A stretch of DNA of 64,000 nucleotides. Origin: Candidatus Gastranaerophilales bacterium. Its GTDB lineage: Bacteria; Cyanobacteriota; Vampirovibrionia; Gastranaerophilales; Gastranaerophilaceae. The position numbers and the translations under genes are program-made. Location of the stretch: the NCBI GenBank assembly GCA_944325635.1, contig CALVBD010000005.1, forward strand, positions 60,388-124,387, read 5' to 3'. A model generated the notes under the pieces. That model was not told the DNA's origin. It searched no databases and saw nothing but the letters and a program-made list of their open reading frames with translations. Positions 1-64,000 of the stretch are shown in pieces; position 1 is the stretch's first letter, and every line of letters begins with the position of its first letter.

Positions 1-120
1 ATTCAAATCTTGCAAACCTTAAAAACTTACTCTTTAATATGATTGAACAGATTCCTGCAGAAAGAAAAGAGTGCGAATGCGCTTTGACTAAAAAGAAATC
101 ACAATTATAGGTTATAAAAA

Positions 121-402
121 ATGATTCAAGGCTTAATCAACGGTATAAATAATATATTCCTGCTTTTTTATGTGGTTATTCTTTTGAGAATATTCTTAAG
201 CTGGATACCGAATGTTGACTGGTACAAGCAGCCGTGGTTCACAATAAGAAATGTCGCTGATGCGTATTTAGGCATATTCAGGAAATTCATACCGCCCTAT
301 GGCGGGCTGGATTTCTCGCCTATTGTGGCTCTTATTGTGCTTCAGATAATACAACAGCTTATAATTTATGCAGTTGTAATATTAGGTAGAGGTTTGGTAT
401 GA
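121..402 (+). CDS. yggT: YggT family membrane protein
   Basis: 93-aa ORF with two hydrophobic helices and YggT/Ycf19-like motifs (LLRIFLSWIP, FSPIVALIVLQ); stop overlaps the trkA start (ATGA). Confidence 0.8.
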   Translation: MIQGLINGINNIFLLFYVVILLRIFLSWIPNVDWYKQPWFTIRNVADAYLGIFRKFIPPYGGLDFSPIVALIVLQIIQQLIIYAVVILGRGLV

Positions 403-1748
403 AAATTATAATTTTTGGAGCAACTGAAGTCGGTTGTCTCCTTGCTACTGAGTTTTTTGAAGATCACGATATCACGATTATTGATAAAGAAGAAAACAGA
501 ACTGACGAATTTTCTAAACTTGATATAAGTTTTATCACAGGGAACGTTTGTGATATCGGGACATTAAAGTGTGCGGAAGTCGAAAATGCGGATGTATTTA
601 TTGCATGTACTGCAATTGATGAAGCAAATATTGTAGCCTGCCTTTCTGCAAAACGTATCTGCGGCATTAGGACAATTTGTTTTGTAAGTAAAGAGGAATA
701 CAAAAATACTCTCTACTTTGAAAAAAATAATATAAATACAGGCGACTTTTTTATTGATTACATAATCTGGCCGGAAGAACTTTTGACTCAGGATATATTT
801 AGAATTGTGACAGTTGCAAAGGCTCTGGATGTTGAAAATTTTGCAGACGGCAACGCAAGGTTACTGGAATATAAAGTGACTCCTAATTTAAAAATCGTCG
901 GACAAAAGATTAAAGACTGCGGATTTACTAACGACACGATTATAGTCGGGATTACAAGAAACAGCGAACTTTTTATACCGAACGGGGACACGGAAATCTT
1001 AGCAGATGACAAACTCATTTTTATGGGAACGGCGCATTCTCTTGATATTCTTGCGGGAACGTTTTTCCACGAAAAAGAAATTGTCAAAAACGTTGCGATA
1101 ATCGGCGGCGGTACGGTTGGTTTTATGCTTGCCAAAAACCTTGAGACTCTGAAAATTAAAACAAAAATAATAGAAAGAAACTATCCGCGCTGTGAATATC
1201 TTGCGCAGGAATTAAAGAACACTCTCATAATCCATGGCGACGGAACTGATTTAAAACTTCTTGATGAAGAAGAAATCGGGTCAGCCGACGTTGTGATAAG
1301 TGTCACCAATAACGATGAAAAAAATCTTCTCTGTTCGCTTCTGGCAAAACAGTTAGGAGTAAAGCGCGTTATAGCAAGAGTTGCAAAAGTTTTGAACATC
1401 CCGCTCTTTGAAAAAGTAGGTATTGACGTTGCGATTTCGCCTAAGAATTCAGCGCTCGCGGAAGTTAAAAATGATTTAGCCGAGAATAACGTGGATATTC
1501 TGGCAACCGTTGAACAGGGACTTGGTGAAGTGTTGGAAATCAGGGTTAAACCTGAATTTGACGGGAAAAAGGTTATGGAATTAAAATTCCCGACACCTGC
1601 AATTATCGGGGTAATTCAGCGCCATAACAAAGTCATTATTCCGTACGGTTTGACAGAACTAAAATACGACGATATTTTGATTATCTTTACCAGAGCGGAA
1701 GATGGTGATGCTGTAAAGGAATTTTTTAAGGCAGGGAGCAGCAAATAA
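399..1748 (+). CDS. trkA: Trk potassium uptake NAD-binding subunit TrkA
   Basis: 449 aa with two Rossmann-type RCK N-domains (IIIFGATEVG, VAIIGGGTVG), each followed by an RCK_C-like segment; immediately upstream of trkH. Confidence 0.9.
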   Translation: MKIIIFGATEVGCLLATEFFEDHDITIIDKEENRTDEFSKLDISFITGNVCDIGTLKCAEVENADVFIACTAIDEANIVACLSAKRICGIRTICFVSKEEYKNTLYFEKNNINTGDFFIDYIIWPEELLTQDIFRIVTVAKALDVENFADGNARLLEYKVTPNLKIVGQKIKDCGFTNDTIIVGITRNSELFIPNGDTEILADDKLIFMGTAHSLDILAGTFFHEKEIVKNVAIIGGGTVGFMLAKNLETLKIKTKIIERNYPRCEYLAQELKNTLIIHGDGTDLKLLDEEEIGSADVVISVTNNDEKNLLCSLLAKQLGVKRVIARVAKVLNIPLFEKVGIDVAISPKNSALAEVKNDLAENNVDILATVEQGLGEVLEIRVKPEFDGKKVMELKFPTPAIIGVIQRHNKVIIPYGLTELKYDDILIIFTRAEDGDAVKEFFKAGSSK

Positions 1749-3217
1749 TGCGAATAAATTATATTGCAACAGCACTCGGTATAATATTGATGTACATAAG
1801 CCTTGTGATACTTGTACCGATAAGCGTAGCATTGATTGACGGAGATTTTAGTTCAATAATTCCATTTTTTACAGCAAGTATAATTTCAGCATCATCAGGT
1901 TTTGCGATAAAAAAACTTTTACAGGGTGAGGAAATACCGGAAAATCTCAACGATATAAAAAAAGCTGAGGCGTTGTTCATTGTAGCGGTTTCATGGATAT
2001 TGTTCGGAGTAATTTCAGCAATACCGTATTTATTTTATAACCTCGGGCCGCTTGATAGTTTATTTGAATCTGTATCTGGAATTACAACAACAGGTGCGAC
2101 AATCATAACGAATTACGATTACCCGAAAGCCTTCTTTTTCTGGCGGTCATTTACGCAGTGGCTTGGCGGTTTAGGAATAATCGTATTATTTATAGCGATA
2201 TTGCCACAGTTTGCGGTTGCCGGACGCCAGATGTTTTTTGCGGAAGCTCCGGGGCCGACGGAGGATAAATTTACCCCGAGAATAAGAAATACGGCTTCTG
2301 CTCTATGGAAAATATATACAGGATTAACCATCATACAGATTGTCCTTTTAATTTTTGGAGGAATGCCGTTATTTGATTCAATATGTAATTCTTTATCCAC
2401 TGTTGCCGCGGGAGGGTTTTCGCCAAATCCCGAGAGTATTATGGGATATCACTCAAACTATATCACCTGGATAACTATAATTTTTATGTTCCTAGCCGGA
2501 ACAAGTTTCAACTTACTTTATAAGGTAATAAATAAAAAAAATCCGTTATTATTATTTAAAAATGATGAATTCAAATTATATACTTTAATATTTCTTGTGT
2601 TGAGCGGATTAATTGCAATTGCGCTGGTCGTGAACAATAATTATTCAATATTTGAAGGAATAACGCATGCTCTTTATCAGGTAATAACACTTATGACCTC
2701 AACGGGAAGTGCAAGTGTTGATTTTGCTAAATGGGATATCACGGCAAAACTGTTGCTATTCATAGCGATGTTCACAGGAGCCTGCGCAAGTTCAGCCGGC
2801 GGCGGCATAAAAATTGCGAGATGGGCGCTTGTATTTAAGTCGTTGAAAGCGGAGCTTGTAAGAATTCTGCACCCGAACGCAATTGTAAATATAAAAATGG
2901 ATAATGTGACTGTTGCACCTGAGGTTATAAGACAGACTATCGTATTTATCCTGTATTATTTTATGATATTTGCTTTTGGTGCGTTACTGATAGGATTGTT
3001 GGAACATGATGCAGCAATAGGGCTTACCAGTTCTATTACAGCTGTTGGCAATATTGGACCGGGATTTGGAACCGTTACCGGACCGATGGGAAGTTTCAGT
3101 TCTTTAACCGCAGTATCAAAAACAATTATGATAGCATCAATGCTAATCGGCAGGCTTGAAATAATTCCATTCTTTGTAATGCTGGAAGCAGATTTTTGGA
3201 ATTTTAAAGACAATTAA
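1748..3217 (+). CDS. trkH: Trk-type potassium transporter membrane subunit TrkH
   Basis: 489-aa polytopic membrane protein with repeated pore-loop-like motifs (SGITTTGAT, AAGGFSP, TSTGSAS, SAGGGIK); start overlaps the trkA stop. Confidence 0.9.
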   Translation: MRINYIATALGIILMYISLVILVPISVALIDGDFSSIIPFFTASIISASSGFAIKKLLQGEEIPENLNDIKKAEALFIVAVSWILFGVISAIPYLFYNLGPLDSLFESVSGITTTGATIITNYDYPKAFFFWRSFTQWLGGLGIIVLFIAILPQFAVAGRQMFFAEAPGPTEDKFTPRIRNTASALWKIYTGLTIIQIVLLIFGGMPLFDSICNSLSTVAAGGFSPNPESIMGYHSNYITWITIIFMFLAGTSFNLLYKVINKKNPLLLFKNDEFKLYTLIFLVLSGLIAIALVVNNNYSIFEGITHALYQVITLMTSTGSASVDFAKWDITAKLLLFIAMFTGACASSAGGGIKIARWALVFKSLKAELVRILHPNAIVNIKMDNVTVAPEVIRQTIVFILYYFMIFAFGALLIGLLEHDAAIGLTSSITAVGNIGPGFGTVTGPMGSFSSLTAVSKTIMIASMLIGRLEIIPFFVMLEADFWNFKDN

Positions 3218-3284
3218 AAAACATACAATTTCCTTTATCGGAATGATTAAAATGAACAATTAATATGGTTTAATCGTTAGTATA

Positions 3285-4769
3285 TTGTTGAGGATAACAG
3301 GCTTGAAAACTAACGTTAAACTAAAAATATTTATCCTTTTAGGTGCAGTACTCTTAAATGTGTGCAGTTCTGACGCAGCCGAAAAATATGCAGCCATTCA
3401 AAAAGGTGCTAAACTCAATATTTCAGACTGCATCCAGATTGCACTGAAAAACAGTCCGCTAATAAATAAGGCTTATTACAACTATCACGTTTCAAAAAAC
3501 GATGAAAAATTAGCCAGAACAGCATTCTTCCCGACAATAGGAATAGGAACAGGCTATACATATAACGATATGACGTCTGACAGGAGGTTTAATTACAATA
3601 ACAATAATTCCTATACTGCGCAGGCAACTCTGAGCCAGCTTATTTTTAATTTCGGCAAAACCAACGCCCAGATAAAGATGCAGAAATTTAATAAAATAGC
3701 TGCGATGTACAATTTTGATGATGTTGTATTGGACACGATTCTCGGCGTAAAAACATATTACTACAGCGTGCTTGCGGCAAAGGCAACCGTTGATATCAAC
3801 AGAGCCAACGTCCAGATTAATGAGAGGAATTACCAGAGGACAAAAGCCTATTTTGATCAGGGAATACGTTCTAAAATCGACCTTGTAAATGCAGAAGTAA
3901 ACCTCAGCGATTCAAAAGTTACGCTTGTAAATTCTATCAAGGCATACCAGAATGCCATAGTTCAATTGAATAATTCTATGTATGTTGCCTACACCCCTGA
4001 ATACGAAATTTCCGCAACGGAAACCTTCAACTTTCAGCAAAAAGAAATCCCTGTAAATTTGCAAAAAATTTCTGAAAAAAGAGATTTAAGCAAAACCCCT
4101 GCCCCTGTATCCGACGCAACCTTAACATCTAAAGTTGAGAAAATGGATGTTATTGAAACTTTCAAATTCAAGCCGTTTCCTTATACATTTGAGGAATGTG
4201 TAGAAAAAGCAAAAGAAAACCGTCCGGATTTGAAAGCATATAAAGCAACACTTGAAGCAATGAAACAGTCGTTACTTTACATCAAGCGCCAGTATTATCC
4301 TGAAATTTCTGCAAGTGCAGGCTATAATTACAGAAACCAGTATAATACGAATTCCTTCAATGTAGGTGTAAACCTTTCAAGTTCGGTGAACATTTTAAGC
4401 GAGAAATATCAGATTGATAACGGGAAATTACAGGTAAAACTTGCACAGAACGAAATTGATTTGCTTGAACAGAATATATATTTTGAAGTTCAAAATGCCT
4501 ACATAAATATGGTACAATTAGAAAAACAAATTCCGCTTCTGGCAGTTAAGGTAAAGCAGACATTTGAAAATTTTGAACTCGCTGACGGTCGTTACGCTGT
4601 TGGAATTGGCGACTATATCCAGTTGCAGGATGCAAGGGTAAACTATAACAATGCCCAGCAATCGTATGTTCAAACTGTTTACAACTACAATGTTGCAAGG
4701 GCAAACCTTGAAAAATTAATAGCATTACAGCAGGAAATTACTGTTAACGTAGAGGACAAAAGAGGATGA
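3285..4769 (+). CDS. TolC family outer membrane efflux protein
   Basis: 494 aa, signal/lipobox-like N-terminus (LLNVCSS), two long coiled-coil repeat halves typical of outer membrane factors; first gene of an adaptor/ABC efflux operon; start codon (TTG) uncertain. Confidence 0.8.
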   Translation: MLRITGLKTNVKLKIFILLGAVLLNVCSSDAAEKYAAIQKGAKLNISDCIQIALKNSPLINKAYYNYHVSKNDEKLARTAFFPTIGIGTGYTYNDMTSDRRFNYNNNNSYTAQATLSQLIFNFGKTNAQIKMQKFNKIAAMYNFDDVVLDTILGVKTYYYSVLAAKATVDINRANVQINERNYQRTKAYFDQGIRSKIDLVNAEVNLSDSKVTLVNSIKAYQNAIVQLNNSMYVAYTPEYEISATETFNFQQKEIPVNLQKISEKRDLSKTPAPVSDATLTSKVEKMDVIETFKFKPFPYTFEECVEKAKENRPDLKAYKATLEAMKQSLLYIKRQYYPEISASAGYNYRNQYNTNSFNVGVNLSSSVNILSEKYQIDNGKLQVKLAQNEIDLLEQNIYFEVQNAYINMVQLEKQIPLLAVKVKQTFENFELADGRYAVGIGDYIQLQDARVNYNNAQQSYVQTVYNYNVARANLEKLIALQQEITVNVEDKRG

Positions 4770-5929
4770 AACTAAAGAAAAAATATGTAATAGTTTGCAC
4801 GGTAATCATAGCACTTGTCGGGTCGAGTTTTGCATATAATGCATTTAAAAAACGTGTCAGATACCACACAAGAGCGCTTAAAAAATGCACAATAACGCAG
4901 GTGGTAGAAGCATCCGGCACAATTAACCCTGTAAACACCGTATCAGTCGGTTCAACCGTATCAGGGCTAATTCAGGATATCTATGTTGACTTTAATTCAC
5001 AGGTTAAAAAAGGTCAGATTTTAGCAAGAATTGATCCGAGAACATTTGAAGCAACAGTTCAGCAAAATCAGGCGCAGATTGCAAACGCGCAGGCAAATGT
5101 TGCAAGACTGAAAGCTGTTGTTGATTACGATAAAGTTATGTATGAACGTTACAAAAACCTTTATGCAAAAAATTTCGTTGCAAAAAGCGAACTTGATCAG
5201 TATAAAAGCACATATTATTCTGATTTAGCGCAAATGCAAGCAGCACAGGCACAGGTCAGACAGTATCAGGCAAACTTAAAAACAGCGCAAACAAATTTGG
5301 GCTACACTGAAATCATAGCGCCTGTAGACGGAACAATCGTATCAAGAGAAATAGACGTAGGGCAGCCGGTTGCAGCAAGCTTTCAGGCTCCGCAATTATT
5401 CACAATCGCGCAGGATTTGACAAAGATGCAGATTGAAGTAAGCGTCTCGGAAGCCGATATCGGAAAAGTTCAGGACGGGCAGGACGTAACCTATACACTT
5501 GACGGCTATCCTGACAGCCTCTTCCACGGAAAAGTTACTCAGGTAAGAATTTCCCCGACAACAGTTTCCAATGTCGTAACTTACACGGTAATTGTAAACG
5601 TCAATAATGACGACCTTAAACTTATTCCTGGTATGACGGCGAACGTTTCAATTATCACGGATAAGAGCGAGAATGTAATGTGCGCGCCGAGTATTGCATT
5701 GAAGTTTAACCCTAATACCGACGGAACACGCTACAAAACTCAGGGCATCTGGATTCTTGAAAAACGTAAACCGAAACGTATAGATATTGAAACCGGTGCT
5801 AGTGATGATACAAATACGGAAATTATCTCAAAAGACCTGAAAGAAGGCGACAGAGTAATTGTGGATTCCTCGCTCACAAGCAGTAAAGATAAAACAAATC
5901 AGCGCCGCAGAGGTCCTAGAATGTTCTAG
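4766..5929 (+). CDS. Efflux transporter periplasmic adaptor subunit (HlyD/MacA family)
   Basis: 387 aa with N-terminal membrane anchor, lipoyl-like/coiled-coil/beta-barrel layout (GQILARIDP, long Q/A-rich coiled coil, YTEIIAPVDGTIVSR); overlaps the TolC-family stop. Confidence 0.85.
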   Translation: MKLKKKYVIVCTVIIALVGSSFAYNAFKKRVRYHTRALKKCTITQVVEASGTINPVNTVSVGSTVSGLIQDIYVDFNSQVKKGQILARIDPRTFEATVQQNQAQIANAQANVARLKAVVDYDKVMYERYKNLYAKNFVAKSELDQYKSTYYSDLAQMQAAQAQVRQYQANLKTAQTNLGYTEIIAPVDGTIVSREIDVGQPVAASFQAPQLFTIAQDLTKMQIEVSVSEADIGKVQDGQDVTYTLDGYPDSLFHGKVTQVRISPTTVSNVVTYTVIVNVNNDDLKLIPGMTANVSIITDKSENVMCAPSIALKFNPNTDGTRYKTQGIWILEKRKPKRIDIETGASDDTNTEIISKDLKEGDRVIVDSSLTSSKDKTNQRRRGPRMF

Positions 5930-5990
5930 CGTCAAGCACGGTCAGAAGCTTGCGGCACGTACAAAAGTCCGCTAAATACGGAGAAAAACA

Positions 5991-6719
5991 TTGAGTCTAA
6001 TAGAAGTAAAAAACGCAATAAAAACTTATCAGACAGGAGAAGACAGTTTCAATGCTCTCAACTGCGTGTCGCTTTCGATTGAGCGCGGAGAATTTGTTGC
6101 GATTATGGGGGCTTCAGGCTCAGGGAAATCCACTTTTATGAATATGCTCGGCACTCTCGATAAACCCAATTCCGGAAGTTACTTTCTTGACGGAATTGAT
6201 ATGCTTTCTCTGGATTCAAATCAGCTTGCGGATGTGAGAAACGTCAAGATGGGGTTTGTTTTTCAGGGGTTTAACCTTATATCAAGAACTAGCGCACTCG
6301 AAAACGTCCAGCTTCCGATGATTTATAAAGGAATTCCGGAAGAAGAGAGGATTAGGCGTGCTAAAAACGCACTAAAAATCGTAGGCTTGGAAAAAAGAGA
6401 AGACCACATGCCAAACCAGATGTCAGGCGGCCAGCAGCAGAGAGTTGCGATTGCGCGTGCAATTGTCAACGATCCGCCTTTAATCTTAGCGGACGAACCG
6501 ACCGGAAACCTTGATACAAAAACGAGTATTGAGGTTATGGAGTTTTTCGTGAACCTAAATAAACAAATGGGAAAAACAATTGTCCTCGTAACCCACGAAC
6601 CCGATATAGCTGAATATTGCGGAAGAATTGTAAGGTTTAAGGACGGAAATATAATTTCCGATGAGATTAACAAAAATCCTCACCCTGTGACGACAAAAAT
6701 GGAGGATTACGTACTGTGA
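5991..6719 (+). CDS. MacB/LolD-type ABC transporter ATP-binding protein
   Basis: Walker A GASGSGKST, signature MSGGQQQRVAIARA, Walker B ILADEPTGNLD; TTG start. Confidence 0.9.
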   Translation: MSLIEVKNAIKTYQTGEDSFNALNCVSLSIERGEFVAIMGASGSGKSTFMNMLGTLDKPNSGSYFLDGIDMLSLDSNQLADVRNVKMGFVFQGFNLISRTSALENVQLPMIYKGIPEEERIRRAKNALKIVGLEKREDHMPNQMSGGQQQRVAIARAIVNDPPLILADEPTGNLDTKTSIEVMEFFVNLNKQMGKTIVLVTHEPDIAEYCGRIVRFKDGNIISDEINKNPHPVTTKMEDYVL

Positions 6720-7945
6720 TAGATTTCAAATCAACGCTTATTATGGCAATAAGGTCATTAAAGATTAACAAAATGCGCTCAATCCTCACGAGCCTCGGTA
6801 TAATTATCGGTGTGAGCGCGGTTATCATAATGCTTGCTGTCGGAACAGGCGCAAGTAAAAAAATCGCCAAAGATATGGAATCTATGGGCAGTAACTTACT
6901 TATGATACGGTCTGCCTCTGCAACCTCCGGAGGTGTCAGAATGGGCTTCGGCACAAAACCTTCCCTTACACTGAAAGACGCTGAAGCAATCGAAAAAACA
7001 GCCCGCGGAGTCCTTGCGGTTGCCCCGTATTCCTCCGGCACAGCACAATTAACCTACGGGAACCAGAATTGGTCTACAACAATCGGCGGTACTACAGGAG
7101 ATTACCTTTTTATCAGGAATTATGAAATCCTATCAGGCAGAAATTTTATAAAAGAAGATATTAAAAACAATACGAAGGTTGCAATTATTGGAAATACAGT
7201 TGCAAACGAACTTTTCGGCGATGTTGATCCTCTTAATAAGACAATGCGTATCGGAAATGTTCCTTTTAAAATTATCGCCTTGCTTAAAACAAAAGGGCAG
7301 AGCGGAATGGGTATGGATCAGGATGATTTAGTATTTATCCCGATTACAACAGCGCAGAAAAAAGTTTTCGGAACAGATTTCCCCGGTTCGATAAAGATGA
7401 TTAATGTGAAAGCACAAAGCGACACCTCTATGAAAACCGCGGAAGAAGATATAGATGAAATTCTCACAAAACGCCACAATATAGGGAAAAATCAGGACAA
7501 AGATTTTGAAATCCGAAATCTTGCAGAAATGCAAGAAACCATAAAATCTTCCGCCAAAACAATGTCAATTCTCCTCGGCGCAATTGCTTCTGTATCATTG
7601 ATTGTAGGCGGTATCGGAATTATGAACATTATGCTGGTGTCTGTGACAGAACGTACAAAAGAAATCGGTATTCGTATGGCAATCGGCGCTAAGGCAAGCG
7701 ACATCAGAATACAATTTTTAATAGAATCATTTTTGTTATCCGTAATCGGAGGGATTATCGGGGTTTTGATTGGTGTTTTGGGAGCCAAAGCAATCCAGAT
7801 ATTTTCGGAGATGAATGTTTATATATCAGGGTTTTCTATCGCACTATCCCTCGGATTCTCAGGCGCAATCGGGGTTCTCTTCGGCTACTACCCTGCCTAC
7901 AAAGCTTCTCTTCTAAATCCGATTGATGCTTTAAGATACGAATAA
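6716..7945 (+). CDS. ABC transporter permease (FtsX/MacB type with periplasmic domain)
   Basis: 409 aa: N-terminal TM, about 230-aa periplasmic domain, then three C-terminal TMs (TERTKEIGIRMAIGA motif); overlaps the upstream ATPase gene. Confidence 0.9.
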   Translation: MIDFKSTLIMAIRSLKINKMRSILTSLGIIIGVSAVIIMLAVGTGASKKIAKDMESMGSNLLMIRSASATSGGVRMGFGTKPSLTLKDAEAIEKTARGVLAVAPYSSGTAQLTYGNQNWSTTIGGTTGDYLFIRNYEILSGRNFIKEDIKNNTKVAIIGNTVANELFGDVDPLNKTMRIGNVPFKIIALLKTKGQSGMGMDQDDLVFIPITTAQKKVFGTDFPGSIKMINVKAQSDTSMKTAEEDIDEILTKRHNIGKNQDKDFEIRNLAEMQETIKSSAKTMSILLGAIASVSLIVGGIGIMNIMLVSVTERTKEIGIRMAIGAKASDIRIQFLIESFLLSVIGGIIGVLIGVLGAKAIQIFSEMNVYISGFSIALSLGFSGAIGVLFGYYPAYKASLLNPIDALRYE

Positions 7946-8443
7946 TTATTTGCGGAGTTTTTTCAGGAAATCTTTTGCAATTTCTGTTAAAAACGGGTAT
8001 CTGTCCTGATGATAACCCATCTCAAGCATTTCTTTCACAGCGTTATCAAAGTTGTCAAGCCCGTTCAGAACTTTATAAATCAACGAATAAAATCCTGTCC
8101 TGTCTGCACCTGCTTTACAGTGAATAAGCACCTGTCCGTCTTGCTTTTTCACATCATCAATCACTTTCAAAAACTTTTTCACATCACTGATTTTCGGGTG
8201 TTTGGTTTCTGTCGGAATTGAATGGTATTTTATATAAAGAGCTTCTGAAAGTTTTTTCTCATTAAAATCAGTTGCCGGAACAACGAGCGTTCTGAAATTA
8301 ATAATATCTGTCAGACTTTTGTTTTTCTTAAGCCAGACAATTTCTTCCGCCTCAGGCTGCGCCGAGCGCATTACGTTGTTATCAATACGTTTAAAATTTT
8401 GGGGTTTATCGTAACCCGTAAACGAAACGGAATTTATTTTCAT
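7946..8443 (-). CDS. Protein-tyrosine/atypical dual-specificity phosphatase family protein
   Basis: 165 aa with CX5R active-site loop HCKAGADRTG and upstream RSAQP motif, as in atypical DSP (Y_phosphatase2-like) enzymes. Confidence 0.75.
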   Translation of the reverse strand: MKINSVSFTGYDKPQNFKRIDNNVMRSAQPEAEEIVWLKKNKSLTDIINFRTLVVPATDFNEKKLSEALYIKYHSIPTETKHPKISDVKKFLKVIDDVKKQDGQVLIHCKAGADRTGFYSLIYKVLNGLDNFDNAVKEMLEMGYHQDRYPFLTEIAKDFLKKLRK

Positions 8444-8484
8444 AGGAATTAAAAACCGCGAACAAAAATTTTTTTGCGTATAAA

Positions 8485-8676
8485 TTAAAAATATTGTAAA
8501 AATGTAATTAATTCATTTAAATCTTCCTGATAATTATTTAGGGAAAGAAGTACAGCAAGATTATCAGTAGAAAACTTTGCCTTAACGTTCATTATGAGAT
8601 AATCAATCAAACGAAGATGGATTGTATCTATACAATCAAAAAATTTTTCAAAGAATTGTTCCAAATAATATAGCAT
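8485..8676 (-). CDS. Hypothetical small protein
   Basis: 63-aa ORF preceded by a good SD (aggaga N6 ATG); upstream of the phosphatase gene on the same strand; no recognisable motif. Confidence 0.45.
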   Translation of the reverse strand: MLYYLEQFFEKFFDCIDTIHLRLIDYLIMNVKAKFSTDNLAVLLSLNNYQEDLNELITFLQYF

Positions 8677-8785
8677 ACTGACTCTCCTATTAACTTATTT
8701 TAAAATCATCATACTATTAATAATAATACTATAGCATTAATACTAATTTATATCAATATACAATAATAATTATTACAATTAATAT

Positions 8786-8995
8786 ATGATTAAAATTAAG
8801 TTGAGAGAGTTAATGTGGGACAAAGATATAACTGCTGTTGAAATTTTCAATGCAACAGGGATAAGTACATCCACTATTTCTGACATAATTCGCGGAAAAC
8901 GTCCCAATATACGACTCGACACTGTTGATAAATTGTGCGACTTTTTAGACTGTCGTATACAGGATTTACTTGAATTTGAACGGATAAACAAATAG
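8786..8995 (+). CDS. XRE/Cro-type helix-turn-helix transcriptional regulator
   Basis: 69 aa; HTH segment ITAVEIFNATGISTSTISDIIRGKR and C-terminal LDTVDKLCDFLDCRIQDLLEF, typical of short XRE regulators; divergent from the 63-aa ORF. Confidence 0.8.
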   Translation: MIKIKLRELMWDKDITAVEIFNATGISTSTISDIIRGKRPNIRLDTVDKLCDFLDCRIQDLLEFERINK

Positions 8996-9035
8996 TAAAG
9001 TAGGTTTTGTCGGTTGGGCATACCTGCCCAACAAT
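8995..9035. repeat. Hairpin repeat, degenerate copy (gtaaagtaggtt..gttgggca-tacc-tgcccaac)
   Basis: Shares the gtaaagtaggtt leader and gttgggc/gcccaac stem with the copies at 9101 and 9226. Confidence 0.7.
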
Positions 9036-9073
9036 AATTCCGTAATCACATTGTCGTTGCACACGAAGGTTCT

Positions 9074-9097
9074 GCGATTCCGCATAGCGTGAAAAAC
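9074..9097. repeat. 24-nt repeat motif gcgattccgcatagcgtgaaaaac
   Basis: Near-identical copy (gcaattccgcatagcttgaaaaac) at 63937-63960, also next to hairpin repeats. Confidence 0.6.
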
Positions 9098-9100
9098 TAA

Positions 9101-9225
9101 GTAAAGTAGGTTGGGCTTTCAGCCCAACAACAGATTATAAATTTTCAAGAGCCGCAATCTTCATCGCGTTAAAATCAGGCGTGCGCCCGAACCAGATTTC
9201 CTGTGCTGCAATTGCCTGATATACA
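9101..9225 (-). pseudogene. 125-bp tandem duplicate: hairpin plus displaced copy of the last 29 codons and stop of aroE
   Basis: 9101-9224 aligns with 9226-9349 with 6 substitutions; translates as VYQAIAAQEIWFGRTPDFNAMKIAALENL* versus ...TPNFNAM... in the intact gene. Confidence 0.85.
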
Positions 9226-9259
9226 GTAAAGTAGGTTGGGCTTTCAGCCCAACAACAGA

Positions 9260-10099
9260 TTATAAATTTTCAAGAGCCGCAATCTTCATTGCGTTGAAAT
9301 TAGGCGTACGCCCGAACCAGATTTCCTGCGCGGCAATTGCCTGATATACCAGCATATCAAGACCGTTAATCGTTCTATAACCTAGTTTTTCCGCATTCTT
9401 TAAAAGAATTGTCTTTTTAGGGTTATAAATAACGTCGTACACTACAGCCCAATCAGGCAAGGTTTTCAAAACATTTTCTTCAACCGGCGTCATATCGGCA
9501 GAAACTCCCTGCATACCGATTGGCGTTGTATTCACTAAAATATCATATTTTGATAAATCCCGAACAGCATCAATCTGGTATGAAGTAAAGGTTATCTGCG
9601 GAAATTTTCTTCTCATATATGCCATATAATCCATGGCGTTTGGAATATTTCTTGTATAAACTCCGATTTCAGAAATTCCTAAATCAGACAAACCCAGAAC
9701 AGCCGCGCGGCTTGCTCCGCCTGTTCCTAGTATTGCAGCTTTTTTCCCTGCAAGATTTATGTCAGAAGGAATTGCCTTTTTAAATCCCGTTGCATCTGTA
9801 TTAAATGCACTGAAGGTTTTGTCTGAATTTATTTTTACAGTATTCACCGCTCCTGCAATATCCGCATACTTATCCACCTCCTGAACAAAAAGAGAAATCG
9901 GAAGTTTCAGAGGTATTGTGACATTAAATCCTGTGTAATTTTCACGTTTCAGAAATTTTACTCTATCCACAAGATCCTCCGGCGGAGTTTCCAGAATATC
10001 GTAAGTTGCATTAATCCCGAGACTTTCAAATCCTGCCTTATGAATGACCGCAGAAAGTGAATGTCCTAAAGGATACCCTATCAGTCCGAATTTATTCAT
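9260..10099 (-). CDS. aroE: Shikimate dehydrogenase
   Basis: MNKFGLIGYPLGHSLS N-terminus, GTGGASRAA NADP-binding motif, NTTPIGM motif. Start taken at the Met (10099) overlapping the topA stop; the ORF extends to 10132. Confidence 0.9.
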   Translation of the reverse strand: MNKFGLIGYPLGHSLSAVIHKAGFESLGINATYDILETPPEDLVDRVKFLKRENYTGFNVTIPLKLPISLFVQEVDKYADIAGAVNTVKINSDKTFSAFNTDATGFKKAIPSDINLAGKKAAILGTGGASRAAVLGLSDLGISEIGVYTRNIPNAMDYMAYMRRKFPQITFTSYQIDAVRDLSKYDILVNTTPIGMQGVSADMTPVEENVLKTLPDWAVVYDVIYNPKKTILLKNAEKLGYRTINGLDMLVYQAIAAQEIWFGRTPNFNAMKIAALENL

Positions 10100-12419
10100 C
10101 AGAATTTTCCTCCGGTTTTGGCTCTTCCACACGTTTATAACCGCATGAGCGGTTTGAACATTCTATTGTAGTTCCTTTTTTCAGAACTTTTTTCACCAAT
10201 AATGCGCCGCAGTCAGGGCATTCTTCACCTGTCGGTTCGTTCCAGAGTACAAAGTCGCAGTCAGGATACTTGTCGCAGCCAAAGAATACGGTTCCGCGCT
10301 TGGATTTTCTTTCAACTATTACACCTTTGCCGCATTTCGGGCATTTAACGCCTGTTGAGCGGCGGTAAGGTTTACGGAATTTGCAATCCTCATTAGTGCA
10401 TTCCATATACTTGCCGTAAGGACCTGTTTTAAATACCATATCAGAGCCGCATTTTTCACATTTTTCTTCGCATTTTTCAGCTTCGGAAGGTGTTTGAGAA
10501 GAAGCGCCTTCTGCCATTGCATTTAAAGACATTACGGTTTTGCATTCAGGATATCCTGAACACCCTAAGAACTGATTCCCCTGACGGCTTGTTCTGACAA
10601 GCATCGGTTTGCCGCAGTTCGGACACATAACATTTGTTTCAATTCGTACCCGCTCGCCGCTTTTCATCGCGTCATTTACAACCTCGATAAACGGTTCGTA
10701 GAAATCCTCGAGAACCTTATTCCATACAGCTTTTTTATCCGCAATCTGGTCTAATTTTGTTTCCATGCCGGCTGTAAATTTATAATCCATAACATCCGTA
10801 AACTGCGCCATAAGCTGTTTACAGACAGTTCTACCAAGAAGCGTCGGCGCCAGTGCTTTTTCCAGTTTCTCAACATAACCGCGCGTCTGAATTTTTGTAA
10901 TAATTGAGGCATAAGTTGACGGACGACCGATTCCGTACTCTTCCAGCGCCTTAACCAGAGTTGCTTCCGAGTATCTTGGCGGCGGCTGGGTGAAGTGCTG
11001 TTTCGGCGTAACCTTACGACAGGTCAGAATGTCATCTTTATGCAAATCAGGAATTTTTTCCTTTGGTGCATTATCTTCTTCATCATTCTCGTTATAAAGT
11101 TTCAGGAAACCGTCGAAAGTTACCTTGCTTGTGCTGGCTCTTAATGTATAGTCGCCTGCCGTTATTTCAACGGTTTTATTTGCAACGGTTGCATTTGTCA
11201 TCTGGGACGACATAAATTTATTCCAGATTAATTTATACAACCTGTACTGTTCATTAGAAAGATATTTTTTTATACTGTCAGGCGTCCGCTCAGGGTATGA
11301 TGGTCTGATGGCTTCGTGGGCGTCCTGAACATTTTGTTTGCCTTTGGCATAAATATTCGGCTTTTCAGGATAATATTTCTCGCCGTAATTTTTCAGGATA
11401 AAATCTTTTGCCATTGCCTGCGCGTCATCGGAAATTCTTGTACTGTCGGTTCTCATATAGGTAATCAAACCTACTGCACCGTTTTCAAGTTCAATACCTT
11501 CATATAATTTCTGCGCAATCTGCATTGTTTTTTGAACGCCGTAACCTAGTTTTGATGAGGCTTCTCTCTGAAGCGTAGAAGTAATAAAAGGAGCTGTCGG
11601 CTTACGTTTTGTTTCCCTGTTTGTAATCTTTTCAACCTTGTATTCCGTTGATTTATCCGAGAGAAATTCTACAATCTTCTGCGCTTCTTCTTCGTTTGGA
11701 ATTTCTATTTTTTTATCTTTGTATTTTGAAAGTTCTGCCTCGAAAACTCCGCCTTCTTTTTCCAATTCCGTATGAATAGACCAGTATTCAACAGGTACGA
11801 ATGCTTCAATTTCCTCTTCTCTTTCGCAAATCATTCTAAGGGCGACAGATTGAACACGTCCTGCAGAGAGGTGATAATTCCCGAGCTGTTTCCACAATAC
11901 AGGGCTTAATTTGTAGCCTACGAGTTTGTCAAGAATTTGTCTTGTCTGCTGGGCTTTTACCCTGTCCATATCAATTGCGCGCGGATGTTCAACCGCGTAT
12001 TTTACTGCCTTCGGCGTAATCTCGTTAAATTCAATTCTGAAAACCTTATCATCCGGCACATTCAGAACCTGTCTGACATGCCAGGCAATAGCCTCTCCCT
12101 CGCGGTCGGGGTCGGAAGCCAGAAATATTTTATCGCTTTTTTTTGATAATTCATTCAATTTGGTAACGACTTTTTTCTTCTCGGGGATAACAACAAAAGA
12201 TGGCTGGAAACCGTTATTAACATCAAACCCGAGAACATTCTGCGGCAAATCTCTGATGTGACCGAAACTCGCTTCTATCGTATAGCTGTCCCCTAAAATT
12301 TTTCTGATAGTTTTGGATTTTGCAGGAGACTCTACTATTACAAGAGCTTTCTCTTTTTTGGATTTAGTTTTTGACGCCTGCGCGCCCTCTGTTTTTTCTG
12401 CTGCTGCCGCTTTTGCCAT
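10092..12419 (-). CDS. topA: DNA topoisomerase I
   Basis: 775 aa; Toprim start LVIVESPAKSKTI, DPDREGEAIAWH, type IA core, and four C-terminal Cys4 zinc-ribbon repeats. Confidence 0.95.
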   Translation of the reverse strand: MAKAAAAEKTEGAQASKTKSKKEKALVIVESPAKSKTIRKILGDSYTIEASFGHIRDLPQNVLGFDVNNGFQPSFVVIPEKKKVVTKLNELSKKSDKIFLASDPDREGEAIAWHVRQVLNVPDDKVFRIEFNEITPKAVKYAVEHPRAIDMDRVKAQQTRQILDKLVGYKLSPVLWKQLGNYHLSAGRVQSVALRMICEREEEIEAFVPVEYWSIHTELEKEGGVFEAELSKYKDKKIEIPNEEEAQKIVEFLSDKSTEYKVEKITNRETKRKPTAPFITSTLQREASSKLGYGVQKTMQIAQKLYEGIELENGAVGLITYMRTDSTRISDDAQAMAKDFILKNYGEKYYPEKPNIYAKGKQNVQDAHEAIRPSYPERTPDSIKKYLSNEQYRLYKLIWNKFMSSQMTNATVANKTVEITAGDYTLRASTSKVTFDGFLKLYNENDEEDNAPKEKIPDLHKDDILTCRKVTPKQHFTQPPPRYSEATLVKALEEYGIGRPSTYASIITKIQTRGYVEKLEKALAPTLLGRTVCKQLMAQFTDVMDYKFTAGMETKLDQIADKKAVWNKVLEDFYEPFIEVVNDAMKSGERVRIETNVMCPNCGKPMLVRTSRQGNQFLGCSGYPECKTVMSLNAMAEGASSQTPSEAEKCEEKCEKCGSDMVFKTGPYGKYMECTNEDCKFRKPYRRSTGVKCPKCGKGVIVERKSKRGTVFFGCDKYPDCDFVLWNEPTGEECPDCGALLVKKVLKKGTTIECSNRSCGYKRVEEPKPEENSDE

Positions 12420-12425
12420 TTATAT

Positions 12426-13511
12426 TTATACCCTCTTATATCTGTCGCCGGTTACCTGTTTTATTATGCCTTTAAGCTCCATGGTTGTCAAGTTTGTCAA
12501 TAATTCCACGGTGTCAATCTTTGTTATTGCCGCGATTTCGTCAAATCCTTTTTCTTCAACTTCTATTGCGTTCAGAATTTTTAATTCAATATCTGTTAAT
12601 CCGCTCAAATCCATTGTCAATTGTTCTGCGGGTTTAATTTCCCAGTTCAGCGCATCAAGAATATCCTGAGCCTGTGTCACAAGAGTTGCACCATTTTTCA
12701 AAAGTTTATAAATTCCTTCCGTATTCGGATTTGAAATAAGCCCCGGAATACACATCAATTCTCTCCCCTGTTCAAGGCATAAGTTTGCGGTAATCAATGC
12801 ACCGCTTTTTAAGGAGGCTTCTGCAACAAGCGTTCCGTATGAAAGCCCCGAAACTATTCTGTTTCTCTGCGGGAACCTGAACTTTAACGGCTGGAATGTC
12901 GGGTAATATTCCGTGACAACAGCACCATTCTCTTTTTCTATCTTTTCATACAGTCTTTTGTTGGAACTTGGATAAATAAAATCAAAACCGCTTGCGATTA
13001 CGCCGATTGTTTTTAATCCGTTATCCATTGCCGCCTCATGTGCAGTCGTATCAATTCCCGCCGCAAGCCCCGATACTATACAAATATCAGTGCCGGTGAG
13101 TTCCGATAAGATTTTTCTGACCGCTTCTTTTGCGTGGTAAGTTGATTTCCTTGACCCAACAACAGCCACTGTTCTATCTAAATTACAATTAAATAAATCC
13201 CCCTTATAATATAAAACCGCAGGCGGGTCTGAAATCTGCTTCAACATTTTCGGATAATTATCATCTTCAAGTGTAAGATAATTTATGCCGCGGTTTTCAA
13301 CCCCAAAGAGCGCTTTATCCGGATCAATTTTGTCGCGCTCGCGCAAAAAAGTTTCGGCTCTTTTTACACTCAACCCGTCAACCTGCGATAATTCATTCAG
13401 TCCTGCATTAAAAGCCTCCTCTATATCACCAAAGTAATTATAGAGTCTATGAATGAAAGGACTGTCGATTTGTTCTATTGCGGAAAACGCTATCCAGAAT
13501 TTATTTTTCAT
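12426..13511 (-). CDS. dprA: DNA processing protein DprA (Smf)
   Basis: 361 aa; DprA Rossmann-like core (VAVVGSRKST, IVSGLAAGIDTTAHEAAM, FPQRNRIVSGLS) and C-terminal winged-helix-like tail. Confidence 0.9.
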   Translation of the reverse strand: MKNKFWIAFSAIEQIDSPFIHRLYNYFGDIEEAFNAGLNELSQVDGLSVKRAETFLRERDKIDPDKALFGVENRGINYLTLEDDNYPKMLKQISDPPAVLYYKGDLFNCNLDRTVAVVGSRKSTYHAKEAVRKILSELTGTDICIVSGLAAGIDTTAHEAAMDNGLKTIGVIASGFDFIYPSSNKRLYEKIEKENGAVVTEYYPTFQPLKFRFPQRNRIVSGLSYGTLVAEASLKSGALITANLCLEQGRELMCIPGLISNPNTEGIYKLLKNGATLVTQAQDILDALNWEIKPAEQLTMDLSGLTDIELKILNAIEVEEKGFDEIAAITKIDTVELLTNLTTMELKGIIKQVTGDRYKRV

Positions 13512-14280
13512 TTGCTGTTTTCTTTTTAATTCTCTCTACCAATTTTGAAATGTTTTCTTTTTCCTCTGCAGGGATTTCCATATTCATATAATCTTCAAAA
13601 TATTCAATCGCATCCTCATAATCCCCTCTTGCGAGAAAAAGAATTGCGGCTTTTTTATAAGCCTGATAAAATCCGTCATCCCTTGCTATCGCTTTCAGAT
13701 AGTTTGACAATGCTTTATCAATTTCGTCGTTTGCCTCATACGCCTGCCCGAGGTAATAATATATCCAGACATTATTTTCTTTGAATTCAAGTACATTTTC
13801 AAAATTTTCAATGGCAGAATCGTAGTTTCCGAGTTCAAAATGGACTTTGCCGAGGTCATAGTATGCATCATAGTTTTCCGGCTGAACTTCAAGAACTTTT
13901 TCCAACTCATCCACCGCCAAATCAAGACGCGCATCTTCCATATAAAAACGCGCAAGATAATGCCTCAGAACCATATTATCAGGAAGTTCGTAAATTCCCT
14001 GACACAAAAGTTCGATACCGTTGCCGTAATCTTTTGTCTTAAAATAAATGTCAGCAAGATTTATATATGCCTGAGGAAGTTTAGGATTAAGTTCAATTGC
14101 TTTTAAGAAATTATCCTCTGCTTTTTCATTGTTGCCGATACTAGCATAACACTGTGCAACGTTATTATAAACTTCCGCCGTCGGCTTTTCGGTTTCCAAC
14201 ACGGAACTAAATATATCTATTGCTTTTTCGTATTCGCCTTTATTATAAAATTCTACTGCTGTTTTAATTTTGTCGCTCAT
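13501..14280 (-). CDS. Tetratricopeptide repeat protein
   Basis: 259 aa made of repeated 34-residue A/Y/N-patterned units (YNNVAQCYASIGNNEKAEDNFLKAIELNP and similar). Confidence 0.8.
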   Translation of the reverse strand: MSDKIKTAVEFYNKGEYEKAIDIFSSVLETEKPTAEVYNNVAQCYASIGNNEKAEDNFLKAIELNPKLPQAYINLADIYFKTKDYGNGIELLCQGIYELPDNMVLRHYLARFYMEDARLDLAVDELEKVLEVQPENYDAYYDLGKVHFELGNYDSAIENFENVLEFKENNVWIYYYLGQAYEANDEIDKALSNYLKAIARDDGFYQAYKKAAILFLARGDYEDAIEYFEDYMNMEIPAEEKENISKLVERIKKKTANEK

Positions 14281-14282
14281 AT

Positions 14283-15269
14283 TTATAATCCTAATCCTAC
14301 ACCGTCACCTTGATCTTCGGAACCATTGCCGATATTTCTGATTACTGTCCTTGTGTTTCCTTCTGCTTTAAAATCTTTCGGATTCAGCATCATCTTCATC
14401 TTATCCGCGTAAATCGTTCTGACTCCCTGTGTAATACTTGATCGTCCGACAAAATAAATATCATTCGGTTTATTTGTTGTTTTGTCAGGATAAACATTAA
14501 TTTTCGGGCCGACTGCATAGTAATCTTTATACCAGACTCTTACATTTCCGCTTGCACTGAATGTATTTTTATCCTGAACGTATTCCTGAATGTTTGATTT
14601 TAAGACAAGTTTTGTACCGTCCTCCATCAAAACGTTGGAAGTTGTATTACCCGTAGCTGTCAGGATTTTGGTTGCTTCATTATAGTAAAATTTGTCGGCA
14701 AAAGATTCATTGGTTTCACGTTTTACTCTGCCGTTTCCGATTAATTCAAGGTCTTTCAAATCCCCGTTTTTATCAGTTTTTATAATAGCTTTATCAGAGA
14801 AAGTTTCAATTTCTTTGTATTTAATTGTCACCATGCCAGTTGCTGTCATAACACCTGTTTTAGTGTTGTATTCCTGAACATCGGAATTAATAACTACAAT
14901 AGGAGTTTTGCCGTCAAAAACTACAGATTGTGTATCCCCTTCGGCTCTAACGATTTTTGTAATCAATGAAACTTTTAAGATATTTGCTTTAACTTCTCTT
15001 TTTTTATTCTTTTTAATTTCATAAGCATAAGGTTTGTCATAAAAAGTTGCAGTATCAAGCTGCTGGTTTTCGTCCATATTAACATCAGCAGATTCACCGA
15101 CAACCTTAAGATCATCTATTGAAACCTTAACATCACCGTCGAATTTTATTTTATTTTCATTCTCGGCGTAACTCTGTGTTTTAGATTCAATAACGAGATC
15201 GGAAGCCTGAACTACCAGCCCCGCAGCTGCTATTAACAATGTTAAAGCAATTAATATCTTCTTTTTCAT
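14283..15269 (-). CDS. LptA/OstA-like periplasmic protein
   Basis: 328 aa, signal peptide MKKKILIALTLLIAAAGLVVQA, repeated beta-rich OstA_N-like segments (DGDVKV..., GNVRV...); immediately downstream of the LptC-like gene. Assignment by layout and context only. Confidence 0.55.
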   Translation of the reverse strand: MKKKILIALTLLIAAAGLVVQASDLVIESKTQSYAENENKIKFDGDVKVSIDDLKVVGESADVNMDENQQLDTATFYDKPYAYEIKKNKKREVKANILKVSLITKIVRAEGDTQSVVFDGKTPIVVINSDVQEYNTKTGVMTATGMVTIKYKEIETFSDKAIIKTDKNGDLKDLELIGNGRVKRETNESFADKFYYNEATKILTATGNTTSNVLMEDGTKLVLKSNIQEYVQDKNTFSASGNVRVWYKDYYAVGPKINVYPDKTTNKPNDIYFVGRSSITQGVRTIYADKMKMMLNPKDFKAEGNTRTVIRNIGNGSEDQGDGVGLGL

Positions 15270-15946
15270 GATTTCTCCTTGGTATCGTACAATTTTGAAA
15301 CCGCATTGCCTATGATTTTAAAATCATCATATCCGGGACTGATTTCAACCTCATCTGCAGTTGCATATAATTCTTTTCCCCGTGTAATTTTAACGTTGCC
15401 TTTTGCTATAACCGGCTCGTCACTTCCGGACCAGGTAAGCCTGTCAGCTTCAAGAACAGTACCGTCTTTAATTACAATTGTCGTATCATCATACATTATA
15501 ATCTGTTTTTTCTTTTCGTTATATGTTCCTTTAGAAGATTCAAAACTCATAGAAACTTCGTTATTATTGTCATAGAAATTTCCTATACAATTGTCCAGTA
15601 AAGCCACGCCGTTAGTGCTGTCATAGGTGCCGGTATCCCCGTAAATTTCCCAGTATTTTTTCTCATCCTTTGTTTCCGTCAAAATTATACCGTTAATCAA
15701 AGCTTCCTGCTTATCTTTTTGACCGGAAAGCTGGCTTCTGTTAAAGTTATGGGTGATAATTCCAGCAGAAACAAAAGCCCACACCAAAAGCCCTAAAATG
15801 GCGGCAAATGCAAGTAAATAAGCCTTCTTCTTTCTACTTAAATTTTTCCAGTTCATATCTAAAATGGTAGCACGAAAAATATCAAAAGGCATACCCCTTT
15901 TTTGATTAAACTTTAACGTTCTTAATATAAACCGCAGATATAGCAT
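15266..15946 (-). CDS. LptC-like membrane-anchored periplasmic protein
   Basis: Single N-terminal TM (AYLLAFAAILGLLVWAFV) followed by an LptC-like beta-jellyroll-type sequence (GNVKITRGKELYATADEVEI). True start may be the Met at 15892 or 15856. Confidence 0.5.
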   Translation of the reverse strand: MLYLRFILRTLKFNQKRGMPFDIFRATILDMNWKNLSRKKKAYLLAFAAILGLLVWAFVSAGIITHNFNRSQLSGQKDKQEALINGIILTETKDEKKYWEIYGDTGTYDSTNGVALLDNCIGNFYDNNNEVSMSFESSKGTYNEKKKQIIMYDDTTIVIKDGTVLEADRLTWSGSDEPVIAKGNVKITRGKELYATADEVEISPGYDDFKIIGNAVSKLYDTKEKS

Positions 15947-16006
15947 GTTTGAGATATAATTTTTACAAAGGAGAAAGTCTTAGTTTTTTTAAGGAAAGAG
16001 GTATTT

Positions 16007-16900
16007 ATGGCTATCAGATTTGACGCCGGGGAAGTTATAACCGCAATGGTTACGCCGTTTGATAAAAATAGAGAAATTGATTACAACAAAGTTGAAGAAT
16101 TAACAAAATATCTTATTAATAACGGGAGTGATACAGTTCTTGTTGCCGGAACAACAGGAGAGGGCCCGACCCTTACGCACGAAGAAGAAATTGAAGTTCT
16201 AAGCACTGTAAAACGCGCAAACGCTAATAAAGCAAAAGTTATTATGAATGCAGGTTCAAATTGCACAATGACTGCCATCAGAACAGCTAAACTTGCGGAA
16301 AAAGAAGACGTCGATGCAATTTTATCTGTTGTCCCTTACTATAATAAACCGTCGCAAAAGGGCATGATTGAACACTTTTCTGCTATTGCAAAAAGTACAA
16401 ACCTGCCTGTAATCATTTATAATATACCGTCAAGAACCGGCGTTAACATGCAGCCGCAGACTGTGGCACAGCTTGCAAAAGAATTTGATAATATCGTCGG
16501 AATTAAACAAAGCTGCGGTGATATGGATGCTATTACAGAAATGAAGCTTCTCTGTCCTGAAGATTTTTCAATCTATTCAGGCGACGACAGTTTAACCCTC
16601 CCGATGCTTTCTCTCGGCGCAAGAGGGGTTATCTCGGTGGCATCTCATATTTTCGGATCCGAACTTAAATCAATGATTAGAAATTATAAAACAGGAGAGT
16701 TTTTAGCGGCTCTTAATATGCACAAAAAACTTTATCCTGCGTTCAAGAAACTCTTTATGGCGCCGAACCCGGTCCCTGTTAAGGCAGCACTTGCTCATAA
16801 AGGTATTATTGAAGATGTTGTCAGACGTCCGCTCGTCGAACTTTCTGACGATGAAAAAACAGAACTCTTTAAAGTTCTGGACAGTGTCAAAAATGATTAG
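16007..16900 (+). CDS. dapA: 4-hydroxy-tetrahydrodipicolinate synthase
   Basis: 297 aa; GTTGEGPTLTHEEE, YYNKPSQKG, and catalytic-Lys context IVGIKQS. Confidence 0.95.
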   Translation: MAIRFDAGEVITAMVTPFDKNREIDYNKVEELTKYLINNGSDTVLVAGTTGEGPTLTHEEEIEVLSTVKRANANKAKVIMNAGSNCTMTAIRTAKLAEKEDVDAILSVVPYYNKPSQKGMIEHFSAIAKSTNLPVIIYNIPSRTGVNMQPQTVAQLAKEFDNIVGIKQSCGDMDAITEMKLLCPEDFSIYSGDDSLTLPMLSLGARGVISVASHIFGSELKSMIRNYKTGEFLAALNMHKKLYPAFKKLFMAPNPVPVKAALAHKGIIEDVVRRPLVELSDDEKTELFKVLDSVKND

Positions 16901-17012
16901 CCCGCTCAGGCTATCAAATTGAGTTTTATTTTTTAATAAAATTAAAACTGCAACGCGGAATTTATCCGCACGAAATAAGTTAAAAAAGTACAGATATAAG
17001 AGGATAAAAAAA

Positions 17013-18320
17013 GTGAAAAACAAAATTATCATGTTTTGGGCAATTGTACTTATTGTAATAGCTTCAATAGTTACAATTTTCGTCAAACCAACCAAGCTCG
17101 GACTTGACCTTGTCGGGGGCTCCCGCCTTGTTCTTGAAGCCGAAACAACAAAAAGTGTTCCTGTAATTACGCAGGAAGTTATGGACAGATTACAATTTGC
17201 AATCGAAAACCGCGTTAATAAACTCGGGGTTGCAGAAACTGTTGTCCAGCAGACAGGGGAAAAAAGATTACTCGTTGAAATCCCTAACGTTACAGATTTG
17301 AAAGAAGCAAAAGCTTTCTTAGGCGAAACCGCTCAATTGGAATTCAAAAAAGAAGCTATCGGTAAAGACGGCGTTCAAACCTGGGTTGAAACAGGCTTAA
17401 CCGGTCAGGATTTAGCAAAATCTACTCTTACAACTGATGCTGCCGGCCACTGGGTTGTCTCTCTTGAATTTAAATCAGAAGGTTCTAAAAAATTCGCGGA
17501 ACTCACAAAAGAATTAGTAAATAAACCTATGGCTATATTCTTCAACGGGGATTTGGTATCCGCTCCTAACGTAAATGAACCTATTTATGGCGGAAAAGCG
17601 CAGATTTCAGGCGGTGACAGCGGATTTGCCTATGAAGAGGCTGAAAGAATGGTTAACCTTCTGAATGCAGGTGCACTTCCTGTTCCTGCAAAAATCGTTG
17701 AAGAAAATACCGTAGGACCTACACTCGGTGCAGATAGTATTGCAAAATCAAAAGTCGCAGGGGTTATCGGCTTAGGCTTAGTAATGCTCTTTATGATTGC
17801 ATATTATAGACTCCCCGGTTTAATTGCTGACGTTGCATTAATCATCTATAGTTTAATGCTCTTTGCTTTATTTAAAGCAATACCTGTTACCTTGACTCTT
17901 GCAGGTATCGCAGGTTTTATACTAAGTATCGGTATGGCGGTTGATGCTAACATTCTTATCTTTGAAAGAACCAAAGAAGAATTAAGAGCCGGCAGAAATT
18001 TATTCACAGCTATCAATTCAGGCTTTGACAGAGCCTTCACTAGTATTTTCGATTCAAATATGACAACGATTATCACCTGTGTAATCCTTTATATGCTCGG
18101 TACAAGTATTGTTAAAGGATTTGCGCTCACTCTTGCTTTAGGTGTAATTGTTTCCATGTTCAGTGCAATCACAATCACGAAAAACTTCATGCATTTAATC
18201 TTCGGTACAGGGGAACTCAAATACCCTGCACTCTTCGGTCTGCGTAAAGACGAAATAGGAAAAGGCTTTGAAGCAACCGAAACTAAGCGCGAAAATGCAC
18301 GTTTCGGTATTTTGGATTAG
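17013..18320 (+). CDS. secD: Protein translocase subunit SecD
   Basis: 435 aa; GTG start after SD aagagg; LGLDLVGGS motif, large periplasmic domain, six-TM C-terminal SecD/F domain. Confidence 0.95.
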   Translation: MKNKIIMFWAIVLIVIASIVTIFVKPTKLGLDLVGGSRLVLEAETTKSVPVITQEVMDRLQFAIENRVNKLGVAETVVQQTGEKRLLVEIPNVTDLKEAKAFLGETAQLEFKKEAIGKDGVQTWVETGLTGQDLAKSTLTTDAAGHWVVSLEFKSEGSKKFAELTKELVNKPMAIFFNGDLVSAPNVNEPIYGGKAQISGGDSGFAYEEAERMVNLLNAGALPVPAKIVEENTVGPTLGADSIAKSKVAGVIGLGLVMLFMIAYYRLPGLIADVALIIYSLMLFALFKAIPVTLTLAGIAGFILSIGMAVDANILIFERTKEELRAGRNLFTAINSGFDRAFTSIFDSNMTTIITCVILYMLGTSIVKGFALTLALGVIVSMFSAITITKNFMHLIFGTGELKYPALFGLRKDEIGKGFEATETKRENARFGILD

Positions 18321-18352
18321 GCACTAATTTAATTAAAAGAGGTAAACAAAAA

Positions 18353-19339
18353 ATGAATGAGATAACATCAAGACACTTAATAAATATAGTAAAATACAGA
18401 ATAGTGTGGCTCTGTATTTCCGCAATATTGTTATTGCCGGGAGTTATTGCGCTAGTTTATTCAACTATCCATAACGAAAACCATATTCCGCTCAAAGTCG
18501 GCATTGACTATACCGGCGGGACTATTCTCCAGTACGGAGTTAACAAAAACGTCACTAACGCAGATATGAGCAAAACCCGTACGGATTTGGAAAAAATAGG
18601 GATTGAAAATCCTTCAATCCAAATTCTTCACGCAAATGCAGAATCTTCAAAAAATTCTGATTTGAAAAGTATTATTTCAATAAAAACTAAATTCATCGGA
18701 GAAGATAAAGATACAGTAAACAAAATCACTGAAACTTTATCAAAGGATTACACAAATCCTGATTTGATTTCAGTAAGTTCTGTGGGACCGACTTTAGGAA
18801 GAGAATTGTTTAAAAATTCACTCCTTGCATTAAGTTTAGCATTTTTAGGAATTATTGCGTATCTTTCTTTCAGATTTAAATTTGATTATGCGCTTGCCGC
18901 AATTCTCGGTATTGCACACGACGTACTTTTTGTAGTTGGTATATTTTCTCTTCTCGGGCTTTTATACAACGTTCAAATCGACGGATTATTTATCACTGCA
19001 ATCTTGACGGTTGTCGGGTTCTCCGTCCACGATACAATCGTTGTATTCGATAGAATTAGAGAAAACCTGCGTTATTACTCAAAGAAAATGTCTTTCGGCG
19101 AAATTGTCAATGCGTCAGTTAACCAGACTTTAGCAAGAAGTATCAACACATCACTCACAACAATAATCACACTTGCAGCATTGTATTTCTTCGGCGGTGT
19201 AACGACAAAAGACTTTGTACTTGCTATGTTAATCGGTATTGCAATCGGAACATATTCAAGTATATTCTTCTGCTCGGTACTCGTAGATATCTGGGAAGAC
19301 CACAAAAACAACAAAAAATCTGCAGCAACTGCGGCATAA
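18353..19339 (+). CDS. secF: Protein translocase subunit SecF
   Basis: 328 aa; GIDYTGGT motif and SecD/F transmembrane domain (HDTIVVFDRIREN). Confidence 0.95.
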   Translation: MNEITSRHLINIVKYRIVWLCISAILLLPGVIALVYSTIHNENHIPLKVGIDYTGGTILQYGVNKNVTNADMSKTRTDLEKIGIENPSIQILHANAESSKNSDLKSIISIKTKFIGEDKDTVNKITETLSKDYTNPDLISVSSVGPTLGRELFKNSLLALSLAFLGIIAYLSFRFKFDYALAAILGIAHDVLFVVGIFSLLGLLYNVQIDGLFITAILTVVGFSVHDTIVVFDRIRENLRYYSKKMSFGEIVNASVNQTLARSINTSLTTIITLAALYFFGGVTTKDFVLAMLIGIAIGTYSSIFFCSVLVDIWEDHKNNKKSAATAA

Positions 19340-19365
19340 AATAAATACAAAATAAAAAGCGGTCT

Positions 19366-19397
19366 TTTTAATAGAGACCGCTTTTTTGTGGAAAATA
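19366..19397 (+). terminator. Rho-independent terminator after secF
   Basis: Stem gcggtct/agaccgc followed by a T-run (cttttttg). Confidence 0.8.
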
Positions 19398-19413
19398 TAT
19401 TGGATTAAAAATT

Positions 19414-19961
19414 TTAAGGGAATAGACCAGTGCGCAAAAGGCACAAGTCTATTCTTGTATATGGGGCTTGTGCATCCCCTGCCCATGCACTGACATTCTT
19501 TTAGTTTTAATATCTGATACGTTCACTTTTTCTTTTTTATTGCTATGAAAAAAGAAAAAGTGAACCGAAAAAGAAAAACACGCAAAGAAACAGTGGCGCT
19601 ACGCGCCACAAAACCAAATGAAAGTAGTTGAAGGCTTTGCCTTCAACCATTAGTGGTATGCTATAGTGCTAACGCACACGCACACCTTACCGACCTACGG
19701 TCGGTCTAAGGAAGGTGCGGAAACCTTTTTCTACCCTCTTTAACAATTTTAGTTTTAACTATACGACTACTTTCGTATCTTCTGCTGACTCGTTTTTTGG
19801 GTCGCGTGTTTTCTTTTCTTTCGTCTATTTCTTTTCTTTTGCTTCAAGGACTCCGTTTTGAGTTGACTAAATGTCAAGTCAAAATGGAGGGCAAAAGAAA
19901 AGAAATAGACTTAATAAGGAAATCTGATAGAACCTTTTGCGCACTAATCTGTTTTCCTTAA
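19414..19961. repeat. Large ORF-free nested-helix element, copy A (candidate structured RNA or MITE-like element)
   Basis: Outer inverted repeat 19414-19441/19933-19961. Perfect 18-bp hairpin 19521-19538/19548-19565. Helix 19566-19583 with 19804-19823. Perfect 20-bp helix 19823-19842/19891-19910. GC hairpins at 19593-19609, 19627-19647 and 19690-19704. Module order is shared with 33249-33768. Confidence 0.7.
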
Positions 19962-20034
19962 GAATATTAAATCCCCATCATCCGGCACTGAGTGCCACAT
20001 TCTCCCGCCCGGGGGAGAAGGTAGAAAACTTTTT

Positions 20035-20973
20035 TTATTTCAGCACCGCTTTTATCGCAGATATCATTCCCTTTTCTGAGGCAATATTTTTTCCTGCAAT
20101 ATCAAACGCGGTTCCGTGACCTGGTGAGGTCCTTATTATATCAAGCCCGATTGTCATATTAACGGTTTCATCACCTGCAACAGTTTTTATCGGTATCAGC
20201 CCCTGATCATGATAATTCGCGATATAGCAGTCATAAGGACATTTTTCTCTATTAAAAAATGCCTTGCCGGCTTTTACAAAAAGAGTGTCCGCAGGTAAAG
20301 GGTCTGTTATATTAATACATTTTTCGCGAAGTTCTTTGACTGCCGGATTTAAAATCTCAATTTCTTCTCTGCCCAAAATTCCATCCTCTCCAGAATGCGG
20401 GTTAAATCCGCACAGTGCAAATTTTGGCTCGTCAATTCCAAAATGCTTCTGGAAAAATTCTTGCAAATTCAAAACTTTTTCTTCAACTATTTCCTTTGTG
20501 AGATTAATTTCTTTTAATGCGCAATGGCGGGTCAATAAAAGTACCCTAAAATCTCTTGCAACAAATAACATCTCTGCAAGCTGTCCGTTATGAGCGAGAA
20601 AATTCTGTAAAATTTCAGTCTGTCCGTTAAAAATGTGCCCAGCAAGGTGAAGCGCATTTTTGGCAACAGGTGCTGTTACAATAGCTTTCGGTTTCATTTC
20701 GCAAACTTTTTTTAATGATTGGTATGAAAACTCTCCTGCGGCCTTTGTAACCTTTCCTGCTTCAATTTCACCATCATACGGAACCTCAGCTATTTCATAA
20801 TCCCGTTTCAATTCACCGTAGAAGTCAAGAATTCTTTTATTTGAAACAAGAACGATTTTATCCTCGGGCAGGTCGAGCCTGTTTAAAGCTTTGATTGTAA
20901 TCTCAGCCCCAATCCCGTTCGGGTCACCCGTTGTAATCGCAATTTTACTTTTATAATTACTCATGTTTTTCAA
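20035..20973 (-). CDS. pdxA: 4-hydroxythreonine-4-phosphate dehydrogenase family protein (PdxA/PdxA2)
   Basis: 312 aa; ITTGDPNGIG N-terminus, C-terminal SPGHGTAFDIAGKNIAS; coupled to the DUF1537 kinase gene, as in PdxA2-type loci. Confidence 0.9.
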   Translation of the reverse strand: MKNMSNYKSKIAITTGDPNGIGAEITIKALNRLDLPEDKIVLVSNKRILDFYGELKRDYEIAEVPYDGEIEAGKVTKAAGEFSYQSLKKVCEMKPKAIVTAPVAKNALHLAGHIFNGQTEILQNFLAHNGQLAEMLFVARDFRVLLLTRHCALKEINLTKEIVEEKVLNLQEFFQKHFGIDEPKFALCGFNPHSGEDGILGREEIEILNPAVKELREKCINITDPLPADTLFVKAGKAFFNREKCPYDCYIANYHDQGLIPIKTVAGDETVNMTIGLDIIRTSPGHGTAFDIAGKNIASEKGMISAIKAVLK

Positions 20974-22264
20974 AGTATTTTAAAATATCAACAAGCGTAT
21001 TCACTCCGCCGAGGTTACCGGATTTTGTGACAATCCAGCGTGCGTTATGATCCATACTCAATGCGATTGCAGGCGCAACTTCATCAATTAGCTGTAACTG
21101 GTTGGCACGTATTGCTTCGCAGCATTTGTAGGATGTTTCGCCGCCAAGAGTAATAAGAATTACATCTTTTCTTGCAACAACCTGTTTTGTGAGTTCCGCT
21201 AAAAAATCCGTCACTCGGTTTGCCATGCCGGACTTTGTGAGTTCCGCATTAAGCGAATCTTCAGAAAAGCCGTCGAAATCACGTATTAAATCTGAAGTAT
21301 GCACAACAACAATATTATTTGAGCCAAGGTTTGTTACAATTCTTTCAACCAGTTCTTCTGAAACTCCGGCTAAAACAGTTTTCATATCAAGATGAATTAC
21401 AAGGACATTTTCAAAATCGTCAGATTCTTCCAGTCTTGAAATCTGATTGGAGGTAATTTGCGTTGCACTGCCGGAAATAACAAGTTTTGGAAGTTCAGGA
21501 AATGTTTTTGCAAAGTGCTGAGGATTTAAATCCGGAAGCCATAAATCACTCAAAACCTGAGCTGTTGCAGCGGTTCCTGCAGGGAGAATATTATACTCGG
21601 ATTTCCCGATAGCAAGTACAATCTGCTCAATATCAACAGTAGACACCGCATCCATTACAATAATTTTTTTACCTGCGGAAATTAATTCCTTCAACTGGCG
21701 CAAAATCGGCCCGGCTCCCTTCATAACTGTTTTTAATTCAACTGAGGCAACCAAATCTTTATTTTCATCGCTTAATTGTGATTTCAAAAGTGTCGGCAAG
21801 TGGGATTCAAAAATAGGTGAATGAGGATCACGAGCCATTTCGGTTCTTTCTATCGGTACACCTCTCATTAGGTGGTAGCCGCCGACAGTAACCCTCCCTT
21901 CCAAAGGGAAAGCAGGCACAATGACTGCAGCGTCAAATCCTAGTGTCTCAATCATTGCCAGGACTTCTAGCGCAATATGACCTCTTACTGTTGAGTCTAT
22001 TTTTTTATAGTAGTAATCGGGATTAATTTGCTCTTTTATAAAATTCGCCGCAGATTTTGTTTTTTCAAAAGCCTCATCAGGTTCAATATTACGAGTTTCT
22101 GTTGAAATAGCCCAGGTCTGGGTCGTTTTCAAATTTACAGGAGCCGACGCTTCATCCAGAAGAATCTGGGTATTTGCTCCTTTCAAATGAAACTGAAGTG
22201 CTGTATCATTTGCACCTGTCAGATCATCTGCAACAATACCTACGACATTAGAATTAATCATCAT
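20957..22264 (-). CDS. Four-carbon acid sugar kinase family protein (DUF1537/YgbK-like)
   Basis: 435 aa; N-terminal IVADDLTGANDTALQF motif and C-terminal nucleotide-binding half (ITLGGETS); overlaps pdxA. Confidence 0.85.
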   Translation of the reverse strand: MMINSNVVGIVADDLTGANDTALQFHLKGANTQILLDEASAPVNLKTTQTWAISTETRNIEPDEAFEKTKSAANFIKEQINPDYYYKKIDSTVRGHIALEVLAMIETLGFDAAVIVPAFPLEGRVTVGGYHLMRGVPIERTEMARDPHSPIFESHLPTLLKSQLSDENKDLVASVELKTVMKGAGPILRQLKELISAGKKIIVMDAVSTVDIEQIVLAIGKSEYNILPAGTAATAQVLSDLWLPDLNPQHFAKTFPELPKLVISGSATQITSNQISRLEESDDFENVLVIHLDMKTVLAGVSEELVERIVTNLGSNNIVVVHTSDLIRDFDGFSEDSLNAELTKSGMANRVTDFLAELTKQVVARKDVILITLGGETSYKCCEAIRANQLQLIDEVAPAIALSMDHNARWIVTKSGNLGGVNTLVDILKYFEKHE

Positions 22265-22596
22265 AATACTTCAGAATCTCTCTTTGAGCCCAACAACCTA
22301 ATACCGGTAGCTACAACAAGAAAATTTTCTCTTTCATTTCCAGTAGCTTTATCAGTCCATTTACTTTGAGCAATACGTCCTTCAACAGCAAGCTGCGTAC
22401 CTTTTTTTACGTATTCTCCTGCAAATTCTGCCTGTTTATCCCAAACATCTATATTAAACCAATCAGTGGTTTCCGATTTTGTTTTTGCATCCCAACGGTT
22501 AACAGCGACAGAAAAATTCGCCTTCACTTTACCCGATTCAAAATATCTTATTTCAGCATCTCTGCCTACACGTCCAACGACTACTACTGAATTCAT
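22261..22596 (-). CDS. ssb: Single-stranded DNA-binding protein (short form, no acidic tail)
   Basis: 111-aa OB fold (VVVVGRVGRDAEIRYFESGKVKANFSVAVNR, WFNIDVWDKQAE); ends ...GSKRDSEVL without a DDDIPF-type tip. Confidence 0.85.
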   Translation of the reverse strand: MNSVVVVGRVGRDAEIRYFESGKVKANFSVAVNRWDAKTKSETTDWFNIDVWDKQAEFAGEYVKKGTQLAVEGRIAQSKWTDKATGNERENFLVVATGIRLLGSKRDSEVL

Positions 22597-22713
22597 TCGT
22601 ACCTCTTTCCATATATTTTAATCCCGGCACAGACCGAGCATGATTACATTTTACAATAAAAATAAAACATCAGTAGTTTTAAAATGCATTTTAAAGAAAT
22701 GTAAAATTATGAA

Positions 22714-23013
22714 CTATTTTTTGAGAAGTTTTTTAGCAGCAAAACCGGCTACAGTTAAAATTCCTGCACCTAAAACCACCCATACGGATTTCGGAGTTTT
22801 TTTAGTTTGTTCAAAATTTACCTTATTTTGCAGAGTGCATACATCCCTATTAAGCTGTTTAAACTGCTGAGTAGCATCTGCATCGGAATACAATACAACA
22901 GGAGTAAACTTCTCAGGCGGACAAACTACTCCGATATGGAGACCTTGAGATTTTAGATTATTATTCACAACACTATTTTGAACACTTCCTGTCATATATC
23001 TACAAAAACTCAA
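22714..23013 (-). CDS. Hypothetical tail-anchored membrane protein
   Basis: 99-aa ORF with one C-terminal TM (VWVVLGAGILTVAGFAA) and a KKLLKK end; no SD seen; an antisense 76-aa ORF overlaps it. Confidence 0.35.
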   Translation of the reverse strand: MSFCRYMTGSVQNSVVNNNLKSQGLHIGVVCPPEKFTPVVLYSDADATQQFKQLNRDVCTLQNKVNFEQTKKTPKSVWVVLGAGILTVAGFAAKKLLKK

Positions 23014-23101
23014 CTAATATTAAAATTGCCAGTCGCATGCTTAATATTACTTAATTGTAACACTAAATATTAATTGACAAATAGAGAATAATAAGATAAA
23101 A

Positions 23102-23116
23102 TGAGAATTGTTATCA
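23102..23116. promoter_or_regulatory. Fur-family (7-1-7) operator-like inverted repeat
   Basis: tgagaat-t-gttatca matches 12 of 14 positions of the TGATAAT-n-ATTATCA Fur-box consensus; lies 15 nt upstream of the Fur/PerR-family gene start. Confidence 0.45.
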
Positions 23117-23130
23117 TATTTAGGCAAAAG

Positions 23131-23505
23131 ATGAATTATTCAAAACAAAGAGAAACTATTCTAAATACATTAAAGGAAAATGTTGTCCACCCGACAGCCG
23201 AATACCTTTATGATGTTTTAAAACGTGAAAATTCATCAATAAGCCTTGCAACATTATACAGAAATCTTAATCAATTGGCGGAAAACGGAATAATAAAAAA
23301 AATAGACGGACTTGAATCGTCCTCTCATTATGACCATAATACGCATGAACATTACCATTTTATATGTGATAAATGTAAGAAAGTTTACGACATCAGTGCG
23401 GATGTCGCACCGGATCTGGTGAAAAAAGCACAGGATGAAACAGGTTTTACAATAAACGGTTCGGATATTGTATTCCACGGAATTTGTAAAGACTGCAATA
23501 AGTAA
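23131..23505 (+). CDS. Fur family transcriptional regulator (PerR-like)
   Basis: [24 protein letters not shown] winged-helix N-terminus, [15 protein letters not shown] and CKDC metal sites; heads an oxidative-stress gene cluster. The ORF extends to 23101, but the upstream part overlaps the operator. Confidence 0.9.
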
Positions 23506-23516
23506 AGGAGAAAATT

Positions 23517-23660
23517 ATGGAAAAATTTCAATGCACAGTATGCGGCTACATCTATGATCCTGCAGAAAATGACAATGTAAAATTTGAAGATTTACCGGAT
23601 GATTATACTTGTCCTTTATGCCATGTCGGCAAAGATATGTTTGAAAAATACGAAGGTTAG
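23517..23660 (+). CDS. Rubredoxin
   Basis: 47-aa ORF not in the supplied track; SD aaggag N6 [18 protein letters not shown]...[15 protein letters not shown] with two CxxC pairs. Confidence 0.85.
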
Positions 23661-23730
23661 GCCGGTGCTGCTGCAAATGACGCATATAGCATAACATGTG
23701 CAGCCCGTATTTAAATAAGGAGAATAACTT

Positions 23731-24273
23731 ATGGAATTAAAAGGCTCGAAGACGGAAAAGAATCTTCTTGAGGCTTTTGCAGGAGAATCTCAGGCAAGAA
23801 ATAAATACACCTACTACGCTTCACAAGCAAAAAAAGAAGGGTTTGTTCAAATAAGCAAAATATTTGAAGAAACCGCAAATAACGAAAAAGAACACGCAAA
23901 AATCTGGTTTAAATATTTGCATGAAGGAAACAAAATTCCCGAAACAATTAAAAACCTCGAAGATGCGGCAAACGGTGAAAATTACGAATGGACCGATATG
24001 TACGCACGTTTTGCACAAGAAGCAAAAGAAGAAGGATTCGATACTCTCGCAATTCTCTTTGAAATGGTAGGCAAAATCGAAAAAGAACATGAAGAGCGCT
24101 ACAGAAAACTGCTCGAAAATGTTAAAAATAACACAGTATTTGAAAAGCCATCCGCCGTTGTATGGGAATGTGCAAACTGCGGACATACTTTCGAAGGAGA
24201 AAAGGCTCCGGAATTATGCCCTGTGTGTAAACACCCGAAAGCTTACTTCTTTATGAAAGCAAAAAATTACTAA
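23731..24273 (+). CDS. Rubrerythrin
   Basis: 180 aa; ferritin-like diiron domain ([32 protein letters not shown]) plus C-terminal rubredoxin-like CANCG...CPVC. Confidence 0.95.
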
Positions 24274-24277
24274 AAAT

Positions 24278-24316
24278 AAAAGCGGCTTTTCAAAACTTGC
24301 AAAGCCGCTTTTTTAT
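24278..24316 (+). terminator. Rho-independent terminator
   Basis: Perfect 11-bp stem aaagcggcttt/aaagccgcttt followed by a T-run. Confidence 0.8.
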
Positions 24317-24327
24317 GTTAAAATTAA

Positions 24328-24894
24328 ATGGCAAAAATAAAGGAGTTGGTTGTGACCGAATTTAAGGGAAGTGATACAGAACAGAATTTAGCCAAAGCTT
24401 TCGTTGATGAAGCTTCAGGTTATTTTAAATATTCACTTTATGCTGTTCTTGCAAAATATGAAGGACAAGATTACATCAGTAAAATATTTGAAGATATTGC
24501 TCAAAATGAAAAAGAACACGCTAAAATCTGGTTCAAGTGGCTTAATGACGGAAAATTTCCGAAAACCTTGAAGAACCTTAAAGATGCGATTGAACTTGAA
24601 AATAATGCTGTTACTGCCGAATACCCTGAATTCATCAACAAAGCAAAAGAAGAAGGTTTTGAACATCTTGCCGGACTTTTTGAAAAAATTGCCGAAATAG
24701 AAAAAAATCATCTTGAAAAATTCAAAAAATTAAAACAATCGCTTGAAAATGAACTAAATATCCCGGCTGACACCACACCGATGTTATGGGAATGTTCGGC
24801 TTGCGGAGCTGTTATTGAACAAGATACCCGCCCGGATTACTGTCCTCTTTGCGCGCATGAAGATACTTTCTTTTTTAAAAAGAATCCCCGTTAA
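24328..24894 (+). CDS. Rubrerythrin family protein
   Basis: 188 aa; EKEHAKIWF and EIEKNHLEKF diiron motifs, C-terminal CSACG...CPLC. Confidence 0.9.
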   Translation: MAKIKELVVTEFKGSDTEQNLAKAFVDEASGYFKYSLYAVLAKYEGQDYISKIFEDIAQNEKEHAKIWFKWLNDGKFPKTLKNLKDAIELENNAVTAEYPEFINKAKEEGFEHLAGLFEKIAEIEKNHLEKFKKLKQSLENELNIPADTTPMLWECSACGAVIEQDTRPDYCPLCAHEDTFFFKKNPR

Positions 24895-24921
24895 TTTTAA
24901 TAAATATACAAGGAGAAAATT

Positions 24922-26106
24922 ATGAAATTTCGTGAAATTAAGAATAATGTTTTTTACTGCGGATTGAATGACCGTGACAGAAGAATTTTTGATGAACTTA
25001 TTCCGCTCGAACACGGTACAACATACAATTCGTATCTTGTAAAAGGAAGTGAAAAAACTGCAATTATTGATACAATGTATCCGCCAAAATCAGATGAATA
25101 TTTAAAAAACTTTGACGAAAACGGCATTACAAAAGTTGATTATATTATTGCAAACCACGGTGAGCAGGATCATACGGGAACTATCCCAAAATTACTCGAA
25201 AAATATCCTGAAGCTGTTGTTGTAACAAATGCTATCTGTAAAGGTAACATTATGGAAATGCTCCTCGTACCTGAAGAAAGAATTAAAGTTGTAAAAAATG
25301 ACGATGAACTTTCTCTCGGCGATAAAACTTTAAAATTCATTATCGCACCGGGAGTTCACTGGCCGGATACAATGTTCACACATATTGTGGAAGATAATCT
25401 TCTCTGCACCTGTGACTTTTTAGGGGCTCATTATACTTTTGATGAAATCTTCTGTCCTGATAGCTGCGAAGTTGAACACAGTGCAAAACGTTACTATGCA
25501 GAAATTATGATGCCATTCAGAAATCTCTGCAAAAAATATACAAAACAGGTGAAAGAACTTAAACCTGATATGATTTTACCGAGCCACGGTCCTATTTATA
25601 AAAATCCTGATTTCATTCTTGATTTATATGAAGATTGGACTGCAGATGAAGGTAAAAATCTTGTTCTTCTTCCGTATGTTTCCATGTACAACAGCACAGA
25701 AGAAATGATTGATTATATTGCAAAAAATCTTAATGATAAAGGTATTCAAACACAGGTTTTTGATATTGTAACAGGCGACCTCGGCGACCTTGCAATGGGA
25801 CTTGTTGATGCAACAACCATAGTTCTTGGAAGTTCCATGGTTCTTGCAGGACCTCACCCGATGGCTGTGAACGTTGCATATCTTGCAAATATTCTCAAAC
25901 CAAAAGCTAAATTTGCAACATTCGTAGGGTCTTACGGCTGGGGCGGAAATCTTTTCGGAACACTTGGTCAGATGCTTTCAGGTTTGAAAGTTGAATCTAT
26001 TGAGCCTGTGCTTGTAAAAGGTAAACCGAAAAAAGAAGATTATGAAAAACTTGATATTTTAATTGAAGAAATATATAATAAACATAAGTCGTTAAATCTG
26101 GTTTAA
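24922..26106 (+). CDS. Flavodiiron protein (FprA/ROO type)
   Basis: 394 aa; metallo-beta-lactamase-like diiron motif ANHGEQDHTG followed by a flavodoxin-like C-terminal domain. Confidence 0.9.
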   Translation: MKFREIKNNVFYCGLNDRDRRIFDELIPLEHGTTYNSYLVKGSEKTAIIDTMYPPKSDEYLKNFDENGITKVDYIIANHGEQDHTGTIPKLLEKYPEAVVVTNAICKGNIMEMLLVPEERIKVVKNDDELSLGDKTLKFIIAPGVHWPDTMFTHIVEDNLLCTCDFLGAHYTFDEIFCPDSCEVEHSAKRYYAEIMMPFRNLCKKYTKQVKELKPDMILPSHGPIYKNPDFILDLYEDWTADEGKNLVLLPYVSMYNSTEEMIDYIAKNLNDKGIQTQVFDIVTGDLGDLAMGLVDATTIVLGSSMVLAGPHPMAVNVAYLANILKPKAKFATFVGSYGWGGNLFGTLGQMLSGLKVESIEPVLVKGKPKKEDYEKLDILIEEIYNKHKSLNLV

Positions 26107-26128
26107 TGTCAAAAAAAGGGAGGAAAAT

Positions 26129-26311
26129 ATGGCAGACTTTATGGTTAAATTAGGGCTCAAAAAAGACAACCAAATCGGTGAAATGTCAAGAGTAAAAAAA
26201 GACGCGACAGTTAACAACTATAAGGAAAAAGCCCCGGACAAACTGGTGAGATCACCTAAAAAAGATACATTTACTTCCTCCGAAAAAACGGAAAACAAAG
26301 ATAATAAATAA
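26129..26311 (+). CDS. Hypothetical Lys-rich small protein
   Basis: 60-aa ORF with a strong SD (gggagg N6 ATG), followed by a terminator; no recognisable motif. Confidence 0.5.
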   Translation: MADFMVKLGLKKDNQIGEMSRVKKDATVNNYKEKAPDKLVRSPKKDTFTSSEKTENKDNK

Positions 26312-26317
26312 CGATTA

Positions 26318-26346
26318 AAGCGGTCTTTATAAGGCCGCTTTTGTAT
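26318..26346 (+). terminator. Rho-independent terminator
   Basis: Stem agcggtc/ggccgct (one G-U pair on the + strand) followed by ttttg. Confidence 0.7.
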
Positions 26347-26440
26347 TAATATTTGTTAATGAACAATAATTAAAACGCAATCATAAATTTTTACAGGTTT
26401 TACTTATTCCGGAAGTAAAATACAGAAAAGAACGATAATA

Positions 26441-27232
26441 ATGAATAGCATTTCTCCAATTTCAGCCGTAAAAATATATACACTGCCCCAAACACGTCAA
26501 ATAAATTACGCCCAAAATAATAAAAGCGAACAAAGGGTTGAAACTTCTATATACAATACAAAAGGAACAAATGTTTATTTCGGTTCGCTAGCCAAGGCTC
26601 AGGATGCGTTTGAAGCAGAATGCATTCAAATTTTGAGAAAAGTAAGAAATCACAGATGCAGAATGTTTGATGAATATGATATTACGGAAATGCTGGGTTC
26701 ATTAAAAAAAGAACAAAATCCTGAAAACAAAACAAATGTATTAAAAGAAATTTTTTGTCTTGAGTGCGAAGAATATGGAAAAAAGCCTGATAAAAATTTT
26801 CTAAAACGAGTATTAAACCTTACTGCAGGGCGGCCTGAAGATGATAGATTTGCAATCCTTGAATTTGCACAGGAGGAACTTATCTCCGCGAAAGAACCTC
26901 TTGCGGCATTTGCCAATTTGCCAAAAGAGAAACAGGATAAACTGGTAAAACTTTTAAAAGATATAGATAATGTAAATACTATAAACAGTGAAGCAAAATA
27001 TTACAACCCGGAATCGCTATATGATACTTTCAGAATTCTTGTATATGCGGAGGATGACCTGTCAAAACTTAAATTAGCAGACGCAAATGCCTATAAGATT
27101 AGTACATATCATATTTTAAAAGATGATATGGAATATTTTAAAAATTTAACTTATCCAGACGAAAATACAAAAAAAGAAGTCCTCTCAGTGGCAGAGAATA
27201 TTCAGACGTATTTTCTTCAAAATATCCTGTAA
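26441..27232 (+). CDS. Hypothetical protein
   Basis: 263-aa ORF, predicted helical and charged, with no recognisable motif; bounded by terminators on both sides. Confidence 0.55.
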   Translation: MNSISPISAVKIYTLPQTRQINYAQNNKSEQRVETSIYNTKGTNVYFGSLAKAQDAFEAECIQILRKVRNHRCRMFDEYDITEMLGSLKKEQNPENKTNVLKEIFCLECEEYGKKPDKNFLKRVLNLTAGRPEDDRFAILEFAQEELISAKEPLAAFANLPKEKQDKLVKLLKDIDNVNTINSEAKYYNPESLYDTFRILVYAEDDLSKLKLADANAYKISTYHILKDDMEYFKNLTYPDENTKKEVLSVAENIQTYFLQNIL

Positions 27233-27269
27233 TATTAAAAAAAAGATTAAACTTTGTTCATCAAGCAAT

Positions 27270-27305
27270 AAAAGCCCCTTACAAGTGTTATTGTAAGGGG
27301 CTTTT
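27270..27305. terminator. Bidirectional terminator between the 263-aa gene and thrS
   Basis: 15-bp stem aaaagccccttacaa/ttgtaaggggctttt flanked by A-run and T-run. Confidence 0.8.
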
Positions 27306-27322
27306 CAAAAAGATAATTAAAT

Positions 27323-29128
27323 TTAAGCCTTAACTATATCTTTTGCAAAAGATTCAGACCTGCGGGCGTGGATTTCATCTTCTATTTTCGAGATAAATTC
27401 ATCAACACCCATTGTACCGACCTGACCGATACCGCGGGCGCGGACAGCTACAGAATTTGCTTCAATTTCTTTATCGCCGATTACGACAACGTAAGGGATT
27501 TTCTTATCCTGCAGGCTTTCTCTGATTTTGTAATTCATAGATTCTGAACGATCGTCGAGTTTTGCTCTAATGCCTGCTGCGCGCATTTTCTTGTAAACTT
27601 CCGCCGCAAAATCAGCGTGTTTTTCGTTGCTGATAGGAACGATTGCAACCTGTGTCGGCGCAAGCCATGTAGGGAATGCACCCGCATAATGTTCAATTAA
27701 GATACCGTGGAATCTTTCCATAGAACCGAATATTACACGGTGAAGCATAACAGGAGTTTTCATCTGACCGTCTTTATCCTGATATTTGATACCAAATCTT
27801 TCAGGCAGGTTAAAGTCAAGCTGAATAGTTGCACACTGCCAAGTTCTTCCTATTGCATCTTTTACTTTAAAGTCGATTTTCGGCCCGTAGAAGGCTCCGT
27901 CACCTTCATTGATTTCATATTTCATACCGCGGCGTTCCATAGCCTCTTTCAAGCCTGCTTCTGCTCTGTTCCAGTTTTCAATTTCGCCTACATAGCTTTC
28001 AGGTCTTGTTGAAAGTTCAACATCAAATTTCATATTAAATAATGCCATTGTATCAGCGACAAAATCAATAATTTCATTGATTTCATCAACCAGTTGTTCA
28101 GGAGTACAGAAGATATGTGCATCATCCTGAGTAAACCCTTGAACACGGGTCAAACCAGACAAAGCACCCGATTTTTCTTTTCTGTAAACCGTACCGAGTT
28201 CAGCCATTCTGAGAGGCAGTGAACGGTATGAATATCTGTTTGCCTGATAAATCAAAATATGGAAAGGACAGTTCATCGGTTTTACGATATATTGTTCATC
28301 CTCTTCATTATCTTTTTGTATAAAGAACATATTTTCTTTATAGTGGTCAATATGTCCTGATAATTCCCAGAGTTTCGATTTTGCAATCTGCGGAGTATTA
28401 ACAATTACGTAACCGCGTTTTCTGTGTTCTGTTCTCCAGTAATTTTCAATTTCTTCACGAACAACAGCAAGATTTGGGTGCCACAAAACAAGCCCGCCGC
28501 CGATTTCTTCTCTTACAGAGAATAGGTCAAGTTTTGCACCGAGTTTTCTGTGGTCACGTTTTTCTGCTTCTTCAAGGAAATGCAGATAATCTGCTAAATC
28601 TTCTTTTGTCCAGAAAGCTGTTGCATAAATTCTCTGGAGCATTTTATTTTTCTCATTACCGCGCCAGTATGCACCTGCAACTTTTAATAACTTAATTGCG
28701 TTGCCTTTAATATATGAAGTATTCGGAATGTGCGGACCTGCGCAGAGATCGTTAAACAACACATTTCCGTCTTTATCTTTTGTAAGATACAGGGTCGGAT
28801 TGTCGTTTCTGTGTTCTTCAAGAAGTTCAGCCTTGTAGATTTCGCCCTCAGCCTTAAATTCCGCAATCTGTTTATCAACATCAGGAATAACGTATCTTTC
28901 AAAAGTAAGATTTTGTTTAATGATGTTTTTCATCTCATCTTCGATTTTTTGAAGGTCATCTTCCGTAAAAGCATGCCCGTCAGTCAAATCGAAATCGTAG
29001 TAAAAACCGGTGTCCGTAGAAGGTCCGATAGCCAACTTTGCCGAAGGGAAGAGCTTCTGAACAGCCTGTGCCATAATGTGAGATGCGGAGTGTCTTAAAA
29101 CACTCAAAGTTTCTTTGTTTTTTTCCAT
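27323..29128 (-). CDS. thrS: Threonine--tRNA ligase (lacks the N-terminal TGS domain)
   Basis: 601 aa; editing-domain HSASHIMAQAV near the N-terminus, class II core (FHILIYQ, YRKEKSGALSGLTRVQGFTQDDAHIF, GAFYGPKID), anticodon-binding C-terminus. Confidence 0.95.
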   Translation of the reverse strand: MEKNKETLSVLRHSASHIMAQAVQKLFPSAKLAIGPSTDTGFYYDFDLTDGHAFTEDDLQKIEDEMKNIIKQNLTFERYVIPDVDKQIAEFKAEGEIYKAELLEEHRNDNPTLYLTKDKDGNVLFNDLCAGPHIPNTSYIKGNAIKLLKVAGAYWRGNEKNKMLQRIYATAFWTKEDLADYLHFLEEAEKRDHRKLGAKLDLFSVREEIGGGLVLWHPNLAVVREEIENYWRTEHRKRGYVIVNTPQIAKSKLWELSGHIDHYKENMFFIQKDNEEDEQYIVKPMNCPFHILIYQANRYSYRSLPLRMAELGTVYRKEKSGALSGLTRVQGFTQDDAHIFCTPEQLVDEINEIIDFVADTMALFNMKFDVELSTRPESYVGEIENWNRAEAGLKEAMERRGMKYEINEGDGAFYGPKIDFKVKDAIGRTWQCATIQLDFNLPERFGIKYQDKDGQMKTPVMLHRVIFGSMERFHGILIEHYAGAFPTWLAPTQVAIVPISNEKHADFAAEVYKKMRAAGIRAKLDDRSESMNYKIRESLQDKKIPYVVVIGDKEIEANSVAVRARGIGQVGTMGVDEFISKIEDEIHARRSESFAKDIVKA

Positions 29129-29309
29129 TTTAATAACCTTTCATGTCCTTTTGGGTTTGTGTAGCTGATATCAGTTTAATTAACAACACTTAAATAAACA
29201 TCAGCCCCCGGGGTGGACCCCCCTAACTGTGTACACGAATACTTTAACACCAATAAACTTGCAATACAAGAAAATTTATAATAAAATTTATGGAAAAGGA
29301 GAAGTCATA

Positions 29310-30296
29310 ATGGTATTAAAAGCATTGAAAACAAAGACTTTAAGGCAGGGGGGGGAGGGCACTCTTTCCGGGATATTCAACATCCGTAACGAATATCAAG
29401 GAGATAAAAAGTTCAAAAAGATTAAATTTTTAGGATGCAGTATTCCGATATATTTTTATTGCGGACGTAAATCTATTCATACCTTTTGGGAAAAAATTTT
29501 TAAAGAATATTTTAAAAATAATAATATTGATAAAAAAGTTAAACATTTAAAAGAAGGACTCGATGAGATTTCTTGCGAATATATAGATAAATTTATGGAA
29601 CTTGTTCCTTACTGGAATAAATATATACACGGCACGAAAAATGGCTGGACCGATTATGACTTAGCTTTAATGGAAAAATACAGTAAAGAAGAATTTCAAC
29701 AGCCATTCGGTTATATCACAAAATTCAACCCTTTTATATTCCAGAATAAGTACGGTTTAATAGATCTTCATTCAGAGGTTCTTGAACAAATTAACGGCAA
29801 AGATATCGTGGATGCAGGAGGGTTAAACGGGGACACAGCGGTTATGTTCGCTGAATATTTCCCAAATTCCAAAATTTATGTCTACGAACCTTTAATCGAA
29901 AATATTAAGACACTAAACGTAATTATACGAGAAGGGAATTACCGGAACAGAATTATTCCGGTACAAAAAGGACTTGGTAACGAATGCGGAGTTGTTGATT
30001 TTAAATTCAATTATGAAAATAAGGCTGAAATTGTCCCGCTTGATATTGATTATAAGGGGAATAATCTTGGTTTAATAAAAATGGATACCGAGGGTTTTGA
30101 AACGCAAATTACCGAAGGTGCAGCAGAATTAATAAAAAGATACAAACCTGTTTTGGCTATAGCTATTTATCACACACCTGAAGATTTCTTTGAATTAAAA
30201 GACAAAATCATTGCGCTAAACCCTGATTATAAATTTATGATAAGACGCAGCGAACAAGTTATTCCGACAGCGGATCTTGTACTGATAGCATATTAA
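29310..30296 (+). CDS. FkbM family methyltransferase
   Basis: SAM-binding segment IVDAGGLNGDTAVMFAEYF and IKMDTEGFE motif, typical of FkbM-type enzymes. Start chosen at the ATG with SD aaaggag; the ORF extends to 29229. Confidence 0.7.
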   Translation: MVLKALKTKTLRQGGEGTLSGIFNIRNEYQGDKKFKKIKFLGCSIPIYFYCGRKSIHTFWEKIFKEYFKNNNIDKKVKHLKEGLDEISCEYIDKFMELVPYWNKYIHGTKNGWTDYDLALMEKYSKEEFQQPFGYITKFNPFIFQNKYGLIDLHSEVLEQINGKDIVDAGGLNGDTAVMFAEYFPNSKIYVYEPLIENIKTLNVIIREGNYRNRIIPVQKGLGNECGVVDFKFNYENKAEIVPLDIDYKGNNLGLIKMDTEGFETQITEGAAELIKRYKPVLAIAIYHTPEDFFELKDKIIALNPDYKFMIRRSEQVIPTADLVLIAY

Positions 30297-30313
30297 GCGA
30301 CGTAATATAACAT

Positions 30314-30436
30314 TTTACCCCTCAACCCTTGAGGGCGAGTGGGAATTTTAATGCCTCCATTTGTAAGGGAGGTGGCGCGAATGCGCCGGAGGGTTTTCTT
30401 TAGCGTCATTGCTGGCTACGACCCGCAATCGCAGCA
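30314..30436. repeat. Mosaic of small palindromic repeats
   Basis: Three parts: ttttacccctcaa-ccc-ttgaggg hairpin (30319-30335); module X (30353-30398), the reverse complement of 33420-33463; and hairpin tttagcgtcattgctggctacgacccgcaatcgcagc (30399-30436), related to 63819-63856. Confidence 0.75.
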
Positions 30437-30546
30437 CTGTAAAATACCACAATTTCAGATTAATCAATTCTCTAATCTTGCTATTTCCATATAAAAAAAT
30501 TTATAGTAAGATATTTTTTATAAGAAGTAAGATGAGGGGATATTAT

Positions 30547-33126
30547 ATGAAGAAATTTATTGTTTCATTATTTGTTATCTTAGCGGGAACTATCGTCTTT
30601 GCCGCAGAAAATGTCTACACTCTCGATAACGGGCAAACTGTTATTATAAAAGAGGTTAAGACAAACCCGATTGTCACAATGGATACCTGGATTAAAACAG
30701 GTTCCATTAACGAAACCGATAAAAATAACGGAGTTGCGCATTTTTTGGAACACCTTTTCTTTAAAGGCTCCAAAAACCATGCACCTGGAGAATTTGACAA
30801 ACTTCTAGAAAGTAAAGGCGCTGTTACTAACGCAGCTACAAGCAAAGATTTCACCCACTATTATATTACTATCCCGTCAAAATATTTTGCAGAAGCCCTC
30901 GAACTTCATGCAGATATGCTCTTAAATCCTCTCATTCCGAGAAAAGAACTTGAAAAAGAAAGAAAAGTCGTCTTAGAAGAAATTTCAAAAGACGAAAATT
31001 CACCGGATCACGTTGTATACGATAACTTAGTCAGTATGCTTTATACAACCCATCCTTACAAAAGGAAAGTTATCGGGACAAAAAATATCATAGGGACAAT
31101 TCCGCGTGAGGAAATTTTAAAATTTTATAACACATGGTACTCACCTTCTAATATGGTGACAGTAATTGTCGGGGATGTAAACGCAGAAGATGTTCTTTCA
31201 AAAATTAAACGGAACTTCAACGGCAGCCCTCAAAAAGCTCCAAAAGTAAATTATCCTAAGGAAAAACAACTCACGGAACAGGCAAAAAAAGTTCAGTATC
31301 TTCCGGCTCAATCCGGTTATATGCTGATTGGGTTCCGCGGTGTTCCGATTAGCGATAAAGATTCTTACGCTCTTGATGTTCTCGCGACAATCCTCGGCGA
31401 CGGCCGCTCTTCAATTTTCTATCAGGAAATTAAAGATAAATTACAGCTTGCATTCTCAATCTCTGCTTCCAACGCAGGTTTTAGGGATGACGGTTTATTC
31501 TACATTTCCGCAAACTTCCTGCCGGAAAAACTAGATAAACTTGAGAAAAATATATTCGATATAGTTGCACAGGTCAAAAAAGACGGCGTTACAGAAGAAC
31601 AGGTTAACCTTGCAAAAAATATTATTGAAAGAGATACCTACTACGAAAGAGAATCTGTTTCAAATATCGCTCAGGAAATCGGCTACGTTATGGTTACGGG
31701 AAATGACATAAGTATTTATGATGACTATGTTGCAAACATTAAAAAAGTTACGCCGGAAGATGTCAAACGAGTTGCAAATAAATACTTAGGCATCAATAAA
31801 TCTGCAGTGTCTATTGTTCTTCCTGAATCTTCAAAAGAAAAAGAAATTTCCAACATAACTTCACCCGATATTACTTCAAAACTCGTAAGTGAAAATAAAA
31901 CAACTCAAAAATACGAACTTTCAAACGGCACAACCGTATTAATTACACCGAACTCATCCAATGAAATCGTTGCGATAAATATCTTTGCAAAAGGCGGCAA
32001 CTTCCTACAGGAAAAATACGGTACATCAAGCCTTGTCGCATCTACCATGCTTAAAGGCACAAAAAAATATTCCCCGCTTGAACTTGCACAAATACTTGAA
32101 GATAACGGTATAAAAATTATACCGGCAGTGCGTTCTGATGCTTTTTCGGTAACCGTCTTAACCACAACAACAGAATATGATAAAACGCTTGCGTTATTAA
32201 ATGAAATTATTAATAATGCTACATTTAGCGATTATGAAATAGAAAAAGTCAAAACCGATAAATTGAACATTATAAAACAATCCAGAGATATCCCGTTTCA
32301 GGTTGCGATTGAAGAATATAAACACCTGATTTTCGAAGGCACACCTTATACAAATTCAACACACTTGCTTGAAAAAAATATTCCGTCAATCACGCGCGGT
32401 GACATTGTAGGTTACTATAACAGAATTTTCGCACCGCAAAATATTGTAGTATCAATTAACGGAAATGTTGATAAAGAAAAAACTATAAAAGCGTTTTCAA
32501 CAATGTTTAAATCAACAGACAATGAAAAATTTGCATTTGACACGCATAAAGATGATATAAAACCGTTTAGAGAAGCAAAAGAAAGCATAAAAGAAGCACC
32601 GGATACAAATACCGACTGGATTATACTCGGCTGGCAGACTGCCGGTATGAACGACAAGAAAGATTATGCAACCTTACAGGTTATAGATTCGCTTCTCGGT
32701 TCCGGCATGAGTTCGCGCCTTTTCAAAAACCTCAGAGATCAGGAAGGGCTTGCGTATCAACTGGGTTCAAGCTATTCCGCAAACGCTCTTAAAGGAGCCT
32801 TCATCGTCTATATAGGCACAAACCCGAAAACTTTAGAAAAATCTCAGGAAATGCTTCTTGCGGAAATAAATAAACTAAAGACCGAATTTGTCGGCACAAA
32901 AGAACTGAAAGAAGCGAAAGACAAACTAATCGGGCAGTTTATCTTATCGCAGGAAACAAATCTGGATAAAGCAGCCACAGTCGGTTGGTTTGAAACAATT
33001 GGCTCAGGCTACAATTTTACAGATGAGTACGAAAAGTTGATTAATTCAGTTACAGAATCGGACATTATTGAAGTCGCAAATAAATACTTCAACAGGAACT
33101 ACGTACTTTCTATAGTGAAAAAGTAG
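30547..33126 (+). CDS. M16 (pitrilysin/insulinase) family zinc peptidase, tandem two-unit form
   Basis: Signal peptide MKKFIVSLFVILAGTIVFA, HxxEH zinc motif HFLEHLFFKG, and a second M16-like half from about aa 470. Start placed at 30547 (SD gagggg) because the 30409-30546 extension is built from repeats. Confidence 0.9.
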   Translation: MKKFIVSLFVILAGTIVFAAENVYTLDNGQTVIIKEVKTNPIVTMDTWIKTGSINETDKNNGVAHFLEHLFFKGSKNHAPGEFDKLLESKGAVTNAATSKDFTHYYITIPSKYFAEALELHADMLLNPLIPRKELEKERKVVLEEISKDENSPDHVVYDNLVSMLYTTHPYKRKVIGTKNIIGTIPREEILKFYNTWYSPSNMVTVIVGDVNAEDVLSKIKRNFNGSPQKAPKVNYPKEKQLTEQAKKVQYLPAQSGYMLIGFRGVPISDKDSYALDVLATILGDGRSSIFYQEIKDKLQLAFSISASNAGFRDDGLFYISANFLPEKLDKLEKNIFDIVAQVKKDGVTEEQVNLAKNIIERDTYYERESVSNIAQEIGYVMVTGNDISIYDDYVANIKKVTPEDVKRVANKYLGINKSAVSIVLPESSKEKEISNITSPDITSKLVSENKTTQKYELSNGTTVLITPNSSNEIVAINIFAKGGNFLQEKYGTSSLVASTMLKGTKKYSPLELAQILEDNGIKIIPAVRSDAFSVTVLTTTTEYDKTLALLNEIINNATFSDYEIEKVKTDKLNIIKQSRDIPFQVAIEEYKHLIFEGTPYTNSTHLLEKNIPSITRGDIVGYYNRIFAPQNIVVSINGNVDKEKTIKAFSTMFKSTDNEKFAFDTHKDDIKPFREAKESIKEAPDTNTDWIILGWQTAGMNDKKDYATLQVIDSLLGSGMSSRLFKNLRDQEGLAYQLGSSYSANALKGAFIVYIGTNPKTLEKSQEMLLAEINKLKTEFVGTKELKEAKDKLIGQFILSQETNLDKAATVGWFETIGSGYNFTDEYEKLINSVTESDIIEVANKYFNRNYVLSIVKK

Positions 33127-33921
33127 CATAAAATATGTTATCGGAAGATTTTTTACCCCTCTCCCTATGGGAGAGGGAGGAATTTCTTAGCGAACATTAG
33201 TGAGCATAGAAATTCGGGTGAGGGGTAATTTTATATTCTTTCAGGTATGTTCATTTCTTTTCTTTTTTAGCCGGAAAAAGAAAAGAAACGAACCAAAGAA
33301 AAGAAAAATCGGCAAAAAATTCCAGCGTCGCTACGCGCCGCGAAATAAAATGGAAGTAGTTGAAGGCAGAGCCTTCAACCTTATATGCTCGCTATCGCGG
33401 CAAAGCCGCACGCTCGCCTGAAAACCCTCCGGCGCTTGGCGCCACCTCCCTTACAAGGGAGGCTTTTACTTTACCCCCTTTGTAAAGGGGGGTAGGGGGG
33501 ATTTATTTAGACCAACCTGTGGTCGGTTGCCGAACGTGTACGAAGTGCGATAGGGAGGCTCAAAGGTTAAATGCGTCAGCATTTAACGACATCCATTCTG
33601 TCTTGCGCTGCGAAGCAGCGCTGTAAATAATGCGTGTTTTTCTTTCTTAGCCGATATTCTTTCTTTGCTTGTTTGCCGCCGTTAAACGGGCACGCATACG
33701 CATAGCGTATGCTTATGCCCTCTGGCGGCAATACGCTTTGCATCGCAACAAAAAGAAAGAATATCCGGTGCAGGGTTTGGGGCTGCATAAGCCCCAAATA
33801 TAAATATTGTAGCTATATAATCCTCACCCGAATTTATAAATTCGCATTTGCTTTTTAACAAAATATCCCCTCGCCCCTTACGGGCGAGGGGATATTCCTT
33901 GTTCCGATAACATATTTTATG
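33127..33921. repeat. Large ORF-free nested-helix element, copy B (candidate structured RNA or MITE-like element)
   Basis: Perfect 20-bp outer inverted repeat 33127-33146/33902-33921; 14-bp helix 33210-33223/33822-33835; 19-bp hairpin 33249-33267/33275-33293. The core 33249-33768 is colinear with 19521-19910. Carries an inserted module X (33420-33463) and other small hairpins. Confidence 0.7.
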
Positions 33922-34058
33922 TATTCAAGTTCTACTTTAGATTATAAAAAAGACAAATCCTCAAAATTAAGTATTCACTTTTGTAAAGAAAATTTCTATA
34001 ATGTTTACATAATTTCATGTTTATTATTACATGTGTTTAAAATAGGACGGGTTAAACA

Positions 34059-34703
34059 TTGTTAAATAATTACGAAAGTTTTGATAATTCAGAAACAGCG
34101 TCAAGAAAATCAGCCCTGATAATGGAGAGAGTCGGGCTTGTATCAACGCACATGTACAAACAATTTTTGGACTATCAACACGCAACAGTAAACACTAATG
34201 AAATATTTACCCGTATGATTGATAACCTTCAGGAAGTCGCAGAAATTCTAAAAGAAGCGTTTTCTTCACGAGGTGTTACTACGCAAAACATTTACGTGGA
34301 TTTTGACCAGCAGAAATCTGTTGTTATTATTAATATTCTTTGGCATAAAATAAGCTTTACTACTCGTTGTAATTTTCAGCCACAAGCTCTCTATAGAGAA
34401 AACGGCAATCACATGTTTTCCGGCAGAATTATGGCAATCAGAGGCAACTATAACGAGCTTATGACAGGCGTAAAAGACCACGATGAAGAAATGGTGAGAC
34501 TTCTGGATAACGAAGTTGCCTCACTGTTTATTCCGGCAGAAGGAAGCCAGCGCTGTATCCTGAAAATTCGCCACCTCGGGAATAAAGAAATTGACATTAA
34601 TCAGGTTGATGCACCGCGCGAATTTGTTTTGAAAGTAGTCGAAACAATCTGCGGCGGAGGCTTCTATCATGAAGAAGGTGCCAGAAAAAGCTTTAATATA
34701 TAA
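34059..34703 (+). CDS. Hypothetical protein
   Basis: 214-aa ORF (TTG start, uncertain); no recognisable motif; convergent with the pilin-like gene. Confidence 0.5.
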   Translation: MLNNYESFDNSETASRKSALIMERVGLVSTHMYKQFLDYQHATVNTNEIFTRMIDNLQEVAEILKEAFSSRGVTTQNIYVDFDQQKSVVIINILWHKISFTTRCNFQPQALYRENGNHMFSGRIMAIRGNYNELMTGVKDHDEEMVRLLDNEVASLFIPAEGSQRCILKIRHLGNKEIDINQVDAPREFVLKVVETICGGGFYHEEGARKSFNI

Positions 34704-34705
34704 AG

Positions 34706-35462
34706 TTACAACCTTATAGGGTAATCATCAGGAATTGTAAAATTATTCTGCATTATCAAGACAGTACAAACATCTGCTCTGCTCCAATCTGCCAGAAGTG
34801 GATGGGCGGATTCTGATATACAGCCCTGAATTAACTCCTCCTTTGAGTAACGTGACGTATCAATTATTGAAGTCCAAAAAGCCCCCCTTGAACGATCCAA
34901 GCGAAATGAAAAAACATCTCTGCCATCAATTTTCGAAGTTTTATTCGGCTTCAAAAATACATAAAACTGCCCGCGGGTTCCACCTCGCGCATAAAAGCAT
35001 AGTCCTGTTCCATTAACCAATTTCACACATTTATTCATATTTCCATAATTTGAGGAAACACCGCCATTAAATCCATTGGAAACAAAATATGGAGAATTTT
35101 TTGGATATTCTTCCGTAACCTTGATATATTTTTTAAAATATTTATTAAAAATAGCTTCATTTTGTTCAAAAGAGTTGTCATTTCCGTCATTGTTGAATTC
35201 ACCGGAAACCGTAAACTCAAAACCGACGCCATATTCAACTTCAGCCATTTTTACAGCATTTGAAATCAATGAATAACAAGTTTTTAACTGATTTTCAACA
35301 ACACTTTTCCGGTAATTTTGAATCAACCCCGGCAAAGTCATAGCGGCAACAATACCAATAATACCAAGAGTTATTAATACTTCGGCAAGAGTAAATGCAA
35401 ATTTTAGCTTTAAACTAGTCTGCCCCCCCCCCCGTAAACCCAGTCATAGCAATGGTTTTCAT
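34706..35462 (-). CDS. Type IV pilin-like protein, frame interrupted at a poly-G(11) tract after codon 9
   Basis: SD aaggagg N5 ATG at 35462, then MKTIAMTGFT and G11 (C11 on the + strand, 35423-35433). The downstream frame encodes ..KLKFAFTLAEVLITLGIIGIVAAMTLPGLIQNY plus a pilin-like body (DGRDVFSFRL). 10 or 13 G would join the frames. Confidence 0.8.
35423..35433. repeat. Homopolymeric C11/G11 tract inside the pilin-like gene leader
   Basis: Counted directly: 11 consecutive C on the + strand. Confidence 0.95.
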
Positions 35463-35538
35463 GTTTTCCTCCTTGTATATAGAAATTAATAATTCATATA
35501 ATTATTATATCATACAAAAGCAGCATGAACAAGATATG

Positions 35539-35790
35539 CTATTCCATAGAAATCTTCGAGGACATTTCCGCAAGGATTCTTGCGACATCAGAGCCGCCAA
35601 TGCAAACTTCTAAAATCAACGGGCTGTGAATAAGCACTGTTTCGCTGTATTCCATTGTATCAACGTTAATTACGTCAAATTCAATAAAATCTGTGCCGGC
35701 GTAAACGAGTTTACCATACTCGCCGCCCGTAGCCCAACGGATAAACATATATTGGTTTTCAAATTCTTTGAGTTTTTCTACTAAACGCAT
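35539..35790 (-). CDS. Hypothetical small protein
   Basis: 83-aa ORF with SD gaggg N4 ATG; no recognisable motif. Confidence 0.55.
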   Translation of the reverse strand: MRLVEKLKEFENQYMFIRWATGGEYGKLVYAGTDFIEFDVINVDTMEYSETVLIHSPLILEVCIGGSDVARILAEMSSKISME

Positions 35791-36057
35791 ATAACCCTCA
35801 TTCCCTATACCTTATATTTTAGTCATTTTTTCGGTTAAGTCAAGCTCTAGATGTGCAACCAATATCCCATTTATATAAAAGAAAAGCCATACCTTTTTTC
35901 CAGTATAGCTTAAACAATAATCTTGGGAGGAGATTTGGGGATAGTTGTACATGCATGATAAAGCAAGCATGAAAATCATGTTACACATGTAACTAAAAAA
36001 TTAATAAAAATTTACAATTACTTGATTTTATATTAAAATAAGTGTAAGGAGAATTTA

Positions 36058-36510
36058 ATGAAAATATTGGTCATAAACGGCGTAAATATGAATATGCTTG
36101 GAATTCGGGAACCTGAAAAGTACGGATCCATGACATTAAAGGATTTGGAAAAATTATTATACGCTTACTCATTTGAACTGGGAGTTGACGTAGAAATGTT
36201 CCAGAGCAACCATGAAGGTGAAATCGTTGAAAAAATTCACTCTGCATATCAAAAAGTAGATGGAATAGTCATAAACCCGGGGGCCTACACACATACGAGT
36301 GTAGCCATACGAGATGCCCTATCTGCAGTGAATATTCCGACAGTGGAAGTTCACATGACAAATATCCATGCAAGAGAAGATTTTCGACACACATCACTCA
36401 TTGCGCCTGTTTGTATGGCTCAAATAAGCGGATTTAGTTTTGACGGTTATAAATTGGGTCTCAAAGGGTTAGTCGACTTTTTAAAAAGTGACAATTCATT
36501 AAAAGAATAA
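36058..36510 (+). CDS. aroQ: Type II 3-dehydroquinate dehydratase
   Basis: 150 aa; INGVNMNMLGIREPEKYG, NPGAYTHTSVAIRDA, EVHMTNIHAREDFRH motifs. Confidence 0.95.
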   Translation: MKILVINGVNMNMLGIREPEKYGSMTLKDLEKLLYAYSFELGVDVEMFQSNHEGEIVEKIHSAYQKVDGIVINPGAYTHTSVAIRDALSAVNIPTVEVHMTNIHAREDFRHTSLIAPVCMAQISGFSFDGYKLGLKGLVDFLKSDNSLKE

Positions 36511-36522
36511 AATGTATATTTT

Positions 36523-36870
36523 TTATCGCGCAATAAATTCTTTTCTGAAGGCTTCTGTTAATGCTGCAGCTTTTTCGTAAGGGTTTTCAACACCTTGTTT
36601 TCTATAGTTTGCTTCTGCTGCATCAAAGACTTCATTTGCTTTTGCAACTGCTTCCGGGTTTTCAATCATTGTTTTGACATCGTTTTCAATGTTATCGGAA
36701 CCCGACACAAGAGATCTGCCGCTTATTGCGGAAGGAGATTTTGAAAGATCTTCCGTCCCTTTTGGCGTGTCCTGGACTTCAGGTTTTACTTCAGGTGCTT
36801 TAGGGGTTTCTGGTTTCAAATCTGCTTTTGGAGAAAATGGAACTCCGGTGTTGTTTTGAATTTCTCTCAT
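36523..36870 (-). CDS. Hypothetical protein (Pro/Lys/Glu-rich N-terminal half)
   Basis: 115-aa ORF with SD gaagga N7 ATG; no recognisable motif. Confidence 0.55.
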   Translation of the reverse strand: MREIQNNTGVPFSPKADLKPETPKAPEVKPEVQDTPKGTEDLSKSPSAISGRSLVSGSDNIENDVKTMIENPEAVAKANEVFDAAEANYRKQGVENPYEKAAALTEAFRKEFIAR

Positions 36871-37059
36871 AATGGCATCCTTCTTTCTTTTGAACGATTG
36901 CTTAACCGTTCTTATTTATCTCTTTAATCCGTTTTAAGCTTTAAAACACCAAAATAAATTTTTTTGCTATTTTGCACAAAAAAAATTACAAAAATTAATA
37001 TAAAAATCTCTCCCGTAATTTTTTATGTTATCATTTAGTATATACTATAAAAGGAAGTA

Positions 37060-38202
37060 ATGCAATATATGAAATTGATGAATTTATTCTGCAACATAAA
37101 GCCTAAAGATATTCTGCAATACTTGCCTGATGCGGTTTTCGTGGTAAAAGAACAGTCAGGTGAAATAGTCTGGATAAATGAAAAAGCTGCTCATCTTTTT
37201 GAATTAACCAGAGAAGATTTAGAAGATTTAAACTTTAATGATATTGTTGAAAATGGGGTTGAACTTGCAGATAAATCATCCAGAAAAGATGTACCGATAA
37301 TAGGTGGCGCTCTGACCGGAACAGGTGAATTTTTTATAGAACTCAATGCAACACTGCTTGATGATGAATATTTGATTACAATCCGTGATGTCACGGCAAT
37401 GACTAATGTTCTGGTCAATGCCGAAAAAACAGGGCGTCTTAACAAAGATAAAAACCTTATGCTTTCAAAGCTCTCACACGAGTTTAAGTCTCCGGTTCAA
37501 TCAATTTTGGGGTTTTCTACTGCACTCACGGACGGTCTTGGCGGAGAAATCAATTCCAAACAACAAAAATACGTAAAAATTATTAACAAAAATGCAACAG
37601 AACTGCTTTATTTTATGGATAAATTTTTCGAATTTTCAAATGTTGAATCATCATTAAACAAATTTTCATTTCTCACTTTTGATATAGTAAACCTTATCCA
37701 GAACGTTATAAAACACAATGAAAATATATTAAAAAACAAAAATATTTCAATAAATATTGATGACGAACAACTGAAAAATAAAACTGTATACAGTGACGAA
37801 AACGCCGTTAAAACAATACTCCAGAATATAATAGAACTCTCAATCAAATTGACGGAAATAGGTTCGGTCACAATAGAATTAAGTACTCCCGAGCTTGATT
37901 ATGTACAAAAGACGGGTGTTAAATTAATAAAAAATGCAACTGCAGAATCTTATATAAAAATATCCGTAATAGATAACGGAATCGGTTTGCAGGAAAATGA
38001 AATTGAAGGTATCTTTGAACCTTATACACAGATTGATAAATTAAATAAGAAAAATATAGTTCGTTCATTCTGTCTTGGTACGGCAAAAGAACTCGTAAAA
38101 CATTTGAACGGGTCTATCTGGCTGGCAACAGAAGTCATGAAAGGAACTGTGTTCAATGTAATTCTGCCGGTTGAAAAGGGAGCGGTAAAACAGGATGAGT
38201 AA
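37060..38202 (+). CDS. PAS domain sensor histidine kinase (no TM segments seen)
   Basis: 380 aa; PAS-like N-terminus, H-box LSKLSHEFKSPVQSILGF, ATPase motifs (DNGIGL, GTVFNVILP). Confidence 0.85.
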   Translation: MQYMKLMNLFCNIKPKDILQYLPDAVFVVKEQSGEIVWINEKAAHLFELTREDLEDLNFNDIVENGVELADKSSRKDVPIIGGALTGTGEFFIELNATLLDDEYLITIRDVTAMTNVLVNAEKTGRLNKDKNLMLSKLSHEFKSPVQSILGFSTALTDGLGGEINSKQQKYVKIINKNATELLYFMDKFFEFSNVESSLNKFSFLTFDIVNLIQNVIKHNENILKNKNISINIDDEQLKNKTVYSDENAVKTILQNIIELSIKLTEIGSVTIELSTPELDYVQKTGVKLIKNATAESYIKISVIDNGIGLQENEIEGIFEPYTQIDKLNKKNIVRSFCLGTAKELVKHLNGSIWLATEVMKGTVFNVILPVEKGAVKQDE

Positions 38203-39190
38203 TGTAACTTTAAAAGGTGTAAAAAAAATCTATGACAAAAAAGTTGTTATAGATAATATTGATTTGGAAATAAAAGATAAAGAATTTATTGTTCTTGTAG
38301 GAGCCTCAGGGTGCGGAAAATCAACTATTTTAAGAATGATTGCCGGTCTTGAAGATATTACCGGCGGCGAAATATTAATCGGAGATAAAAAAGTAAATAA
38401 TATTCCGCCAAAAGACCGCGATATTGCGTTCGTGTTCCAGAGTTATGCATTATATCCGCATATGACAGTACGTGAAAATATTGCATTTGGTTTGAAAATG
38501 AGAAAAGTCCCGAAGGATGAAATTGAGAAAAAGGTGCTTGAAGCCGCAAAAATTCTTGACTTAACAGAATATTTAGAAAGACGCCCGAAACAGCTATCAG
38601 GCGGACAAAGACAAAGAGTAGCCTTAGGTCGTGCAATTGTTAGAAATCCCAAGGTATTCCTTATGGATGAACCGCTGTCTAACCTTGACGCAAAACTCAG
38701 GGTTCAAATGCGTGCGGAAATAAAAAAATTACACGAAAAACTTCAAACAACATTTATCTATGTAACCCACGATCAGACAGAAGCCTTAACAATGGGCGAC
38801 AGGATTGTTGTTCTTGATAAAGGCGTTATACAACAGGTTGACACTCCGGAAGAAATTTATAACAATCCGCAGAACATGTTTGTTGCAGGCTTTGTCGGTT
38901 CTCCGCAAATGAATTTTATAGAAGGAGAACAACTGTCACAGGACTTTAAAGGTAAGATTGCAGGCGTAAGACCTGAAAAAATGCTGAATAACGGAGAATT
39001 AAAGCTCACAGTGCAGGTTGAGATGACAGAACTGCTCGGCAGCGAAAAGATTGCCTATTTTAATATCGGAGAAAATAAATGCAGCGCTAAGCTTCCTGCT
39101 GACTTTAATTTAGGAAAAAGTCTCGATTTAAGTATAAAACGAGATGATATATTCCTCTTTGATAAAGAAACAGGTAAAAGAATTTCTTAA
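38195..39190 (+). CDS. ABC transporter ATP-binding protein (MalK/UgpC/MsmX type)
   Basis: Walker A GASGCGKST, signature LSGGQRQRVALGRA, Walker B FLMDEPLSNLD, C-terminal TOBE-like region; start overlaps the kinase stop. Confidence 0.9.
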   Translation: MSNVTLKGVKKIYDKKVVIDNIDLEIKDKEFIVLVGASGCGKSTILRMIAGLEDITGGEILIGDKKVNNIPPKDRDIAFVFQSYALYPHMTVRENIAFGLKMRKVPKDEIEKKVLEAAKILDLTEYLERRPKQLSGGQRQRVALGRAIVRNPKVFLMDEPLSNLDAKLRVQMRAEIKKLHEKLQTTFIYVTHDQTEALTMGDRIVVLDKGVIQQVDTPEEIYNNPQNMFVAGFVGSPQMNFIEGEQLSQDFKGKIAGVRPEKMLNNGELKLTVQVEMTELLGSEKIAYFNIGENKCSAKLPADFNLGKSLDLSIKRDDIFLFDKETGKRIS

Positions 39191-39207
39191 CTGCAAAACG
39201 TTGTATT

Positions 39208-39420
39208 TTACTTATTTAAATCTAAAAACTCCAGTTTATAATTTAATATTTCAGCAATAAATTCAGCCTCTTTCAACGAAAGACTTTCTCTGTTCAATTT
39301 ACCCAGGAGGCTGTTGTATGAATAATCTTGCGACGTAAATGCGCTTAGCTTTTCCGCCAGTTTTTTTAATGTCATTCCACGCGACACTGCAAGCATCTTT
39401 ATCTTGTTTTTAACATTCAT
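39208..39420 (-). CDS. XRE-type helix-turn-helix protein
   Basis: 70 aa; HTH segment LAVSRGMTLKKLAEKLS; divergent from the pilin-like gene at 39531. Confidence 0.7.
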   Translation of the reverse strand: MNVKNKIKMLAVSRGMTLKKLAEKLSAFTSQDYSYNSLLGKLNRESLSLKEAEFIAEILNYKLEFLDLNK

Positions 39421-39530
39421 AATAGACCAATTATATCTTATATTGACTTTTTAAATGTAAGAGTTTATTATTATATTTATATACAACTAATAGTATTCAT
39501 ATATGAATACTATTAACTAAGAGGAGAATT

Positions 39531-40232
39531 ATGCGACCTAAACAAGGCTTTACGTTAGCGGAAGTACTTATTACACTTGGGATTATAGGTATTGTAGCCG
39601 CGATGACACTTCCGTCATTGACAGGAAAAACCAAATATAAAGAATTAGAAACAAGGTACAAAGTAGCATCAAATCTTCTGCATAATGTAGTTAACTATTT
39701 TCACGCTAGAGAATTGATGATTTACGGCACTACATACTGCACGGCAAGTCGAAACTGCAACGGTCAGGCACCGATATTTACAGAAGTATTAGCAGAAGGA
39801 TTCAGCGGTATCCATGCACTTAACAAAGATTATGGGGCATTTGCTAAAACAAAATATTACAACTTTTCAAATACTGTAAAGTTTCAGGAATCCATTCTTG
39901 ACGACGGGTATATGGAACTAAAAAACGGAATGAGCGTAATTGTTGAATCAGGGACAACCAGCATGGTGCCCATTATATATTTTGATATAAATGGGACTGC
40001 AACGAAACCAAACCGAATGGGACACGACGTTTTTGCTTTTGTAATAGATAAAGATGACAGAGTTTGCCCGCTGGGAGCAAAAGCCTGTACTACCCGTGCG
40101 TGGTATATAGAAAATACAGAAGATTTCACCCGGAGTAAATATTGCAGTCCGACTTCCGCAGACCCTCAAAATGGCATTACCTGCGGATATTTTGCAAGCA
40201 TTGATCATGACTATTTTAAGAAAATACAATAG
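39531..40232 (+). CDS. Type IV pilin-like protein (prepilin-type N-terminal cleavage/methylation domain)
   Basis: SD gaggag; canonical leader MRPKQG/FTLAEVLITLGIIGIVAAMTLP; body motif DINGTATKPNRMGHDVFAFVI. Confidence 0.85.
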   Translation: MRPKQGFTLAEVLITLGIIGIVAAMTLPSLTGKTKYKELETRYKVASNLLHNVVNYFHARELMIYGTTYCTASRNCNGQAPIFTEVLAEGFSGIHALNKDYGAFAKTKYYNFSNTVKFQESILDDGYMELKNGMSVIVESGTTSMVPIIYFDINGTATKPNRMGHDVFAFVIDKDDRVCPLGAKACTTRAWYIENTEDFTRSKYCSPTSADPQNGITCGYFASIDHDYFKKIQ

Positions 40233-40569
40233 CCGGCTAAATGCTGTCATCCTTTTTATCTACCCAGATAATCGTAACATTTTGAGGTCTGCAAAACGGA
40301 TTTGAGGTTCCTTTTTGTGTGTAAGGATTTTTCGCAATCTTATCGTAAGCGTTTATCTTTTCATATAATTTTTTTGTGTAAGCTAGTAAATTCATAATTT
40401 TATATTCCCGACTATTACCTGCCTATATTATGGAATTTTTCAAACTTACAATAATCCCCGCAAAGTAGTGTCTTTTATAATATTACTTAGCCTTAAGACT
40501 AATCCTCCTTTGCAATTGAAAATTTCATAATAAAAATTTAAACTGACATCCGGAAAAGGAGAAACAAAA

Positions 40570-41142
40570 ATGAAGGATCTAAAAGGAACAAAAACCGAAC
40601 AGAATTTGATTAACGCATTTGCAGGAGAATCTCAAGCCAGAAACCGTTATACAATATTTTCCAAAATAGCAAAAAAAGAAGGCTATGAACAAATTTCTCA
40701 GATTTTTCTTGATACGGCAGAAAACGAAAGAGAACATGCAAAACTTTTCTATAAATATTTAGGCAATATTGAAGGTCATGTTGATGCAACTTACCCGTTT
40801 GAACTCGGGACAACGGAAGAAAATCTTGAAAGCGGTGTAAAAGGGGAACGAGATGAGTGGGAATTCATTTACAGAAAAGGGGAAGATGACGCAAATGAAG
40901 AAGGCTTTGATGAAATAGCAGAAACCTTCCGCCTCGTGAGAACAGTAGAACAACACCATGCGGAACGCTATGCTGTACTGCTTAAAAATTTAAAAGAAAA
41001 AACTGTATTTAATAAACCTGAGCCTCAATACTGGGTTTGCAGAAAATGCGGATTTATAGCATATTCTGACACTGCGCCGAAAGAGTGCCCATTATGTCAT
41101 CATCCGCAAGGATATTTTGAAATAAAATCAGAAAAATTTTAA
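40570..41142 (+). CDS. Rubrerythrin
   Basis: 190 aa; [32 protein letters not shown] diiron motifs and C-terminal CRKCG...CPLC. Confidence 0.95.
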   Translation: MKDLKGTKTEQNLINAFAGESQARNRYTIFSKIAKKEGYEQISQIFLDTAENEREHAKLFYKYLGNIEGHVDATYPFELGTTEENLESGVKGERDEWEFIYRKGEDDANEEGFDEIAETFRLVRTVEQHHAERYAVLLKNLKEKTVFNKPEPQYWVCRKCGFIAYSDTAPKECPLCHHPQGYFEIKSEKF

Positions 41143-41148
41143 AAATTT

Positions 41149-41180
41149 ACCCCGTACGTAAGAAGTATGGGGTTTAATTT
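41149..41180 (+). terminator. Putative rho-independent terminator after rubrerythrin
   Basis: Stem accccgtac/gtatggggt (one G-U pair) followed by a T-rich stretch. Confidence 0.55.
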
Positions 41181-41224
41181 ACTATTTGATTTTAAGCTGT
41201 TTTAGTCGTATAATAAACAGGAGT

Positions 41225-44200
41225 ATGGGCAAAAAAACAATTGCAACTATTTCAATAATTTCACTAATAGCTTTATACGGGCTTTATTACCGGGGAATTC
41301 CCGCCGCAATTAATAAACCTTATTTTGAAAACTTTATTGAACGTCAAATACAAAAAAACAGCGGGTTAAAAATAGATTTTGTTAACCCTGAATTTAAAAT
41401 GGGATGGCTTCCCGCAGTATGGCTGAAAGCTGATGAAATTTCCGTCACAAATGATGATAAATCAAAACCGTTAAAACTTGAAAATCCTGCCCTGAAACTT
41501 CAGTTGTTTCCGCTTCTTTTAAAACACGCAGAAGTAAGCGTATTCAATGCAAATAACACAACTGCAAAACTTTCCATTGATAAACGCGGACAAATATTTC
41601 TCGGGCAATACCCTCTCAATTTTGATAAAAAATCAAAAATAACTTTAAACAAAATAAAGATTAATCTGAACAAATACTATATTACGCTCAACGATAACGT
41701 TTTGGGAAAAACGGTTATTCTTGACGGTAAAACATTCAAACTTGAAGATTTTGAAAAAGACAAACGTGCGAAATTTTCTACAAAATCAAGTCTTATTGTT
41801 GACGGCAAACCATCTATAATCAATACTTCCGTCGATTTGCGGTTTCCTATTAATAAGATTAATGAAGACCAGCTTCTACTCAACGCAGATATAGAAAACC
41901 TTGATTTATCCCTTTTCAAAATTTACGTAAAATATTTTTCAAAAAACAGATACACTGATTTAAAAGGAATTTTAAATTTCCACGCAAAAACAGATGTAAC
42001 AAAAGAAAAACACAAAAATATCACGGCAGATTTAACCCTTGATAATTTCGGTTTAATGAAAAAAGATACGGCGGGTTCAAGCTTCTGCAACGGACGGCTT
42101 GAAATAAAAACAACCCTTAACACTTTAAAAAACGGTATTCATCTGGAAAACCTGACGCTTAAAGCACCGAAAGTTGACCTTGCTGCAAGCGGCAATATCA
42201 CAGGTTTAAATAAAAAATTTCCATACCTTGACATACAAACAACAATTAACCCGTCAAGATCGGAAAACATTATTCCGCTTCTTCCGGGAGAAGAAAATCT
42301 TCTGCCTGATTTCAACTTCTATTTATTAAAAAAACATATATTCTATAGCAACATTATGGGGCATATTAATATAAAAGGGATTGCCAATAATCCTGAGTTA
42401 TTCGGCAACGTCCTGATAACGGACGGATATCTGATAAAAAGAATTCCTGATACGACAGAAGGTGCGACAGTTAAACTTTCTATGGAAAAACAAATGATGC
42501 ACCTTGATGCAAATGTCGAAACCGCCCCGAATGAAGGAGTTGATGTCACAGGAGATTTCAAACTTTTCACAAACAGACGCTCTGATATACATATAAAAAG
42601 TACAAAAAACATAAGTCTTTTAAAGGCATATAACGTTGTAATGCCGCTGCATAACATCATCAAATTTGAAATCGGACCTGTTCCGATGATGAAGGTTACA
42701 GGTACCGGAAATATTGATTTAAGAATATCAGGGACAAAAATAGAACCTCATGCCTGGGGCGAAATGAATTTTAAAGACACCAATGCTTCATTTAACGATA
42801 TCCATAACCTTTCTGTCACGGGAATTAACGCAAAACTAACATTCGACGACAGACTTGCAACATTTAAATCATCAAAAGCTTTTATTCTGGGACAGCCTGT
42901 CACGATAGAAGGTACAAGTTCACTTTCAGGCGATATGGATTTTACGGCAAAATCTAAAGGACTGCCAACAGAACATTTATTAAAGGTAATAAACACCTCG
43001 CCTGTACTTGCAGAATTGCAGGAGGTTGTTGAACCTATAAAAACCATCTCCGGAAAGGCTGATTTGCTTTTAAATTTAACAGGACACATGAAACCTGGCG
43101 TTGAACCTGTTTTTAACGAAAACCTGTTTGCAAAAGGTACAATAGATTTTCATAACAACAAAGGTGAATTAAAAGATATTCCTGCAGAAATCTCACAACT
43201 ATCCGGAACGGTAAATTTCGTAAATGAGGACGCTGATTTTGATATGGAAACTCTTGTTGAAAAATCAAAAGTTAAATTCAAAGGCACCGTAAAAAACGAA
43301 AACATTAATTTAACGGCATATTCAAACAAGTTCAACGCCGGAGATGCTCTCAGAATTTCCTCCAGAATGTACTCATATATTCCATACGTAAAAGATTCAG
43401 AGTCGATAAATTCATCGTTTACGGCATTTTATCAGGCTAAAGCCGACAAGATTATTCATTATGACAAAATTATAATGAACGGGAAAATCTACAACAATTT
43501 CGGCTCCGGAAAACCAATCCTTGTCGGAAACGGGGAATTTAATCTTAAAAATAACCACCTGACGGTTTCCCCGCTAAAAGGTACATATAAAAGCAATCCG
43601 TACAACTTAAAAGTCGATGTCACCGGATTTTTAACGGATAACTTCAAAATAAACGGTTATGCCTCAATGAAAAACTTTAACCTTGCGGCGTTGAATGAAC
43701 TCGGACCGATAGAAGAAATTTTTCCTGAATACAAAGACCAATTGAAACAGTTTGGAAGATATGAAGGGAAAACTAATATTGCAGCCAGAATAAACAATAA
43801 TAATCTGCGAGTTTTCTCTCAACTGAATGATGTAAGTTTTGTATATCTTCCGAAACACTTGAGAATAAGAATAAAAGACGGTCATTACCTTTTAAATAAC
43901 GATAGGCTTAATCTAAGCAGAATAAGCGGTTTTGTCGGCAGAATGCCGGTTTTTGTAAACGGCAAAATCACTAATGTATTTAAAAACCCTGATGCGGATT
44001 TATATATAAACGCAAAACCTACACAGGAATTCTTTGACCAGTTCTTTAACAATAAAGCGGTGTATCCGATAAAACTTAAAGGGGATGTCAATTGCACGGC
44101 AGAACTCAACGGAACTCAGGATAAATTAAGTACAAAAGTTGATTTAAAACTTGATGAAAGCTCCAGTCTTTACTATATGGGCGCCACAATCGGGGATATG

Positions 44201-45685
44201 GTAAGCCCTGTAGAGATAAAAGCGGATGCCGTTCTCTCGCCGAAAAGCATCAAAATCAATAACTTTAAATACGACAAAATTATCACATCATTAAATAACA
44301 AAGAAAACCCTAACACCCAGCTTACGGCTAGCGGTTATGTTGAACAGCTCGGAGAAAATTACTTCAAATTTAAAAATCTCCGCATAACAACCCACAACCC
44401 GACGGACGCTAAAATTTTCAACATAATATTCAAAAAACCGCTTATGAAACAGGGTGTATTTACATCCGATATGATTATTAACGGAACATCTAAAGCCCCG
44501 AAAATATTAGGAAAACTTGATGTCACAAGCATTGATATGCCGTTTTTTGATGCGACAATCAAAGATATACATACAGATTTCAAAAAAGATATAGTAACAA
44601 TAAATGCACGCGGAAGCATTCTCAATAATGCAATAACTCTGGATGCGATTTTAAAAAACTCCTTCCCTGACCCGATTGTATTTAAGGATATCAAACTCCA
44701 CTTTATAGATTTGAATTTAAATAAAATCACCGGCTCGCTGCAGGATTACGACGCTGATATTTATAAACAGCAGATAGCAACACCATACCAGCTTCAGCCG
44801 ATTGACCCATCAATAATCCGCATAGAAAATTCGGAAGTTACTGCAGATAACATTCTATTAAAAGCACTTTCCGCCACAAACTTTAAAGCTAATCTCAAAA
44901 TGGGCGCTGATTCTGTCATAAATGTGACGAATTACGGCTTTGATATGGCGCAGGGGAAAGTGACGGGAGATTTAAAATACAACCTTAAGACAAGCGATTT
45001 TAAAATAAATTCGCACATAACAGATGCAAATGCTCAAATAATCTCGGAGTCACTGTTTGATTTAAAAGGCCAGCTATACGGAACAACAACAGGAGACTTA
45101 ACTCTCTACTGCAACGGGAAAACACAGGATTTATGCCTGAATACACTCGGCGGCAAAGGAAATTTTGAAGTTGCGCACGGCAGAATGCCGAAATTAGGGT
45201 CACTGGAATACCTTCTTAAAGCTGCAAACCTTGCAAAAAGCGGTCTTACAGGACTTTCTATCAACAGTATTATTGATATAATTACACCGCTGAAAACCGG
45301 TGAATTTGAAAGTATCAGCGGCAGTTATGAAATTAAAGACGGCATTGCATACGAAGTTAATGTATATTCAAAAGGAAAAGACCTCAACCTATACCTCACT
45401 GGCGCTTATAACGTCACAAATTCCAACGCTGATATGAAGGTATACGGAACCCTTTCTAACAACATTACAAACGTTCTAGGACGCCTTAAAAATGCTTCTT
45501 TGAATACGCTTTTAAATATGATACCATTATTAAACAAAAACGAAATTTCACCTGAACTTGAAGCAGAGTTAAAGAAAATTCCGAATTACGAAGTTTACAA
45601 TAACATATTCAGAATATTTGCCGTTGATATCGACGGTGACATCAATGGCATAAATTACGTAAAAAGCTTCAAGTGGGTAAAATAA
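41225..45685 (+). CDS. Giant envelope protein, AsmA/TamB-like
   Basis: About 1490 aa; a single N-terminal TM (IATISIISLIALYGLYY), then a long beta-rich Asn/Lys-rich body. Assignment rests on size, layout and diderm context only. Start uncertain (41186 TTG or 41225 ATG). Confidence 0.5.
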   Translation: MGKKTIATISIISLIALYGLYYRGIPAAINKPYFENFIERQIQKNSGLKIDFVNPEFKMGWLPAVWLKADEISVTNDDKSKPLKLENPALKLQLFPLLLKHAEVSVFNANNTTAKLSIDKRGQIFLGQYPLNFDKKSKITLNKIKINLNKYYITLNDNVLGKTVILDGKTFKLEDFEKDKRAKFSTKSSLIVDGKPSIINTSVDLRFPINKINEDQLLLNADIENLDLSLFKIYVKYFSKNRYTDLKGILNFHAKTDVTKEKHKNITADLTLDNFGLMKKDTAGSSFCNGRLEIKTTLNTLKNGIHLENLTLKAPKVDLAASGNITGLNKKFPYLDIQTTINPSRSENIIPLLPGEENLLPDFNFYLLKKHIFYSNIMGHINIKGIANNPELFGNVLITDGYLIKRIPDTTEGATVKLSMEKQMMHLDANVETAPNEGVDVTGDFKLFTNRRSDIHIKSTKNISLLKAYNVVMPLHNIIKFEIGPVPMMKVTGTGNIDLRISGTKIEPHAWGEMNFKDTNASFNDIHNLSVTGINAKLTFDDRLATFKSSKAFILGQPVTIEGTSSLSGDMDFTAKSKGLPTEHLLKVINTSPVLAELQEVVEPIKTISGKADLLLNLTGHMKPGVEPVFNENLFAKGTIDFHNNKGELKDIPAEISQLSGTVNFVNEDADFDMETLVEKSKVKFKGTVKNENINLTAYSNKFNAGDALRISSRMYSYIPYVKDSESINSSFTAFYQAKADKIIHYDKIIMNGKIYNNFGSGKPILVGNGEFNLKNNHLTVSPLKGTYKSNPYNLKVDVTGFLTDNFKINGYASMKNFNLAALNELGPIEEIFPEYKDQLKQFGRYEGKTNIAARINNNNLRVFSQLNDVSFVYLPKHLRIRIKDGHYLLNNDRLNLSRISGFVGRMPVFVNGKITNVFKNPDADLYINAKPTQEFFDQFFNNKAVYPIKLKGDVNCTAELNGTQDKLSTKVDLKLDESSSLYYMGATIGDMVSPVEIKADAVLSPKSIKINNFKYDKIITSLNNKENPNTQLTASGYVEQLGENYFKFKNLRITTHNPTDAKIFNIIFKKPLMKQGVFTSDMIINGTSKAPKILGKLDVTSIDMPFFDATIKDIHTDFKKDIVTINARGSILNNAITLDAILKNSFPDPIVFKDIKLHFIDLNLNKITGSLQDYDADIYKQQIATPYQLQPIDPSIIRIENSEVTADNILLKALSATNFKANLKMGADSVINVTNYGFDMAQGKVTGDLKYNLKTSDFKINSHITDANAQIISESLFDLKGQLYGTTTGDLTLYCNGKTQDLCLNTLGGKGNFEVAHGRMPKLGSLEYLLKAANLAKSGLTGLSINSIIDIITPLKTGEFESISGSYEIKDGIAYEVNVYSKGKDLNLYLTGAYNVTNSNADMKVYGTLSNNITNVLGRLKNASLNTLLNMIPLLNKNEISPELEAELKKIPNYEVYNNIFRIFAVDIDGDINGINYVKSFKWVK

Positions 45686-45759
45686 TTACTTCGAGTAATT
45701 ATTTCGGATTTTCCAACCAACAGTTCAATTTTGCTTATCCCCAAAATCAGCCTTTTACC

Positions 45760-45911
45760 CTATTTATAGCCTGATAAGATAGACTTTAAGTCTGTTTTAA
45801 TCTTGTTACAAATACTTTTTTGATTTTGTTGAACAATATTCGGTAAAGTCATAGCTGTAACTATACCAATATTCCCAGAGTCATCAGAACTTCCGCTAAT
45901 GTAAACCCTTT
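45760..45911 (-). pseudogene. Type IV pilin-like gene remnant
   Basis: Encodes KGFTLAEVLMTLGIL, then a 1-nt frameshift, then GIVTAMTLPNIVQQ... and a stop about 30 codons later; no in-frame start codon upstream. Confidence 0.55.
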
Positions 45912-45951
45912 TACTGCATTACTTTATAACGTAACACTCGCCTGAGCAAGA

Positions 45952-46158
45952 TTACGGTACCGGATCATAGCCGCCAGGATTCCAGGGATGACAGCGGCAA
46001 ATTCTCTTCACCCCTAGCCAACCGCCTTTTAAAACTCCGTATTTTTCTATCGCCTGACGGGTATACTCGGAACAAGTCGGGGTAAAACGGCAGCTGGGTG
46101 GTGTGTGACGCGAAATCATCTGATAAATTTTTATCAATAATAATACGAGCTTTTTCAT
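45952..46158 (-). CDS. yidD: Membrane protein insertion efficiency factor YidD
   Basis: 68 aa; [10 protein letters not shown]...[14 protein letters not shown]. Confidence 0.9.
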
Positions 46159-46177
46159 TGTTCAGACCTGCCCAAAG

Positions 46178-48271
46178 TTAACTTACAGGATAATTTTCAC
46201 CGATTGTATCAACAGCCTCAACCTTGATATCCGTAATCAATTCAGAATAAGAAATTACGACAATTGTCGGGATATGGCGTTCAAGAAGCTGATACAGAGG
46301 CAGTCGGATTCTTGGAGAACAAAGAATAACAGGCTGCTGCCCGCATGCCTGCTGGGCACGAACGATTGTTGTCGCTGCAGATTCAATTAACTCCTGAACT
46401 TGCATTGGATTTAACAGGAACATTGTACCAAGCTCAGTTCTCTGGCAGCTGTCATCAAGAATTTTTTCCCATTCAGGCGACAGCGTAAGTGCATAAAGAA
46501 CCTTATCATCACCCACGTTGGACAAACAAATTTGACGTCCTAATGCTGCACGCAAACGTTCCGACAGGATATCAGGTTCTTTAGAAAATCTTGCATAGTC
46601 GCAAAGTCTTTCAAATACAAATATAATATCCTTAATTGAAACCTTTTCGCGGATTAAGTTAACAAAAATCTTTCTCAAATCACTTGTAGAAATAATGGTC
46701 GGAACAAGGTCGTTAACAAGAGTAGGGTCTTGCGAGCGGACAAGTTCCATAAGTTTAAGTACATCGGTTTTTGTCATAACTTCATCAACGTGTTTTCTTA
46801 CGCATTCCTGAAGATGGGTAACGATTACATCAGTAGAATCAACCGCAGTAACAGAACGCGTTGCCTTGGCATCATCAAACGTAATCCAGTAAGCTTGAGT
46901 CTGATAAGTCGGGTCAATACCGATAATAGCATCTTGCGGAACATCTTTTCTCACGGCATCCCACTGATCCGCAATAACCATTAAACGACCCGGATATACA
47001 TATCCTGTCGCAACAGTGTTACCGCGGATGGAAATCATATATTCATTCGCATCCAAAGCAGATGAGTCCATAATTCTTATGTTAGGCAAAATGTACCCCA
47101 GTTCATCAGTAACTCTCTGACGTAAGGCTGCGATTTTTGCAAGTAATTGACCTTCCTGATCAGGGTCGGCAATTACAAGCAGGTTAGATCCTACCTGCAA
47201 ACTCAATACGTCAACCCCGAGTCGTTCGTACATTCTGTTAGGGTTAACAAGATCCTGCATATTCTGACGAACACTTTCCAATTGTCCCAACTGAGATTGA
47301 ACGTCAGCGTTAATAAGAGTTGAGAACCCTGCAATAGCAAGTCCTAAACCAAATAAGAAGAACGGCCAGAACGGCAGTCCGGTAAACGGAGGTCCGGTAA
47401 TTGCAAGAAGCCACAAGAAACCAGAAGCAAGGAACAAAGCATTCGGTTTACTTACAATCTGCCCTGTAACATCTGTACCTAATGAATTTGCTGCAGAAGA
47501 ACGGGTCATAAAAATACCTGCCGCAATTGACATCAAAAGTGACGGAACCTGCGAGGCAAGACCATCACCTATTGTCAGGATTGTATATTTTGAAACCGCA
47601 TCGGCAATAGGCATCTGGTTCATAAGACACCCGATACACAACCCGCCGATAATGTTAATCAATACAATAATAATACCAGCGATAGTATCCCCTTTTACGA
47701 ACTTCATCGCACCGTCCATACTACCGAAAAGGTTTGATTCTCGTTGTAAATCTTCACGCTTTTTGGTCGCTTCTTCAGGAGAGATTAAACCAGCGTTAAA
47801 ATCCGCGTCAATTGTCATTTGTTTACCGGGCATAGCATCCAATGCAAACCTTGCTGCAACTTCCGCGATACGTTCCGCACCTTTTGTGATTACCATAAAC
47901 TGTACAACCGTGATAATAAGGAAGATTACACCACCGACAATCATATTACCGCCAGTTACGAACGTTCCGAATGCGTGGATTACTTCTCCCGCCTCACCCT
48001 TTGATAGAATTAACCTTGTTGAAGCAATTGATAATACAAGACGGAACATTGTACCGATAAGAATAATTGACGGAAATGACGCGAGTTCAAGAGTTTTTCT
48101 CACATACAATGAAATCATCAGCAAAACAATTCCGAGTGCTATGTTCAAACTGATACAGACGTTAACAACCCAGTTCGGCAGCTCAACAAGCAAAAGCACG
48201 ATGAGCAGCAAGACGAATAACGCCATAAAAATTTCACTTAAACTATTGGAATTTCCGCCTTCCGCTGCCAT
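46178..48271 (-). CDS. flhA: Flagellar/type III export gate protein FlhA
   Basis: 697 aa; FHIPEP motifs (ITKGAERIAEVAARFALDAMPGKQMTIDAD, FGSMDGAMKFVKGD), eight-TM N-domain and a cytoplasmic C-domain. Confidence 0.95.
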   Translation of the reverse strand: MAAEGGNSNSLSEIFMALFVLLLIVLLLVELPNWVVNVCISLNIALGIVLLMISLYVRKTLELASFPSIILIGTMFRLVLSIASTRLILSKGEAGEVIHAFGTFVTGGNMIVGGVIFLIITVVQFMVITKGAERIAEVAARFALDAMPGKQMTIDADFNAGLISPEEATKKREDLQRESNLFGSMDGAMKFVKGDTIAGIIIVLINIIGGLCIGCLMNQMPIADAVSKYTILTIGDGLASQVPSLLMSIAAGIFMTRSSAANSLGTDVTGQIVSKPNALFLASGFLWLLAITGPPFTGLPFWPFFLFGLGLAIAGFSTLINADVQSQLGQLESVRQNMQDLVNPNRMYERLGVDVLSLQVGSNLLVIADPDQEGQLLAKIAALRQRVTDELGYILPNIRIMDSSALDANEYMISIRGNTVATGYVYPGRLMVIADQWDAVRKDVPQDAIIGIDPTYQTQAYWITFDDAKATRSVTAVDSTDVIVTHLQECVRKHVDEVMTKTDVLKLMELVRSQDPTLVNDLVPTIISTSDLRKIFVNLIREKVSIKDIIFVFERLCDYARFSKEPDILSERLRAALGRQICLSNVGDDKVLYALTLSPEWEKILDDSCQRTELGTMFLLNPMQVQELIESAATTIVRAQQACGQQPVILCSPRIRLPLYQLLERHIPTIVVISYSELITDIKVEAVDTIGENYPVS

Positions 48272-49083
48272 TAAATTTCTCTTAACGCCTCACTGATTAC
48301 GGACAATTGGGTTTCAATTGTCGCATCTACTACCCCGTTTGTTGTTGTAACCATACAGCCGCCTTCCGTAATATTTTCATCCGAAAGTACAACAACTTTT
48401 GTATCCATCCCCGCAAGATTTAAAATCTCCGGTACAGATTGTTTTGTAATATCGACCTGTGTCGGATTAACCCTTAGGACAACCTTAGTTTCCTCTTTTG
48501 ATAATCCTTTCATAACTTCTACTATAGTATTCATAAGCACCTGAGGATCTTCAGATACTTCTTTTTTAATTATTTTCTTGGCAATATCAACACTTATTTC
48601 CAAAATATCAGGTGCTATTTGCTCATAAACATCTTGCGGTGCATTCATAAAAGCTGTCAGTGTCTGTTTTAAAGCATCAATATCAGCTTTTGCCTGCTCT
48701 AATCCCGCCTGATAACCTTCTTTTGAAGCAGACGCCCTTATTGTATCAGCTTCTTCTCTTGCACGAGAAATTAAATTTCTGTCATCAACCCTTCTAAACC
48801 CGCGACGTCTGTCGCCTCTGCGTCTTTCCTGTCTTTGTGAAAAATCAATATTATCTAGACTAAATAAATCTATATCGTCAGGATCTTCAACTTCTTCCGG
48901 CTCTTGTTGAACGGGCACATCTTCTTGCGGAGTATTATTCTCATCAGACTCGGCATTTTCCGTAATATCAAGAGAATCCGTACCAAAAATTTCCTCAGCC
49001 TCGTTATTGTCCTGCTCGACAACCTGAGACTCAGGAGAAGGTTCCTCTTTCCCGCGTCTTAATGTTTTCTTTTTAATAATCAT
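48271..49083 (-). CDS. fliH: FliH-like flagellar assembly protein
   Basis: 270 aa; acidic disordered N-terminus, central EGYQAGLEQAKADI helix, C-terminal GGCMVTTTNGVVDATIETQL; stop overlaps the flhA start. Confidence 0.7.
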   Translation of the reverse strand: MIIKKKTLRRGKEEPSPESQVVEQDNNEAEEIFGTDSLDITENAESDENNTPQEDVPVQQEPEEVEDPDDIDLFSLDNIDFSQRQERRRGDRRRGFRRVDDRNLISRAREEADTIRASASKEGYQAGLEQAKADIDALKQTLTAFMNAPQDVYEQIAPDILEISVDIAKKIIKKEVSEDPQVLMNTIVEVMKGLSKEETKVVLRVNPTQVDITKQSVPEILNLAGMDTKVVVLSDENITEGGCMVTTTNGVVDATIETQLSVISEALREI

Positions 49084-49095
49084 GATTTAATATTA

Positions 49096-50193
49096 TTATA
49101 CACCATTCTCCAGGTGAGTGGCAATAACATCAGCAACACGGGGCGGGATTGCATAATATTCATTTTCAAGAGCATTAAAAACAAATCTTCTGACCTTCTG
49201 TCTTTCCAACTGCAGAGCCAGCTCTAGCTTATTTTTATCATAATTTTCAGCAGCTTCTTTTACTCTTTCGACCAGTTTATTTTTGTTAATTTCTGTTGCG
49301 CCGGGAAGGTTTTCCGCAATTTCATCCAGACATTTCATTGTTAAAGTCGGGTCAACTTTATCTTCTAATCCGTCGACATACATATATTTAATAACAGTTC
49401 CGGCGGTCTCCTGATCAAAACGTTCAAGAATTGACTGAACTTTTTCTTCATCGACACGTTTCAATAAAAGTGCGACCGTTACAAGTTTCAGAAGTTTCGG
49501 AGGCGCATAAGGACTCTTTTGCGGAGTAGAAACATTTCCGCCGCCTTGCACTGCCGGAACTCCACCCTGTTGCGGAGCTTGCTGTGGAGCCGTTGGCATT
49601 TGCTGCGCTGCCTGTTGCTGTTGTTGAACTGACTGTTGCACAGCCTGCTGTGCCGCTTGCTGTGCGGCCTGAGCCTGCTCTATTTCTCCGGTTTCCTGCA
49701 TCTGCTGCATCATCTGGTCTATATTTGACTGCTTTGAGGCTTTTTCCATCAACGCTTCGTCAATCTGCCCTTTTGCTTTTAATTCCGCTATAGAATCCAG
49801 GTATGTTTTCTTTACGTGATGCTCAATAAGCTGTAAAATCTGATCCTGAGGCAAACCTTGCTTAAATGTCTGTTTTGCTATCTCAAATATGGTGAATGCA
49901 ATTTTCTGCATTACACCATCCCAGTGCATTTGCGGAATGCCCGAACGAATAAGGTCAACGGACTTATGGAAAGACCATTCCGCAATTATCTGTGTAATCA
50001 TTGCAGCCTGATCAGCTGTAAAATTTAATTCAGTATCATTATATAAGGCCTCACCGGCAAGCATTGAAAAATTTAACAATGTGTTTGCTACATAGGCTTT
50101 TTGATTCTGGTCAAAATCCTGAGGCACAAGTTCTTGTGCTTGTTGCGTCAAATTCTGTGCAAATGCTTTATAATCAAATCCTTTTATTGCCAT
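49096..50193 (-). CDS. Hypothetical protein with a C-terminal FliG-N/MgtE-N-like domain, in the fliG position
   Basis: 365 aa: unrelated N-terminal ~150 aa, a Gln/Ala-rich linker (AQAAQQAAQQAVQQSVQQQQQAAQQ), and a last ~130 aa resembling the FliG N-domain (KLVTVALLLKRVDEEKVQSILERFDQETAGTVIKYM). No FliG middle or C-terminal motifs seen. Confidence 0.45.
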   Translation of the reverse strand: MAIKGFDYKAFAQNLTQQAQELVPQDFDQNQKAYVANTLLNFSMLAGEALYNDTELNFTADQAAMITQIIAEWSFHKSVDLIRSGIPQMHWDGVMQKIAFTIFEIAKQTFKQGLPQDQILQLIEHHVKKTYLDSIAELKAKGQIDEALMEKASKQSNIDQMMQQMQETGEIEQAQAAQQAAQQAVQQSVQQQQQAAQQMPTAPQQAPQQGGVPAVQGGGNVSTPQKSPYAPPKLLKLVTVALLLKRVDEEKVQSILERFDQETAGTVIKYMYVDGLEDKVDPTLTMKCLDEIAENLPGATEINKNKLVERVKEAAENYDKNKLELALQLERQKVRRFVFNALENEYYAIPPRVADVIATHLENGV

Positions 50194-50249
50194 TTTTTAC
50201 CATTGCTTACGACAACTGTCAAATCGCCTTTTTGTATATATTTTTTTAA

Positions 50250-50279
50250 CTTCACTATTTTTGCCGTTGCGGCTTTATT
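50250..50279. repeat. 30-nt direct repeat, copy 1 (cttcactatttttgccgttgcggctttatt)
   Basis: Matches 50402-50431 at 28 of 30 positions; lies in the fliF/FliG-N-like spacer. Confidence 0.8.
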
Positions 50280-50401
50280 TGGTTCATGCACTCGGGTATT
50301 TTTATCGAGCTGCAAGAGACTTAATCTGTCGTGTCCCTCGCACATATTTTGCTTTACGATTTTCGTCTTTGTCGTTTTCGCCTTTCCTATAATACGTTTT
50401 C

Positions 50402-50431
50402 CTTCACTACTTTTGCCGTTACGGCTTTATT
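50402..50431. repeat. 30-nt direct repeat, copy 2 (cttcactacttttgccgttacggctttatt)
   Basis: Matches 50250-50279 at 28 of 30 positions. Confidence 0.8.
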
Positions 50432-50484
50432 CGTTATTCAATTCAAAAATCTGTCATCCTGAACTCATTTCAGGCTCTCTAGCT

Positions 50485-52155
50485 TTATGAGCCTTTTTCT
50501 ATCCAGCTCTTAATCTTGTCGCCTGCTTCTTCGCCGTCAGCATCTGAGAGATTCGCCGACATATTTTCAAGGGTGGATATCATTTCTTCCGGTGAGCGGA
50601 TTGCGATGTATTCTCTATTTTGCTGTTCAAGCAGTCCTGCTGCAAGTTCGTTTTGTCTGTCAGAGAGTTGTGCTGCTCTCATATTGACATCACTTAATTC
50701 TCTATCCTGTTCAGCCTCTTTCTGTCTCAAACGTTCAACTTCCATTGCGTTTGCTTCCTGAATTTGACGAACCTTATCCGATACAGCTTTGAATACTACA
50801 ACCAGACCGACTGCACTCAGTGCAACCGCTAACCACCAAGGGTTACCGCTTTCATCAGGTTTCGGAAGGTTAACAGGTCTATCAGATGCAAGGTAAGGGT
50901 CTACTGAATCTGAGAACGCAATTGATACGTTTTCAGGGTTAACCTTCGGGCTTGCAGCTTTTGCAACAAGTGCTCTTAATTCTTCAACCGTCGTTTCTGC
51001 CGGAAGCGCACTCTTTTCCATCGTTACAGCTACAGAAATATCTTCTACCATACCAGGTTTCAAGTATTCATTCAACTGGGTTTTGCTGACGCCGTACTGG
51101 GTTTCCGTTGCAGAACGGGAATAACTTCTGTCCTGGCTTGAATCCATACCGCCGCCTGCGATACCGTTTGGAAGATAAACACTAACAGCATTAACATTTC
51201 TGTTACTGTCACGGGTCTGGTCGCCCAAACCTTCAGTAAAGGACTGTTCGTTCACCGATGTTTTTCTTTCAGGATCGTAATCTGTGCTGTATTTTTCAGC
51301 AGGAGCCTGACGAAGGAAGGTGCTTACGGTTGCAACGTAATTCCCTTTACCTATTAATCTGTCCAACTGCTGCTGAACTTTTTGCTGCATATATTTATCG
51401 TTTTCTTCAATTCTGGCAAGCATTTCATCATTAGCATTCATAATGCTGTGATAAACATTACCGTTGGTGTCGGAAATTGAAATATTTTCAGCTTCTAATC
51501 CCGAAACACTTCCTAAAAGGAGGTTCGTAATAGCTTTAACTTTCAACTGATCCAACTTTGTGCCGACAGGTACTACAAGCTGAACGGTTGCCGTTACAGG
51601 TTTTTGCATTGATGTAAACATTGTCTGTTCCGGAATTGAAATAAATACAGAGGCATTATCAACCCCGTCAATTCTCTTAATTAATCTTGAAAGTTCACCG
51701 TTGATTGCGCGGGTTAATCTTATTTTTTTATCTTCTTTAGTAGAAGTAAAGTCGCCTTTATCAAAAACTTCCAAGCCGACATTTTGATCCATCAAACCGC
51801 TCTGAACAATTGCCATAATAGCTCTGTCGCGCTGTTCTGTTGTACACTTTTTCTGACCTGTTGTACAGTCGCCTTTTTTCAAATAAATATTAGATTTCGT
51901 ACCATCAAGACCACGGCTTGCGGCAATACCTTCTTTAGCCAATAATGATTGAATTTCAAGTGCTTTTCCCAAATTATCTGTTGTAAGAAGGTTCACATCC
52001 TCTTTTAAGGGCTGTTCGCTTAACTCGGTACCATTCTTTGAACTGTTTCCGGCGCTTACAATAGAAAGTGTCAGGATTAGCGCAACCACAATTACAACAC
52101 CGCCTATAATCCCGTATAGTAAAGGTTTATTTTCTAATATCTTTTGAAAGTCCAT
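50485..52155 (-). CDS. fliF: Flagellar M-ring protein FliF
   Basis: 556 aa; N-terminal TM (LLYGIIGGVVIVVALIL), YscJ/FliF-type ring domains, a second TM (WWLAVALSAVGLVVVF) and a charged C-terminal tail. Confidence 0.9.
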   Translation of the reverse strand: MDFQKILENKPLLYGIIGGVVIVVALILTLSIVSAGNSSKNGTELSEQPLKEDVNLLTTDNLGKALEIQSLLAKEGIAASRGLDGTKSNIYLKKGDCTTGQKKCTTEQRDRAIMAIVQSGLMDQNVGLEVFDKGDFTSTKEDKKIRLTRAINGELSRLIKRIDGVDNASVFISIPEQTMFTSMQKPVTATVQLVVPVGTKLDQLKVKAITNLLLGSVSGLEAENISISDTNGNVYHSIMNANDEMLARIEENDKYMQQKVQQQLDRLIGKGNYVATVSTFLRQAPAEKYSTDYDPERKTSVNEQSFTEGLGDQTRDSNRNVNAVSVYLPNGIAGGGMDSSQDRSYSRSATETQYGVSKTQLNEYLKPGMVEDISVAVTMEKSALPAETTVEELRALVAKAASPKVNPENVSIAFSDSVDPYLASDRPVNLPKPDESGNPWWLAVALSAVGLVVVFKAVSDKVRQIQEANAMEVERLRQKEAEQDRELSDVNMRAAQLSDRQNELAAGLLEQQNREYIAIRSPEEMISTLENMSANLSDADGEEAGDKIKSWIEKGS

Positions 52156-52197
52156 CTGTTCCCCGGTCTGGTTTATTACAAATTACTACAATATATT

Positions 52198-52536
52198 CTA
52201 CACCTGAATTTGCATAACTTTATCATACGCCTGAATGACTTTTCCGACCGCCTGTGTTGCAATGTTAACACTGACTTCTGATTTTGCCATTGCAGTCATA
52301 ACATCGTGAATATCAATGTTGGTATTTCCCGACATTACGTCTTTTAACAAATTATCCGGAGCATTTAATTCCGTATTGAAATTCTCAACAAGCCCTGATA
52401 GCACAGATTGAAAATTTCCCGTTGCCGGAGTTTCCATTCTCTGCATTCTGGCTGACGGCATTCCGTATACTCCTGAATCAAGTTTTGTGTGCTGAATTCT
52501 GTCCGGTAAATTATAGCTCGGATAAAAACTACTCAT
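52198..52536 (-). CDS. fliE: Flagellar hook-basal body complex protein FliE
   Basis: 112 aa; SD aggagg; C-terminal FliE-like segment IDIHDVMTAMAKSEVSVNIATQAVGKVIQAYDKVMQIQV. Confidence 0.85.
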   Translation of the reverse strand: MSSFYPSYNLPDRIQHTKLDSGVYGMPSARMQRMETPATGNFQSVLSGLVENFNTELNAPDNLLKDVMSGNTNIDIHDVMTAMAKSEVSVNIATQAVGKVIQAYDKVMQIQV

Positions 52537-52730
52537 AATATTAAATTCCTCCTATTTTATTGTAACTTAATTTTTCGGAATTTACGCATACCTATGTACA
52601 AAAATCATCCGTTCGTATGAGAAATTCAGATAATTTAAAGTACATATCATACCTACAATATGTACTTAATGATTTTTTATGAAAAGTCTAATCAGCAGCC
52701 GGCAATTTAGAGCGTTTTATCACAGATAAG

Positions 52731-53177
52731 TTACGCTTCGTTGAGTTCACGGCGGATATCTTCTACTGTTACGTGAAGTATCGGAGAATTTTCATCCTTT
52801 CTCAATACAACATTTTTTATTCCGGATTGAACTATAAAACGCTTACAAAGAATACAAATAAAATTGTGTCCCCAGATGTACATTGTGGCATCTTTACATC
52901 TGTCCTGACCTGCTTGAATTATGGCATTTTGTTCTGCATGAATTGAACGGCAAGTTTCATATCTTGTACCAGAAGGGATATTATTTTTTATTCTGTAGCA
53001 CTCGCCGCGTTCTGCGCAAGATTCCACCTTGGAAGGTGTTCCGTTATATCCGGTTGCTTTTATCTTTTTATCTTCTCCGACAATTACCGCGCCAACCTGC
53101 GCTCTTATACAGTTTGAACGACTTGCACAGGTTTTTGCAAGATCTAAAAAATAATCTTCCCACGATTTTATTTCCAT
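52731..53177 (-). CDS. dCMP deaminase (ComEB family)
   Basis: Zinc motifs HAEQNAI and CILC. Start chosen at the Met preceded by SD aaggag; the ORF extends to 53195. Confidence 0.9.
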   Translation of the reverse strand: MEIKSWEDYFLDLAKTCASRSNCIRAQVGAVIVGEDKKIKATGYNGTPSKVESCAERGECYRIKNNIPSGTRYETCRSIHAEQNAIIQAGQDRCKDATMYIWGHNFICILCKRFIVQSGIKNVVLRKDENSPILHVTVEDIRRELNEA

Positions 53178-53181
53178 TGTC

Positions 53182-54180
53182 TTAACTCCTTGCATTCTTA
53201 ACTCCTGTCATAATCATAGAAATATTATACTTATTGGCAAGAGCAATTATGTCTGAATCTTTGTCAGAGCCTCCCGGCTGAATTATCAAAGAAATTCTGC
53301 CCTGCACAGCAGCATAAATTCCGTCGATTGTCGGAAGTGTATTATCAAGAACCATTACTGCATCTTTAGCTGTATCACAGGCGGTCTTTAAGGCTTCTTC
53401 CACGCCTGCAATAGGATTTAAGTGTCCCTGAGAAATTGCAACTGTTTTAAAATTATTTGCGATTACTATTGAATTTGTTCTTGCATATTTTGAAACTTTC
53501 CAGGCAAATACTCCATCTTCAATCTGTTCTTTCGTCGGTTTTGTCTTTGTCACAATTCTAAAAGATTGCACGGACAATTCACTTTTATTAAAATCTTGGA
53601 CAAGTGTACCGAAAGGCGTTATTTTTGCGATTTTATGCATATAAGATTTATACATATTGAGCGGAGTATTTAGTTTTACAATCTTTAGAAATAAATTACG
53701 CCTTAAAAGCTCAAATGCTTCTTCGTCAAAATCAGGAGCAACAATAACTTTGACAGCCATTGAATTTATATGTTTTGCGACTTCATAATCAACTTTTTTT
53801 GAAAAACCTATAGTACCGAAAAATGAAGCAACCGGATCGCAGTCAAAAGCTTTGTTGTAAGCCTCTTCAATAGTACGACCAAGAGCAACCCCGCATGGCA
53901 TAGAGTGTTTCACTATTGCTACAGCGTTAACATCGTAAAACTCACTCACAATATTAGTTACTTCAACTACATTATTTAATTCGTTATACGAAAGTTCTTT
54001 TCCGTCAATAACCTCATAATCCACCATCTGAGGCGATTTATAAAGTTCAGCCTTCTGCTGCGGATTTTCCCCGTACATAAGGTTTCTAAGAGTAATACAT
54101 TCGTATTCATCTATTTTATACCAGTCATTCGGATTTTCTTCCGAGTTTTCAAATATTCTAACATTAACTCTCTTTGACAT
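53182..54180 (-). CDS. purH: AICAR formyltransferase domain protein (PurH without the IMP cyclohydrolase/MGS domain)
   Basis: MYGENPQQKAELY and C-terminal LIIQPGGSDKDSDIIALANKYNISMIMTGVKNARS match the PurH AICARFT half. Only about 330-350 aa; start at 54180 or 54234. Confidence 0.8.
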   Translation of the reverse strand: MSKRVNVRIFENSEENPNDWYKIDEYECITLRNLMYGENPQQKAELYKSPQMVDYEVIDGKELSYNELNNVVEVTNIVSEFYDVNAVAIVKHSMPCGVALGRTIEEAYNKAFDCDPVASFFGTIGFSKKVDYEVAKHINSMAVKVIVAPDFDEEAFELLRRNLFLKIVKLNTPLNMYKSYMHKIAKITPFGTLVQDFNKSELSVQSFRIVTKTKPTKEQIEDGVFAWKVSKYARTNSIVIANNFKTVAISQGHLNPIAGVEEALKTACDTAKDAVMVLDNTLPTIDGIYAAVQGRISLIIQPGGSDKDSDIIALANKYNISMIMTGVKNARS

Positions 54181-54343
54181 ACTTACCTCATTACCATCTT
54201 TAAAATTACCATAAAAACTTGGTATTTCAAGCACATCTTAGCATTTCGTAACCATATATTCATATTTTTGGGTGTTTTTGTTGAAATAATTTTATGTCTT
54301 TTATATAATTTTTGGTGTCAAGATAAAATTTACAGAGGGAAAA

Positions 54344-54973
54344 ATGGCTAGTAACAGAATAACAGAAGGCGTAGGCAAAAAAATCGTTGAAGCACTTAAA
54401 CATCAATCTGATATTGAAATTAATCCGGTTCACGAAGAAGATAATTCTTTTTCAACTCCGGTTTATGAGTCTCCGGAACCTGAAGTTATTCAGCCGCAAA
54501 ACAATAATATGTTTGCCAATAATAATTTTGAAACTCCTGTAGAACCTAAAATTGACCAGCCACAGGCTTCTTTTACGTTTACAAATAATCAAAACATCAA
54601 CGAAAATTTTAATACCAATATGATGAACTTTAAACCTAAAGAGCCAATCCCGCCTGTTGAAGATTTTGAATTACCTCCAAATGTTGCGGTTTTAAAACAG
54701 CTTATTAATAAGCTTCCGTCTGGTGTCTCCAAACAAACCGGGGCACAGATTATTAAACAAACCATGGAAGCGCTCGGAATTTCTATGACAGGAGTTCTCC
54801 AGGAAGCCCAACAGGTTCAGGAAAATCTTAACCAATCAGTAAGAGACTGTCAGACAAGCATTCTGGAATACAAAAAACAGATTTCCGTTCTTGAAGCACA
54901 AGCGCAGAAATACCAAAGACAATTCGCTGTAGTGAATGATATCATTAGCCTGTTTATCCAAACTAACCACTAA
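54344..54973 (+). CDS. Hypothetical protein (Asn/Pro/Gln-rich middle, coiled-coil C-terminus)
   Basis: 209-aa ORF with SD gaggga; no recognisable motif. Confidence 0.55.
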   Translation: MASNRITEGVGKKIVEALKHQSDIEINPVHEEDNSFSTPVYESPEPEVIQPQNNNMFANNNFETPVEPKIDQPQASFTFTNNQNINENFNTNMMNFKPKEPIPPVEDFELPPNVAVLKQLINKLPSGVSKQTGAQIIKQTMEALGISMTGVLQEAQQVQENLNQSVRDCQTSILEYKKQISVLEAQAQKYQRQFAVVNDIISLFIQTNH

Positions 54974-54981
54974 TTTATTTA

Positions 54982-55771
54982 TTAATGGCAGCTATGCTTT
55001 CCGTTAATAGCAACCTTATCGGGACATCTCATATAATCAAGGTTTTCGTATAATAATATCCAATCGACAGCACTACAGATACATCCCGGTGCAGTATATC
55101 CACGCAGATAATGTTCAATCTGTGTAGCCTGTTCACAAACACTATAAGTTAATCTATTTTCGCCCAATCTAAATAAAAATATATTCTGATTCAACACATT
55201 TTTAGGCTTTCTGTCGGTTTTTATAATAATTGTGTTACGGTATCCCATAAATTCAATTCCGTCAGCGGCAATAGAGTAAGCGCCTCCGCCATCTCCTAAT
55301 GCACCGAGATTAGCACCTTGTAAACTGTAATAATGTGTCGTTTTTCCATCTTCAGAGGTATCTCCTTTGTTAAAGGAAGAAAATGTGCACTCACTAGTAC
55401 TTAAACCATTTTTAACATAGCACTCACTGACATTTTTTATGTATGGAAGCATATAACTCAAATAACAACGAGCCTGTTTAGAACCATCAGATGTCACATC
55501 AAAACTATTACAATCCCAATCCTCTTTCTGCATTCCCCCGTTTGCCTCAATTGCCAATGTATAAGCTTGACTAAAAATACTATAAGCTTTCTTTACCTTG
55601 GTAACAGTAACTTTATCCTGCTGTTTTTGAATTATTGCCGGCAATGTCATCGACGCCACAATTCCAATAATTCCTAACGTTATTAATACTTCTGCAAGAG
55701 TAAATGCTGGGTTTTGCTTTAAATTACGAAGCCCCCCCCCCCGTAAACACAGTCATAGCAAGGTTTTTCAT
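54982..55771 (-). CDS. Type IV pilin-like protein, frame interrupted at a poly-G(11) tract after codon 9
   Basis: SD gaggag N9 ATG at 55771, then MKNLAMTVFT and G11 (C11 on the + strand, 55732-55742). The downstream frame encodes ..LKQNPAFTLAEVLITLGIIGIVASMTLPAIIQ plus a pilin-like body (NQNIFLFRL). The leader is nearly identical to that of 34706-35462. Confidence 0.8.
55732..55742. repeat. Homopolymeric C11/G11 tract inside the pilin-like gene leader
   Basis: Counted directly: 11 consecutive C on the + strand. Confidence 0.95.
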
Positions 55772-55856
55772 ACTTTTCTTCTCCTCTGTTCAGCTATATA
55801 TTCATTATAACATACGGCTTAGGAAATTACAATTCACTAAGCCGTATTTATTAAAT

Positions 55857-56183
55857 CTATTGATATGAAAATGCCTGCTGAATATTCTTGTCAACCCTTG
55901 CCCTGCAGGAATTATACTCAGTTTCAACCATCTTAAGTTTTGTCTGGTATTGAAGCATTTGCTGTTCGAGTTTCTGGTCTAACAGTTTTAACTTGGCCTG
56001 CCGCTGATTAAGTGTCTTTACGATAGGGTTATCTGAATCATAATCGCTTCCAACCCTCATTAAATCGTTGCAAGAGGACATCAATTCCGAACGCGTCTGA
56101 GTTATCAACTGGATTTTGTATTCCAAATCCATTCTTACGTTGTTCAGATACTGCATTCTGATTGTATCAACTATGAGACCCAT
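55857..56183 (-). CDS. Hypothetical helical-hairpin protein, short paralog of the 596-aa protein
   Basis: 108 aa; SD gaagga. The N-terminal (MQYLNNVRMDLEYKIQLITQTRSELMSSCNDLM) and C-terminal (LKLLDQKLEQQ...ARVDKNIQQAF) segments align with the termini of 57649..59439. Confidence 0.65.
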   Translation of the reverse strand: MGLIVDTIRMQYLNNVRMDLEYKIQLITQTRSELMSSCNDLMRVGSDYDSDNPIVKTLNQRQAKLKLLDQKLEQQMLQYQTKLKMVETEYNSCRARVDKNIQQAFSYQ

Positions 56184-56195
56184 TTTCTTTTCCTT

Positions 56196-56468
56196 CTATC
56201 TTGTTTCGTTAAGGTTATTCCCTTTCAAGAAGCTGTGTTGATTATTTTCTGCAATCAACTGTTCCATTTTTTGAAACTGGTGTCTGTGATAATTCAATCT
56301 GTACTGAGCCATCTTCAATTTCTTTTTCATGGTCAAGAAATCGCGTAAACCTTCTACAATCGAATTTATCAGAGCTTTGATAGGGCTTTTCCTTATCAGA
56401 AAGTTCCTTGAATATATCAGGAAATCTATTATCCTTTTTATATTCATTACTAAAGTATCTCGAAGCAT
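56196..56468 (-). CDS. Hypothetical small protein
   Basis: 90-aa ORF with a strong SD (aaggag N4 ATG); no recognisable motif. Confidence 0.5.
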   Translation of the reverse strand: MLRDTLVMNIKRIIDFLIYSRNFLIRKSPIKALINSIVEGLRDFLTMKKKLKMAQYRLNYHRHQFQKMEQLIAENNQHSFLKGNNLNETR

Positions 56469-56569
56469 TGTTCTCCTTACACTTTAGTTCTACATGTATA
56501 TAAAAACACTCAGCACAGATTTATTGCCTGTTTTGTAAAGTTTTTTAACATGTCTTAACCAAAGTTTGA

Positions 56570-56755
56570 TTATCTGTTTACTTTTGATGTATCAGCACTC
56601 GAAAATGAGGTCTGTTCATATTCATTTTTATTTAACGGAAAATTCGTCCGAAACTTTAATGCAGAAAGACTATGCGAAAATAATCCGCAATAAAATTTTA
56701 CAATTCTTTCTGCCACTTTCAATATAATATTCTCAGTTTGTATATTTTTTCTCAT
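56570..56755 (-). CDS. Hypothetical small protein
   Basis: 61-aa ORF starting 3 nt after the upstream stop; no SD; weak support. Confidence 0.3.
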   Translation of the reverse strand: MRKNIQTENIILKVAERIVKFYCGLFSHSLSALKFRTNFPLNKNEYEQTSFSSADTSKVNR

Positions 56756-56758
56756 AGT

Positions 56759-57577
56759 CTATAAGTTCTGAATAGCTTTACTATCGCCGTCGATTGATTC
56801 TTTCAGCATCTTTTTAACAACATCGCCCTGCGTATCAAGCATCTTACATACAGTTTCAATGTTTCTAACCTTGTTGGAAAGTATTGTATCGGCATTTGCC
56901 GTAATATTACCTGTAACATTCTGATAAGCGGCAAGAGCAGCAGAAGATGTACCTTGCATTAAGTTTGCCATAACAATTGCAGGTAAACCATATTCACCCA
57001 AATAAGGGGCAGCCGCCTGCATAATACCGCCCCATCCGGAAATTACACTCGCTACAGGGAGAACAATATTACGTCCAAGCCAGCCATAACCGTTAGCAGA
57101 ACCGACGCCATAAGCGGCAGCACTTGCGACATCAGCAATTCCGCCAAGACTTGAAGCAAACCCTGTTGCAACTCCGCCTGAACTTGTTCCCCAGCCGGTA
57201 ATTGAAGCTGCCCCGCCAGTTGCAGTTCCGCCTAAGCCCCAGGATACAGGAGCCGCTCCGCCAGGGAAACCTGAATAGTTATAAAGTGAATCTATACCGT
57301 ATGAAGAACCTCCTGTAAATGGTGAATAATAAGAAGTACCTGCGACGTTCATTGATTCAGAGGCACCGAATACAGTTGCAAATGATGACGGAGCCAACAG
57401 ACTTGCAATTCGATACAAGAAACTTCCGGTCATTTCAAAACCTGTACCAGATCCTGTACCCGATACAGTAATATCGCGTAATTTATCATAAGTTTCAAAT
57501 AACTGGGCTTTTGCGTCTCCGCTTGCGGAACCGAATTTATTTGCGATTACCAGATAACTGTCATTTTTATAAGCCAT
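56759..57577 (-). CDS. Hypothetical Gly/Ser/Ala-rich protein
   Basis: 272 aa; SD aagagg. Charged helical termini flank a ~150-aa G/S/A/T-rich hydrophobic core with many small-xxx-small spacings (GWGTSSGGVATGFASSLGGIADVASAAAYGVGSANGYGW). Confidence 0.65.
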   Translation of the reverse strand: MAYKNDSYLVIANKFGSASGDAKAQLFETYDKLRDITVSGTGSGTGFEMTGSFLYRIASLLAPSSFATVFGASESMNVAGTSYYSPFTGGSSYGIDSLYNYSGFPGGAAPVSWGLGGTATGGAASITGWGTSSGGVATGFASSLGGIADVASAAAYGVGSANGYGWLGRNIVLPVASVISGWGGIMQAAAPYLGEYGLPAIVMANLMQGTSSAALAAYQNVTGNITANADTILSNKVRNIETVCKMLDTQGDVVKKMLKESIDGDSKAIQNL

Positions 57578-57648
57578 TTGTACCTCTTAGTTTTCTTTTT
57601 TAACCTGCCGCAATACAAAATCTGAAAACAATCAGTGCTTTAATTGGA

Positions 57649-59439
57649 TTATTCAAAAGTTTTGAATGTAGATTCAATGTTCTTATCAATAACTTTCTTG
57701 ACTGCTTCCATTTCAGTTTGCAGCGCTTCCTGTTCTGTATCAAGCTGACGTAGTCTCAATTCAAGAGTACGGTCTTCCTGTTGAATTCTTTCTGTTCTTG
57801 CGTTAATATCCTGAATTGCTTTTTCGTAAACCTGCATATCATAGTTATACTGGTTCATTGCATCCTGATAAGCGTCCTGATCAGTTTCGGTTTCAGTATT
57901 CAGATAGTACGTAACCGAAGAATCCTGATAACGGATTGTTTGAGGACGACCTTGCTCATCAAGGTCTACCATTGCCTTTTCAGTTCTTTCAATTTTTTCT
58001 TCTACATTTTTGGCAACATAGTAGGTTAATTTATCTTGATTTTCTGTTGGCAAAGATTGATCAGGACCGCTGATTGCAGAACTTGTCAAATCTTTTGCAC
58101 AGGCAAATCTTGTCTCACCCTGCCATTCCCAAGTATAAATATCTTCAGGATCTGCAAGTGCAAAATCTGAATCCGGCCAATCTTTAAGAATTTGTTCATA
58201 TGCTGTTTTCATTTCAGGATCTGTCGGGTCATATTTTGTGAGTTCACAGTTTCCAACATAGGTCGGAACACCGGATTCTACATAATAATCATACGGATCA
58301 CCTGCAGTTTCATCTGCCAGAGCTGAAAGTGATGTAAAGTGCATTACTCCGTCTTCATCTGTATAACAGCCTAAATCATCGAAATCTTTGCTGATTGAAG
58401 GATAATCCTCAACCAATTTATCATAAACCTTTTTCTGTTCAAGGTTAGTCGGATCATACTTGCTGACCTTATTACCATTGACAGTATAAGTCAGATTACC
58501 GGTAGGTTCTGTTGTCACAATATCTGTACGCGCAGTCGTCTGTTCTGTAATTGTATCAGTATTAGGATCAATATATCTGTCTTTTATATTACCTGTACCC
58601 TGTAATTCTGTCTGTGAGACAAAGTGAAGGTTACCGTCTGCGTCTGTGTATGTCATTGCATCAGCTTCTGTCATGTCAGGATATTGTGCAGCTAATCTAT
58701 CATAAGCCGCTTTTTGTGTAGGATCCGCAGCATCATAGGCGTTTACATTAAAGCCGTTAACGGTGTATGCTCCTGCACCGGTATCCACAACATTAGCCCT
58801 GTCAACGGTTGCTTCAGAAGCCGTACCAGTCTGCATAAATCTGTCTTTTACATCACCGGTTCCATCCAATTCAGTTCTTGATACGAAGTGAAGATTTCCA
58901 TCTGCGTCAGTATAAGTCATCATATCATCTTCCTGCATATCAGGATATTGAACTGAAAGCTGGTCAAACACATTTTTCTGATTTGCATCAGCCGGATCGT
59001 AAGTCGTTACATTATAGCCGTTAACCGTAAATGTAGGCTGTTCTACAGTATCAATTTCATCTCTTGAAATAGAATCTTTTGTAGAAACATCATCTTGAAC
59101 AACCTGCGGATTAGACAATTTATTCTGAACACCTTGGTAAATATCTGCGAAATGAAAGTGAGTAACGAGATAATTATAACCATCAGGATCATTTTGGAGT
59201 TCTGTCATGCTGGAAATTTCTTCAGCCTCAGTTCCATCGGTATAAGTATATTTCAATTCTGTATAATCCTGAGTACTAGGGGCAGTCGGTACTTCAAGCG
59301 CTAATAAATCATTAAACGTATTTGCACTCTGATTTGCCAGTGCAGTACGTGCCTGGTTAATCTGTTGTCCTTCATACTCTACGTTAGTTTTTCTTGCGGT
59401 CAGTGCCAAATATCTCGCCTGTGAAGCTGCCATTCCCAT
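57649..59439 (-). CDS. Hypothetical protein with conserved helical termini and four internal tandem repeats
   Basis: 596 aa; SD gaggagag. N-terminal helix AASQARYLALTARKTNVEYEGQQINQARTAL, C-terminal coiled coil ...LRQLDTEQEALQTEMEAVKKVIDKNIESTF. Four ~75-93-aa repeats (YTVNG..V..YD...K..YD.L...YPD...TYTDADGNLHF). Confidence 0.8.
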   Translation of the reverse strand: MGMAASQARYLALTARKTNVEYEGQQINQARTALANQSANTFNDLLALEVPTAPSTQDYTELKYTYTDGTEAEEISSMTELQNDPDGYNYLVTHFHFADIYQGVQNKLSNPQVVQDDVSTKDSISRDEIDTVEQPTFTVNGYNVTTYDPADANQKNVFDQLSVQYPDMQEDDMMTYTDADGNLHFVSRTELDGTGDVKDRFMQTGTASEATVDRANVVDTGAGAYTVNGFNVNAYDAADPTQKAAYDRLAAQYPDMTEADAMTYTDADGNLHFVSQTELQGTGNIKDRYIDPNTDTITEQTTARTDIVTTEPTGNLTYTVNGNKVSKYDPTNLEQKKVYDKLVEDYPSISKDFDDLGCYTDEDGVMHFTSLSALADETAGDPYDYYVESGVPTYVGNCELTKYDPTDPEMKTAYEQILKDWPDSDFALADPEDIYTWEWQGETRFACAKDLTSSAISGPDQSLPTENQDKLTYYVAKNVEEKIERTEKAMVDLDEQGRPQTIRYQDSSVTYYLNTETETDQDAYQDAMNQYNYDMQVYEKAIQDINARTERIQQEDRTLELRLRQLDTEQEALQTEMEAVKKVIDKNIESTFKTFE

Positions 59440-59624
59440 AAGCTGCTCTCCTCTACATTGTCTAAATTGTCTACTACTACATTTCTTTTTTTAATTATGT
59501 TTTTCAAAAAGTCAACATAACTACAATAAATTATACGGCAATATGAAGAAATTTATACAGCATAATCCGTAAAAATCCTACAAATGAATTAGAAAATTTC
59601 AAAAATTCATTAATTCAACCGACA

Positions 59625-59653
59625 AAAAAGACCGCCCCACGAGCGGTCTTTTT
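59625..59653 (-). terminator. Rho-independent terminator after rpsA
   Basis: Stem aaaaagaccgc/gcggtcttttt; on the minus strand it is followed by a T-run. Confidence 0.85.
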
Positions 59654-59669
59654 AATATTATTTACTCCA

Positions 59670-60758
59670 TTATTCTGCAGGTTGTTCTTCTTCCGGGTGA
59701 GGCTCTGTTACTGATAATGCAATACGTTTATCTGTCGGGTTAAACTTCATAATGTAAGTCATAACCTTGTCGCCCACCTGCAAGATGTTTCCGTCTCTGT
59801 TTTGAAGTTCTACAACCTCATTATGAGGAAGAAGGGCTTCTACGCCGGGGAATACTTCAACAAATGCACCGAAGTGCTTAATTCTGGTGATTGTACCTTC
59901 AACTTTGTCGCCTTCTTTAATTTGTTTTTCAGCCTCTAACCAAGGATCAGGCTCAAGGTTTTTCAAACTTAAAGAAACACGCTGTTTGTCGTGGTCAACC
60001 GCAATAACTTCAACGTCAATTTTGTCGCCGACATTCAAAATATCTGTCGGGTGGTCAATCCATCTCCACGAAAGTTGGGACAACGGAAGAAGCCCGTCAA
60101 TTCCGCCAAGGTCAACGAATGCACCAAAATCAGTAATTCTGACAACATCACCCTTTACGATTTGACCCGGCTCAATTTGGGCAAATACATTTTTTCTTGC
60201 TTCAACTGCGCTGTCTTCATAAACTTTCTTATTAGATAGGATAAAGTTATTCTGCTGGCTGTCAAGAGTCAAGATTTTTAATTCAATCTTAGAGCCTACT
60301 TCCAGATCAGTTTCCTTTGTTCTCAACTGAGAAGAAGGAACGAAACCTCTAACGCCTGAAATTTCGACTAAAATACCGCCCTTAACGATTCCGGCAATAG
60401 TACCGAGAATAGTTTCATCAGCGGCTTTTGCTTTTTCAAGCTCTTTCCATGCGTAAGCAAAATCAACTTTTTTACGGGAGAGAAGGAATTTTCCATCCTC
60501 ATCTTCTTCTCTTATAATAAGGAATTCATATTCCTTGCCTTTTTCAAATTTATCTTCAACTTTTTCATCTTTTTCAACAGCCTCGCGGGTCGGAACTATT
60601 GCGATGGTTTTTGCACCGATATCAACCATTACGCCGTGACTGTCATAGCCGCATACTATACCTTTTACAAGGTCGCCTTTTTGAAACTTGTAATCATATT
60701 GTTTCAGCAATTCTTCAAAATCTAATTCACTTGATGTCATCTTTACTCCATTGTCCAA
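59670..60758 (-). CDS. rpsA: 30S ribosomal protein S1 (four S1 domains)
   Basis: 362 aa with four repeated S1 OB-fold units (G.IV.G.V..I...GA.V..G...GL.P.S). Confidence 0.95.
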   Translation of the reverse strand: MDNGVKMTSSELDFEELLKQYDYKFQKGDLVKGIVCGYDSHGVMVDIGAKTIAIVPTREAVEKDEKVEDKFEKGKEYEFLIIREEDEDGKFLLSRKKVDFAYAWKELEKAKAADETILGTIAGIVKGGILVEISGVRGFVPSSQLRTKETDLEVGSKIELKILTLDSQQNNFILSNKKVYEDSAVEARKNVFAQIEPGQIVKGDVVRITDFGAFVDLGGIDGLLPLSQLSWRWIDHPTDILNVGDKIDVEVIAVDHDKQRVSLSLKNLEPDPWLEAEKQIKEGDKVEGTITRIKHFGAFVEVFPGVEALLPHNEVVELQNRDGNILQVGDKVMTYIMKFNPTDKRIALSVTEPHPEEEQPAE

Positions 60759-60904
60759 AAGACATTACCTATTAACTTTGCTACTATTTTAGCAGACGAA
60801 AGTCAATATGTAAAGGTTTTTTAAGCTTACTTAACAAATTTTTACAGCACAATACAGGCATATCCTCTGAACATGCCTGTTATTTATGCGTTTTTGTTAT
60901 TTAA

Positions 60905-63589
60905 TTAGGATTTCAATGAAGCAATTAGCTCATTGATTGCGCTCTCCTGAATTTCGATTTCGGCAATTCTTTCTTTTGTTTGCTGAATTAATTCACTCGG
61001 GGCATTTGCGACAAATTTAGGGTTGTTAATTCTTCCCTGGAGGGATTTTTTCTCCCCTGTTAATTTGTCGAGTTTCTTTTGCTGGCGCTTGATTTCTTCA
61101 TTAAAATCAATCAGATTTTCCAGCGAAAGTACTATTTTTGAGGCAGACACAACTGCTGTTGCCGTTTTTTGCGGAACAGGAGCGTTCGAGTCTGCATAAG
61201 TTATATTTTCTACTTTTGCGAGTCGTTTAATATAAGACTCAATCGCTTTGAATATTGGTTTTTCATCTTCTGCGGCACGGATTTCAATATCTATCTTTAA
61301 TGAGGTTGAGATATTGAAGCTCTGTCTTACGTTACGTAGAGATTTAATGGTTTCGAAAACCAGTTCCATTTCTTTAGCTTCCTGCGGGAATGAAAGTTTT
61401 TCATCATACACAGGGAATTGAGCCACGATAATCGCAGGGAAAAATCCCTCCACCGCAGCTGCGGTCCCCCTCCCTTTACAAGGGAGGTCAGGGATTAACT
61501 GCCATACACGTTCCGTAATATGCGGCATTATCGGATGAAGCATTCTTAATGACATATCAAGAACGTATCTGAGCACTCTTTGTGTATTAAGCTTCAAATC
61601 TGCATCCTGAAGTTGGATTTTCGCGATTTCAACATACCAGTCGCAGTATGAATTCCAGAAGAAATCGTAGAGAATATGTGCAACTTCACCTATTCTGAAT
61701 TCTTTAATATTCTCATTAACTTCTTTTGCAGTTGAATTTAATTTATCTAAAATCCACTTGTCGGCGATAGTAAGATTATCAAAATCAATATCCTTGTTAT
61801 CAACGCCTTCAAGGTTCATGAGAACAAATCTTGAAGCGTTCCAGATTTTATTGGCAAAATTTCTGCCGTATTCAAATCTTTCCTCACTCATTTTGATATC
61901 CTGACCGCCATAAGTACAAAGCGATGTCATTGTAAATCTCAAAGCGTCACAGCCGTACTGGTCAATAATTTTAACTGGGTCAATTGTATTGCCTTTTGAT
62001 TTAGACATTTTCTGACCTTTTTCATCCCTGATTAACCCGTGGATATAAACGGTTGAGAAAGGAGCTTTTCCCGTAAATTCCAATCCCATTGTAATCATTC
62101 TTGCAACCCAGAAGAAAATAATATCAAAGCCGGTTACAAGGGTAGTTGTCGGATAGAATTTTTTAAAATCAGGGCTTTCAGTATTTGGCCAGCCCATAGT
62201 TGAGAAAGGCCACAAACCCGATGAGAACCAAGTATCAAGTACATCAGGATCCTGCGTATAATTTTCAGGATCAGGATTTTCTCTTGCAACAACCATTTCG
62301 CCAGTTTTATTGTGGTAATATGCAGGGATTTGATGCCCCCACCAGAGCTGGCGTGAGATACACCAGTCGCGGATATTTTCCATCCAGCCGAGGTAATTTT
62401 TCTCCCATCTTTCAGGTACAAACTTAATTCTGCCGTCTTTAACCGCTGCAATAGCTTCTTTTGCAAGCGGAGCCATTTTTACGAACCACTGTTCGGAAAG
62501 AAGCGGTTCAATTGTTGTTCCGCAGCGCTGGCATTTGCCGACATTGTGTTCGTGGTCGCGGGTTCTTAATAAGAAATTATTATAAGAAAGCATTCCGATG
62601 ATTTTTTCTCTTGCTTCATAGCGATCTAACCCGTGGAGTTCAGGCGGAACTTCGCCGCAAGCCTTCATTTTACCTTCGCCGTCGATAACCCAGATAGGTT
62701 TTAAGTTGTGGCGTTTGCCTACTTCAAAGTCGTTCGGATCGTGAGCAGGGGTAATTTTTACAGCGCCGGTGCCGAAATTTCTGTCAACATATTCATCCGC
62801 AATAATAGGAATTTCTCTTCCGGAAAGCGGGATTATAACAGTTTTACCGACAAGTTCTGAATATTTGTGATCATCAGGATGAACGGCAATTGCAACGTCA
62901 CCGAAAATAGTTTCCGGACGTGTTGTTGCAACTATAATTGCACCTGATTCGCCTTTAACAGGATAAGAGATTTCCCACATATGCCCCTGTTCGGTTGCGT
63001 ATTCAGTTTCAACATCGGAAATCGCTGATTGACAGCGAGGGCACCAGTTTACAATATATTTTCCTTTATAAATCAAACCTTTTTCGTAAAGTCGAACAAA
63101 AACCTCTTTAACAGCTTCTGAGCAGCCTTTGTCAAAGGTAAATCTTTCTCTTGTACGGTCAAAAGAAGCACCTAAACGTTTACACTGGTCAAGGATTGCT
63201 GATTTATGTTCATTAGCCCACGCCCATGTTTCTTCAAGGAATTTTTCTCTGCCTAAATCATAGCGAGAGAGTCCTTTTTCTCTAAGTTTTTTTTCAACAA
63301 CGTTTTGAGTTGCAATACCTGCATGGTCAGTACCCGGAAGCCACAGTGTTTCATAACCGCTCATTCTGTGGTAGCGGGTTAAAATATCCTGCAAAGTTTC
63401 ATCAAGAGCGTGCCCCATGTGGAGAACACCCGTAACATTCGGCGGCGGAATTACAATAGAAAAAGGTGGCTTGTCGCTATTTGCGTTTGCCGTAAAATAT
63501 CCGCCCTCTTCCCAAAACTTATAAATACTAGCTTCTGTATCTTTTGCATCATAAACCGTAGGTAAATCTTCTATTTTTAACGCTGTCAT
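60905..63589 (-). CDS. valS: Valine--tRNA ligase
   Basis: 894 aa; HIGH region PPNVTGVLHMGHA, KMSKS motif, CP1 editing domain, C-terminal coiled coil. Confidence 0.97.
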   Translation of the reverse strand: MTALKIEDLPTVYDAKDTEASIYKFWEEGGYFTANANSDKPPFSIVIPPPNVTGVLHMGHALDETLQDILTRYHRMSGYETLWLPGTDHAGIATQNVVEKKLREKGLSRYDLGREKFLEETWAWANEHKSAILDQCKRLGASFDRTRERFTFDKGCSEAVKEVFVRLYEKGLIYKGKYIVNWCPRCQSAISDVETEYATEQGHMWEISYPVKGESGAIIVATTRPETIFGDVAIAVHPDDHKYSELVGKTVIIPLSGREIPIIADEYVDRNFGTGAVKITPAHDPNDFEVGKRHNLKPIWVIDGEGKMKACGEVPPELHGLDRYEAREKIIGMLSYNNFLLRTRDHEHNVGKCQRCGTTIEPLLSEQWFVKMAPLAKEAIAAVKDGRIKFVPERWEKNYLGWMENIRDWCISRQLWWGHQIPAYYHNKTGEMVVARENPDPENYTQDPDVLDTWFSSGLWPFSTMGWPNTESPDFKKFYPTTTLVTGFDIIFFWVARMITMGLEFTGKAPFSTVYIHGLIRDEKGQKMSKSKGNTIDPVKIIDQYGCDALRFTMTSLCTYGGQDIKMSEERFEYGRNFANKIWNASRFVLMNLEGVDNKDIDFDNLTIADKWILDKLNSTAKEVNENIKEFRIGEVAHILYDFFWNSYCDWYVEIAKIQLQDADLKLNTQRVLRYVLDMSLRMLHPIMPHITERVWQLIPDLPCKGRGTAAAVEGFFPAIIVAQFPVYDEKLSFPQEAKEMELVFETIKSLRNVRQSFNISTSLKIDIEIRAAEDEKPIFKAIESYIKRLAKVENITYADSNAPVPQKTATAVVSASKIVLSLENLIDFNEEIKRQQKKLDKLTGEKKSLQGRINNPKFVANAPSELIQQTKERIAEIEIQESAINELIASLKS
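61444..61497. repeat. Module X palindromic element inserted in frame within valS
   Basis: atccctccaccgcagctgcggtccccctccctttacaagggaggtcagggatt has the same architecture as 33420-33463 and 30353-30398. Translates as DLPCKGRGTAAAVEGFFP between the conserved ...HITERVWQLIP and AIIVAQFPVYD. Confidence 0.75.
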
Positions 63590-63818
63590 ATAAAAAATCC
63601 CTCTTATTTTTATCGTATAATTTTACGATAACACAAAAAAAAGAGAGCGTAAATAATTCCGTAAAAATAGAATGATTCTGTACCATAATGGGGGTAATTT
63701 TCTCATCCATATTGGAAAATCAACCTTCTGTTACAATTGGAGAAGGAATATTCTTTTCTCCATCCTGTAAGGGGGGGGGATTGAGGAGAGATTGTGACTT
63801 GAGTGAAAACGTTTATAC

Positions 63819-63856
63819 TTTAGCGTCGTTGCGGGCTGCTCCCCGCAATCGCAAAG
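63819..63856. repeat. Hairpin repeat tttagcgtcgttgcgggctgctccccgcaatcgcaaag
   Basis: Same family as 30399-30436 (shared ttagcgtc.ttgc...cgcaatcgca). Confidence 0.75.
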
Positions 63857-63882
63857 CAACGGAATATTACTATTGTATATTT

Positions 63883-63914
63883 ACGTCATCCCGGGCTACG
63901 ACCCGGGATCGCAT
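63883..63914. repeat. Hairpin repeat acgtcatcccgggctacgacccgggatcgcat
   Basis: Perfect 8-bp stem atcccggg/cccgggat with loop ctacga, the same loop as in 30399-30436. Confidence 0.75.
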
Positions 63915-63936
63915 AATTGTTACATCCGACGGAAAT

Positions 63937-63960
63937 GCAATTCCGCATAGCTTGAAAAAC
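63937..63960. repeat. 24-nt repeat motif gcaattccgcatagcttgaaaaac
   Basis: Near-identical to 9074-9097. Confidence 0.6.
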
Positions 63961-64000
63961 TTGATTTCAGCTGATGCTTCAATCAGTTTTGCTAAGCTTT

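Follow-up and report, generated by a model that had tools for sequence, protein, structure and literature searches.

A Probable Lineage-Specific Foldback DNA Repeat with Paired Three-Block Arms in Candidatus Gastranaerophilales

A noncoding palindromic element between pdxA and secF

The element studied here, copy A, occupies positions 19414 to 19961 (∼550 nt) of the window, the term used for the whole 64,000-nt stretch of DNA that was analyzed, and lies in the pdxA-secF spacer between two convergent gene ends. The initial annotation had described this segment as free of credible open reading frames (ORFs), which was borne out, as nothing longer than 54 amino acids is encoded inside it. Most of the complementarity that had been described was also found. 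The outer inverted repeat is present as 19421-19441/19933-19953 (21 nt, 86% complementary), the 18-bp hairpin 19521-19538/19548-19565 is perfect, and the helix 19823-19842/19891-19910 is perfect over 20 bp, is part of a 27-nt arm pair, and encloses the nested hairpin 19853-19887. All three GC-rich hairpins (19593-19609, 19627-19647, and 19690-19704) were recovered. The proposed long-range helix between 19566-19583 and 19804-19823 held for ∼9 bp (ACACGC/GCGTGT plus an A/T run), but the rest is imperfect (77% over 22 nt). The segments 19620-19626 and 19768-19774, proposed as a further helix, are complementary, but a 7-mer match alone is at chance level; the equivalent of this pair in other copies is AATGGAWGTAG/CTACATCCATT.

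Copy A begins with a left terminal unit of type ii (19414-19457, plus strand), a palindromic hairpin that starts TTAAGGG and has arms at 19420-19433 and 19441-19454 around the loop GCAAAAG. A small hairpin, GGGGCTTGTGCATCCCC (19463-19479, plus strand), is the inverse of a module that family members normally have on the right, as L023, L034, and L038 do. The left arm (19521-19656, plus strand), which scored 137.3 bits with the covariance model R1, consists of hairpin 1 (pyrimidine arm 19521-19538, purine arm 19548-19565), a third purine tract, GAAAAAGAAAAA (19567-19578), in which the purine arm is mirrored exactly, hairpin 2 (19593-19609), and hairpin 3 (19627-19647). The variable center (19657-19742, plus strand) contains hairpins, including that at 19690-19704, together with a relic of the variant-1 right half. 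The right arm (19743-19910, minus strand) is an inverted, diverged homologue of the left arm, matched by R1 on the minus strand with 40.8 bits (E = 4e-6). Its third pyrimidine tract (19808-19821), linker (19822-19827), and hairpin arms (19823-19842 and 19891-19910) preserve the mirror relation at 14/14 positions, and the loop of its hairpin holds the additional inserted hairpin 19853-19887. The right terminal unit, also of type ii (19915-19961, plus strand), is a degenerate hairpin with the flipped loop CTTTTGC and ends CCTTAA.

A second copy in the window

The same modules had been reported to recur in the same order at 33249-33768. A second copy, copy B, does exist there, with a left arm (33249-33388) ∼83% identical over the core, but copies A and B have right halves of different variants, and the full element with its terminal repeats is wider (33127-33921). 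Copy B starts directly 3′ of the stop codon of an M16 peptidase gene with a type i left terminal inverted repeat, CATAAAATATGTTATCGG (33127-33144, plus strand), followed by a G/C-rich three-block module, CCCTCTCCC-TAT-GGGAGAGGG-(38-nt hairpin)-GGGTGAGGGG (33157-33225, plus strand). The left arm (33249-33388, plus strand; R1, 152.5 bits) comprises hairpin 1 (33249-33293), a third purine tract (33295-33308), and hairpins 2 and 3. Small palindromic modules make up the variable center (33389-33556, plus strand), and one of them is also found alone at 30349-30398. The right arm (33557-33768, minus strand) is again an inverted homologue of the left arm (R1 minus-strand match at 33557-33701, 55.6 bits, E = 3.6e-9), with a third pyrimidine tract at 33636-33648, a pyrimidine arm at 33657-33667, a purine arm at 33749-33768, and an 81-nt loop insertion. 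Farther right lie a hairpin, GGGGCTGCATAAGCCCC (33779-33795, plus strand), a second G/C-rich three-block module that mirrors the one at 33157-33225 (33820-33890, minus strand), and the right type i terminal inverted repeat (33904-33921, minus strand). The G/C-rich modules of the window fit the TMECO consensus CCCTCNCCC-N3-6-GGGNGAGGG-...-GGGNGAGGG; the module at 33157-33225 fits the TMECO/BoxC consensus quoted in PMC4666352 except for a longer second loop.

A multicopy family of narrow range

True copies were found at ∼24 loci in three species-representative MAGs, which hold at least 10, 9, and 5 copies, and the family was seen only in about four closely related gut Gastranaerophilales genomes. 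A JGI metagenome scan for the core returned one further copy. No copy of the core was detected in viral contigs, BLAST comparison with plasmids and phages and comparison with more distant Gastranaerophilales loci gave no match, and when the terminal repeats and an internal block served as queries, only one lone 18-mer was found, on a viral contig and without a partner repeat. A search of the literature on Gastranaerophilales repeats found nothing relevant.

The copies are 0.43 to 0.8 kb long, and every complete copy is bounded by paired type i or type ii terminal repeats. These two types are mutually unrelated and interchangeable around one core, type ii being a 47-nt hairpin and type i the sequence CATAAAATATGTTATCGG. 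The two ∼140-nt arms are diverged inverted homologues of each other; R1, built on the left arm, detected right arms on the opposite strand with 40.8 to 82.2 bits. The center is variable and made of small palindromic modules, and hairpin loops often host further inserted hairpins. Indels between copies would break any reading frame. The neighbors of the copies are housekeeping genes, and no gene context is clearly preferred, since the spacers that hold copies include tandem, divergent, and convergent ones.

Three-block modules in the arms

The modules in the arms have the order pyrimidine tract, loop, purine tract (forming a hairpin of 19 to 20 bp), 6 to 8 nt, and third tract; read along one strand, the blocks are Y-R-R, and along the other, Y-Y-R. 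Each of the seven sequence classes (11 to 14 nt) has perfect Watson-Crick pairing and, between the purine arm and the third tract, a perfect mirror relation (shuffle P per class, 0.003 to 0.02). The possibility that the third tract is instead an alternative Watson-Crick partner, in the form of a direct repeat, was rejected, because the asymmetric classes mirror at 14/14 and 12/12 positions compared to best direct matches of 11 and 9. The hairpin loop is 4 to 10 nt, or up to 81 nt where modules have been inserted, and 5 or 6 bases of the 6- to 8-nt spacer pair with the foot of the hairpin. Loop limits in searches for triplex motifs were 1 to 6 nt in ITxF and 0 to 10 nt in Hoyne et al. Within 556 kb, three-block modules were restricted to this family, apart from two unrelated mirror matches without a pyrimidine arm.

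At the level of sequence, the arm modules carry the signature of an intrastrand triplex or H-DNA motif and match a known bacterial intrastrand triplex motif, BoxC/TMECO (PIT elements/BoxC = TMECO; Hoyne & Maher 2000; Holder et al. 2015, PMC4666352). Classes of intrastrand triplex are defined by the same block order, and triplex motifs have been linked to rearranged loci and genome instability (PMC4666352). For TMECO, physical formation of the triple helix has been addressed by measurements of the CD, UV-melting, NMR, or chemical-footprinting kind (PMC4666352). In BoxC/TMECO as well, pyrimidine, purine, and mirror purine blocks stand in series, with Hoogsteen-pyrimidine, pyrimidine, and purine on the complement, and the motif is multicopy, intergenic, and tied to locus rearrangement among close strains. 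In contrast to TMECO, the arm modules are A/T rich (A·A-T/T·A-T type, with 2 or 3 G/C triplets) and, at 11 to 15 nt, at the top of the range searched there; their spacers are 6 to 8 nt, and the first loop contains up to 81 nt of inserted hairpins. Furthermore, whereas TMECO is a ∼40-nt unit, the modules described here are paired, as the two arms of a foldback element of 0.43 to 0.8 kb.

That the mirror tracts are so strictly conserved three ways suggests selection, for which a purely selfish or neutral repeat would fail to account. The arms offer unusually clean comparative support for intrastrand triplex motifs, in that the third tract tracks the hairpin through seven variants, and they supply defined sequences on which motifs described in 2000 can be examined biophysically and genetically. 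A further idea, which we consider improbable, is that the paired modules are selected triple helices at the working ends of the element. They might be folded single-stranded or H-DNA ends recognized by a recombinase or transposase, through which the element would be flipped, excised, and spread, or they might be a bacterial counterpart of ENE/MALAT1 that guards the 3′ ends of transcripts arriving from either side. If this were true, seven classes that have changed in concert at all three tracts would provide the first comparative evidence of a long (12 to 14 triplets) functional triplex in a bacterial mobile repeat.

Inversion, deletion, and module exchange among relatives

Orthologous sites differ in the orientation, extent, and composition of the element. 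The flanks of L021 and L044 are 96 to 97% identical, and the interiors are collinear in opposite sense. Copy A has the same element as L071, flipped, and L057, L074, and L075 have another subtype, also flipped relative to copy A; L038 is inverted relative to L024 and L034. Both orientations, between strains and species, were seen at three of about seven orthologous sites. At the pdxA-secF site, L053 to L056 have only a solo 47-nt terminal hairpin, equal to the left terminal unit of copy A, and the sequence that L053 lacks relative to copy A is about 19455-19932. At the M16 (copy B) site, L063 and L064 keep the shell and have lost the core; within the shell, the left pyrimidine arm and the right purine arm are joined into one hybrid hairpin, and the downstream genes differ. 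One copy is located at a synteny break. Orthologous pairs have identities of 0.72 to 0.99, compared to paralogous means of 0.82 to 0.90, and the exchange of modules among copies explains why orthologues are no more alike than paralogues. Two other origins for the pdxA-secF alleles, integration into a solo hairpin by site-specific recombination and a 47-bp target duplication, were dropped because neither predicts the opposite loop orientation of the two terminal units.

Flipping, shrinkage, and swapping of parts between strains are the behavior of unstable repeat DNA. The segment at 19414-19961 is probably one copy of a lineage-specific, multicopy, noncoding foldback DNA repeat, MITE/BIME-like, in Candidatus Gastranaerophilales (Melainabacteria). 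Inverted homology of the arms, similar numbers of G·T and A·C mismatches, and orthologues that are no closer than paralogues speak for such a repeat at the level of DNA and against an RNA gene. Inversion of the segment is made possible by its inverted terminal units and arms. The terminal units, like the arm hairpins, are palindromes and therefore double as direct repeats, which permit deletion down to a solo hairpin or a coreless shell. Hairpins, cruciforms, and triplexes in single-stranded or supercoiled DNA may drive this instability, and structure-driven instability has been reported in E. coli for the triplex motifs BoxC/TMECO. To reach new sites, the element would need an enzyme acting in trans, and any effects on neighboring genes, such as termination or protection of mRNA 3′ ends, would be incidental. 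The sites beside housekeeping genes form a natural series of full, flipped, module-swapped, coreless-shell, and solo-hairpin states, which shows the part that large palindromic repeats play in reshaping the small genomes of gut Melainabacteria and in breaking up metagenome assemblies.

The presence of both orientations at one locus in close strains, at three of the approximately seven orthologous sites, is also what would be expected of a programmed invertible DNA switch, in which a trans-acting site-specific recombinase flips the segment at its terminal inverted repeats and alters transcription into neighboring genes through a promoter, a terminator, or an antisense effect. Like the invertons of gut bacteria, the element is a segment of a few hundred bases between inverted repeats that are common to many loci, as would suit a regulon whose sites share a single invertase; each copy has inverted repeats at its ends, and some copies lie between divergent genes. 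We nevertheless regard a programmed switch as unlikely. No invertase or recombinase gene was found in the 64-kb window, and the element contains no conserved promoter-like site; a promoter and terminator scan found no promoter conserved between copies A and B. Copy A, between convergent gene ends, has no obvious promoter-switch target, and the same core is served by two unrelated types of terminal repeat. The two orientations were seen only in different samples, never both in one. Moreover, long inverted repeats invert by general recombination anyway.

Terminal repeats and the MITE interpretation

The initial annotation had also allowed a MITE interpretation on account of the TTAAGG-ended terminal inverted repeats. 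This came closer to the truth than its RNA alternative, but no clean empty site, target-site duplication, or autonomous partner was found. A classical MITE would be an internally deleted insertion sequence (IS) derivative, moved in trans by the transposase of its parent via the terminal inverted repeats and inserting at TA, and is a rather unlikely explanation for this family. The terminal inverted repeats, the lack of an ORF, the many dispersed intergenic copies, and sites that are occupied in some relatives and unoccupied in others are consistent with it. TA is also found beside all type ii ends, at both ends of the copies, but could belong to the repeat itself; among type i ends, it is found at about half (10/19), and both ends have TA in 2/7 complete copies.

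Any cognate IS would have the end sequences CATAAAATATGTTATCGG or TAAGGGAATAGAC. Searches of the related loci (556 kb), viral contigs, plasmids, and phages yielded no autonomous IS with the same termini. An all-against-all ORF comparison across loci returned no transposase, only a pilin-like paralogue family, and a Pfam scan of most window ORFs of at least 120 amino acids detected housekeeping genes only, with no transposase or recombinase. There is no allele that is both fully element free and has alignable flanks: the unoccupied alleles of the M16 site belong to lineages at 86 to 87% protein identity with unalignable spacers, and where pdxA-secF is unoccupied, a single terminal hairpin is still present. 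In this, and in having two alternative, unrelated types of terminal repeat around one core with no target-site duplication, parent IS, or RAYT identified, the family differs from bacterial MITEs and mosaic repeats. Its size of 0.43 to 0.8 kb is well above the usual <200 bp of MITEs (PMC4666352). Most insertions are shared between species and give no sign of recent mobility. As neither a transposase nor a clear target-site duplication nor a clean empty site was found, the description as a plain MITE applies only in part, and the broader assignment to a foldback DNA repeat is preferred.

Folding is symmetric between strands

The initial annotation leaned toward a novel structured RNA, a reading that the folding and comparative results do not support. 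The fold is very stable on either strand of 19414-19961: the minimum free energy (MFE) is −210.5 kcal/mol for the plus strand, compared to a shuffle mean of −122.2 (z = −13.3), and −206.9 kcal/mol for the minus strand (z = −11.1). Over 14 copies, MFE is approximately equal between strands, with G·U counts of 203 versus 181, and single stem mismatches of the G·T (22) and A·C (19) types are equally frequent. In the left-arm alignment A2, covariation was detected in 4/28 pairs, of which three belong to hairpin 1 and one, seen in a single sequence, to hairpin 2; the other stems do not vary. The statement that the element belongs to no known RNA family proved correct, with 0 Rfam gathering matches in the 64 kb. 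Rfam scans at relaxed E values gave sub-threshold matches only, mostly to miRNA and sRNA models, a search for tRNA and tmRNA found none, and no diverged homologues were found outside a few sister species. Retrons, group II introns, ωRNA/HEARO, and bridge RNAs were dropped, as there is no adjacent protein gene and no Rfam hit.

A structured RNA acting in transcripts, either as a free-standing noncoding RNA or, more plausibly, as a two-way mRNA 3′-end protector or terminator, would account for the stability of the fold, for the covariation of hairpin 1, and for the expansions in hairpin loops, which large RNAs also have. Many copies are located just 3′ of genes, and L069 has a solo hairpin resembling hairpin 1 as a terminator-like hairpin. 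On the transcribed strand, the far arm would read Hoogsteen-pyrimidine/pyrimidine/purine and could form a U·A-U/C+·G-C triple helix of 12 to 14 triples, like ENE or MALAT1. Pyrimidine-motif intrastrand triplexes are possible in RNA (PMC4666352), where they typically occur in H-type pseudoknots (PMC7583470), and the hairpin 1 loop has its complement in the tail beyond the third tract (ATTGCG/CGCAAT in subtypes 1 and 2 in alignment A2; GCCG/CGGC in copy B, of subtype 3; only GCC/GGC in other subtype 3 copies). The ENE of PAN/MALAT1 and of transposon RNAs has the same block order, U-rich Hoogsteen, U-rich Watson-Crick, and A-rich (PMC7583470, PMC12501189), and the run of ∼12 to 14 possible U·A-U/C+·G-C triples is comparable in length to that of MALAT1. 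However, ENE and MALAT1 RNAs come from eukaryotes or viruses, and their A-rich strand is a 3′ tail, whereas the arrangement described here is symmetric on both DNA strands. Either strand also carries one module of the purine motif, a type that RNA reportedly does not form (Semerad & Maher 1994, cited in PMC4666352); both arms are covered if the element is read at the DNA level. Taken with the lack of strand asymmetry in folding energy and in G·U versus A·C mismatches, the absence of an Rfam match, the extremely narrow taxonomic range, the presence of copies in both orientations and also in divergent promoter regions, the internal deletions, and the persistence of core-deleted and solo derivatives, this makes a functional RNA quite improbable. 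The dense structure is better read as palindromy of the DNA, with no sign of a new ribozyme-sized RNA, which removes a false lead.

Relationship to other dispersed repeats

As a foldback DNA repeat, the family resembles Correia, ERIC, RUP, BOX, BIME/REP, and REPIN elements in being noncoding, in its inverted termini, intergenic dispersal, and modular build, in the long stem-loops that can form from either strand, and in having housekeeping genes as neighbors. It differs from them in its nested palindromic shells and is much larger than most. The host lineage is a sister of the Cyanobacteria, and Elhai and colleagues reportedly described, in 2008, small dispersed repeats nested in the hairpins of cyanobacterial MITE-like elements. 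The likeness lies in small palindromic units that have apparently been inserted into the hairpin loops of larger repeats, thereby extending the hairpins; in this comparison, which is by description only, the units of the present family have other sequences and its host is nonphotosynthetic. In systems of REP/BIME with RAYT, GC-rich palindromes of 20 to 40 nt have a conserved GTAG head, and the RAYT gene is flanked by them. In the family described here, GTAG precedes hairpin 3 (GTAG-TTGAAGGC...), which is a lead only toward systems of this kind.

Structure of the element in the pdxA-secF spacer

The region between secF (18353-19339, plus strand) and pdxA (20035-20973, minus strand) contained no ORF longer than 54 amino acids, in agreement with the initial annotation, which had described 19414-19961 (copy A) as ORF-free. 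The 548 nt of copy A were predicted to fold as a single strand at -210.5 kcal/mol compared to -122.2 kcal/mol for shuffled sequences (z = -13.3), and the opposite strand folded nearly as well (-206.9; z = -11.1). Most of the helices proposed in that annotation were recovered: a perfect 18-bp hairpin (19521-19538/19548-19565), a perfect 20-bp helix (19823-19842/19891-19910) enclosing another hairpin (19853-19887), three GC-rich hairpins, and an outer inverted repeat (19421-19441/19933-19953; 86% complementary). The long-range helix 19566-19583/19804-19823 was present but imperfect and weaker than proposed, and the 7-mer pair 19620-19626/19768-19774 alone was no better than chance. The second copy reported in the window (copy B, next to an M16 peptidase gene) was real and, with its terminal repeats, spanned 33127-33921. 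Copy A is real, highly structured, and most fittingly regarded as a single copy of a composite, lineage-specific foldback repeat that bears paired candidate intrastrand-triplex motifs. In kind, it is a variant that resembles MITE/BIME-like mosaic repeats and potential intrastrand triplex/triplex motif (PIT/TM) sequences.

The anatomy of the element was derived by reading 25 copies. Copies were 0.43 to 0.8 kb long, each bounded by one of two kinds of terminal inverted repeat, either type i (CATAAAATATGTTATCGG) or type ii, a palindromic hairpin (TAAGGGAATAGACTAGTGC-GCAAAAG-GCACTAGTCTATTCCCTTA) found at both ends with its loop flipped. The left arm consists, in order, of hairpin 1 (GTTCA plus a pyrimidine tract, a loop, and a purine tract plus TGAAC), a second purine tract, hairpin 2 (GCGNCGC), AAATGGAAGTA, and hairpin 3 (GTTGAAGGC-NNN-GCCTTCAAC). 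The right arm has this arrangement inverted. Because a covariance model of the left arm matched right arms on the opposite strand (40.8 to 82.2 bits), the element is a long, diverged inverted repeat, i.e., a foldback. The centre differs among copies and is composed of small palindromic modules, and extra hairpins typically sit inside hairpin loops, as at 19853-19887 in copy A and with the 81-nt insert of copy B. Copies are mosaics in which subtypes of the left and right arms and types of terminal repeat are freely mixed; one related locus (L048) has the copy B interior with a type-ii right end.

Upstream of the M16 peptidase gene, small palindromic modules cluster in the spacer at 30310-30440. 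One of them, which occurs there without the rest of the element (30349-30398, minus strand), was 90 to 93% identical to a module from the copy B centre, and thus the internal modules are dispersed repeats in their own right. A short dispersed repeat (CGTCATTGCTGGCTACGACCCGCAATCG...) was seen in several spacers (30404-30450, 63824-63870, 63884-63930, and 9040-9098) and adjoins the element at two loci from relatives, L057 and L071. Locus L029 carries two elements within 8 kb, at 2070 (plus) and 7435 (minus); at 2061-2069 the hairpin 1 loop is flipped (AATCGCAAT versus ATTGCGATT in other copies), a small-scale inversion across the hairpin stem. In locus L012 the right arm is replaced by another left arm of subtype 2 in inverted orientation, so that two left arms lie head to head (3489-3630, plus; 3802-3938, minus).

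Distribution of the family

The initial annotation did not recognise copy A as any of several named RNA classes, and Rfam gave no match at gathering thresholds in the entire 64 kb. Relaxed scans returned sub-threshold matches only, mostly to miRNA and sRNA models, and neither tRNA nor tmRNA was found in the window. The SecF protein had an exact match on gut metagenome contigs (ENA ERZ24773362, BRZ_HD). The conserved hairpin 3 pattern, scanned against a single genome for each GTDB species, gave 46 loci, about 24 of which were true copies, the remainder being chance matches. All of these true copies were in three metagenome-assembled genomes (at least 10, 9, and 5 copies); two of these genomes carry the label Candidatus Gastranaerophilales and the third is listed as "uncultured bacterium." The JGI metagenome collection yielded one extra copy, and none was found in viral contigs, plasmids, or phages or at more distant Gastranaerophilales loci (PdxA 87 to 89% or M16 86 to 87% identical to the window). 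Since searches beyond the three genomes gave almost nothing, the element is a multicopy family restricted to a few sister species.

The type-i terminal 18-mer had a single exact copy in an IMG/VR viral contig (L072, 3158-3175), beside a small hairpin and without partner repeat or core. Metagenome contigs often end within element copies (the ends of L058, L071, L073, and L074; also L005, L007, L035, and L043), consistent with assembly breaks at a multicopy or orientation-variable repeat.

Candidate triplex modules

Left arms all carry, after hairpin 1, a purine tract that exactly mirrors the purine arm of the hairpin, with the axis within the 6-nt spacer TGAACC. Right arms all carry, ahead of the hairpin, a pyrimidine tract that exactly mirrors the pyrimidine arm. 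The match held in 7 of 7 sequence classes (11/11 to 14/14; P = 0.003 to 0.02 per class in composition-preserving shuffles at fixed register). Indels and G positions distinguish the classes, and each such change is matched across the three tracts. A direct-repeat relation of the third tract fitted more poorly wherever that tract was clearly asymmetric (mirror 14 versus 11 and 12 versus 9). In 556 kb of related sequence, three-block modules were confined to this family, except for two unrelated mirror hits that had no pyrimidine arm. Five to six spacer bases pair with the foot of the hairpin, and therefore the full 19- to 20-bp hairpin and the putative triplex may be alternative conformations.

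By sequence, the arm modules have the same defining pattern as the elements named "potential intrastrand triplex" by Hoyne and Maher, as presented in the survey by Holder et al. 2015 (PMC4666352). In these terms, a Y-R-reverse-Hoogsteen module belongs to the purine motif and the complementary Hoogsteen-Y-R module to the pyrimidine motif (PMC4666352). Purine-motif triplexes are reported not to form in RNA (introduction of PMC4666352, citing Semerad & Maher 1994, a paper also listed in PMC7583470). Because one arm is of purine type whichever strand is taken alone, a DNA-level structure (single-stranded DNA or H-DNA) would be a simpler account of the two arms than a structure in RNA.

G/C-rich three-block modules at 33157-33225 (plus), 33820-33890 (minus), and, beside copy A, about 19975-20030 (minus) fit the consensus of the Escherichia coli BoxC/TMECO motif (CCCTCNCCC N3-6 GGGNGAGGG N3 GGGNGAGGG; PMC4666352). 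They differ from it by a small hairpin inserted in the second loop, as in CCCTCTCCC-TAT-GGGAGAGGG-(hairpin)-GGGTGAGGGG. The module near copy A lies outside the element and is also present at a locus with a solo terminal hairpin (L053). Loci containing BoxC/TMECO, which that survey characterises, are reported there to be more rearranged among E. coli strains (PMC4666352). The possible function of the triplex modules is an interesting question raised by the element.

Rearrangement at orthologous sites

Several insertions are common to the metagenome-assembled genomes, yet unstable. Loci L021 and L044 have flanks that are 96 to 97% identical and interiors, between the terminal repeats, of opposite sense; L038 is likewise inverted versus L024 and L034. 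Relatives of the pdxA-secF site, retrieved via PdxA homologues, were in four states: orientation as in the window (L073; PdxA 99% identical to the window), the same element type flipped (L071; 95%), a flipped element of other left- and right-arm subtypes (L057, L074, and L075; 95 to 96%), and one 47-nt terminal hairpin only in a 190-nt spacer (L053 to L056; 96%). In BLAST alignments of this site, flanks and interior aligned in opposite senses, and the stretch missing from L053 corresponded to window ∼19455-19932. Since the terminal unit is palindromic, the two units of a full element provide both inverted and direct repeats. The inverted units could support inversion of the segment, and deletion between the direct repeats could leave only a solo unit. 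The terminal units have loops of opposite orientation, which rules out both simple site-specific integration and a target duplication of 47 bp.

At the M16 site, lineages with 86 to 87% M16 identity had short spacers and no element. In one of these lineages, a lone hairpin-1-like hairpin (CTTCATTTCTTTCTTT...AAAGAGTTAGAAATGAAG) followed by a T-run was observed after the M16 peptidase gene, at the expected terminator position (L069, 5085-5150). In the 95% lineage (L063 and L064), the terminal repeats and outer modules were kept and the core was replaced by a hybrid hairpin that joins the left-hand pyrimidine arm to the right-hand purine arm. The repeat marks a synteny breakpoint, because the downstream genes differ between this lineage (a 77-amino-acid ORF and a GT41 glycosyltransferase; L063, 5081-5500) and the window (a 214-amino-acid ORF; 33127-34058). 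Orthologous copies (identity, 0.72 to 0.99) were not more alike than paralogous copies (mean, 0.82 to 0.90), and thus the copies exchange sequence with one another in concerted evolution.

Mobile element or structured RNA

Terminal inverted repeats are in accord with the MITE reading offered in the initial annotation, but no clear target-site duplication was found, and the cleanest "empty" allele retains a terminal hairpin. The window and the loci surrounding copies yielded neither a transposase nor a recombinase. For these reasons transposition of the element can only be inferred by analogy.

The proposal of a novel structured RNA fared less well. In 14 complete copies, both strands folded equally well (G·U pairs, 203 versus 181). 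If a single RNA strand were under selection, G·T mismatches would be expected to outnumber A·C mismatches; isolated stem mismatches were 22 G·T and 19 A·C. With RNAalifold, only 4 of 28 pairs covaried. Hairpin 1 accounts for three of these and hairpin 2 for the fourth, which comes from a single sequence; hairpin 3 was invariant. No conserved promoter was found in the element, and copies sit in tandem, divergent, and convergent spacers alike. Together these results argue against a strand-specific RNA. The element does not behave like an RNA gene; it behaves like unstable DNA that inverts, is deleted down to a shell or a solo hairpin, exchanges modules, and coincides with synteny breaks and with contigs that end within copies.

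Other features of the window

A 125-nt unit in two tandem copies (9100-9349; 95% identical) overlaps the start of a shikimate dehydrogenase ORF (9260-10132, minus strand). Two minus-strand ORFs, 34706-35341, which matches DUF6613, and 54982-55659, which had no Pfam match, have a 191-nt repeat at their 5' ends (35283-35473 and 55592-55782; 75% identical). DUF6613 genes also fill the pdxA-secF spacer of the 87% lineage (L059 to L062). No Pfam match was found for a 1499-amino-acid ORF (41186-45685) or for ORFs 49096-50193, 56759-57577, and 57649-59439. Three rubrerythrin paralogues are present (23731-24273, 24328-24894, and 40570-41142), two of them adjacent and downstream of a Fur-family gene.

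Follow-up and report, generated by a model that had tools for sequence, protein, structure and literature searches.

A probable dispersed foldback DNA repeat with triplex-type end modules in Gastranaerophilales

Does the long spacer behind the M16 peptidase gene hold an RNA gene or a DNA repeat? In the window, the whole 64,000-nt stretch of DNA that was analysed, 932 nt separate the M16 gene from the 214-aa gene that follows it, compared with 147–203 nt and an ordinary terminator in relatives. An element of 795 nt, copy B, begins 1 nt past the M16 stop codon. (A 905-aa reading frame for the M16 gene has no exact database record and was set aside; the real gene has 859 aa.) The first-pass annotation had described copy B as the second and larger copy of a nested-helix element, the other being copy A elsewhere in the window. 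This reading is half right. Copies A and B do represent a single composite element built of nested palindromes, with a consensus structure common to the copies, and the element appears to be a foldback DNA repeat, dispersed and recombinogenic, in which passenger palindromes are nested. We assign a probability of about 0.6 to the interpretation that the two copies are a non-coding dispersed foldback DNA repeat of Gastranaerophilales, not a gene, and that its triplex-type ends are likely cis-acting for propagation.

The features of copy B are as follows, with the strand given where one applies.

33127–33921: copy B, complete T1-bounded foldback repeat element of 795 nt with a perfect 20-bp terminal inverted repeat
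33127–33146, + strand: T1 left terminal inverted repeat, CATAAAATATGTTATCGGAA; the same terminus bounds the L007, L014, L016, L018, L020, L021 and L030 copies
33210–33223, + strand: left arm of the second-layer inverted repeat (L2 module); partner at 33822–33835, 14 bp exact
33249–33313, + strand: left end module, variant v3, with class II intrastrand-triplex architecture on + and class IV on −; GTTCA closing stem, Py1 33254–33268, loop, Pu1 33275–33288, spacer CGAACC 33289–33294, mirror tract Pu2 33295–33308, TCGGC
33325–33341: predicted small hairpin GCGTCGC-TAC-GCGCCGC, conserved across copies
33359–33379: anchor hairpin GTTGAAGGC-AGA-GCCTTCAAC, with AAATGGAAGTA just before it
33420–33466: SP1, a nested small palindromic repeat, independent and dispersed
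33474–33500, + strand: predicted G/C-rich triplex-like motif CCCCCTTT-GTA-AAGGGGGG-TA-GGGGGGA
33510–33527: central hairpin, the symmetry centre of the foldback
33528–33631: right arm (RH type); repeats the left arm in inverted and degenerate form, with hairpins AAATGCGTCAGCATTT and GCGCTGC-GAA-GCAGCGC
33632–33765, − strand: right end module, variant B1, with class IV (pyrimidine-motif) order on + and class II on −; GCGTG, PyA 33637–33648, spacer 33649–33656, PyB 33657–33666, loop with nested palindrome, PuB 33750–33761, TATC
33667–33744: nested palindrome N2, in the loop of the right-end hairpin; includes the capped hairpin 33674–33730
33779–33795: GC hairpin GGGGCTGCATAAGCCCC; the L042 variant GGGTGCGAAGAGCACCC keeps the pairing
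33822–33835, − strand: right arm of the second-layer inverted repeat, exact reverse complement of 33210–33223
33862–33896: perfect 15-bp hairpin AATATCCCCTCGCCC / GGGCGAGGGGATATT
33902–33921, − strand: T1 right terminal inverted repeat, exact reverse complement of 33127–33146

The 20-bp and 14-bp inverted repeats reported earlier are exact, and the perfect pairing of T1 ends at 20 bp. The capped hairpin and the palindromic module at 33420–33463 were both located, and the two 73-aa ORFs called in copy B, at 33200–33421 (+) and 33576–33797 (minus strand), are artefacts of repeat sequence, as had been suspected. The central hairpin keeps its pairing in the variants GACCGGCC/GGCCGGT and CCTGCC/GGCAGG, and the GCGCTGC hairpin has compensatory variants in L018 and L021. 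The two arms of copy B are complementary over 51 nt at 71% and over 28 nt at 75%. The G/C-rich motif at 33474–33500 has the Py-Pu-Pu block order described for the Escherichia coli motif TM_ECO (PMC4666352). The L2 module is also found in L004, L013, L014, L021 and L023, and L021 holds a family member with 90% identity to copy B across 633 nt. A promoter-like site close to copy B, at 33974–34002, is part of the conserved upstream region of the next gene.

Copy A is shorter and differently bounded.

19415–19966: copy A, T2-bounded, same family, 552 nt
19521–19583, + strand: left end module, variant v1; Py1 19527–19538, Pu1 to 19560, spacer TGAACC, Pu2 19567–19578, CACGC
19804–19909, − strand: right end module, variant A; PyA 19809–19821, spacer CGTCTA, PyB 19828–19840, PuB 19893–19905; the nested palindrome N1 lies in its loop

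A 27-nt hairpin motif, AAGTAGTTGAAGGC-NNN-GCCTTCAACC, matches the window at 19622 and 33354 only and is absent from 100 shuffles. The core of copy B had been described as colinear with copy A. This holds for about 135 nt on the left (33246–33380 versus 19518–19648, 75.5% identity), but not for the right halves, which have like architecture built from different module types. The base pairs cited as covarying are present: C-G at 19526/19560 in A is T-A at 33254/33288 in B, and A-T at 19621/19773 in A is G-C at 33353/33593 in B. There is also a two-sided change in the small hairpin at 33325–33341, whose counterpart in copy A is GTGGCGC/GCGCCAC. The interpretation of the cited pairs as compensatory changes does not stand; they are differences among interchangeable, freely recombining module variants, and all six end combinations occur.

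Species-representative genomes were scanned once with a 23-nt anchor, which was found at 22 loci in three Gastranaerophilales (Melainabacteria) MAGs. Two MAGs have 9–11 copies each and the third has 4 when a perfect anchor is required; several copies lie at contig ends, so that the true copy number is higher. A metagenome scan with the anchor pattern gave one true additional copy, L023; L024–L029 from the same scan are chance matches. No family copy was found in viral contigs scanned with two patterns, and BLAST of copy B against plasmids and phages returned no match. None of the 15 delimited copies lies within a gene, and every orientation to the neighbouring genes is represented. The long reading frames that enter copies are stop-to-stop frames only, without support as genes.

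The outer boundary of the element is formed by a T1 pair (CATAAAATATGTTATCGG) or by a T2 pair. T2 is a unit of ~46 nt that is itself a hairpin, TAAGGGAATAGACTAGTGC-GCAAAAG-GCACTAGTCTATTCCCTTA. The outer repeats may enclose additional layers: the 14-bp pairing found in copy B, and the GGGGCTGCATAAGCCCC hairpin. Further inward lies an end module, followed by an arm whose small hairpins are GCGTCGC-TnC-GCGCCGC and the anchor hairpin; G/C-rich palindromes, which vary, come next, and then the central hairpin. Beyond the centre lie a second arm, which is a degenerate inverted copy of the first, and a second end module, inverted. In L006, the position of the right arm is occupied by a genuine inverted left arm, which indicates that the ground plan is a long palindrome, that is, a foldback element. 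At least 25 copies, at unlinked loci in at least four genomes, have the same core order of end module, GCGTCGC hairpin, anchor hairpin, centre, arm and end module. The two ends always face one another in inverted orientation, and no isolated end module was seen in the loci examined. The palindromic T2 unit occurs both paired and solo; REP/REPIN units are palindromes of 20–40 nt that form inverted pairs and have a cognate RAYT gene in the genome.

The end modules carry a three-block design. From the outside in, each consists of a closing stem, Py1, a loop, Pu1, a spacer of 6–8 nt, Pu2 and then (C)ACGC or TCGGC; the complement strand reads Py, Py, Pu. The polypurine strand had been noted in the first-pass annotation, but its relationship to the hairpin arm was overlooked: Pu2 is the mirror image of Pu1, neither a direct nor an inverted copy. 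The mirror is kept in all 61 instances retrieved, which comprise seven sequence variants with five distinct G patterns; nine of them (eight of variant A and one v1 in L005) score 8 of 12–14 as printed and become perfect after a one-base shift of the boundary between spacer and tract, checked by eye. Mirror identity is 14/14 at the left end of copy B (v3) and 12/12 at its right end (B1). The Watson-Crick arms are perfect or near-perfect, with stems of 12–15 nt and at most one mismatch, and the distances of the G residues from the spacer are equal on both sides (1,7; 4,8,10; 4,9; 3,7; and 3,9). A three-block scan of the 64-kb window (stems of at least 10 nt, at most one mismatch) returned exactly four sites, both ends of A and both ends of B, and none in 100 Markov-1 controls, so the motif is more frequent than expected by chance. 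Py:Pu Watson-Crick pairing with a mirror third block, the definition of an intrastrand triplex motif, thus applies to all four ends of A and B and to the 61 instances. Classes I–IV of such motifs have been defined (Hoyne et al. 2000; Holder et al. 2015, PMC4666352), with 0–10 nt (Hoyne) or 1–6 nt (ITxF) allowed between blocks (PMC4666352). In the present family, the spacer (loop 2) is 5–8 nt and loop 1 is 2–12 nt in plain copies or 52–95 nt with a nested palindrome; the loops of plain copies fit the Hoyne limits and exceed those of ITxF.

Left variants v1–v3 and right variants B1 and B2 are found in all six combinations. Given this free assortment, the three strands co-vary within an end and not between ends. 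With all six combinations present, pairing of Pu2 with PyA in a long-range helix is ruled out as the explanation of the purine tract. A direct-repeat reading of Pu1 and Pu2 fails for v2 (AAAAGAGAAAGAAA / AAAGAAAGAGAAAA) and conflicts with the positions of the G residues, which are in register on both sides of the spacer. To our knowledge, mirror repeats are the product of no replication-based process, and the symmetry must therefore be held by selection on structure. By its geometry, a structure in which Pu2 runs antiparallel to Pu1, and so parallel to Py1, would be a triple helix, and the symmetry of the sequence, on which this proposal is founded, suggests that the end modules can form one. 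The tracts are A/T-rich, with 80–85% A, a composition that favours the T.A-T pyrimidine motif. The closing stem (GTTCA/TGAAC and equivalents) takes up most of the spacer and would need to open before the third strand could fold back, a point against the triplex.

If the symmetry is selected, the selected molecule could be RNA and not DNA. The element would then be a mobile repeat whose selected feature is an RNA triplex that protects the 3' end of the upstream mRNA, as in ENE/MALAT1; read-through RNA would end in Py(Hoogsteen)-linker-Py(Watson-Crick)-loop-Pu and form a U.A-U / C+.G-C helix. Owing to the foldback symmetry, read-through transcripts of either orientation carry this block order, and it matches that of MALAT1, U1-U2-A-tract. 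The tracts are A/U-rich and 12–15 triples long. A gene 3' end lies within ~120 nt in 13 of 14 copies, and copy B itself directly follows the M16 stop codon, where relatives have a terminator. Furthermore, the 3' side of either strand has class IV order, which is compatible with RNA, as RNA triplexes are described as forming in the pyrimidine motif and not in the purine motif (PMC4666352). However, at least 150 nt of the element continue past the triplex hairpin, which is therefore not a 3' end, and the hairpin is followed by no T-run terminator. The L014 copy sits between divergent genes; with divergent spacers expected at 25%, the 3'-end bias does not reach significance, and loss and inversion between strains are apparently tolerated. 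We regard the protective RNA triplex as unlikely, though as the strongest of the competing explanations; read-through transcripts may still have a role at the RNA level.

Comparison of closely related strains shows how unstable the loci are. At the site orthologous to copy B, the element is absent from relatives L032–L041, and relatives without it have M16 peptidases that are 86–87% identical. In L030 and L031, whose M16 is 95% identical, a T1-bounded derivative occupies the same site directly after the stop codon, and the gene downstream of it differs. In the L030 derivative, the left pyrimidine arm is fused to the right purine arm, so that the entire core between the two Py/Pu hairpins is gone. 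An 82% relative has only a fragment of the element, adjoining another gene. The copy A locus lies between SecF and PdxA and was compared across contigs with SecF identical or 99% identical to that of the window; nucleotide flanks are 92–99.5% identical where measured. At least seven spacer lengths were found: 193, 643, 694/695, 845, 941–948, 978 and 1129 nt. In L057, 51 nt with a single T2 hairpin replace the 552 nt of copy A, between flanks that are 97.3% and 99.5% identical, and the 94% relative L064 has only a bidirectional terminator at this locus. L045–L049 are mosaics in which the v1 end of copy A stands on the opposite side of the SecF-PdxA spacer. L007 and L021 have identical flanks, an inverted core and different inner modules, and the element of L019 turns its other end to the shared PdxA flank. 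Breaks in synteny coincide with elements in L030, L042 and L059. The family is thus multi-copy, intergenic, strand-symmetric and mosaic, and its members are gained, lost, inverted and internally deleted between close strains.

Some of this behaviour may follow from the T2 unit. Since T2 is palindromic, two T2 units are direct and inverted repeats at once. Homologous recombination between them would, we infer, be able either to invert the element or to reduce it to one T2. The hairpin of a solo T2 may be a deletion scar rather than an empty target. For this reason, true transposition stays a candidate only, alongside recombination or gene conversion between copies already in place.

Several parts of the element are units in their own right. 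SP1, N1 and N2 are separate small palindromes lodged within hairpin loops. SP1 has a solo copy at 30350–30398 of the window, with 89.8% identity, and further matches at 2133–2178 and 5539–5584 of L010. N2 is present in L003, L008, L021, L022, L023 and copy B and is missing from otherwise identical ends in L007, L009, L012, L014, L015 and L018. N1 is missing from the same end variant in L002, L005 and L011, and in L045–L049 another end variant, E.v2, has N1 in its loop. The first-pass annotation had named, as the outcome that would overturn it, shared modules that proved to be independent dispersed repeats adjacent only by chance. As the passengers are separate palindromes, this outcome is realised in part: it applies to 33420–33466, to the capped hairpin and to the T2 outer hairpin, but not to the core modules, which co-occur in order in at least 25 copies. 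The extreme form of the idea, that there is no composite and that unrelated small palindromic repeats have piled up in permissive intergenic sites, would account for SP1, N1, N2 and T2 acting as separate units (the solo SP1, the solo T2 of L057, N1 in two end variants) and for the other small palindromic repeats that exist in the genome. It is difficult to reconcile with a core order kept over unlinked loci and at least four genomes, and with ends that are always inverted and facing and are never alone in the loci examined; we consider such a pile-up improbable.

The folds of the element are very stable, with z scores of −17 to −28 (−27.6 for the whole of copy B against shuffles). A comparative fold of nine copies with RNAalifold gave a shared consensus of 131 pairs, 16 of them with two-sided changes, in agreement with the structural claim of the first-pass annotation. 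Almost all of these 16 changes lie within local palindromes, the covariation term is approximately zero, and two copies, L009 and L018, have lost the long-range pair AATGG/CCATT with no compensating change. No transcribed strand had been assigned, and both strands fold equally well: the consensus energies are −123.0 kcal/mol on one strand and −131.5 kcal/mol on the other, the MFE difference between strands is −0.3 ± 5.6 kcal/mol over 14 copies with equal G-U counts, and the two strands of L007 have MFEs of −211.9 and −212.0 kcal/mol. Neither strand-specific structure nor covariation beyond the palindromes was detected in these tests. Copies A and B have no Rfam match at the gathering score, and no sigma-70-like promoter site was found inside either copy. 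Sub-threshold Rfam matches (E-value up to 10) are miRNA- or leader-like and were rejected as generic hairpin noise. The lack of strand asymmetry, the presence of about 10 copies per genome and the presence or absence of copies at strain level together point away from an RNA gene and towards a DNA repeat. The alternative implicit in the earlier reading, a family of structured non-coding RNA genes specific to one strand, has in its favour the stable fold, the nine-copy consensus with its two-sided changes and ~520 nt of ordered modules, but it is very improbable given equivalent strands, negligible covariation with uncompensated long-range breaks, no Rfam match or promoter-like site, orientation flips at orthologous loci and modules swapped or deleted between strains.

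For the foldback DNA repeat, the question becomes how it moves. Like MITEs, its copies have terminal inverted repeats (the perfect 20-bp T1, common to at least eight copies) and are multi-copy, non-coding and polymorphic for insertion. In the flanks of 15 T1 ends, we found no consistent direct repeat that would represent a target-site duplication; TA precedes 8 of the 15. The T2 units, judged from 38 T2 ends, always read TA/AGGG ... CCCT/TA, in which the TA may be a target duplication or may be part of the unit. No transposase, RAYT or other candidate mobilising gene was present in the window or in 59 family-related or flanking loci, nor was an autonomous element with the same ends and a transposase seen there. 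The genes found in SecF-PdxA spacers (353 aa in L062; 95 aa and a TolC-like gene in L059) were considered as transposases, and none is one. An IS200/IS605-like reading (PATE, omega-RNA) was rejected, as the ends are inverted rather than same-strand and no tnpA or tnpB lies nearby.

Based on these observations, we suggest the following working model. When single-stranded or extruded, the end module would fold into an intrastrand triple helix, probably in the pyrimidine motif (T.A-T / C+.G-C) favoured by the A/T-rich tracts. The right end would adopt this motif on the + strand and the left end on the − strand, so that on either strand it lies at the 3'-proximal end. The triplex fold would be what is selected within the family. 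The end structure may then be cis-acting and needed for propagation as the recognition site of a putative trans-acting enzyme; alternatively, it may stall replication and promote template switching and recombination. Local genomic instability would be a side effect. A bolder version of the proposal, which we offer as speculation, is that the end modules are a natural, selected triple-helix device, either a bacterial counterpart of ENE/MALAT1 delivered to gene 3' ends by a foldback repeat that works in either orientation or a new type of transposon end processed or recognised as a DNA triplex. If this were true, the seven variants with three co-varying strands would be the first comparative evidence of selection on triplex-forming ability in bacteria.

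The family offers material that has been missing from the study of such motifs. Co-change of three strands (arm, partner and mirror tract) would be explained only by selection on a three-stranded fold, no copying mechanism accounting for it, and the E. coli motif offers no such variants. Strains with 97–99% identical flanks differ in having the element, a lone hairpin or a mosaic in inverted form, and offer a clean natural system. The family also links triplex motifs to genome instability in an uncultured gut lineage. In Gastranaerophilales MAGs, the practical effect of the repeats is that they break assemblies, yield spurious ORFs such as the two in copy B and mark points where synteny is lost. 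Although intrastrand triplex motifs were described in bacteria 25 years ago, no function is known for them, nor are they known to form in vivo (PMC4666352).

How does the element compare with known systems? It resembles MITEs and foldback elements in being non-coding, 0.4–0.8 kb long, bounded by a perfect T1 of 18–20 bp, multi-copy, intergenic and insertion-polymorphic. It differs from them in that no target-site duplication or autonomous partner was found at the loci examined, the interior is a long degenerate palindrome, and the ends are structured modules rather than simple TIRs. REP/BIME/REPIN, BOX, ERIC and Correia are mosaic palindromic repeats, and Elhai et al. 2008 is said to describe nested small dispersed repeats in Nostoc. 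With all of these, the element shares a modular mosaic build, units nested in loops and a location near gene 3' ends or terminators. In contrast to REP/BIME/REPIN and similar repeats, the composite is far larger, no RAYT was seen at the loci examined, and triplex-type ends are not known from them. A search of the literature on repeats of Melainabacteria, or on small dispersed repeats nested within one another in cyanobacteria, found no relevant publication.

With ENE/MALAT1-type elements, the end modules share the Py(Hoogsteen)-Py(Watson-Crick)-A-rich order, 10–15 mostly U.A-U triples with few C+.G-C, and a tie to transposable elements, which there are plant and fungal transposons (PMC7583470). 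Here, however, the purine tract has an internal position and forms neither a 3' terminus nor poly(A), and transcription of the modules is hypothetical. The list of ENE-type elements covers viruses, vertebrates and eukaryotic transposons and contains no bacterial example (PMC7583470).

The closest known system is the E. coli repeat BoxC/PIT/TM_ECO, CCCTCNCCC-N3-6-GGGNGAGGG-N3-GGGNGAGGG (PMC4666352). As a single strand it forms a triplex in vitro; it occurs in inverted configuration and is linked to local instability and variable loci, and for this repeat no stable triplex was detected in vivo and no function is known (PMC4666352). Bacterial intrastrand triplex motifs are described as abundant in the cyanobacterial lineage (PMC4666352). 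The end modules share with TM_ECO the class II order Py-loop-Pu-loop-mirror Pu, with class IV on the complement, and both repeats are multi-copy, intergenic, inverted on opposite strands and variable from strain to strain (PMC4666352). In contrast to the G/C-rich 9-mer of TM_ECO (PMC4666352), the tracts here are A/T-rich and 12–15 nt long, and the loops are longer, at 7–12 nt and 6–8 nt. The motif forms the two ends of a 400–800-nt foldback element and is not a free-standing short repeat. It exists in seven co-varying variants, and comparable variation does not figure in the account of TM_ECO in the sections concerned (PMC4666352). The element is distinguished by its pair of co-varying triplex-type end modules, which add a new A/T-rich form, embedded in a larger structure, to the intrastrand-triplex repeats known from bacteria.

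Synteny breakpoints in related loci from other genomes and metagenome contigs coincide with copies of the foldback element, at 6081-6473 in L030, after 2430 in L059 and at 4084-4233 in L042 (coordinates local to each locus). In L030 and L042 a different neighbour gene lies downstream of the M16 gene, and in L059 the PdxA side is replaced by a TolC-like gene. The SecF-PdxA spacer, the site of copy A, was also compared within a lineage having 94% identical SecF (L062-L065). There it holds a 353-aa gene in L062, L063 and L065 (3565-4626) and lacks this gene in L064; the sole Pfam match of the gene is a weak one to nucleoside 2-deoxyribosyltransferase.

Some family copies carry, in place of the AAATGCGTCAGCATTT hairpin, an additional nested palindrome with the ends GTAAAAACTTCTGTC...GACAGAAGTTTTTAC. 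This palindrome is found in L008 (about 1970-2035), L017 and L013, and in L013 the foldback element is truncated at it.

Other small palindromic repeats lie elsewhere in the window:

30404-30450, 63824-63870 and 63884-63930: short G/C-rich palindromic intergenic repeat CGTCATTGCTGGCTACGACCCGCAATCGCAGCAC
within 30320-30398: solo copy of SP1, the palindrome otherwise nested in copy B

The CGTCATTGCTGGCTACGACCCGCAATCGCAGCAC repeats form a separate family, unrelated to the foldback element of copies A and B; members are also seen on comparing 9040-9098 with 63903-63961, and a related copy is present in L019. The solo SP1 adjoins a CCCTCAACCCTTGAGGGCGAGTGGG hairpin, both upstream of the M16 peptidase gene. 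At 9100-9349, a 125-nt unit is duplicated in tandem (units 95% identical), each unit opening with the small hairpin GTTGGGCTTTCAGCCCAAC. The gene for shikimate dehydrogenase (9260..10132, minus strand) has its 3' end within this duplication.

Among the other genes of the window are three rubrerythrin paralogues with Rubrerythrin and rubredoxin-like domains, two of which adjoin each other:

23731-24273: rubrerythrin paralogue
24328-24894: rubrerythrin paralogue
40570-41142: rubrerythrin paralogue

A Pfam search with the 1499-aa ORF at 41186-45685 gave no match at E <= 0.001.

Copy B itself contains a triplex-like motif:

33474-33500: G/C-rich Py-Pu-Pu motif, CCCCCTTT-GTA-AAGGGGGG-TA-GGGGGGA

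This motif is similar to the G/C-rich triplex motifs described as abundant in cyanobacteria (PMC4666352).

Follow-up and report, generated by a model that had tools for sequence, protein, structure and literature searches.

Stalk-and-head proteins of an unnamed superfamily and a headless paralog at a Gastranaerophilales locus tied by promoters and neighbours to the flagellar gene programme

Within the window, a 64,000-nucleotide stretch of DNA from a Candidatus Gastranaerophilales bacterium close to Candidatus Scatousia, lies a locus whose genes all occupy the minus strand at the coordinates first assigned to them: those for a 596-aa protein (57649..59439), a 272-aa Gly/Ala/Ser-rich protein (56759..57577), a 90-aa basic protein (56196..56468, pI 10.4) and a 108-aa protein (55857..56183) that starts 12 nt past the stop codon of the 90-aa gene, with a 61-aa ORF (56570..56755, minus strand) between the 272-aa and 90-aa genes. 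The initial annotation placed the start of the locus just past the rpsA terminator, and the terminator scan agrees, reading a hairpin at 59625..59653 (minus strand) with an 11-bp stem and then a T run, which forms the upstream limit of the locus. It also credited the genes with Shine-Dalgarno sequences, four of which we read upstream of locus genes (GAGGAGAG, AAGAGGT, AAGGAG and GAAGGAAAAG); at the 596-aa gene a strong Shine-Dalgarno sequence is accompanied by a putative promoter. A flagellar cluster said to lie 3 kb away is indeed present, with fliE, fliF, fliH and flhA starting 3.3 kb from the locus in the window, and of the compared loci 28 have fliE and fliF ~4-9 kb from where the 596-like gene starts. 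Synteny in related genomes, proposed as a check, is evident from the gene order 596-like, 272, 90, 108, which is kept in 54 of 80 species loci.

Other elements of that description stood only in part. The neighbouring pilin-like gene does contain a homopolymeric G tract, but it is not a syntenic partner of the locus, as a similar gene occurs in just 12 of 82 loci and in varying positions. Of the two small ORFs, the 90-aa gene holds up, with ~80% identity in 54 loci, whereas the 61-aa ORF is found by tblastn in only five close relatives (5/82 loci, 46-73% identity), is without a gene call in relatives, spans the sigma-28-like motif described below and is probably not a gene. Elsewhere in the window, genes for a TolC-like outer-membrane channel, an HlyD-like adaptor and a MacB-type transporter lie at 3285-7945, and a 1,499-aa ORF has zero Pfam matches.

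The 596-aa protein is acidic (pI 4.1) and abundant in Thr, Asp and Asn, and its 2,621 close homologs include none that is named and none with a Pfam domain. Among its closer relatives, which we call subfamily A (alignment A1), residues 1-57 and ~520-596 are near-invariant although overall identity is just 53-60%, and the middle region varies in both sequence and module number. In the AlphaFold model (pLDDT 84), the N-terminal stalk helix (residues 2-47; 59299..59436, minus strand) pairs with the distal, broadly conserved part (~residues 545-593) of the C-terminal helix (residues 521-595; 57655..57879, minus strand) to form the stalk, while the proximal part of the C-terminal helix packs on the beta head and is conserved periodically on one face. 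Conserved positions, many of them polar, lie on every face of the N-terminal helix and of the distal C-terminal helix, as expected from packing or partner contacts around the whole stalk. Because identical residues share a codon only 54% of the time, so that synonymous sites have diverged, we attribute the constancy of the termini to selection at the protein level and not to recent recombination. The four tandem repeats originally noticed in this protein are recovered as four alpha/beta modules of ~75-90 aa each in the head (residues ~136-470; 58030..59034, minus strand), with pairwise z-scores of 8-44 at the protein level and four alpha/beta units in the model; they were not found as tandem repeats in the DNA, and gaps in alignment A1 show that subfamily-A relatives carry one to four such modules.

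The locus proteins are members of a large, unnamed and hitherto undescribed superfamily. The superfamily of the 596-aa protein comprises at least 3,370 clusters at 50% identity, with lengths of 209-1,074 aa, and in the wider family all 150 of the 150 matches listed align essentially end to end. Labelled genome records that carry it all belong to gut Melainabacteria of the order Gastranaerophilales; some genomes hold two or more paralogs (2-3 per genome seen), and the extra stand-alone paralogs sit among housekeeping genes, away from flagellar genes. The minimal member, of 209 aa, is modelled with high confidence (pLDDT 96.3, pTM 0.72) as a helix (residues 3-47), a seven-strand beta head and a second helix (residues 134-208), and the models together describe an antiparallel two-helix stalk topped by a small beta head that bears hypervariable inserts. 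The terminal helices span ~47 almost invariant residues at the N-terminus and ~75 at the C-terminus, and the inserted domains, themselves hypervariable, range in size from zero to ~900 residues. The flagellin-like plan that had been described for the long protein, its termini conserved and the insert between them variable, is upheld by both alignments (A1 and A4) and both models; as modelled, the superfamily is flagellin-like in its build, with constant end helices and a hypervariable middle, but different in its fold.

Sequence and structure searches were consistent with two further early claims, that the long protein has no flagellin, hook-associated-protein (HAP) or pilin signature and no signal peptide. 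Pfam and NCBIfam searches with the 596-aa protein returned no flagellin, HAP or pilin match at E up to 1, and its maximum 19-residue Kyte-Doolittle value of 0.33 indicates no hydrophobic segment, which by this measure of hydropathy argues against a Sec signal peptide. A match to a characterised family, sought by profiles, structure prediction and Foldseek as had been advised, did not emerge: the superfamily has no significant match in Pfam, NCBIfam, PDB or Foldseek, profiles A1, A2 and A4 drew a blank in sequence searches of the PDB, and the best Foldseek look-alikes were non-significant (E 0.013 or worse, TM 0.2-0.33), with flagellar filament entries appearing only at E of 3e-3 or worse (3.5e-3 or worse against the PDB) and TM of ~0.1-0.2. 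Identity with flagellin (Flagellin_N PF00669, Flagellin_C PF00700) was considered and rejected for want of a Pfam or NCBIfam match and on an hhalign probability of 0.3%, and identity with the FliD cap (FliD_N PF02465, FliD_C PF07195) for want of a match and because a separate canonical FliD is encoded on a contig of the sister subfamily B.

The 108-aa protein (minus strand) is a "headless" paralog that retains the stalk helices only. It had been proposed to share both termini with the 596-aa protein and to consist essentially of the two helices joined, and several comparisons agree on both points. BLASTP aligns the C-termini at E=1e-5 and the N-termini at 3e-3, and an HMM built from the 108-aa family's alignment (A2) scores the 596-aa protein at 25.1 bits through two co-linear, end-anchored stretches, HMM positions 1-38 falling on residues 1-38 and positions 43-106 on residues 530-593, with no other stretch matched. 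Shuffled 596-aa termini score a mean of -3 and a maximum of 8.1 bits against the same HMM, none of 500 reaching 25.1. When the superfamily HMM (A4) is instead run against the window proteins, the 108-aa protein reaches 17.6 bits (E=1.5e-7 for that single comparison), and no other, coiled-coil ones included, exceeds 1.2 bits. The 108-aa HMM likewise finds the two termini of subfamily B; hhalign alone gives a weak result (probability 28%). We consider the 108-aa and 596-aa proteins confirmed as true paralogs. Neither the 108-aa nor the 90-aa protein has a Pfam, NCBIfam or PDB sequence match to FliS, FlgN or FliT, and the 90-aa protein has no family match in Pfam or NCBIfam and no PDB match.

The gene for the 272-aa protein (minus strand) directly follows the 596-like gene in all 54 full-set loci and is probably co-transcribed with it. 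Its product is 80-95% identical in most of the 59 loci carrying the gene and 60-66% in one distant clade, a conservation equal to that of ribosomal protein S1; helical-looking N- and C-terminal segments are conserved and the Gly-rich middle varies. It has no clear transmembrane segment (maximum 19-residue Kyte-Doolittle value 1.49), no match in Pfam, NCBIfam, PDB or PADLOC, and no relationship to the stalk-and-head superfamily by profile search; glycine-zipper-like stretches occur in it. A hairpin of ~100 aa encoded beside a larger paralog, next to a Gly-rich protein with such stretches, might suggest a WXG100/ESX- or LXG-type secretion-substrate or toxin pair in which the 272-aa protein is a membrane-active effector. 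We regard this as extremely unlikely, since the WXG motif is lacking, Pfam gives no match to WXG100 or LXG, no FtsK/SpoIIIE-type ATPase lies in the neighbourhood (none of the 20 window ORFs scanned has the domain), the variable part sits mid-protein and not in a C-terminal toxin domain, and the 272-aa protein is conserved like ribosomal protein S1, unlike a polymorphic toxin.

The genes had been taken for a single operon, but they probably form two transcription units, 596+272 and 90+108, because a sigma-28-type promoter lies before the 90/108 pair. This FliA-type motif, TAAAGTTT-N11-TCCGTTAA, occupies 56632..56658 (minus strand), 163 nt upstream of the 90-aa gene, and was one of 2 matches, against 0.18 expected, in a pattern search of the window that used the sigma-28 consensus quoted in PMC12784957. 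A sigma-28 motif occurs in the same intergenic position between the 272 and 90 genes in 34 of 55 loci, among them that of the window, compared with a background of 0.038 per kb, and the element would work as a sigma-28 promoter for the 90/108 pair, making the 90-aa gene the first of a putative sigma-28 unit. The probable 3' end of that unit is a stem-loop directly 3' of the 108-aa gene (55812..55847, minus strand; RNA fold -19 kcal/mol, z = -5.4), after which the T run is weak. Upstream of the 596-aa gene, in turn, is a sigma-70-like element (59488..59515, minus strand; ~48 nt from the ATG) composed of TTGACT (59515-59510), a 16-nt spacer and TAAAAA (59493-59488), the -10 element fitting consensus at just 4 of 6 positions. 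The pattern TTGAC[AT]-N15-18-TAnA[AT][AT] precedes 40 of 79 subfamily-A genes and none of the 64 from subfamily B, and the element would serve as the promoter of the 596-aa gene, whose signals point to very high expression. The sigma-28 motif is absent upstream of this gene and from the 83 other subfamily-A upstream regions scanned.

Canonical sigma-28 promoter motifs are a feature of subfamily B, where 72 of 80 loci have TAAAG(T/A)TT-N11-12-GCCG(A/T)(A/T)A(A/T) at -61 to -75 relative to the start codon; six of the remaining eight offer <100 nt of upstream sequence. As a positive control, this motif also stands before a bona fide FliD gene on a contig of subfamily B. One such contig encodes a canonical 584-aa FliD in which both domains are present (L152:288-2042), true flagellin genes adjoin subfamily-B genes in at least three lineages, and at one locus (L143) an A-like gene that is followed by a 272-like gene has a subfamily-B gene 1.5 kb upstream of it. 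Canonical FliC and FliD already exist in these organisms (our contigs; PMC3787301). As far as promoters and neighbours can indicate, this evidence ties the superfamily to the flagellar gene programme.

How close that tie is can be read in several ways. Sigma-28 promoters and fliC/fliD neighbours, together with the same terminal-helix plan around a variable middle, might mean that these are extremely diverged true homologs of an axial protein (flagellin, FlgK, FlgL or FliD) that profiles have missed. This is very improbable given that canonical flagellins and FliD are easily detected on the same contigs, that alignment A4 compared by hhalign with the local canonical flagellins (A6) yields a probability of only 0.3%, that no Pfam or NCBIfam match appears even at E 1 and Foldseek and PDB sequence searches are negative, and that the 209-aa model has no D1 helical domain. 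The sigma-70-like and not sigma-28 promoter of the 596-aa gene, the stand-alone paralogs distant from flagellar genes, the TolC-like, HlyD-like and MacB-type genes at 3285-7945 of the window, and the very combination of a hypervariable head with an invariant anchoring stalk are what one might expect of a secreted or surface adhesin, coat or S-layer-like protein that leaves by a non-flagellar route or does not polymerise, the motility link being merely regulatory. We doubt this explanation, as the proteins have no Sec signal, their C-terminus is a long conserved helix and not an unstructured type I secretion signal, RTX repeats are lacking, no dedicated transporter syntenic with the locus was found among the compared loci, and it would not explain why the paralogs are under sigma-28 control and adjoin fliC and fliD.

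A role inside the cell must also be weighed, as sigma-28 regulons classically contain chemoreceptor and motor genes, and chemoreceptors join a conserved signalling hairpin to variable ligand-binding domains. By analogy, the proteins could be cytoplasmic parts of a flagellar/chemotaxis regulon, with the invariant stalk docking on a conserved partner in the cell, for instance the motor, switch complex, export gate or a signalling complex, and the variable head acting as a sensor or cargo-binding domain. The existence of several paralogs, each a constant module joined to a variable one, the lack of a signal peptide and the weak Foldseek resemblance to intracellular coiled-coil hairpins (V-ATPase subunit D and prefoldin, TM ~0.3) would all suit such a role. 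It seems unlikely to us nonetheless, because wholesale swapping of inserts of 0 to ~900 aa and an acidic, Thr/Asp/Asn-rich composition are typical of exposed secreted proteins, neither the 596-aa protein nor ten sampled superfamily members have a Pfam match to a sensor or MCP-signalling domain, merely 2-3 paralogs per genome were seen, and the signals indicate very high expression.

We tentatively favour, at a probability of roughly 45%, the explanation that the proteins are exported via the flagellar type III system and assemble through the stalk, the 108-aa protein being a chaperone, adaptor or cap. Under this model, the superfamily proteins would be part of the late flagellar programme and, signal-peptide-free like flagellin, FliD and hook-associated proteins, would leave through the flagellar type III export apparatus. 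Once exported, the invariant stalks may pack on each other or dock on some conserved surface of the flagellum or of a partner, leaving the variable heads exposed to the surroundings, where host immunity, phage or ligands would drive their diversification. Synthesis of the headless paralog would await active sigma-28; this small protein would then pair with the stalk helices of the long subunits, whether as a chaperone or pilot for export or as an adaptor or cap subunit, and its timing could make assembly wait until the hook-basal body is complete. For the 272-aa and 90-aa proteins, candidate roles are those of a structural partner that co-assembles and of a small chaperone or regulator. An export substrate or new polymer had been suggested before, and the sigma-28 promoters and flagellin/FliD neighbours add circumstantial support; a pI of 4.1, Thr/Asp/Asn richness and the lack of a hydrophobic segment, typical of secreted proteins, also favour export. 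Against it stand the absence of flagellin homology, of an axial-protein Pfam match and of a Foldseek match, a stalk that is just one helix pair, with no D1 domain of the flagellin type, the lack of a sigma-28 motif at the 596-aa gene, and the stand-alone paralogs among housekeeping genes. Moreover, with canonical FliC and FliD present no flagellar part is obviously missing, and sigma-28 regulons also include proteins that are not exported, such as chemoreceptors, motor proteins and autolysins.

Known systems offer partial parallels to this arrangement. V-ATPase subunit D, prefoldin and the Mtr4 arch likewise bear a small beta element on the tip of a two-helix stalk, and FliJ and the F1-gamma class are antiparallel coiled-coil hairpins akin to V-ATPase subunit D; the superfamily has no sequence kinship with subunit D, prefoldin or the Mtr4 arch, however, and none of these shows hypervariable inserts or multi-paralog expansion. 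Flagellin and the other axial proteins (FliC, FlgK, FlgL, FliD) come nearer in having end helices coiled together around a hypervariable, size-variable insert, no signal peptide and several paralogs per genome, and subfamily B and the 90/108 pair add sigma-28-type promoter motifs and genes near fliC, fliD and fliE-flhA. They differ in that the superfamily shares no sequence, profile or structural similarity with them, its stalk is one helix pair with a beta head and not flagellin's D0 plus helical D1, the promoter of the 596-aa gene is sigma-70-like, and canonical FliC and FliD are present besides. The part proposed for the 108-aa protein resembles that of CesA with the EspA filament and of the injectisome needle chaperones, in which a ~100-aa helical chaperone pairs with a coiled-coil subunit and keeps it soluble, although the organism has no injectisome and the small protein here is a paralog of its putative client. 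In Campylobacter jejuni, FlaC and FspA are reportedly non-filament proteins secreted through the flagellar apparatus, and FlaC is a short flagellin paralog that keeps the termini without the central domain. Although FlaC is a true flagellin homolog and the superfamily is not, and secretion here is putative, both cases feature extra flagellar-regulon proteins without a signal peptide, and in both a short paralog has dispensed with the middle, as the 108-aa protein has relative to the 596-aa protein.

The 596-aa gene (57649-59439), the 272-aa gene (56759-57577), the 90-aa gene (56196-56468) and the 108-aa gene (55857-56183) follow one another on the minus strand, after the rpsA terminator hairpin (59625-59653) and with valS and rpsA as upstream neighbours, and they form a conserved four-gene set. 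Our synteny scan, which took one genome per GTDB species, found a relative in at least 526 species. Among the best 80 loci, 54 retain the order 596-like, 272, 90, 108, with rpsA upstream in 43 and fliE/fliF downstream in 28, and all labelled records are Gastranaerophilales or Melainabacteria, bar apparent label errors. Identity across loci is 80-95% for the 272-aa protein in most cases (60-66% in one distant clade), matching rpsA and valS of the same contigs in conservation, about 80% for the 90-aa protein and 55-65% for the 108-aa protein. The closest database relatives of the locus (84-97% identity), from Candidatus Scatousia (one source) and from genome records labelled Gastranaerophilales or Melainabacteria, are 'hypothetical proteins', searches of Pfam, NCBIfam, PHROGs and PADLOC gave no meaningful match for any locus protein, and an Rfam scan of the locus revealed no known RNA element. 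A phage origin was rejected, with 0 relatives in 2.9 million viral contigs and 0 PHROG matches. Some genomes carry additional stand-alone paralogs amid housekeeping genes. Several genome records with a Melainabacteria-type locus (L005, L014, L017, L034, L051, L062 and L070) bear titles that include Brachyspira sp., Clostridium sp., Muribaculaceae and Heliobacteriaceae; these oddly labelled records are probably mislabelled MAGs.

The two small ORFs of the initial annotation fare differently: the 90-aa gene is part of the conserved set, while the 61-aa ORF (56570-56755, minus), present in only 5 loci, is probably spurious and was rejected as part of the system. The pilin-like gene downstream of the 108-aa gene (minus, start 55771) was likewise rejected: no more than 12 loci have one, its position varies between them, and synteny with the locus is not kept in relatives. 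This gene looks phase-variable and caught in its OFF state, in agreement with the earlier suggestion: a run of 11 G (55732-55742) just past codon 10 leads to a stop after 15 codons (MKNLAMTVFTGGGAS*), and 10 G would read into a prepilin-type N-terminus (...KQNPAFTLAEVLITLGIIGIVA). The 209-aa gene at 54344-54973 (plus), divergent in orientation, is a conserved neighbour in 40 of 82 loci, and its product has an N-terminal half rich in Asn, Gln and Pro and a C-terminal coiled coil with a weak match (E=0.09) to Pfam SPAM, the Salmonella surface presentation of antigen gene type M protein. The flagellar cluster (46178-52536; fliE, fliF, a fliG-position gene, fliH and flhA, with fliI/fliJ absent in between) starts 3.3 kb past the 108-aa gene, confirming the distance of about 3 kb first noted. 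Neither the fliG-position gene between fliF and fliH (49096-50193, minus, 365 aa) nor its homolog on a relative's contig, L001, has a Pfam match. Between a rubrerythrin gene and flhA lies a 1,499-aa ORF (41186-45685, plus) with no Pfam match at E<=1e-3; as this neighbour contains no ATPase domain, a type VII/WXG system was rejected, and we regard a WXG-like substrate or toxin pair as exceedingly improbable.

The 108-aa protein is a headless paralog of the 596-aa protein, which bears out the shared termini described previously. BLASTP aligns both ends of one with both ends of the other (E=1e-5 and 3e-3), and an HMM of the 108-aa family (profile A2) matches every tested 596-family member in two co-linear, end-anchored stretches, with HMM positions 1-38 on residues 1-38 and positions ~43-106 on residues 530-593 of the 596-aa protein. 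This HMM scores 25.1 bits on the 596-aa protein, compared with 3.5 bits on its reversed sequence and a mean of -3 (maximum 8.1) on shuffled termini, of which 0 of 500 scored as high; it also matches both termini of subfamily B, a sister of the 596-like subfamily A. Reciprocally, the HMM of the wider superfamily (A4) gives 17.6 bits on the 108-aa protein and at most 1.2 on other proteins of the window, coiled-coil ones included. Taken by itself, hhalign is weak for this relationship (probability 28%). The four tandem repeats reported for the 596-aa protein are significant at the protein level (z-scores 8-44), and relatives carry one to four such modules in the alignment. The 272-aa protein, whose N- and C-terminal segments are conserved and whose Gly-rich middle varies, is unrelated to the superfamily by the same superfamily HMM.

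These termini define a large and new superfamily of proteins with an antiparallel two-helix stalk and a small beta head with hypervariable inserts. When 1.84 billion cluster representatives were searched exhaustively with a profile built from the termini, at least 3,370 matched at E<=1e-3, 2,698 at 1e-10 and 514 at 1e-30, counted as clusters at 50% identity; the proteins are 209 to 1,074 aa long, and practically every listed match spans from residue 1 to the last residue. Ten sampled members had no Pfam domain, no name and mutually unrelated middles, and for the distant members cluster look-up gave neither names nor taxonomy. In an alignment of 30 homologs of the 596-aa protein, residues 1-57 and ~520-596 are near-invariant, with overall identity down to 53%. 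Since identical amino acids are encoded by identical codons just 54% of the time, this terminal constancy reflects purifying selection on the protein. The conserved residues, many of them polar, lie all around both the N-terminal helix and the distal part of the C-terminal one, whose head-proximal part alone shows one-face periodicity.

Structure prediction places helices at residues 2-47 and 521-595 of the 596-aa protein, enclosing a beta core (60-133 and 471-519) and four alpha/beta modules (mean pLDDT 84, pTM 0.37). Because this floppy multi-domain model compromised a Foldseek search against the PDB, which returned nothing at E<=1e-3, we modelled a minimal 209-aa member from a 70-sequence alignment; its predicted helices (3-47 and 134-208) and seven-strand head were obtained with high confidence (pLDDT 96.3, pTM 0.72), and Foldseek found no significant match to it in the PDB or BFVD. 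The best E-values were 3.5e-3 (596-aa) and 1.3e-2 (209-aa), with TM at most 0.33, and the nearest topologies, all non-significant, were coiled-coil hairpins (V-ATPase subunit D, prefoldin and the Mtr4 arch). Sequence searches of the PDB with single proteins and with profiles A1 (596-like homologs), A2 and A4 were empty. The predicted fold thus appears to be new as far as Foldseek can tell, and the profile and structure searches called for by the initial annotation matched the shared termini to no characterised family. The curated families, solved structures and literature searched contain no description of this family, including in a literature search on the N-terminal motif and flagella in Gastranaerophilales/Vampirovibrionia.

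Promoter motifs and gene neighbourhoods tie part of the superfamily to late flagellar genes. Subfamily B came to light through a second, more divergent gene in one Melainabacteria MAG, which starts MGMAASQARLLTITAR and has a perfect TAAAGTTT-N11-GCCGATAA in front. A metagenome scan yielded 467 subfamily-B relatives, mostly 350-420 aa, ending in ...ETERxALxTEYDSVKKVIxDNIERTFGIFS. A sigma-28 motif, for which the FliA consensus is TCTAAAG at -35 and GCCGATAA at -10 (PMC12784957), lies at -61 to -75 in 72 of 80 subfamily-B loci retrieved, and six of the eight loci that lack it have less than 100 nt of upstream sequence. The motif also precedes a bona fide FliD gene (FliD_N and FliD_C) on a subfamily-B contig, in at least three lineages subfamily-B genes have canonical flagellin genes (Flagellin_N and Flagellin_C) next to them, and locus L143 has an A-like gene, with a 272-like gene behind it, 1.5 kb downstream of a subfamily-B gene. 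On one 1.2-Mb metagenome contig, a canonical flagellin of giant size (1,312 aa; L139:1966-5904), its termini typical of flagellins, stands directly upstream of a subfamily-B gene. A word-indexed protein search with the 42-aa subfamily-B N-terminus returned 20 matches, all N-terminal fragments of 45-74 aa, and full-length genes were recovered by the metagenome scan instead. Subfamily-B genes are frequently broken in public assemblies, as by a frameshift after codon 62 (L084:106-1291) or a break after codon 53 (L083:3064-4373), which could reflect assembly error in a variable region or genuine gene inactivation. Sigma-28-type motifs also occur upstream of a 306-322-aa family starting MTDxxDINxLTGKAxDIA, without a Pfam match and a few kb from stand-alone subfamily-A paralogs (L032:3292, L039:13560 on the minus strand, L040:4762 and L071:4029), and, on contig L068, before the gene of a 394-aa protein in which an SLT transglycosylase domain and weak EF-hand matches were found.

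Within the locus itself, the single operon first proposed is not borne out. Of 79 subfamily-A genes, 40 have a positionally conserved sigma-70-like promoter, TTGACT-N16-TA(T/A)AA(A/T), ahead of a strong Shine-Dalgarno sequence; this pattern occurs in 0 of 64 subfamily-B genes. In 34 of 55 loci a sigma-28 motif, whose background frequency is 0.038 per kb, lies between the 272- and 90-aa genes, at -150 to -200 relative to the 90-aa start; in the window it reads TAAAGTTT-N11-TCCGTTAA (56658-56632, minus) inside the spurious 61-aa ORF, and the pattern has 2 matches across the 64 kb against 0.18 expected. From these motifs, the locus is best read as two transcription units, 596+272 and 90+108, behind putative sigma-70-like and sigma-28-like promoters, respectively. 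A stable hairpin (-19 kcal/mol, z = -5.4) lies 3' of the 108-aa gene. No sigma-28 promoter was found upstream of the 596-aa gene, where a GCCGTATAA-like element some 95 nt before the gene was rejected for its wrong spacing, 12 nt after TAAA. The 5' leaders of subfamily A (for example window 59440-59487 and L001:9941-10000) contain in most relatives GTAAGGTAG or GTAGTAG between promoter and AGGAGAG Shine-Dalgarno; by analogy with flagellin mRNAs, we speculate that this could be a translational-regulator site, for example of the CsrA type.

We propose, at a probability of roughly 0.45, a joint reading in which stalk-and-head proteins would be exported via the flagellar type III apparatus, the invariant stalk would assemble or dock on a conserved surface so as to display the hypervariable heads, and the 108-aa paralog, timed by sigma-28, would serve as a chaperone, adaptor or cap by pairing with the helices of the stalk. 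This reading draws on the flagellin-like conservation pattern, conservation all around the stalk, a secreted-type composition without signal peptide (the 596-aa protein has a pI of 4.1, is Thr/Asp-rich and lacks a hydrophobic segment), the several paralogs per genome, and the regulon evidence of sigma-28 motifs and fliC/fliD neighbours. The initial suggestion of a type III substrate or new polymer gains circumstantial support from subfamily B and the 90+108 unit and loses at the 596-aa gene, whose own sigma-70-like promoter counts against the reading. A surface protein that uses another export route or is non-polymeric seems unlikely to us. Sigma-28 regulons include cytoplasmic proteins too, which also weighs against this reading, and a rather improbable alternative is a sensor or scaffold that serves the motility regulon in the cytoplasm. 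Further points against the export reading are the absence of a structural match and of flagellin homology, which was rejected at an hhalign probability of 0.3%; a hyper-diverged canonical axial protein is very unlikely. Canonical FliC and FliD are already there (PMC3787301, whose supplements hold no flagellar gene list), which also counts against the export reading and led us to reject a replacement for a missing FliD or flagellin.

A bolder extension of the export reading, which we consider possible but doubtful, is that gut Melainabacteria independently invented a second 'flagellin-like' building block: a new fold that would be exported by flagellar type III secretion and polymerise into or coat an extracellular structure (a new filament, flagellar outer layer or tip organelle) with hypervariable heads, with the headless paralog as dedicated chaperone or cap and the conserved Gly-rich protein as co-subunit.

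Common in human and animal guts but uncultured, Gastranaerophilales are the nearest relatives of Cyanobacteria that lack photosynthesis. The stalk-and-head family is very large and without annotation, has a confidently predicted new fold, and evolves in the pattern of an exposed, self-assembling structural protein. If its members are exported flagellar or surface components, they would lengthen the list of bacterial flagellar parts or export substrates, constitute for gut Melainabacteria a hypervariable antigen or adhesin beside TLR5-type flagellins, and exemplify convergent evolution towards the flagellin design. Heterologous hosts would allow the predictions of sigma-28 dependence, FlhA-dependent secretion and pairing of the 108-aa protein with the stalk to be examined without a culture of the organism. 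As the defining homology and fold tests for flagellin came out negative, we place these flagellar-regulon proteins outside the flagellin family: although the stalk-and-head has neither flagellin homology nor its fold, it follows the flagellin-like plan of conserved ends around a variable middle.
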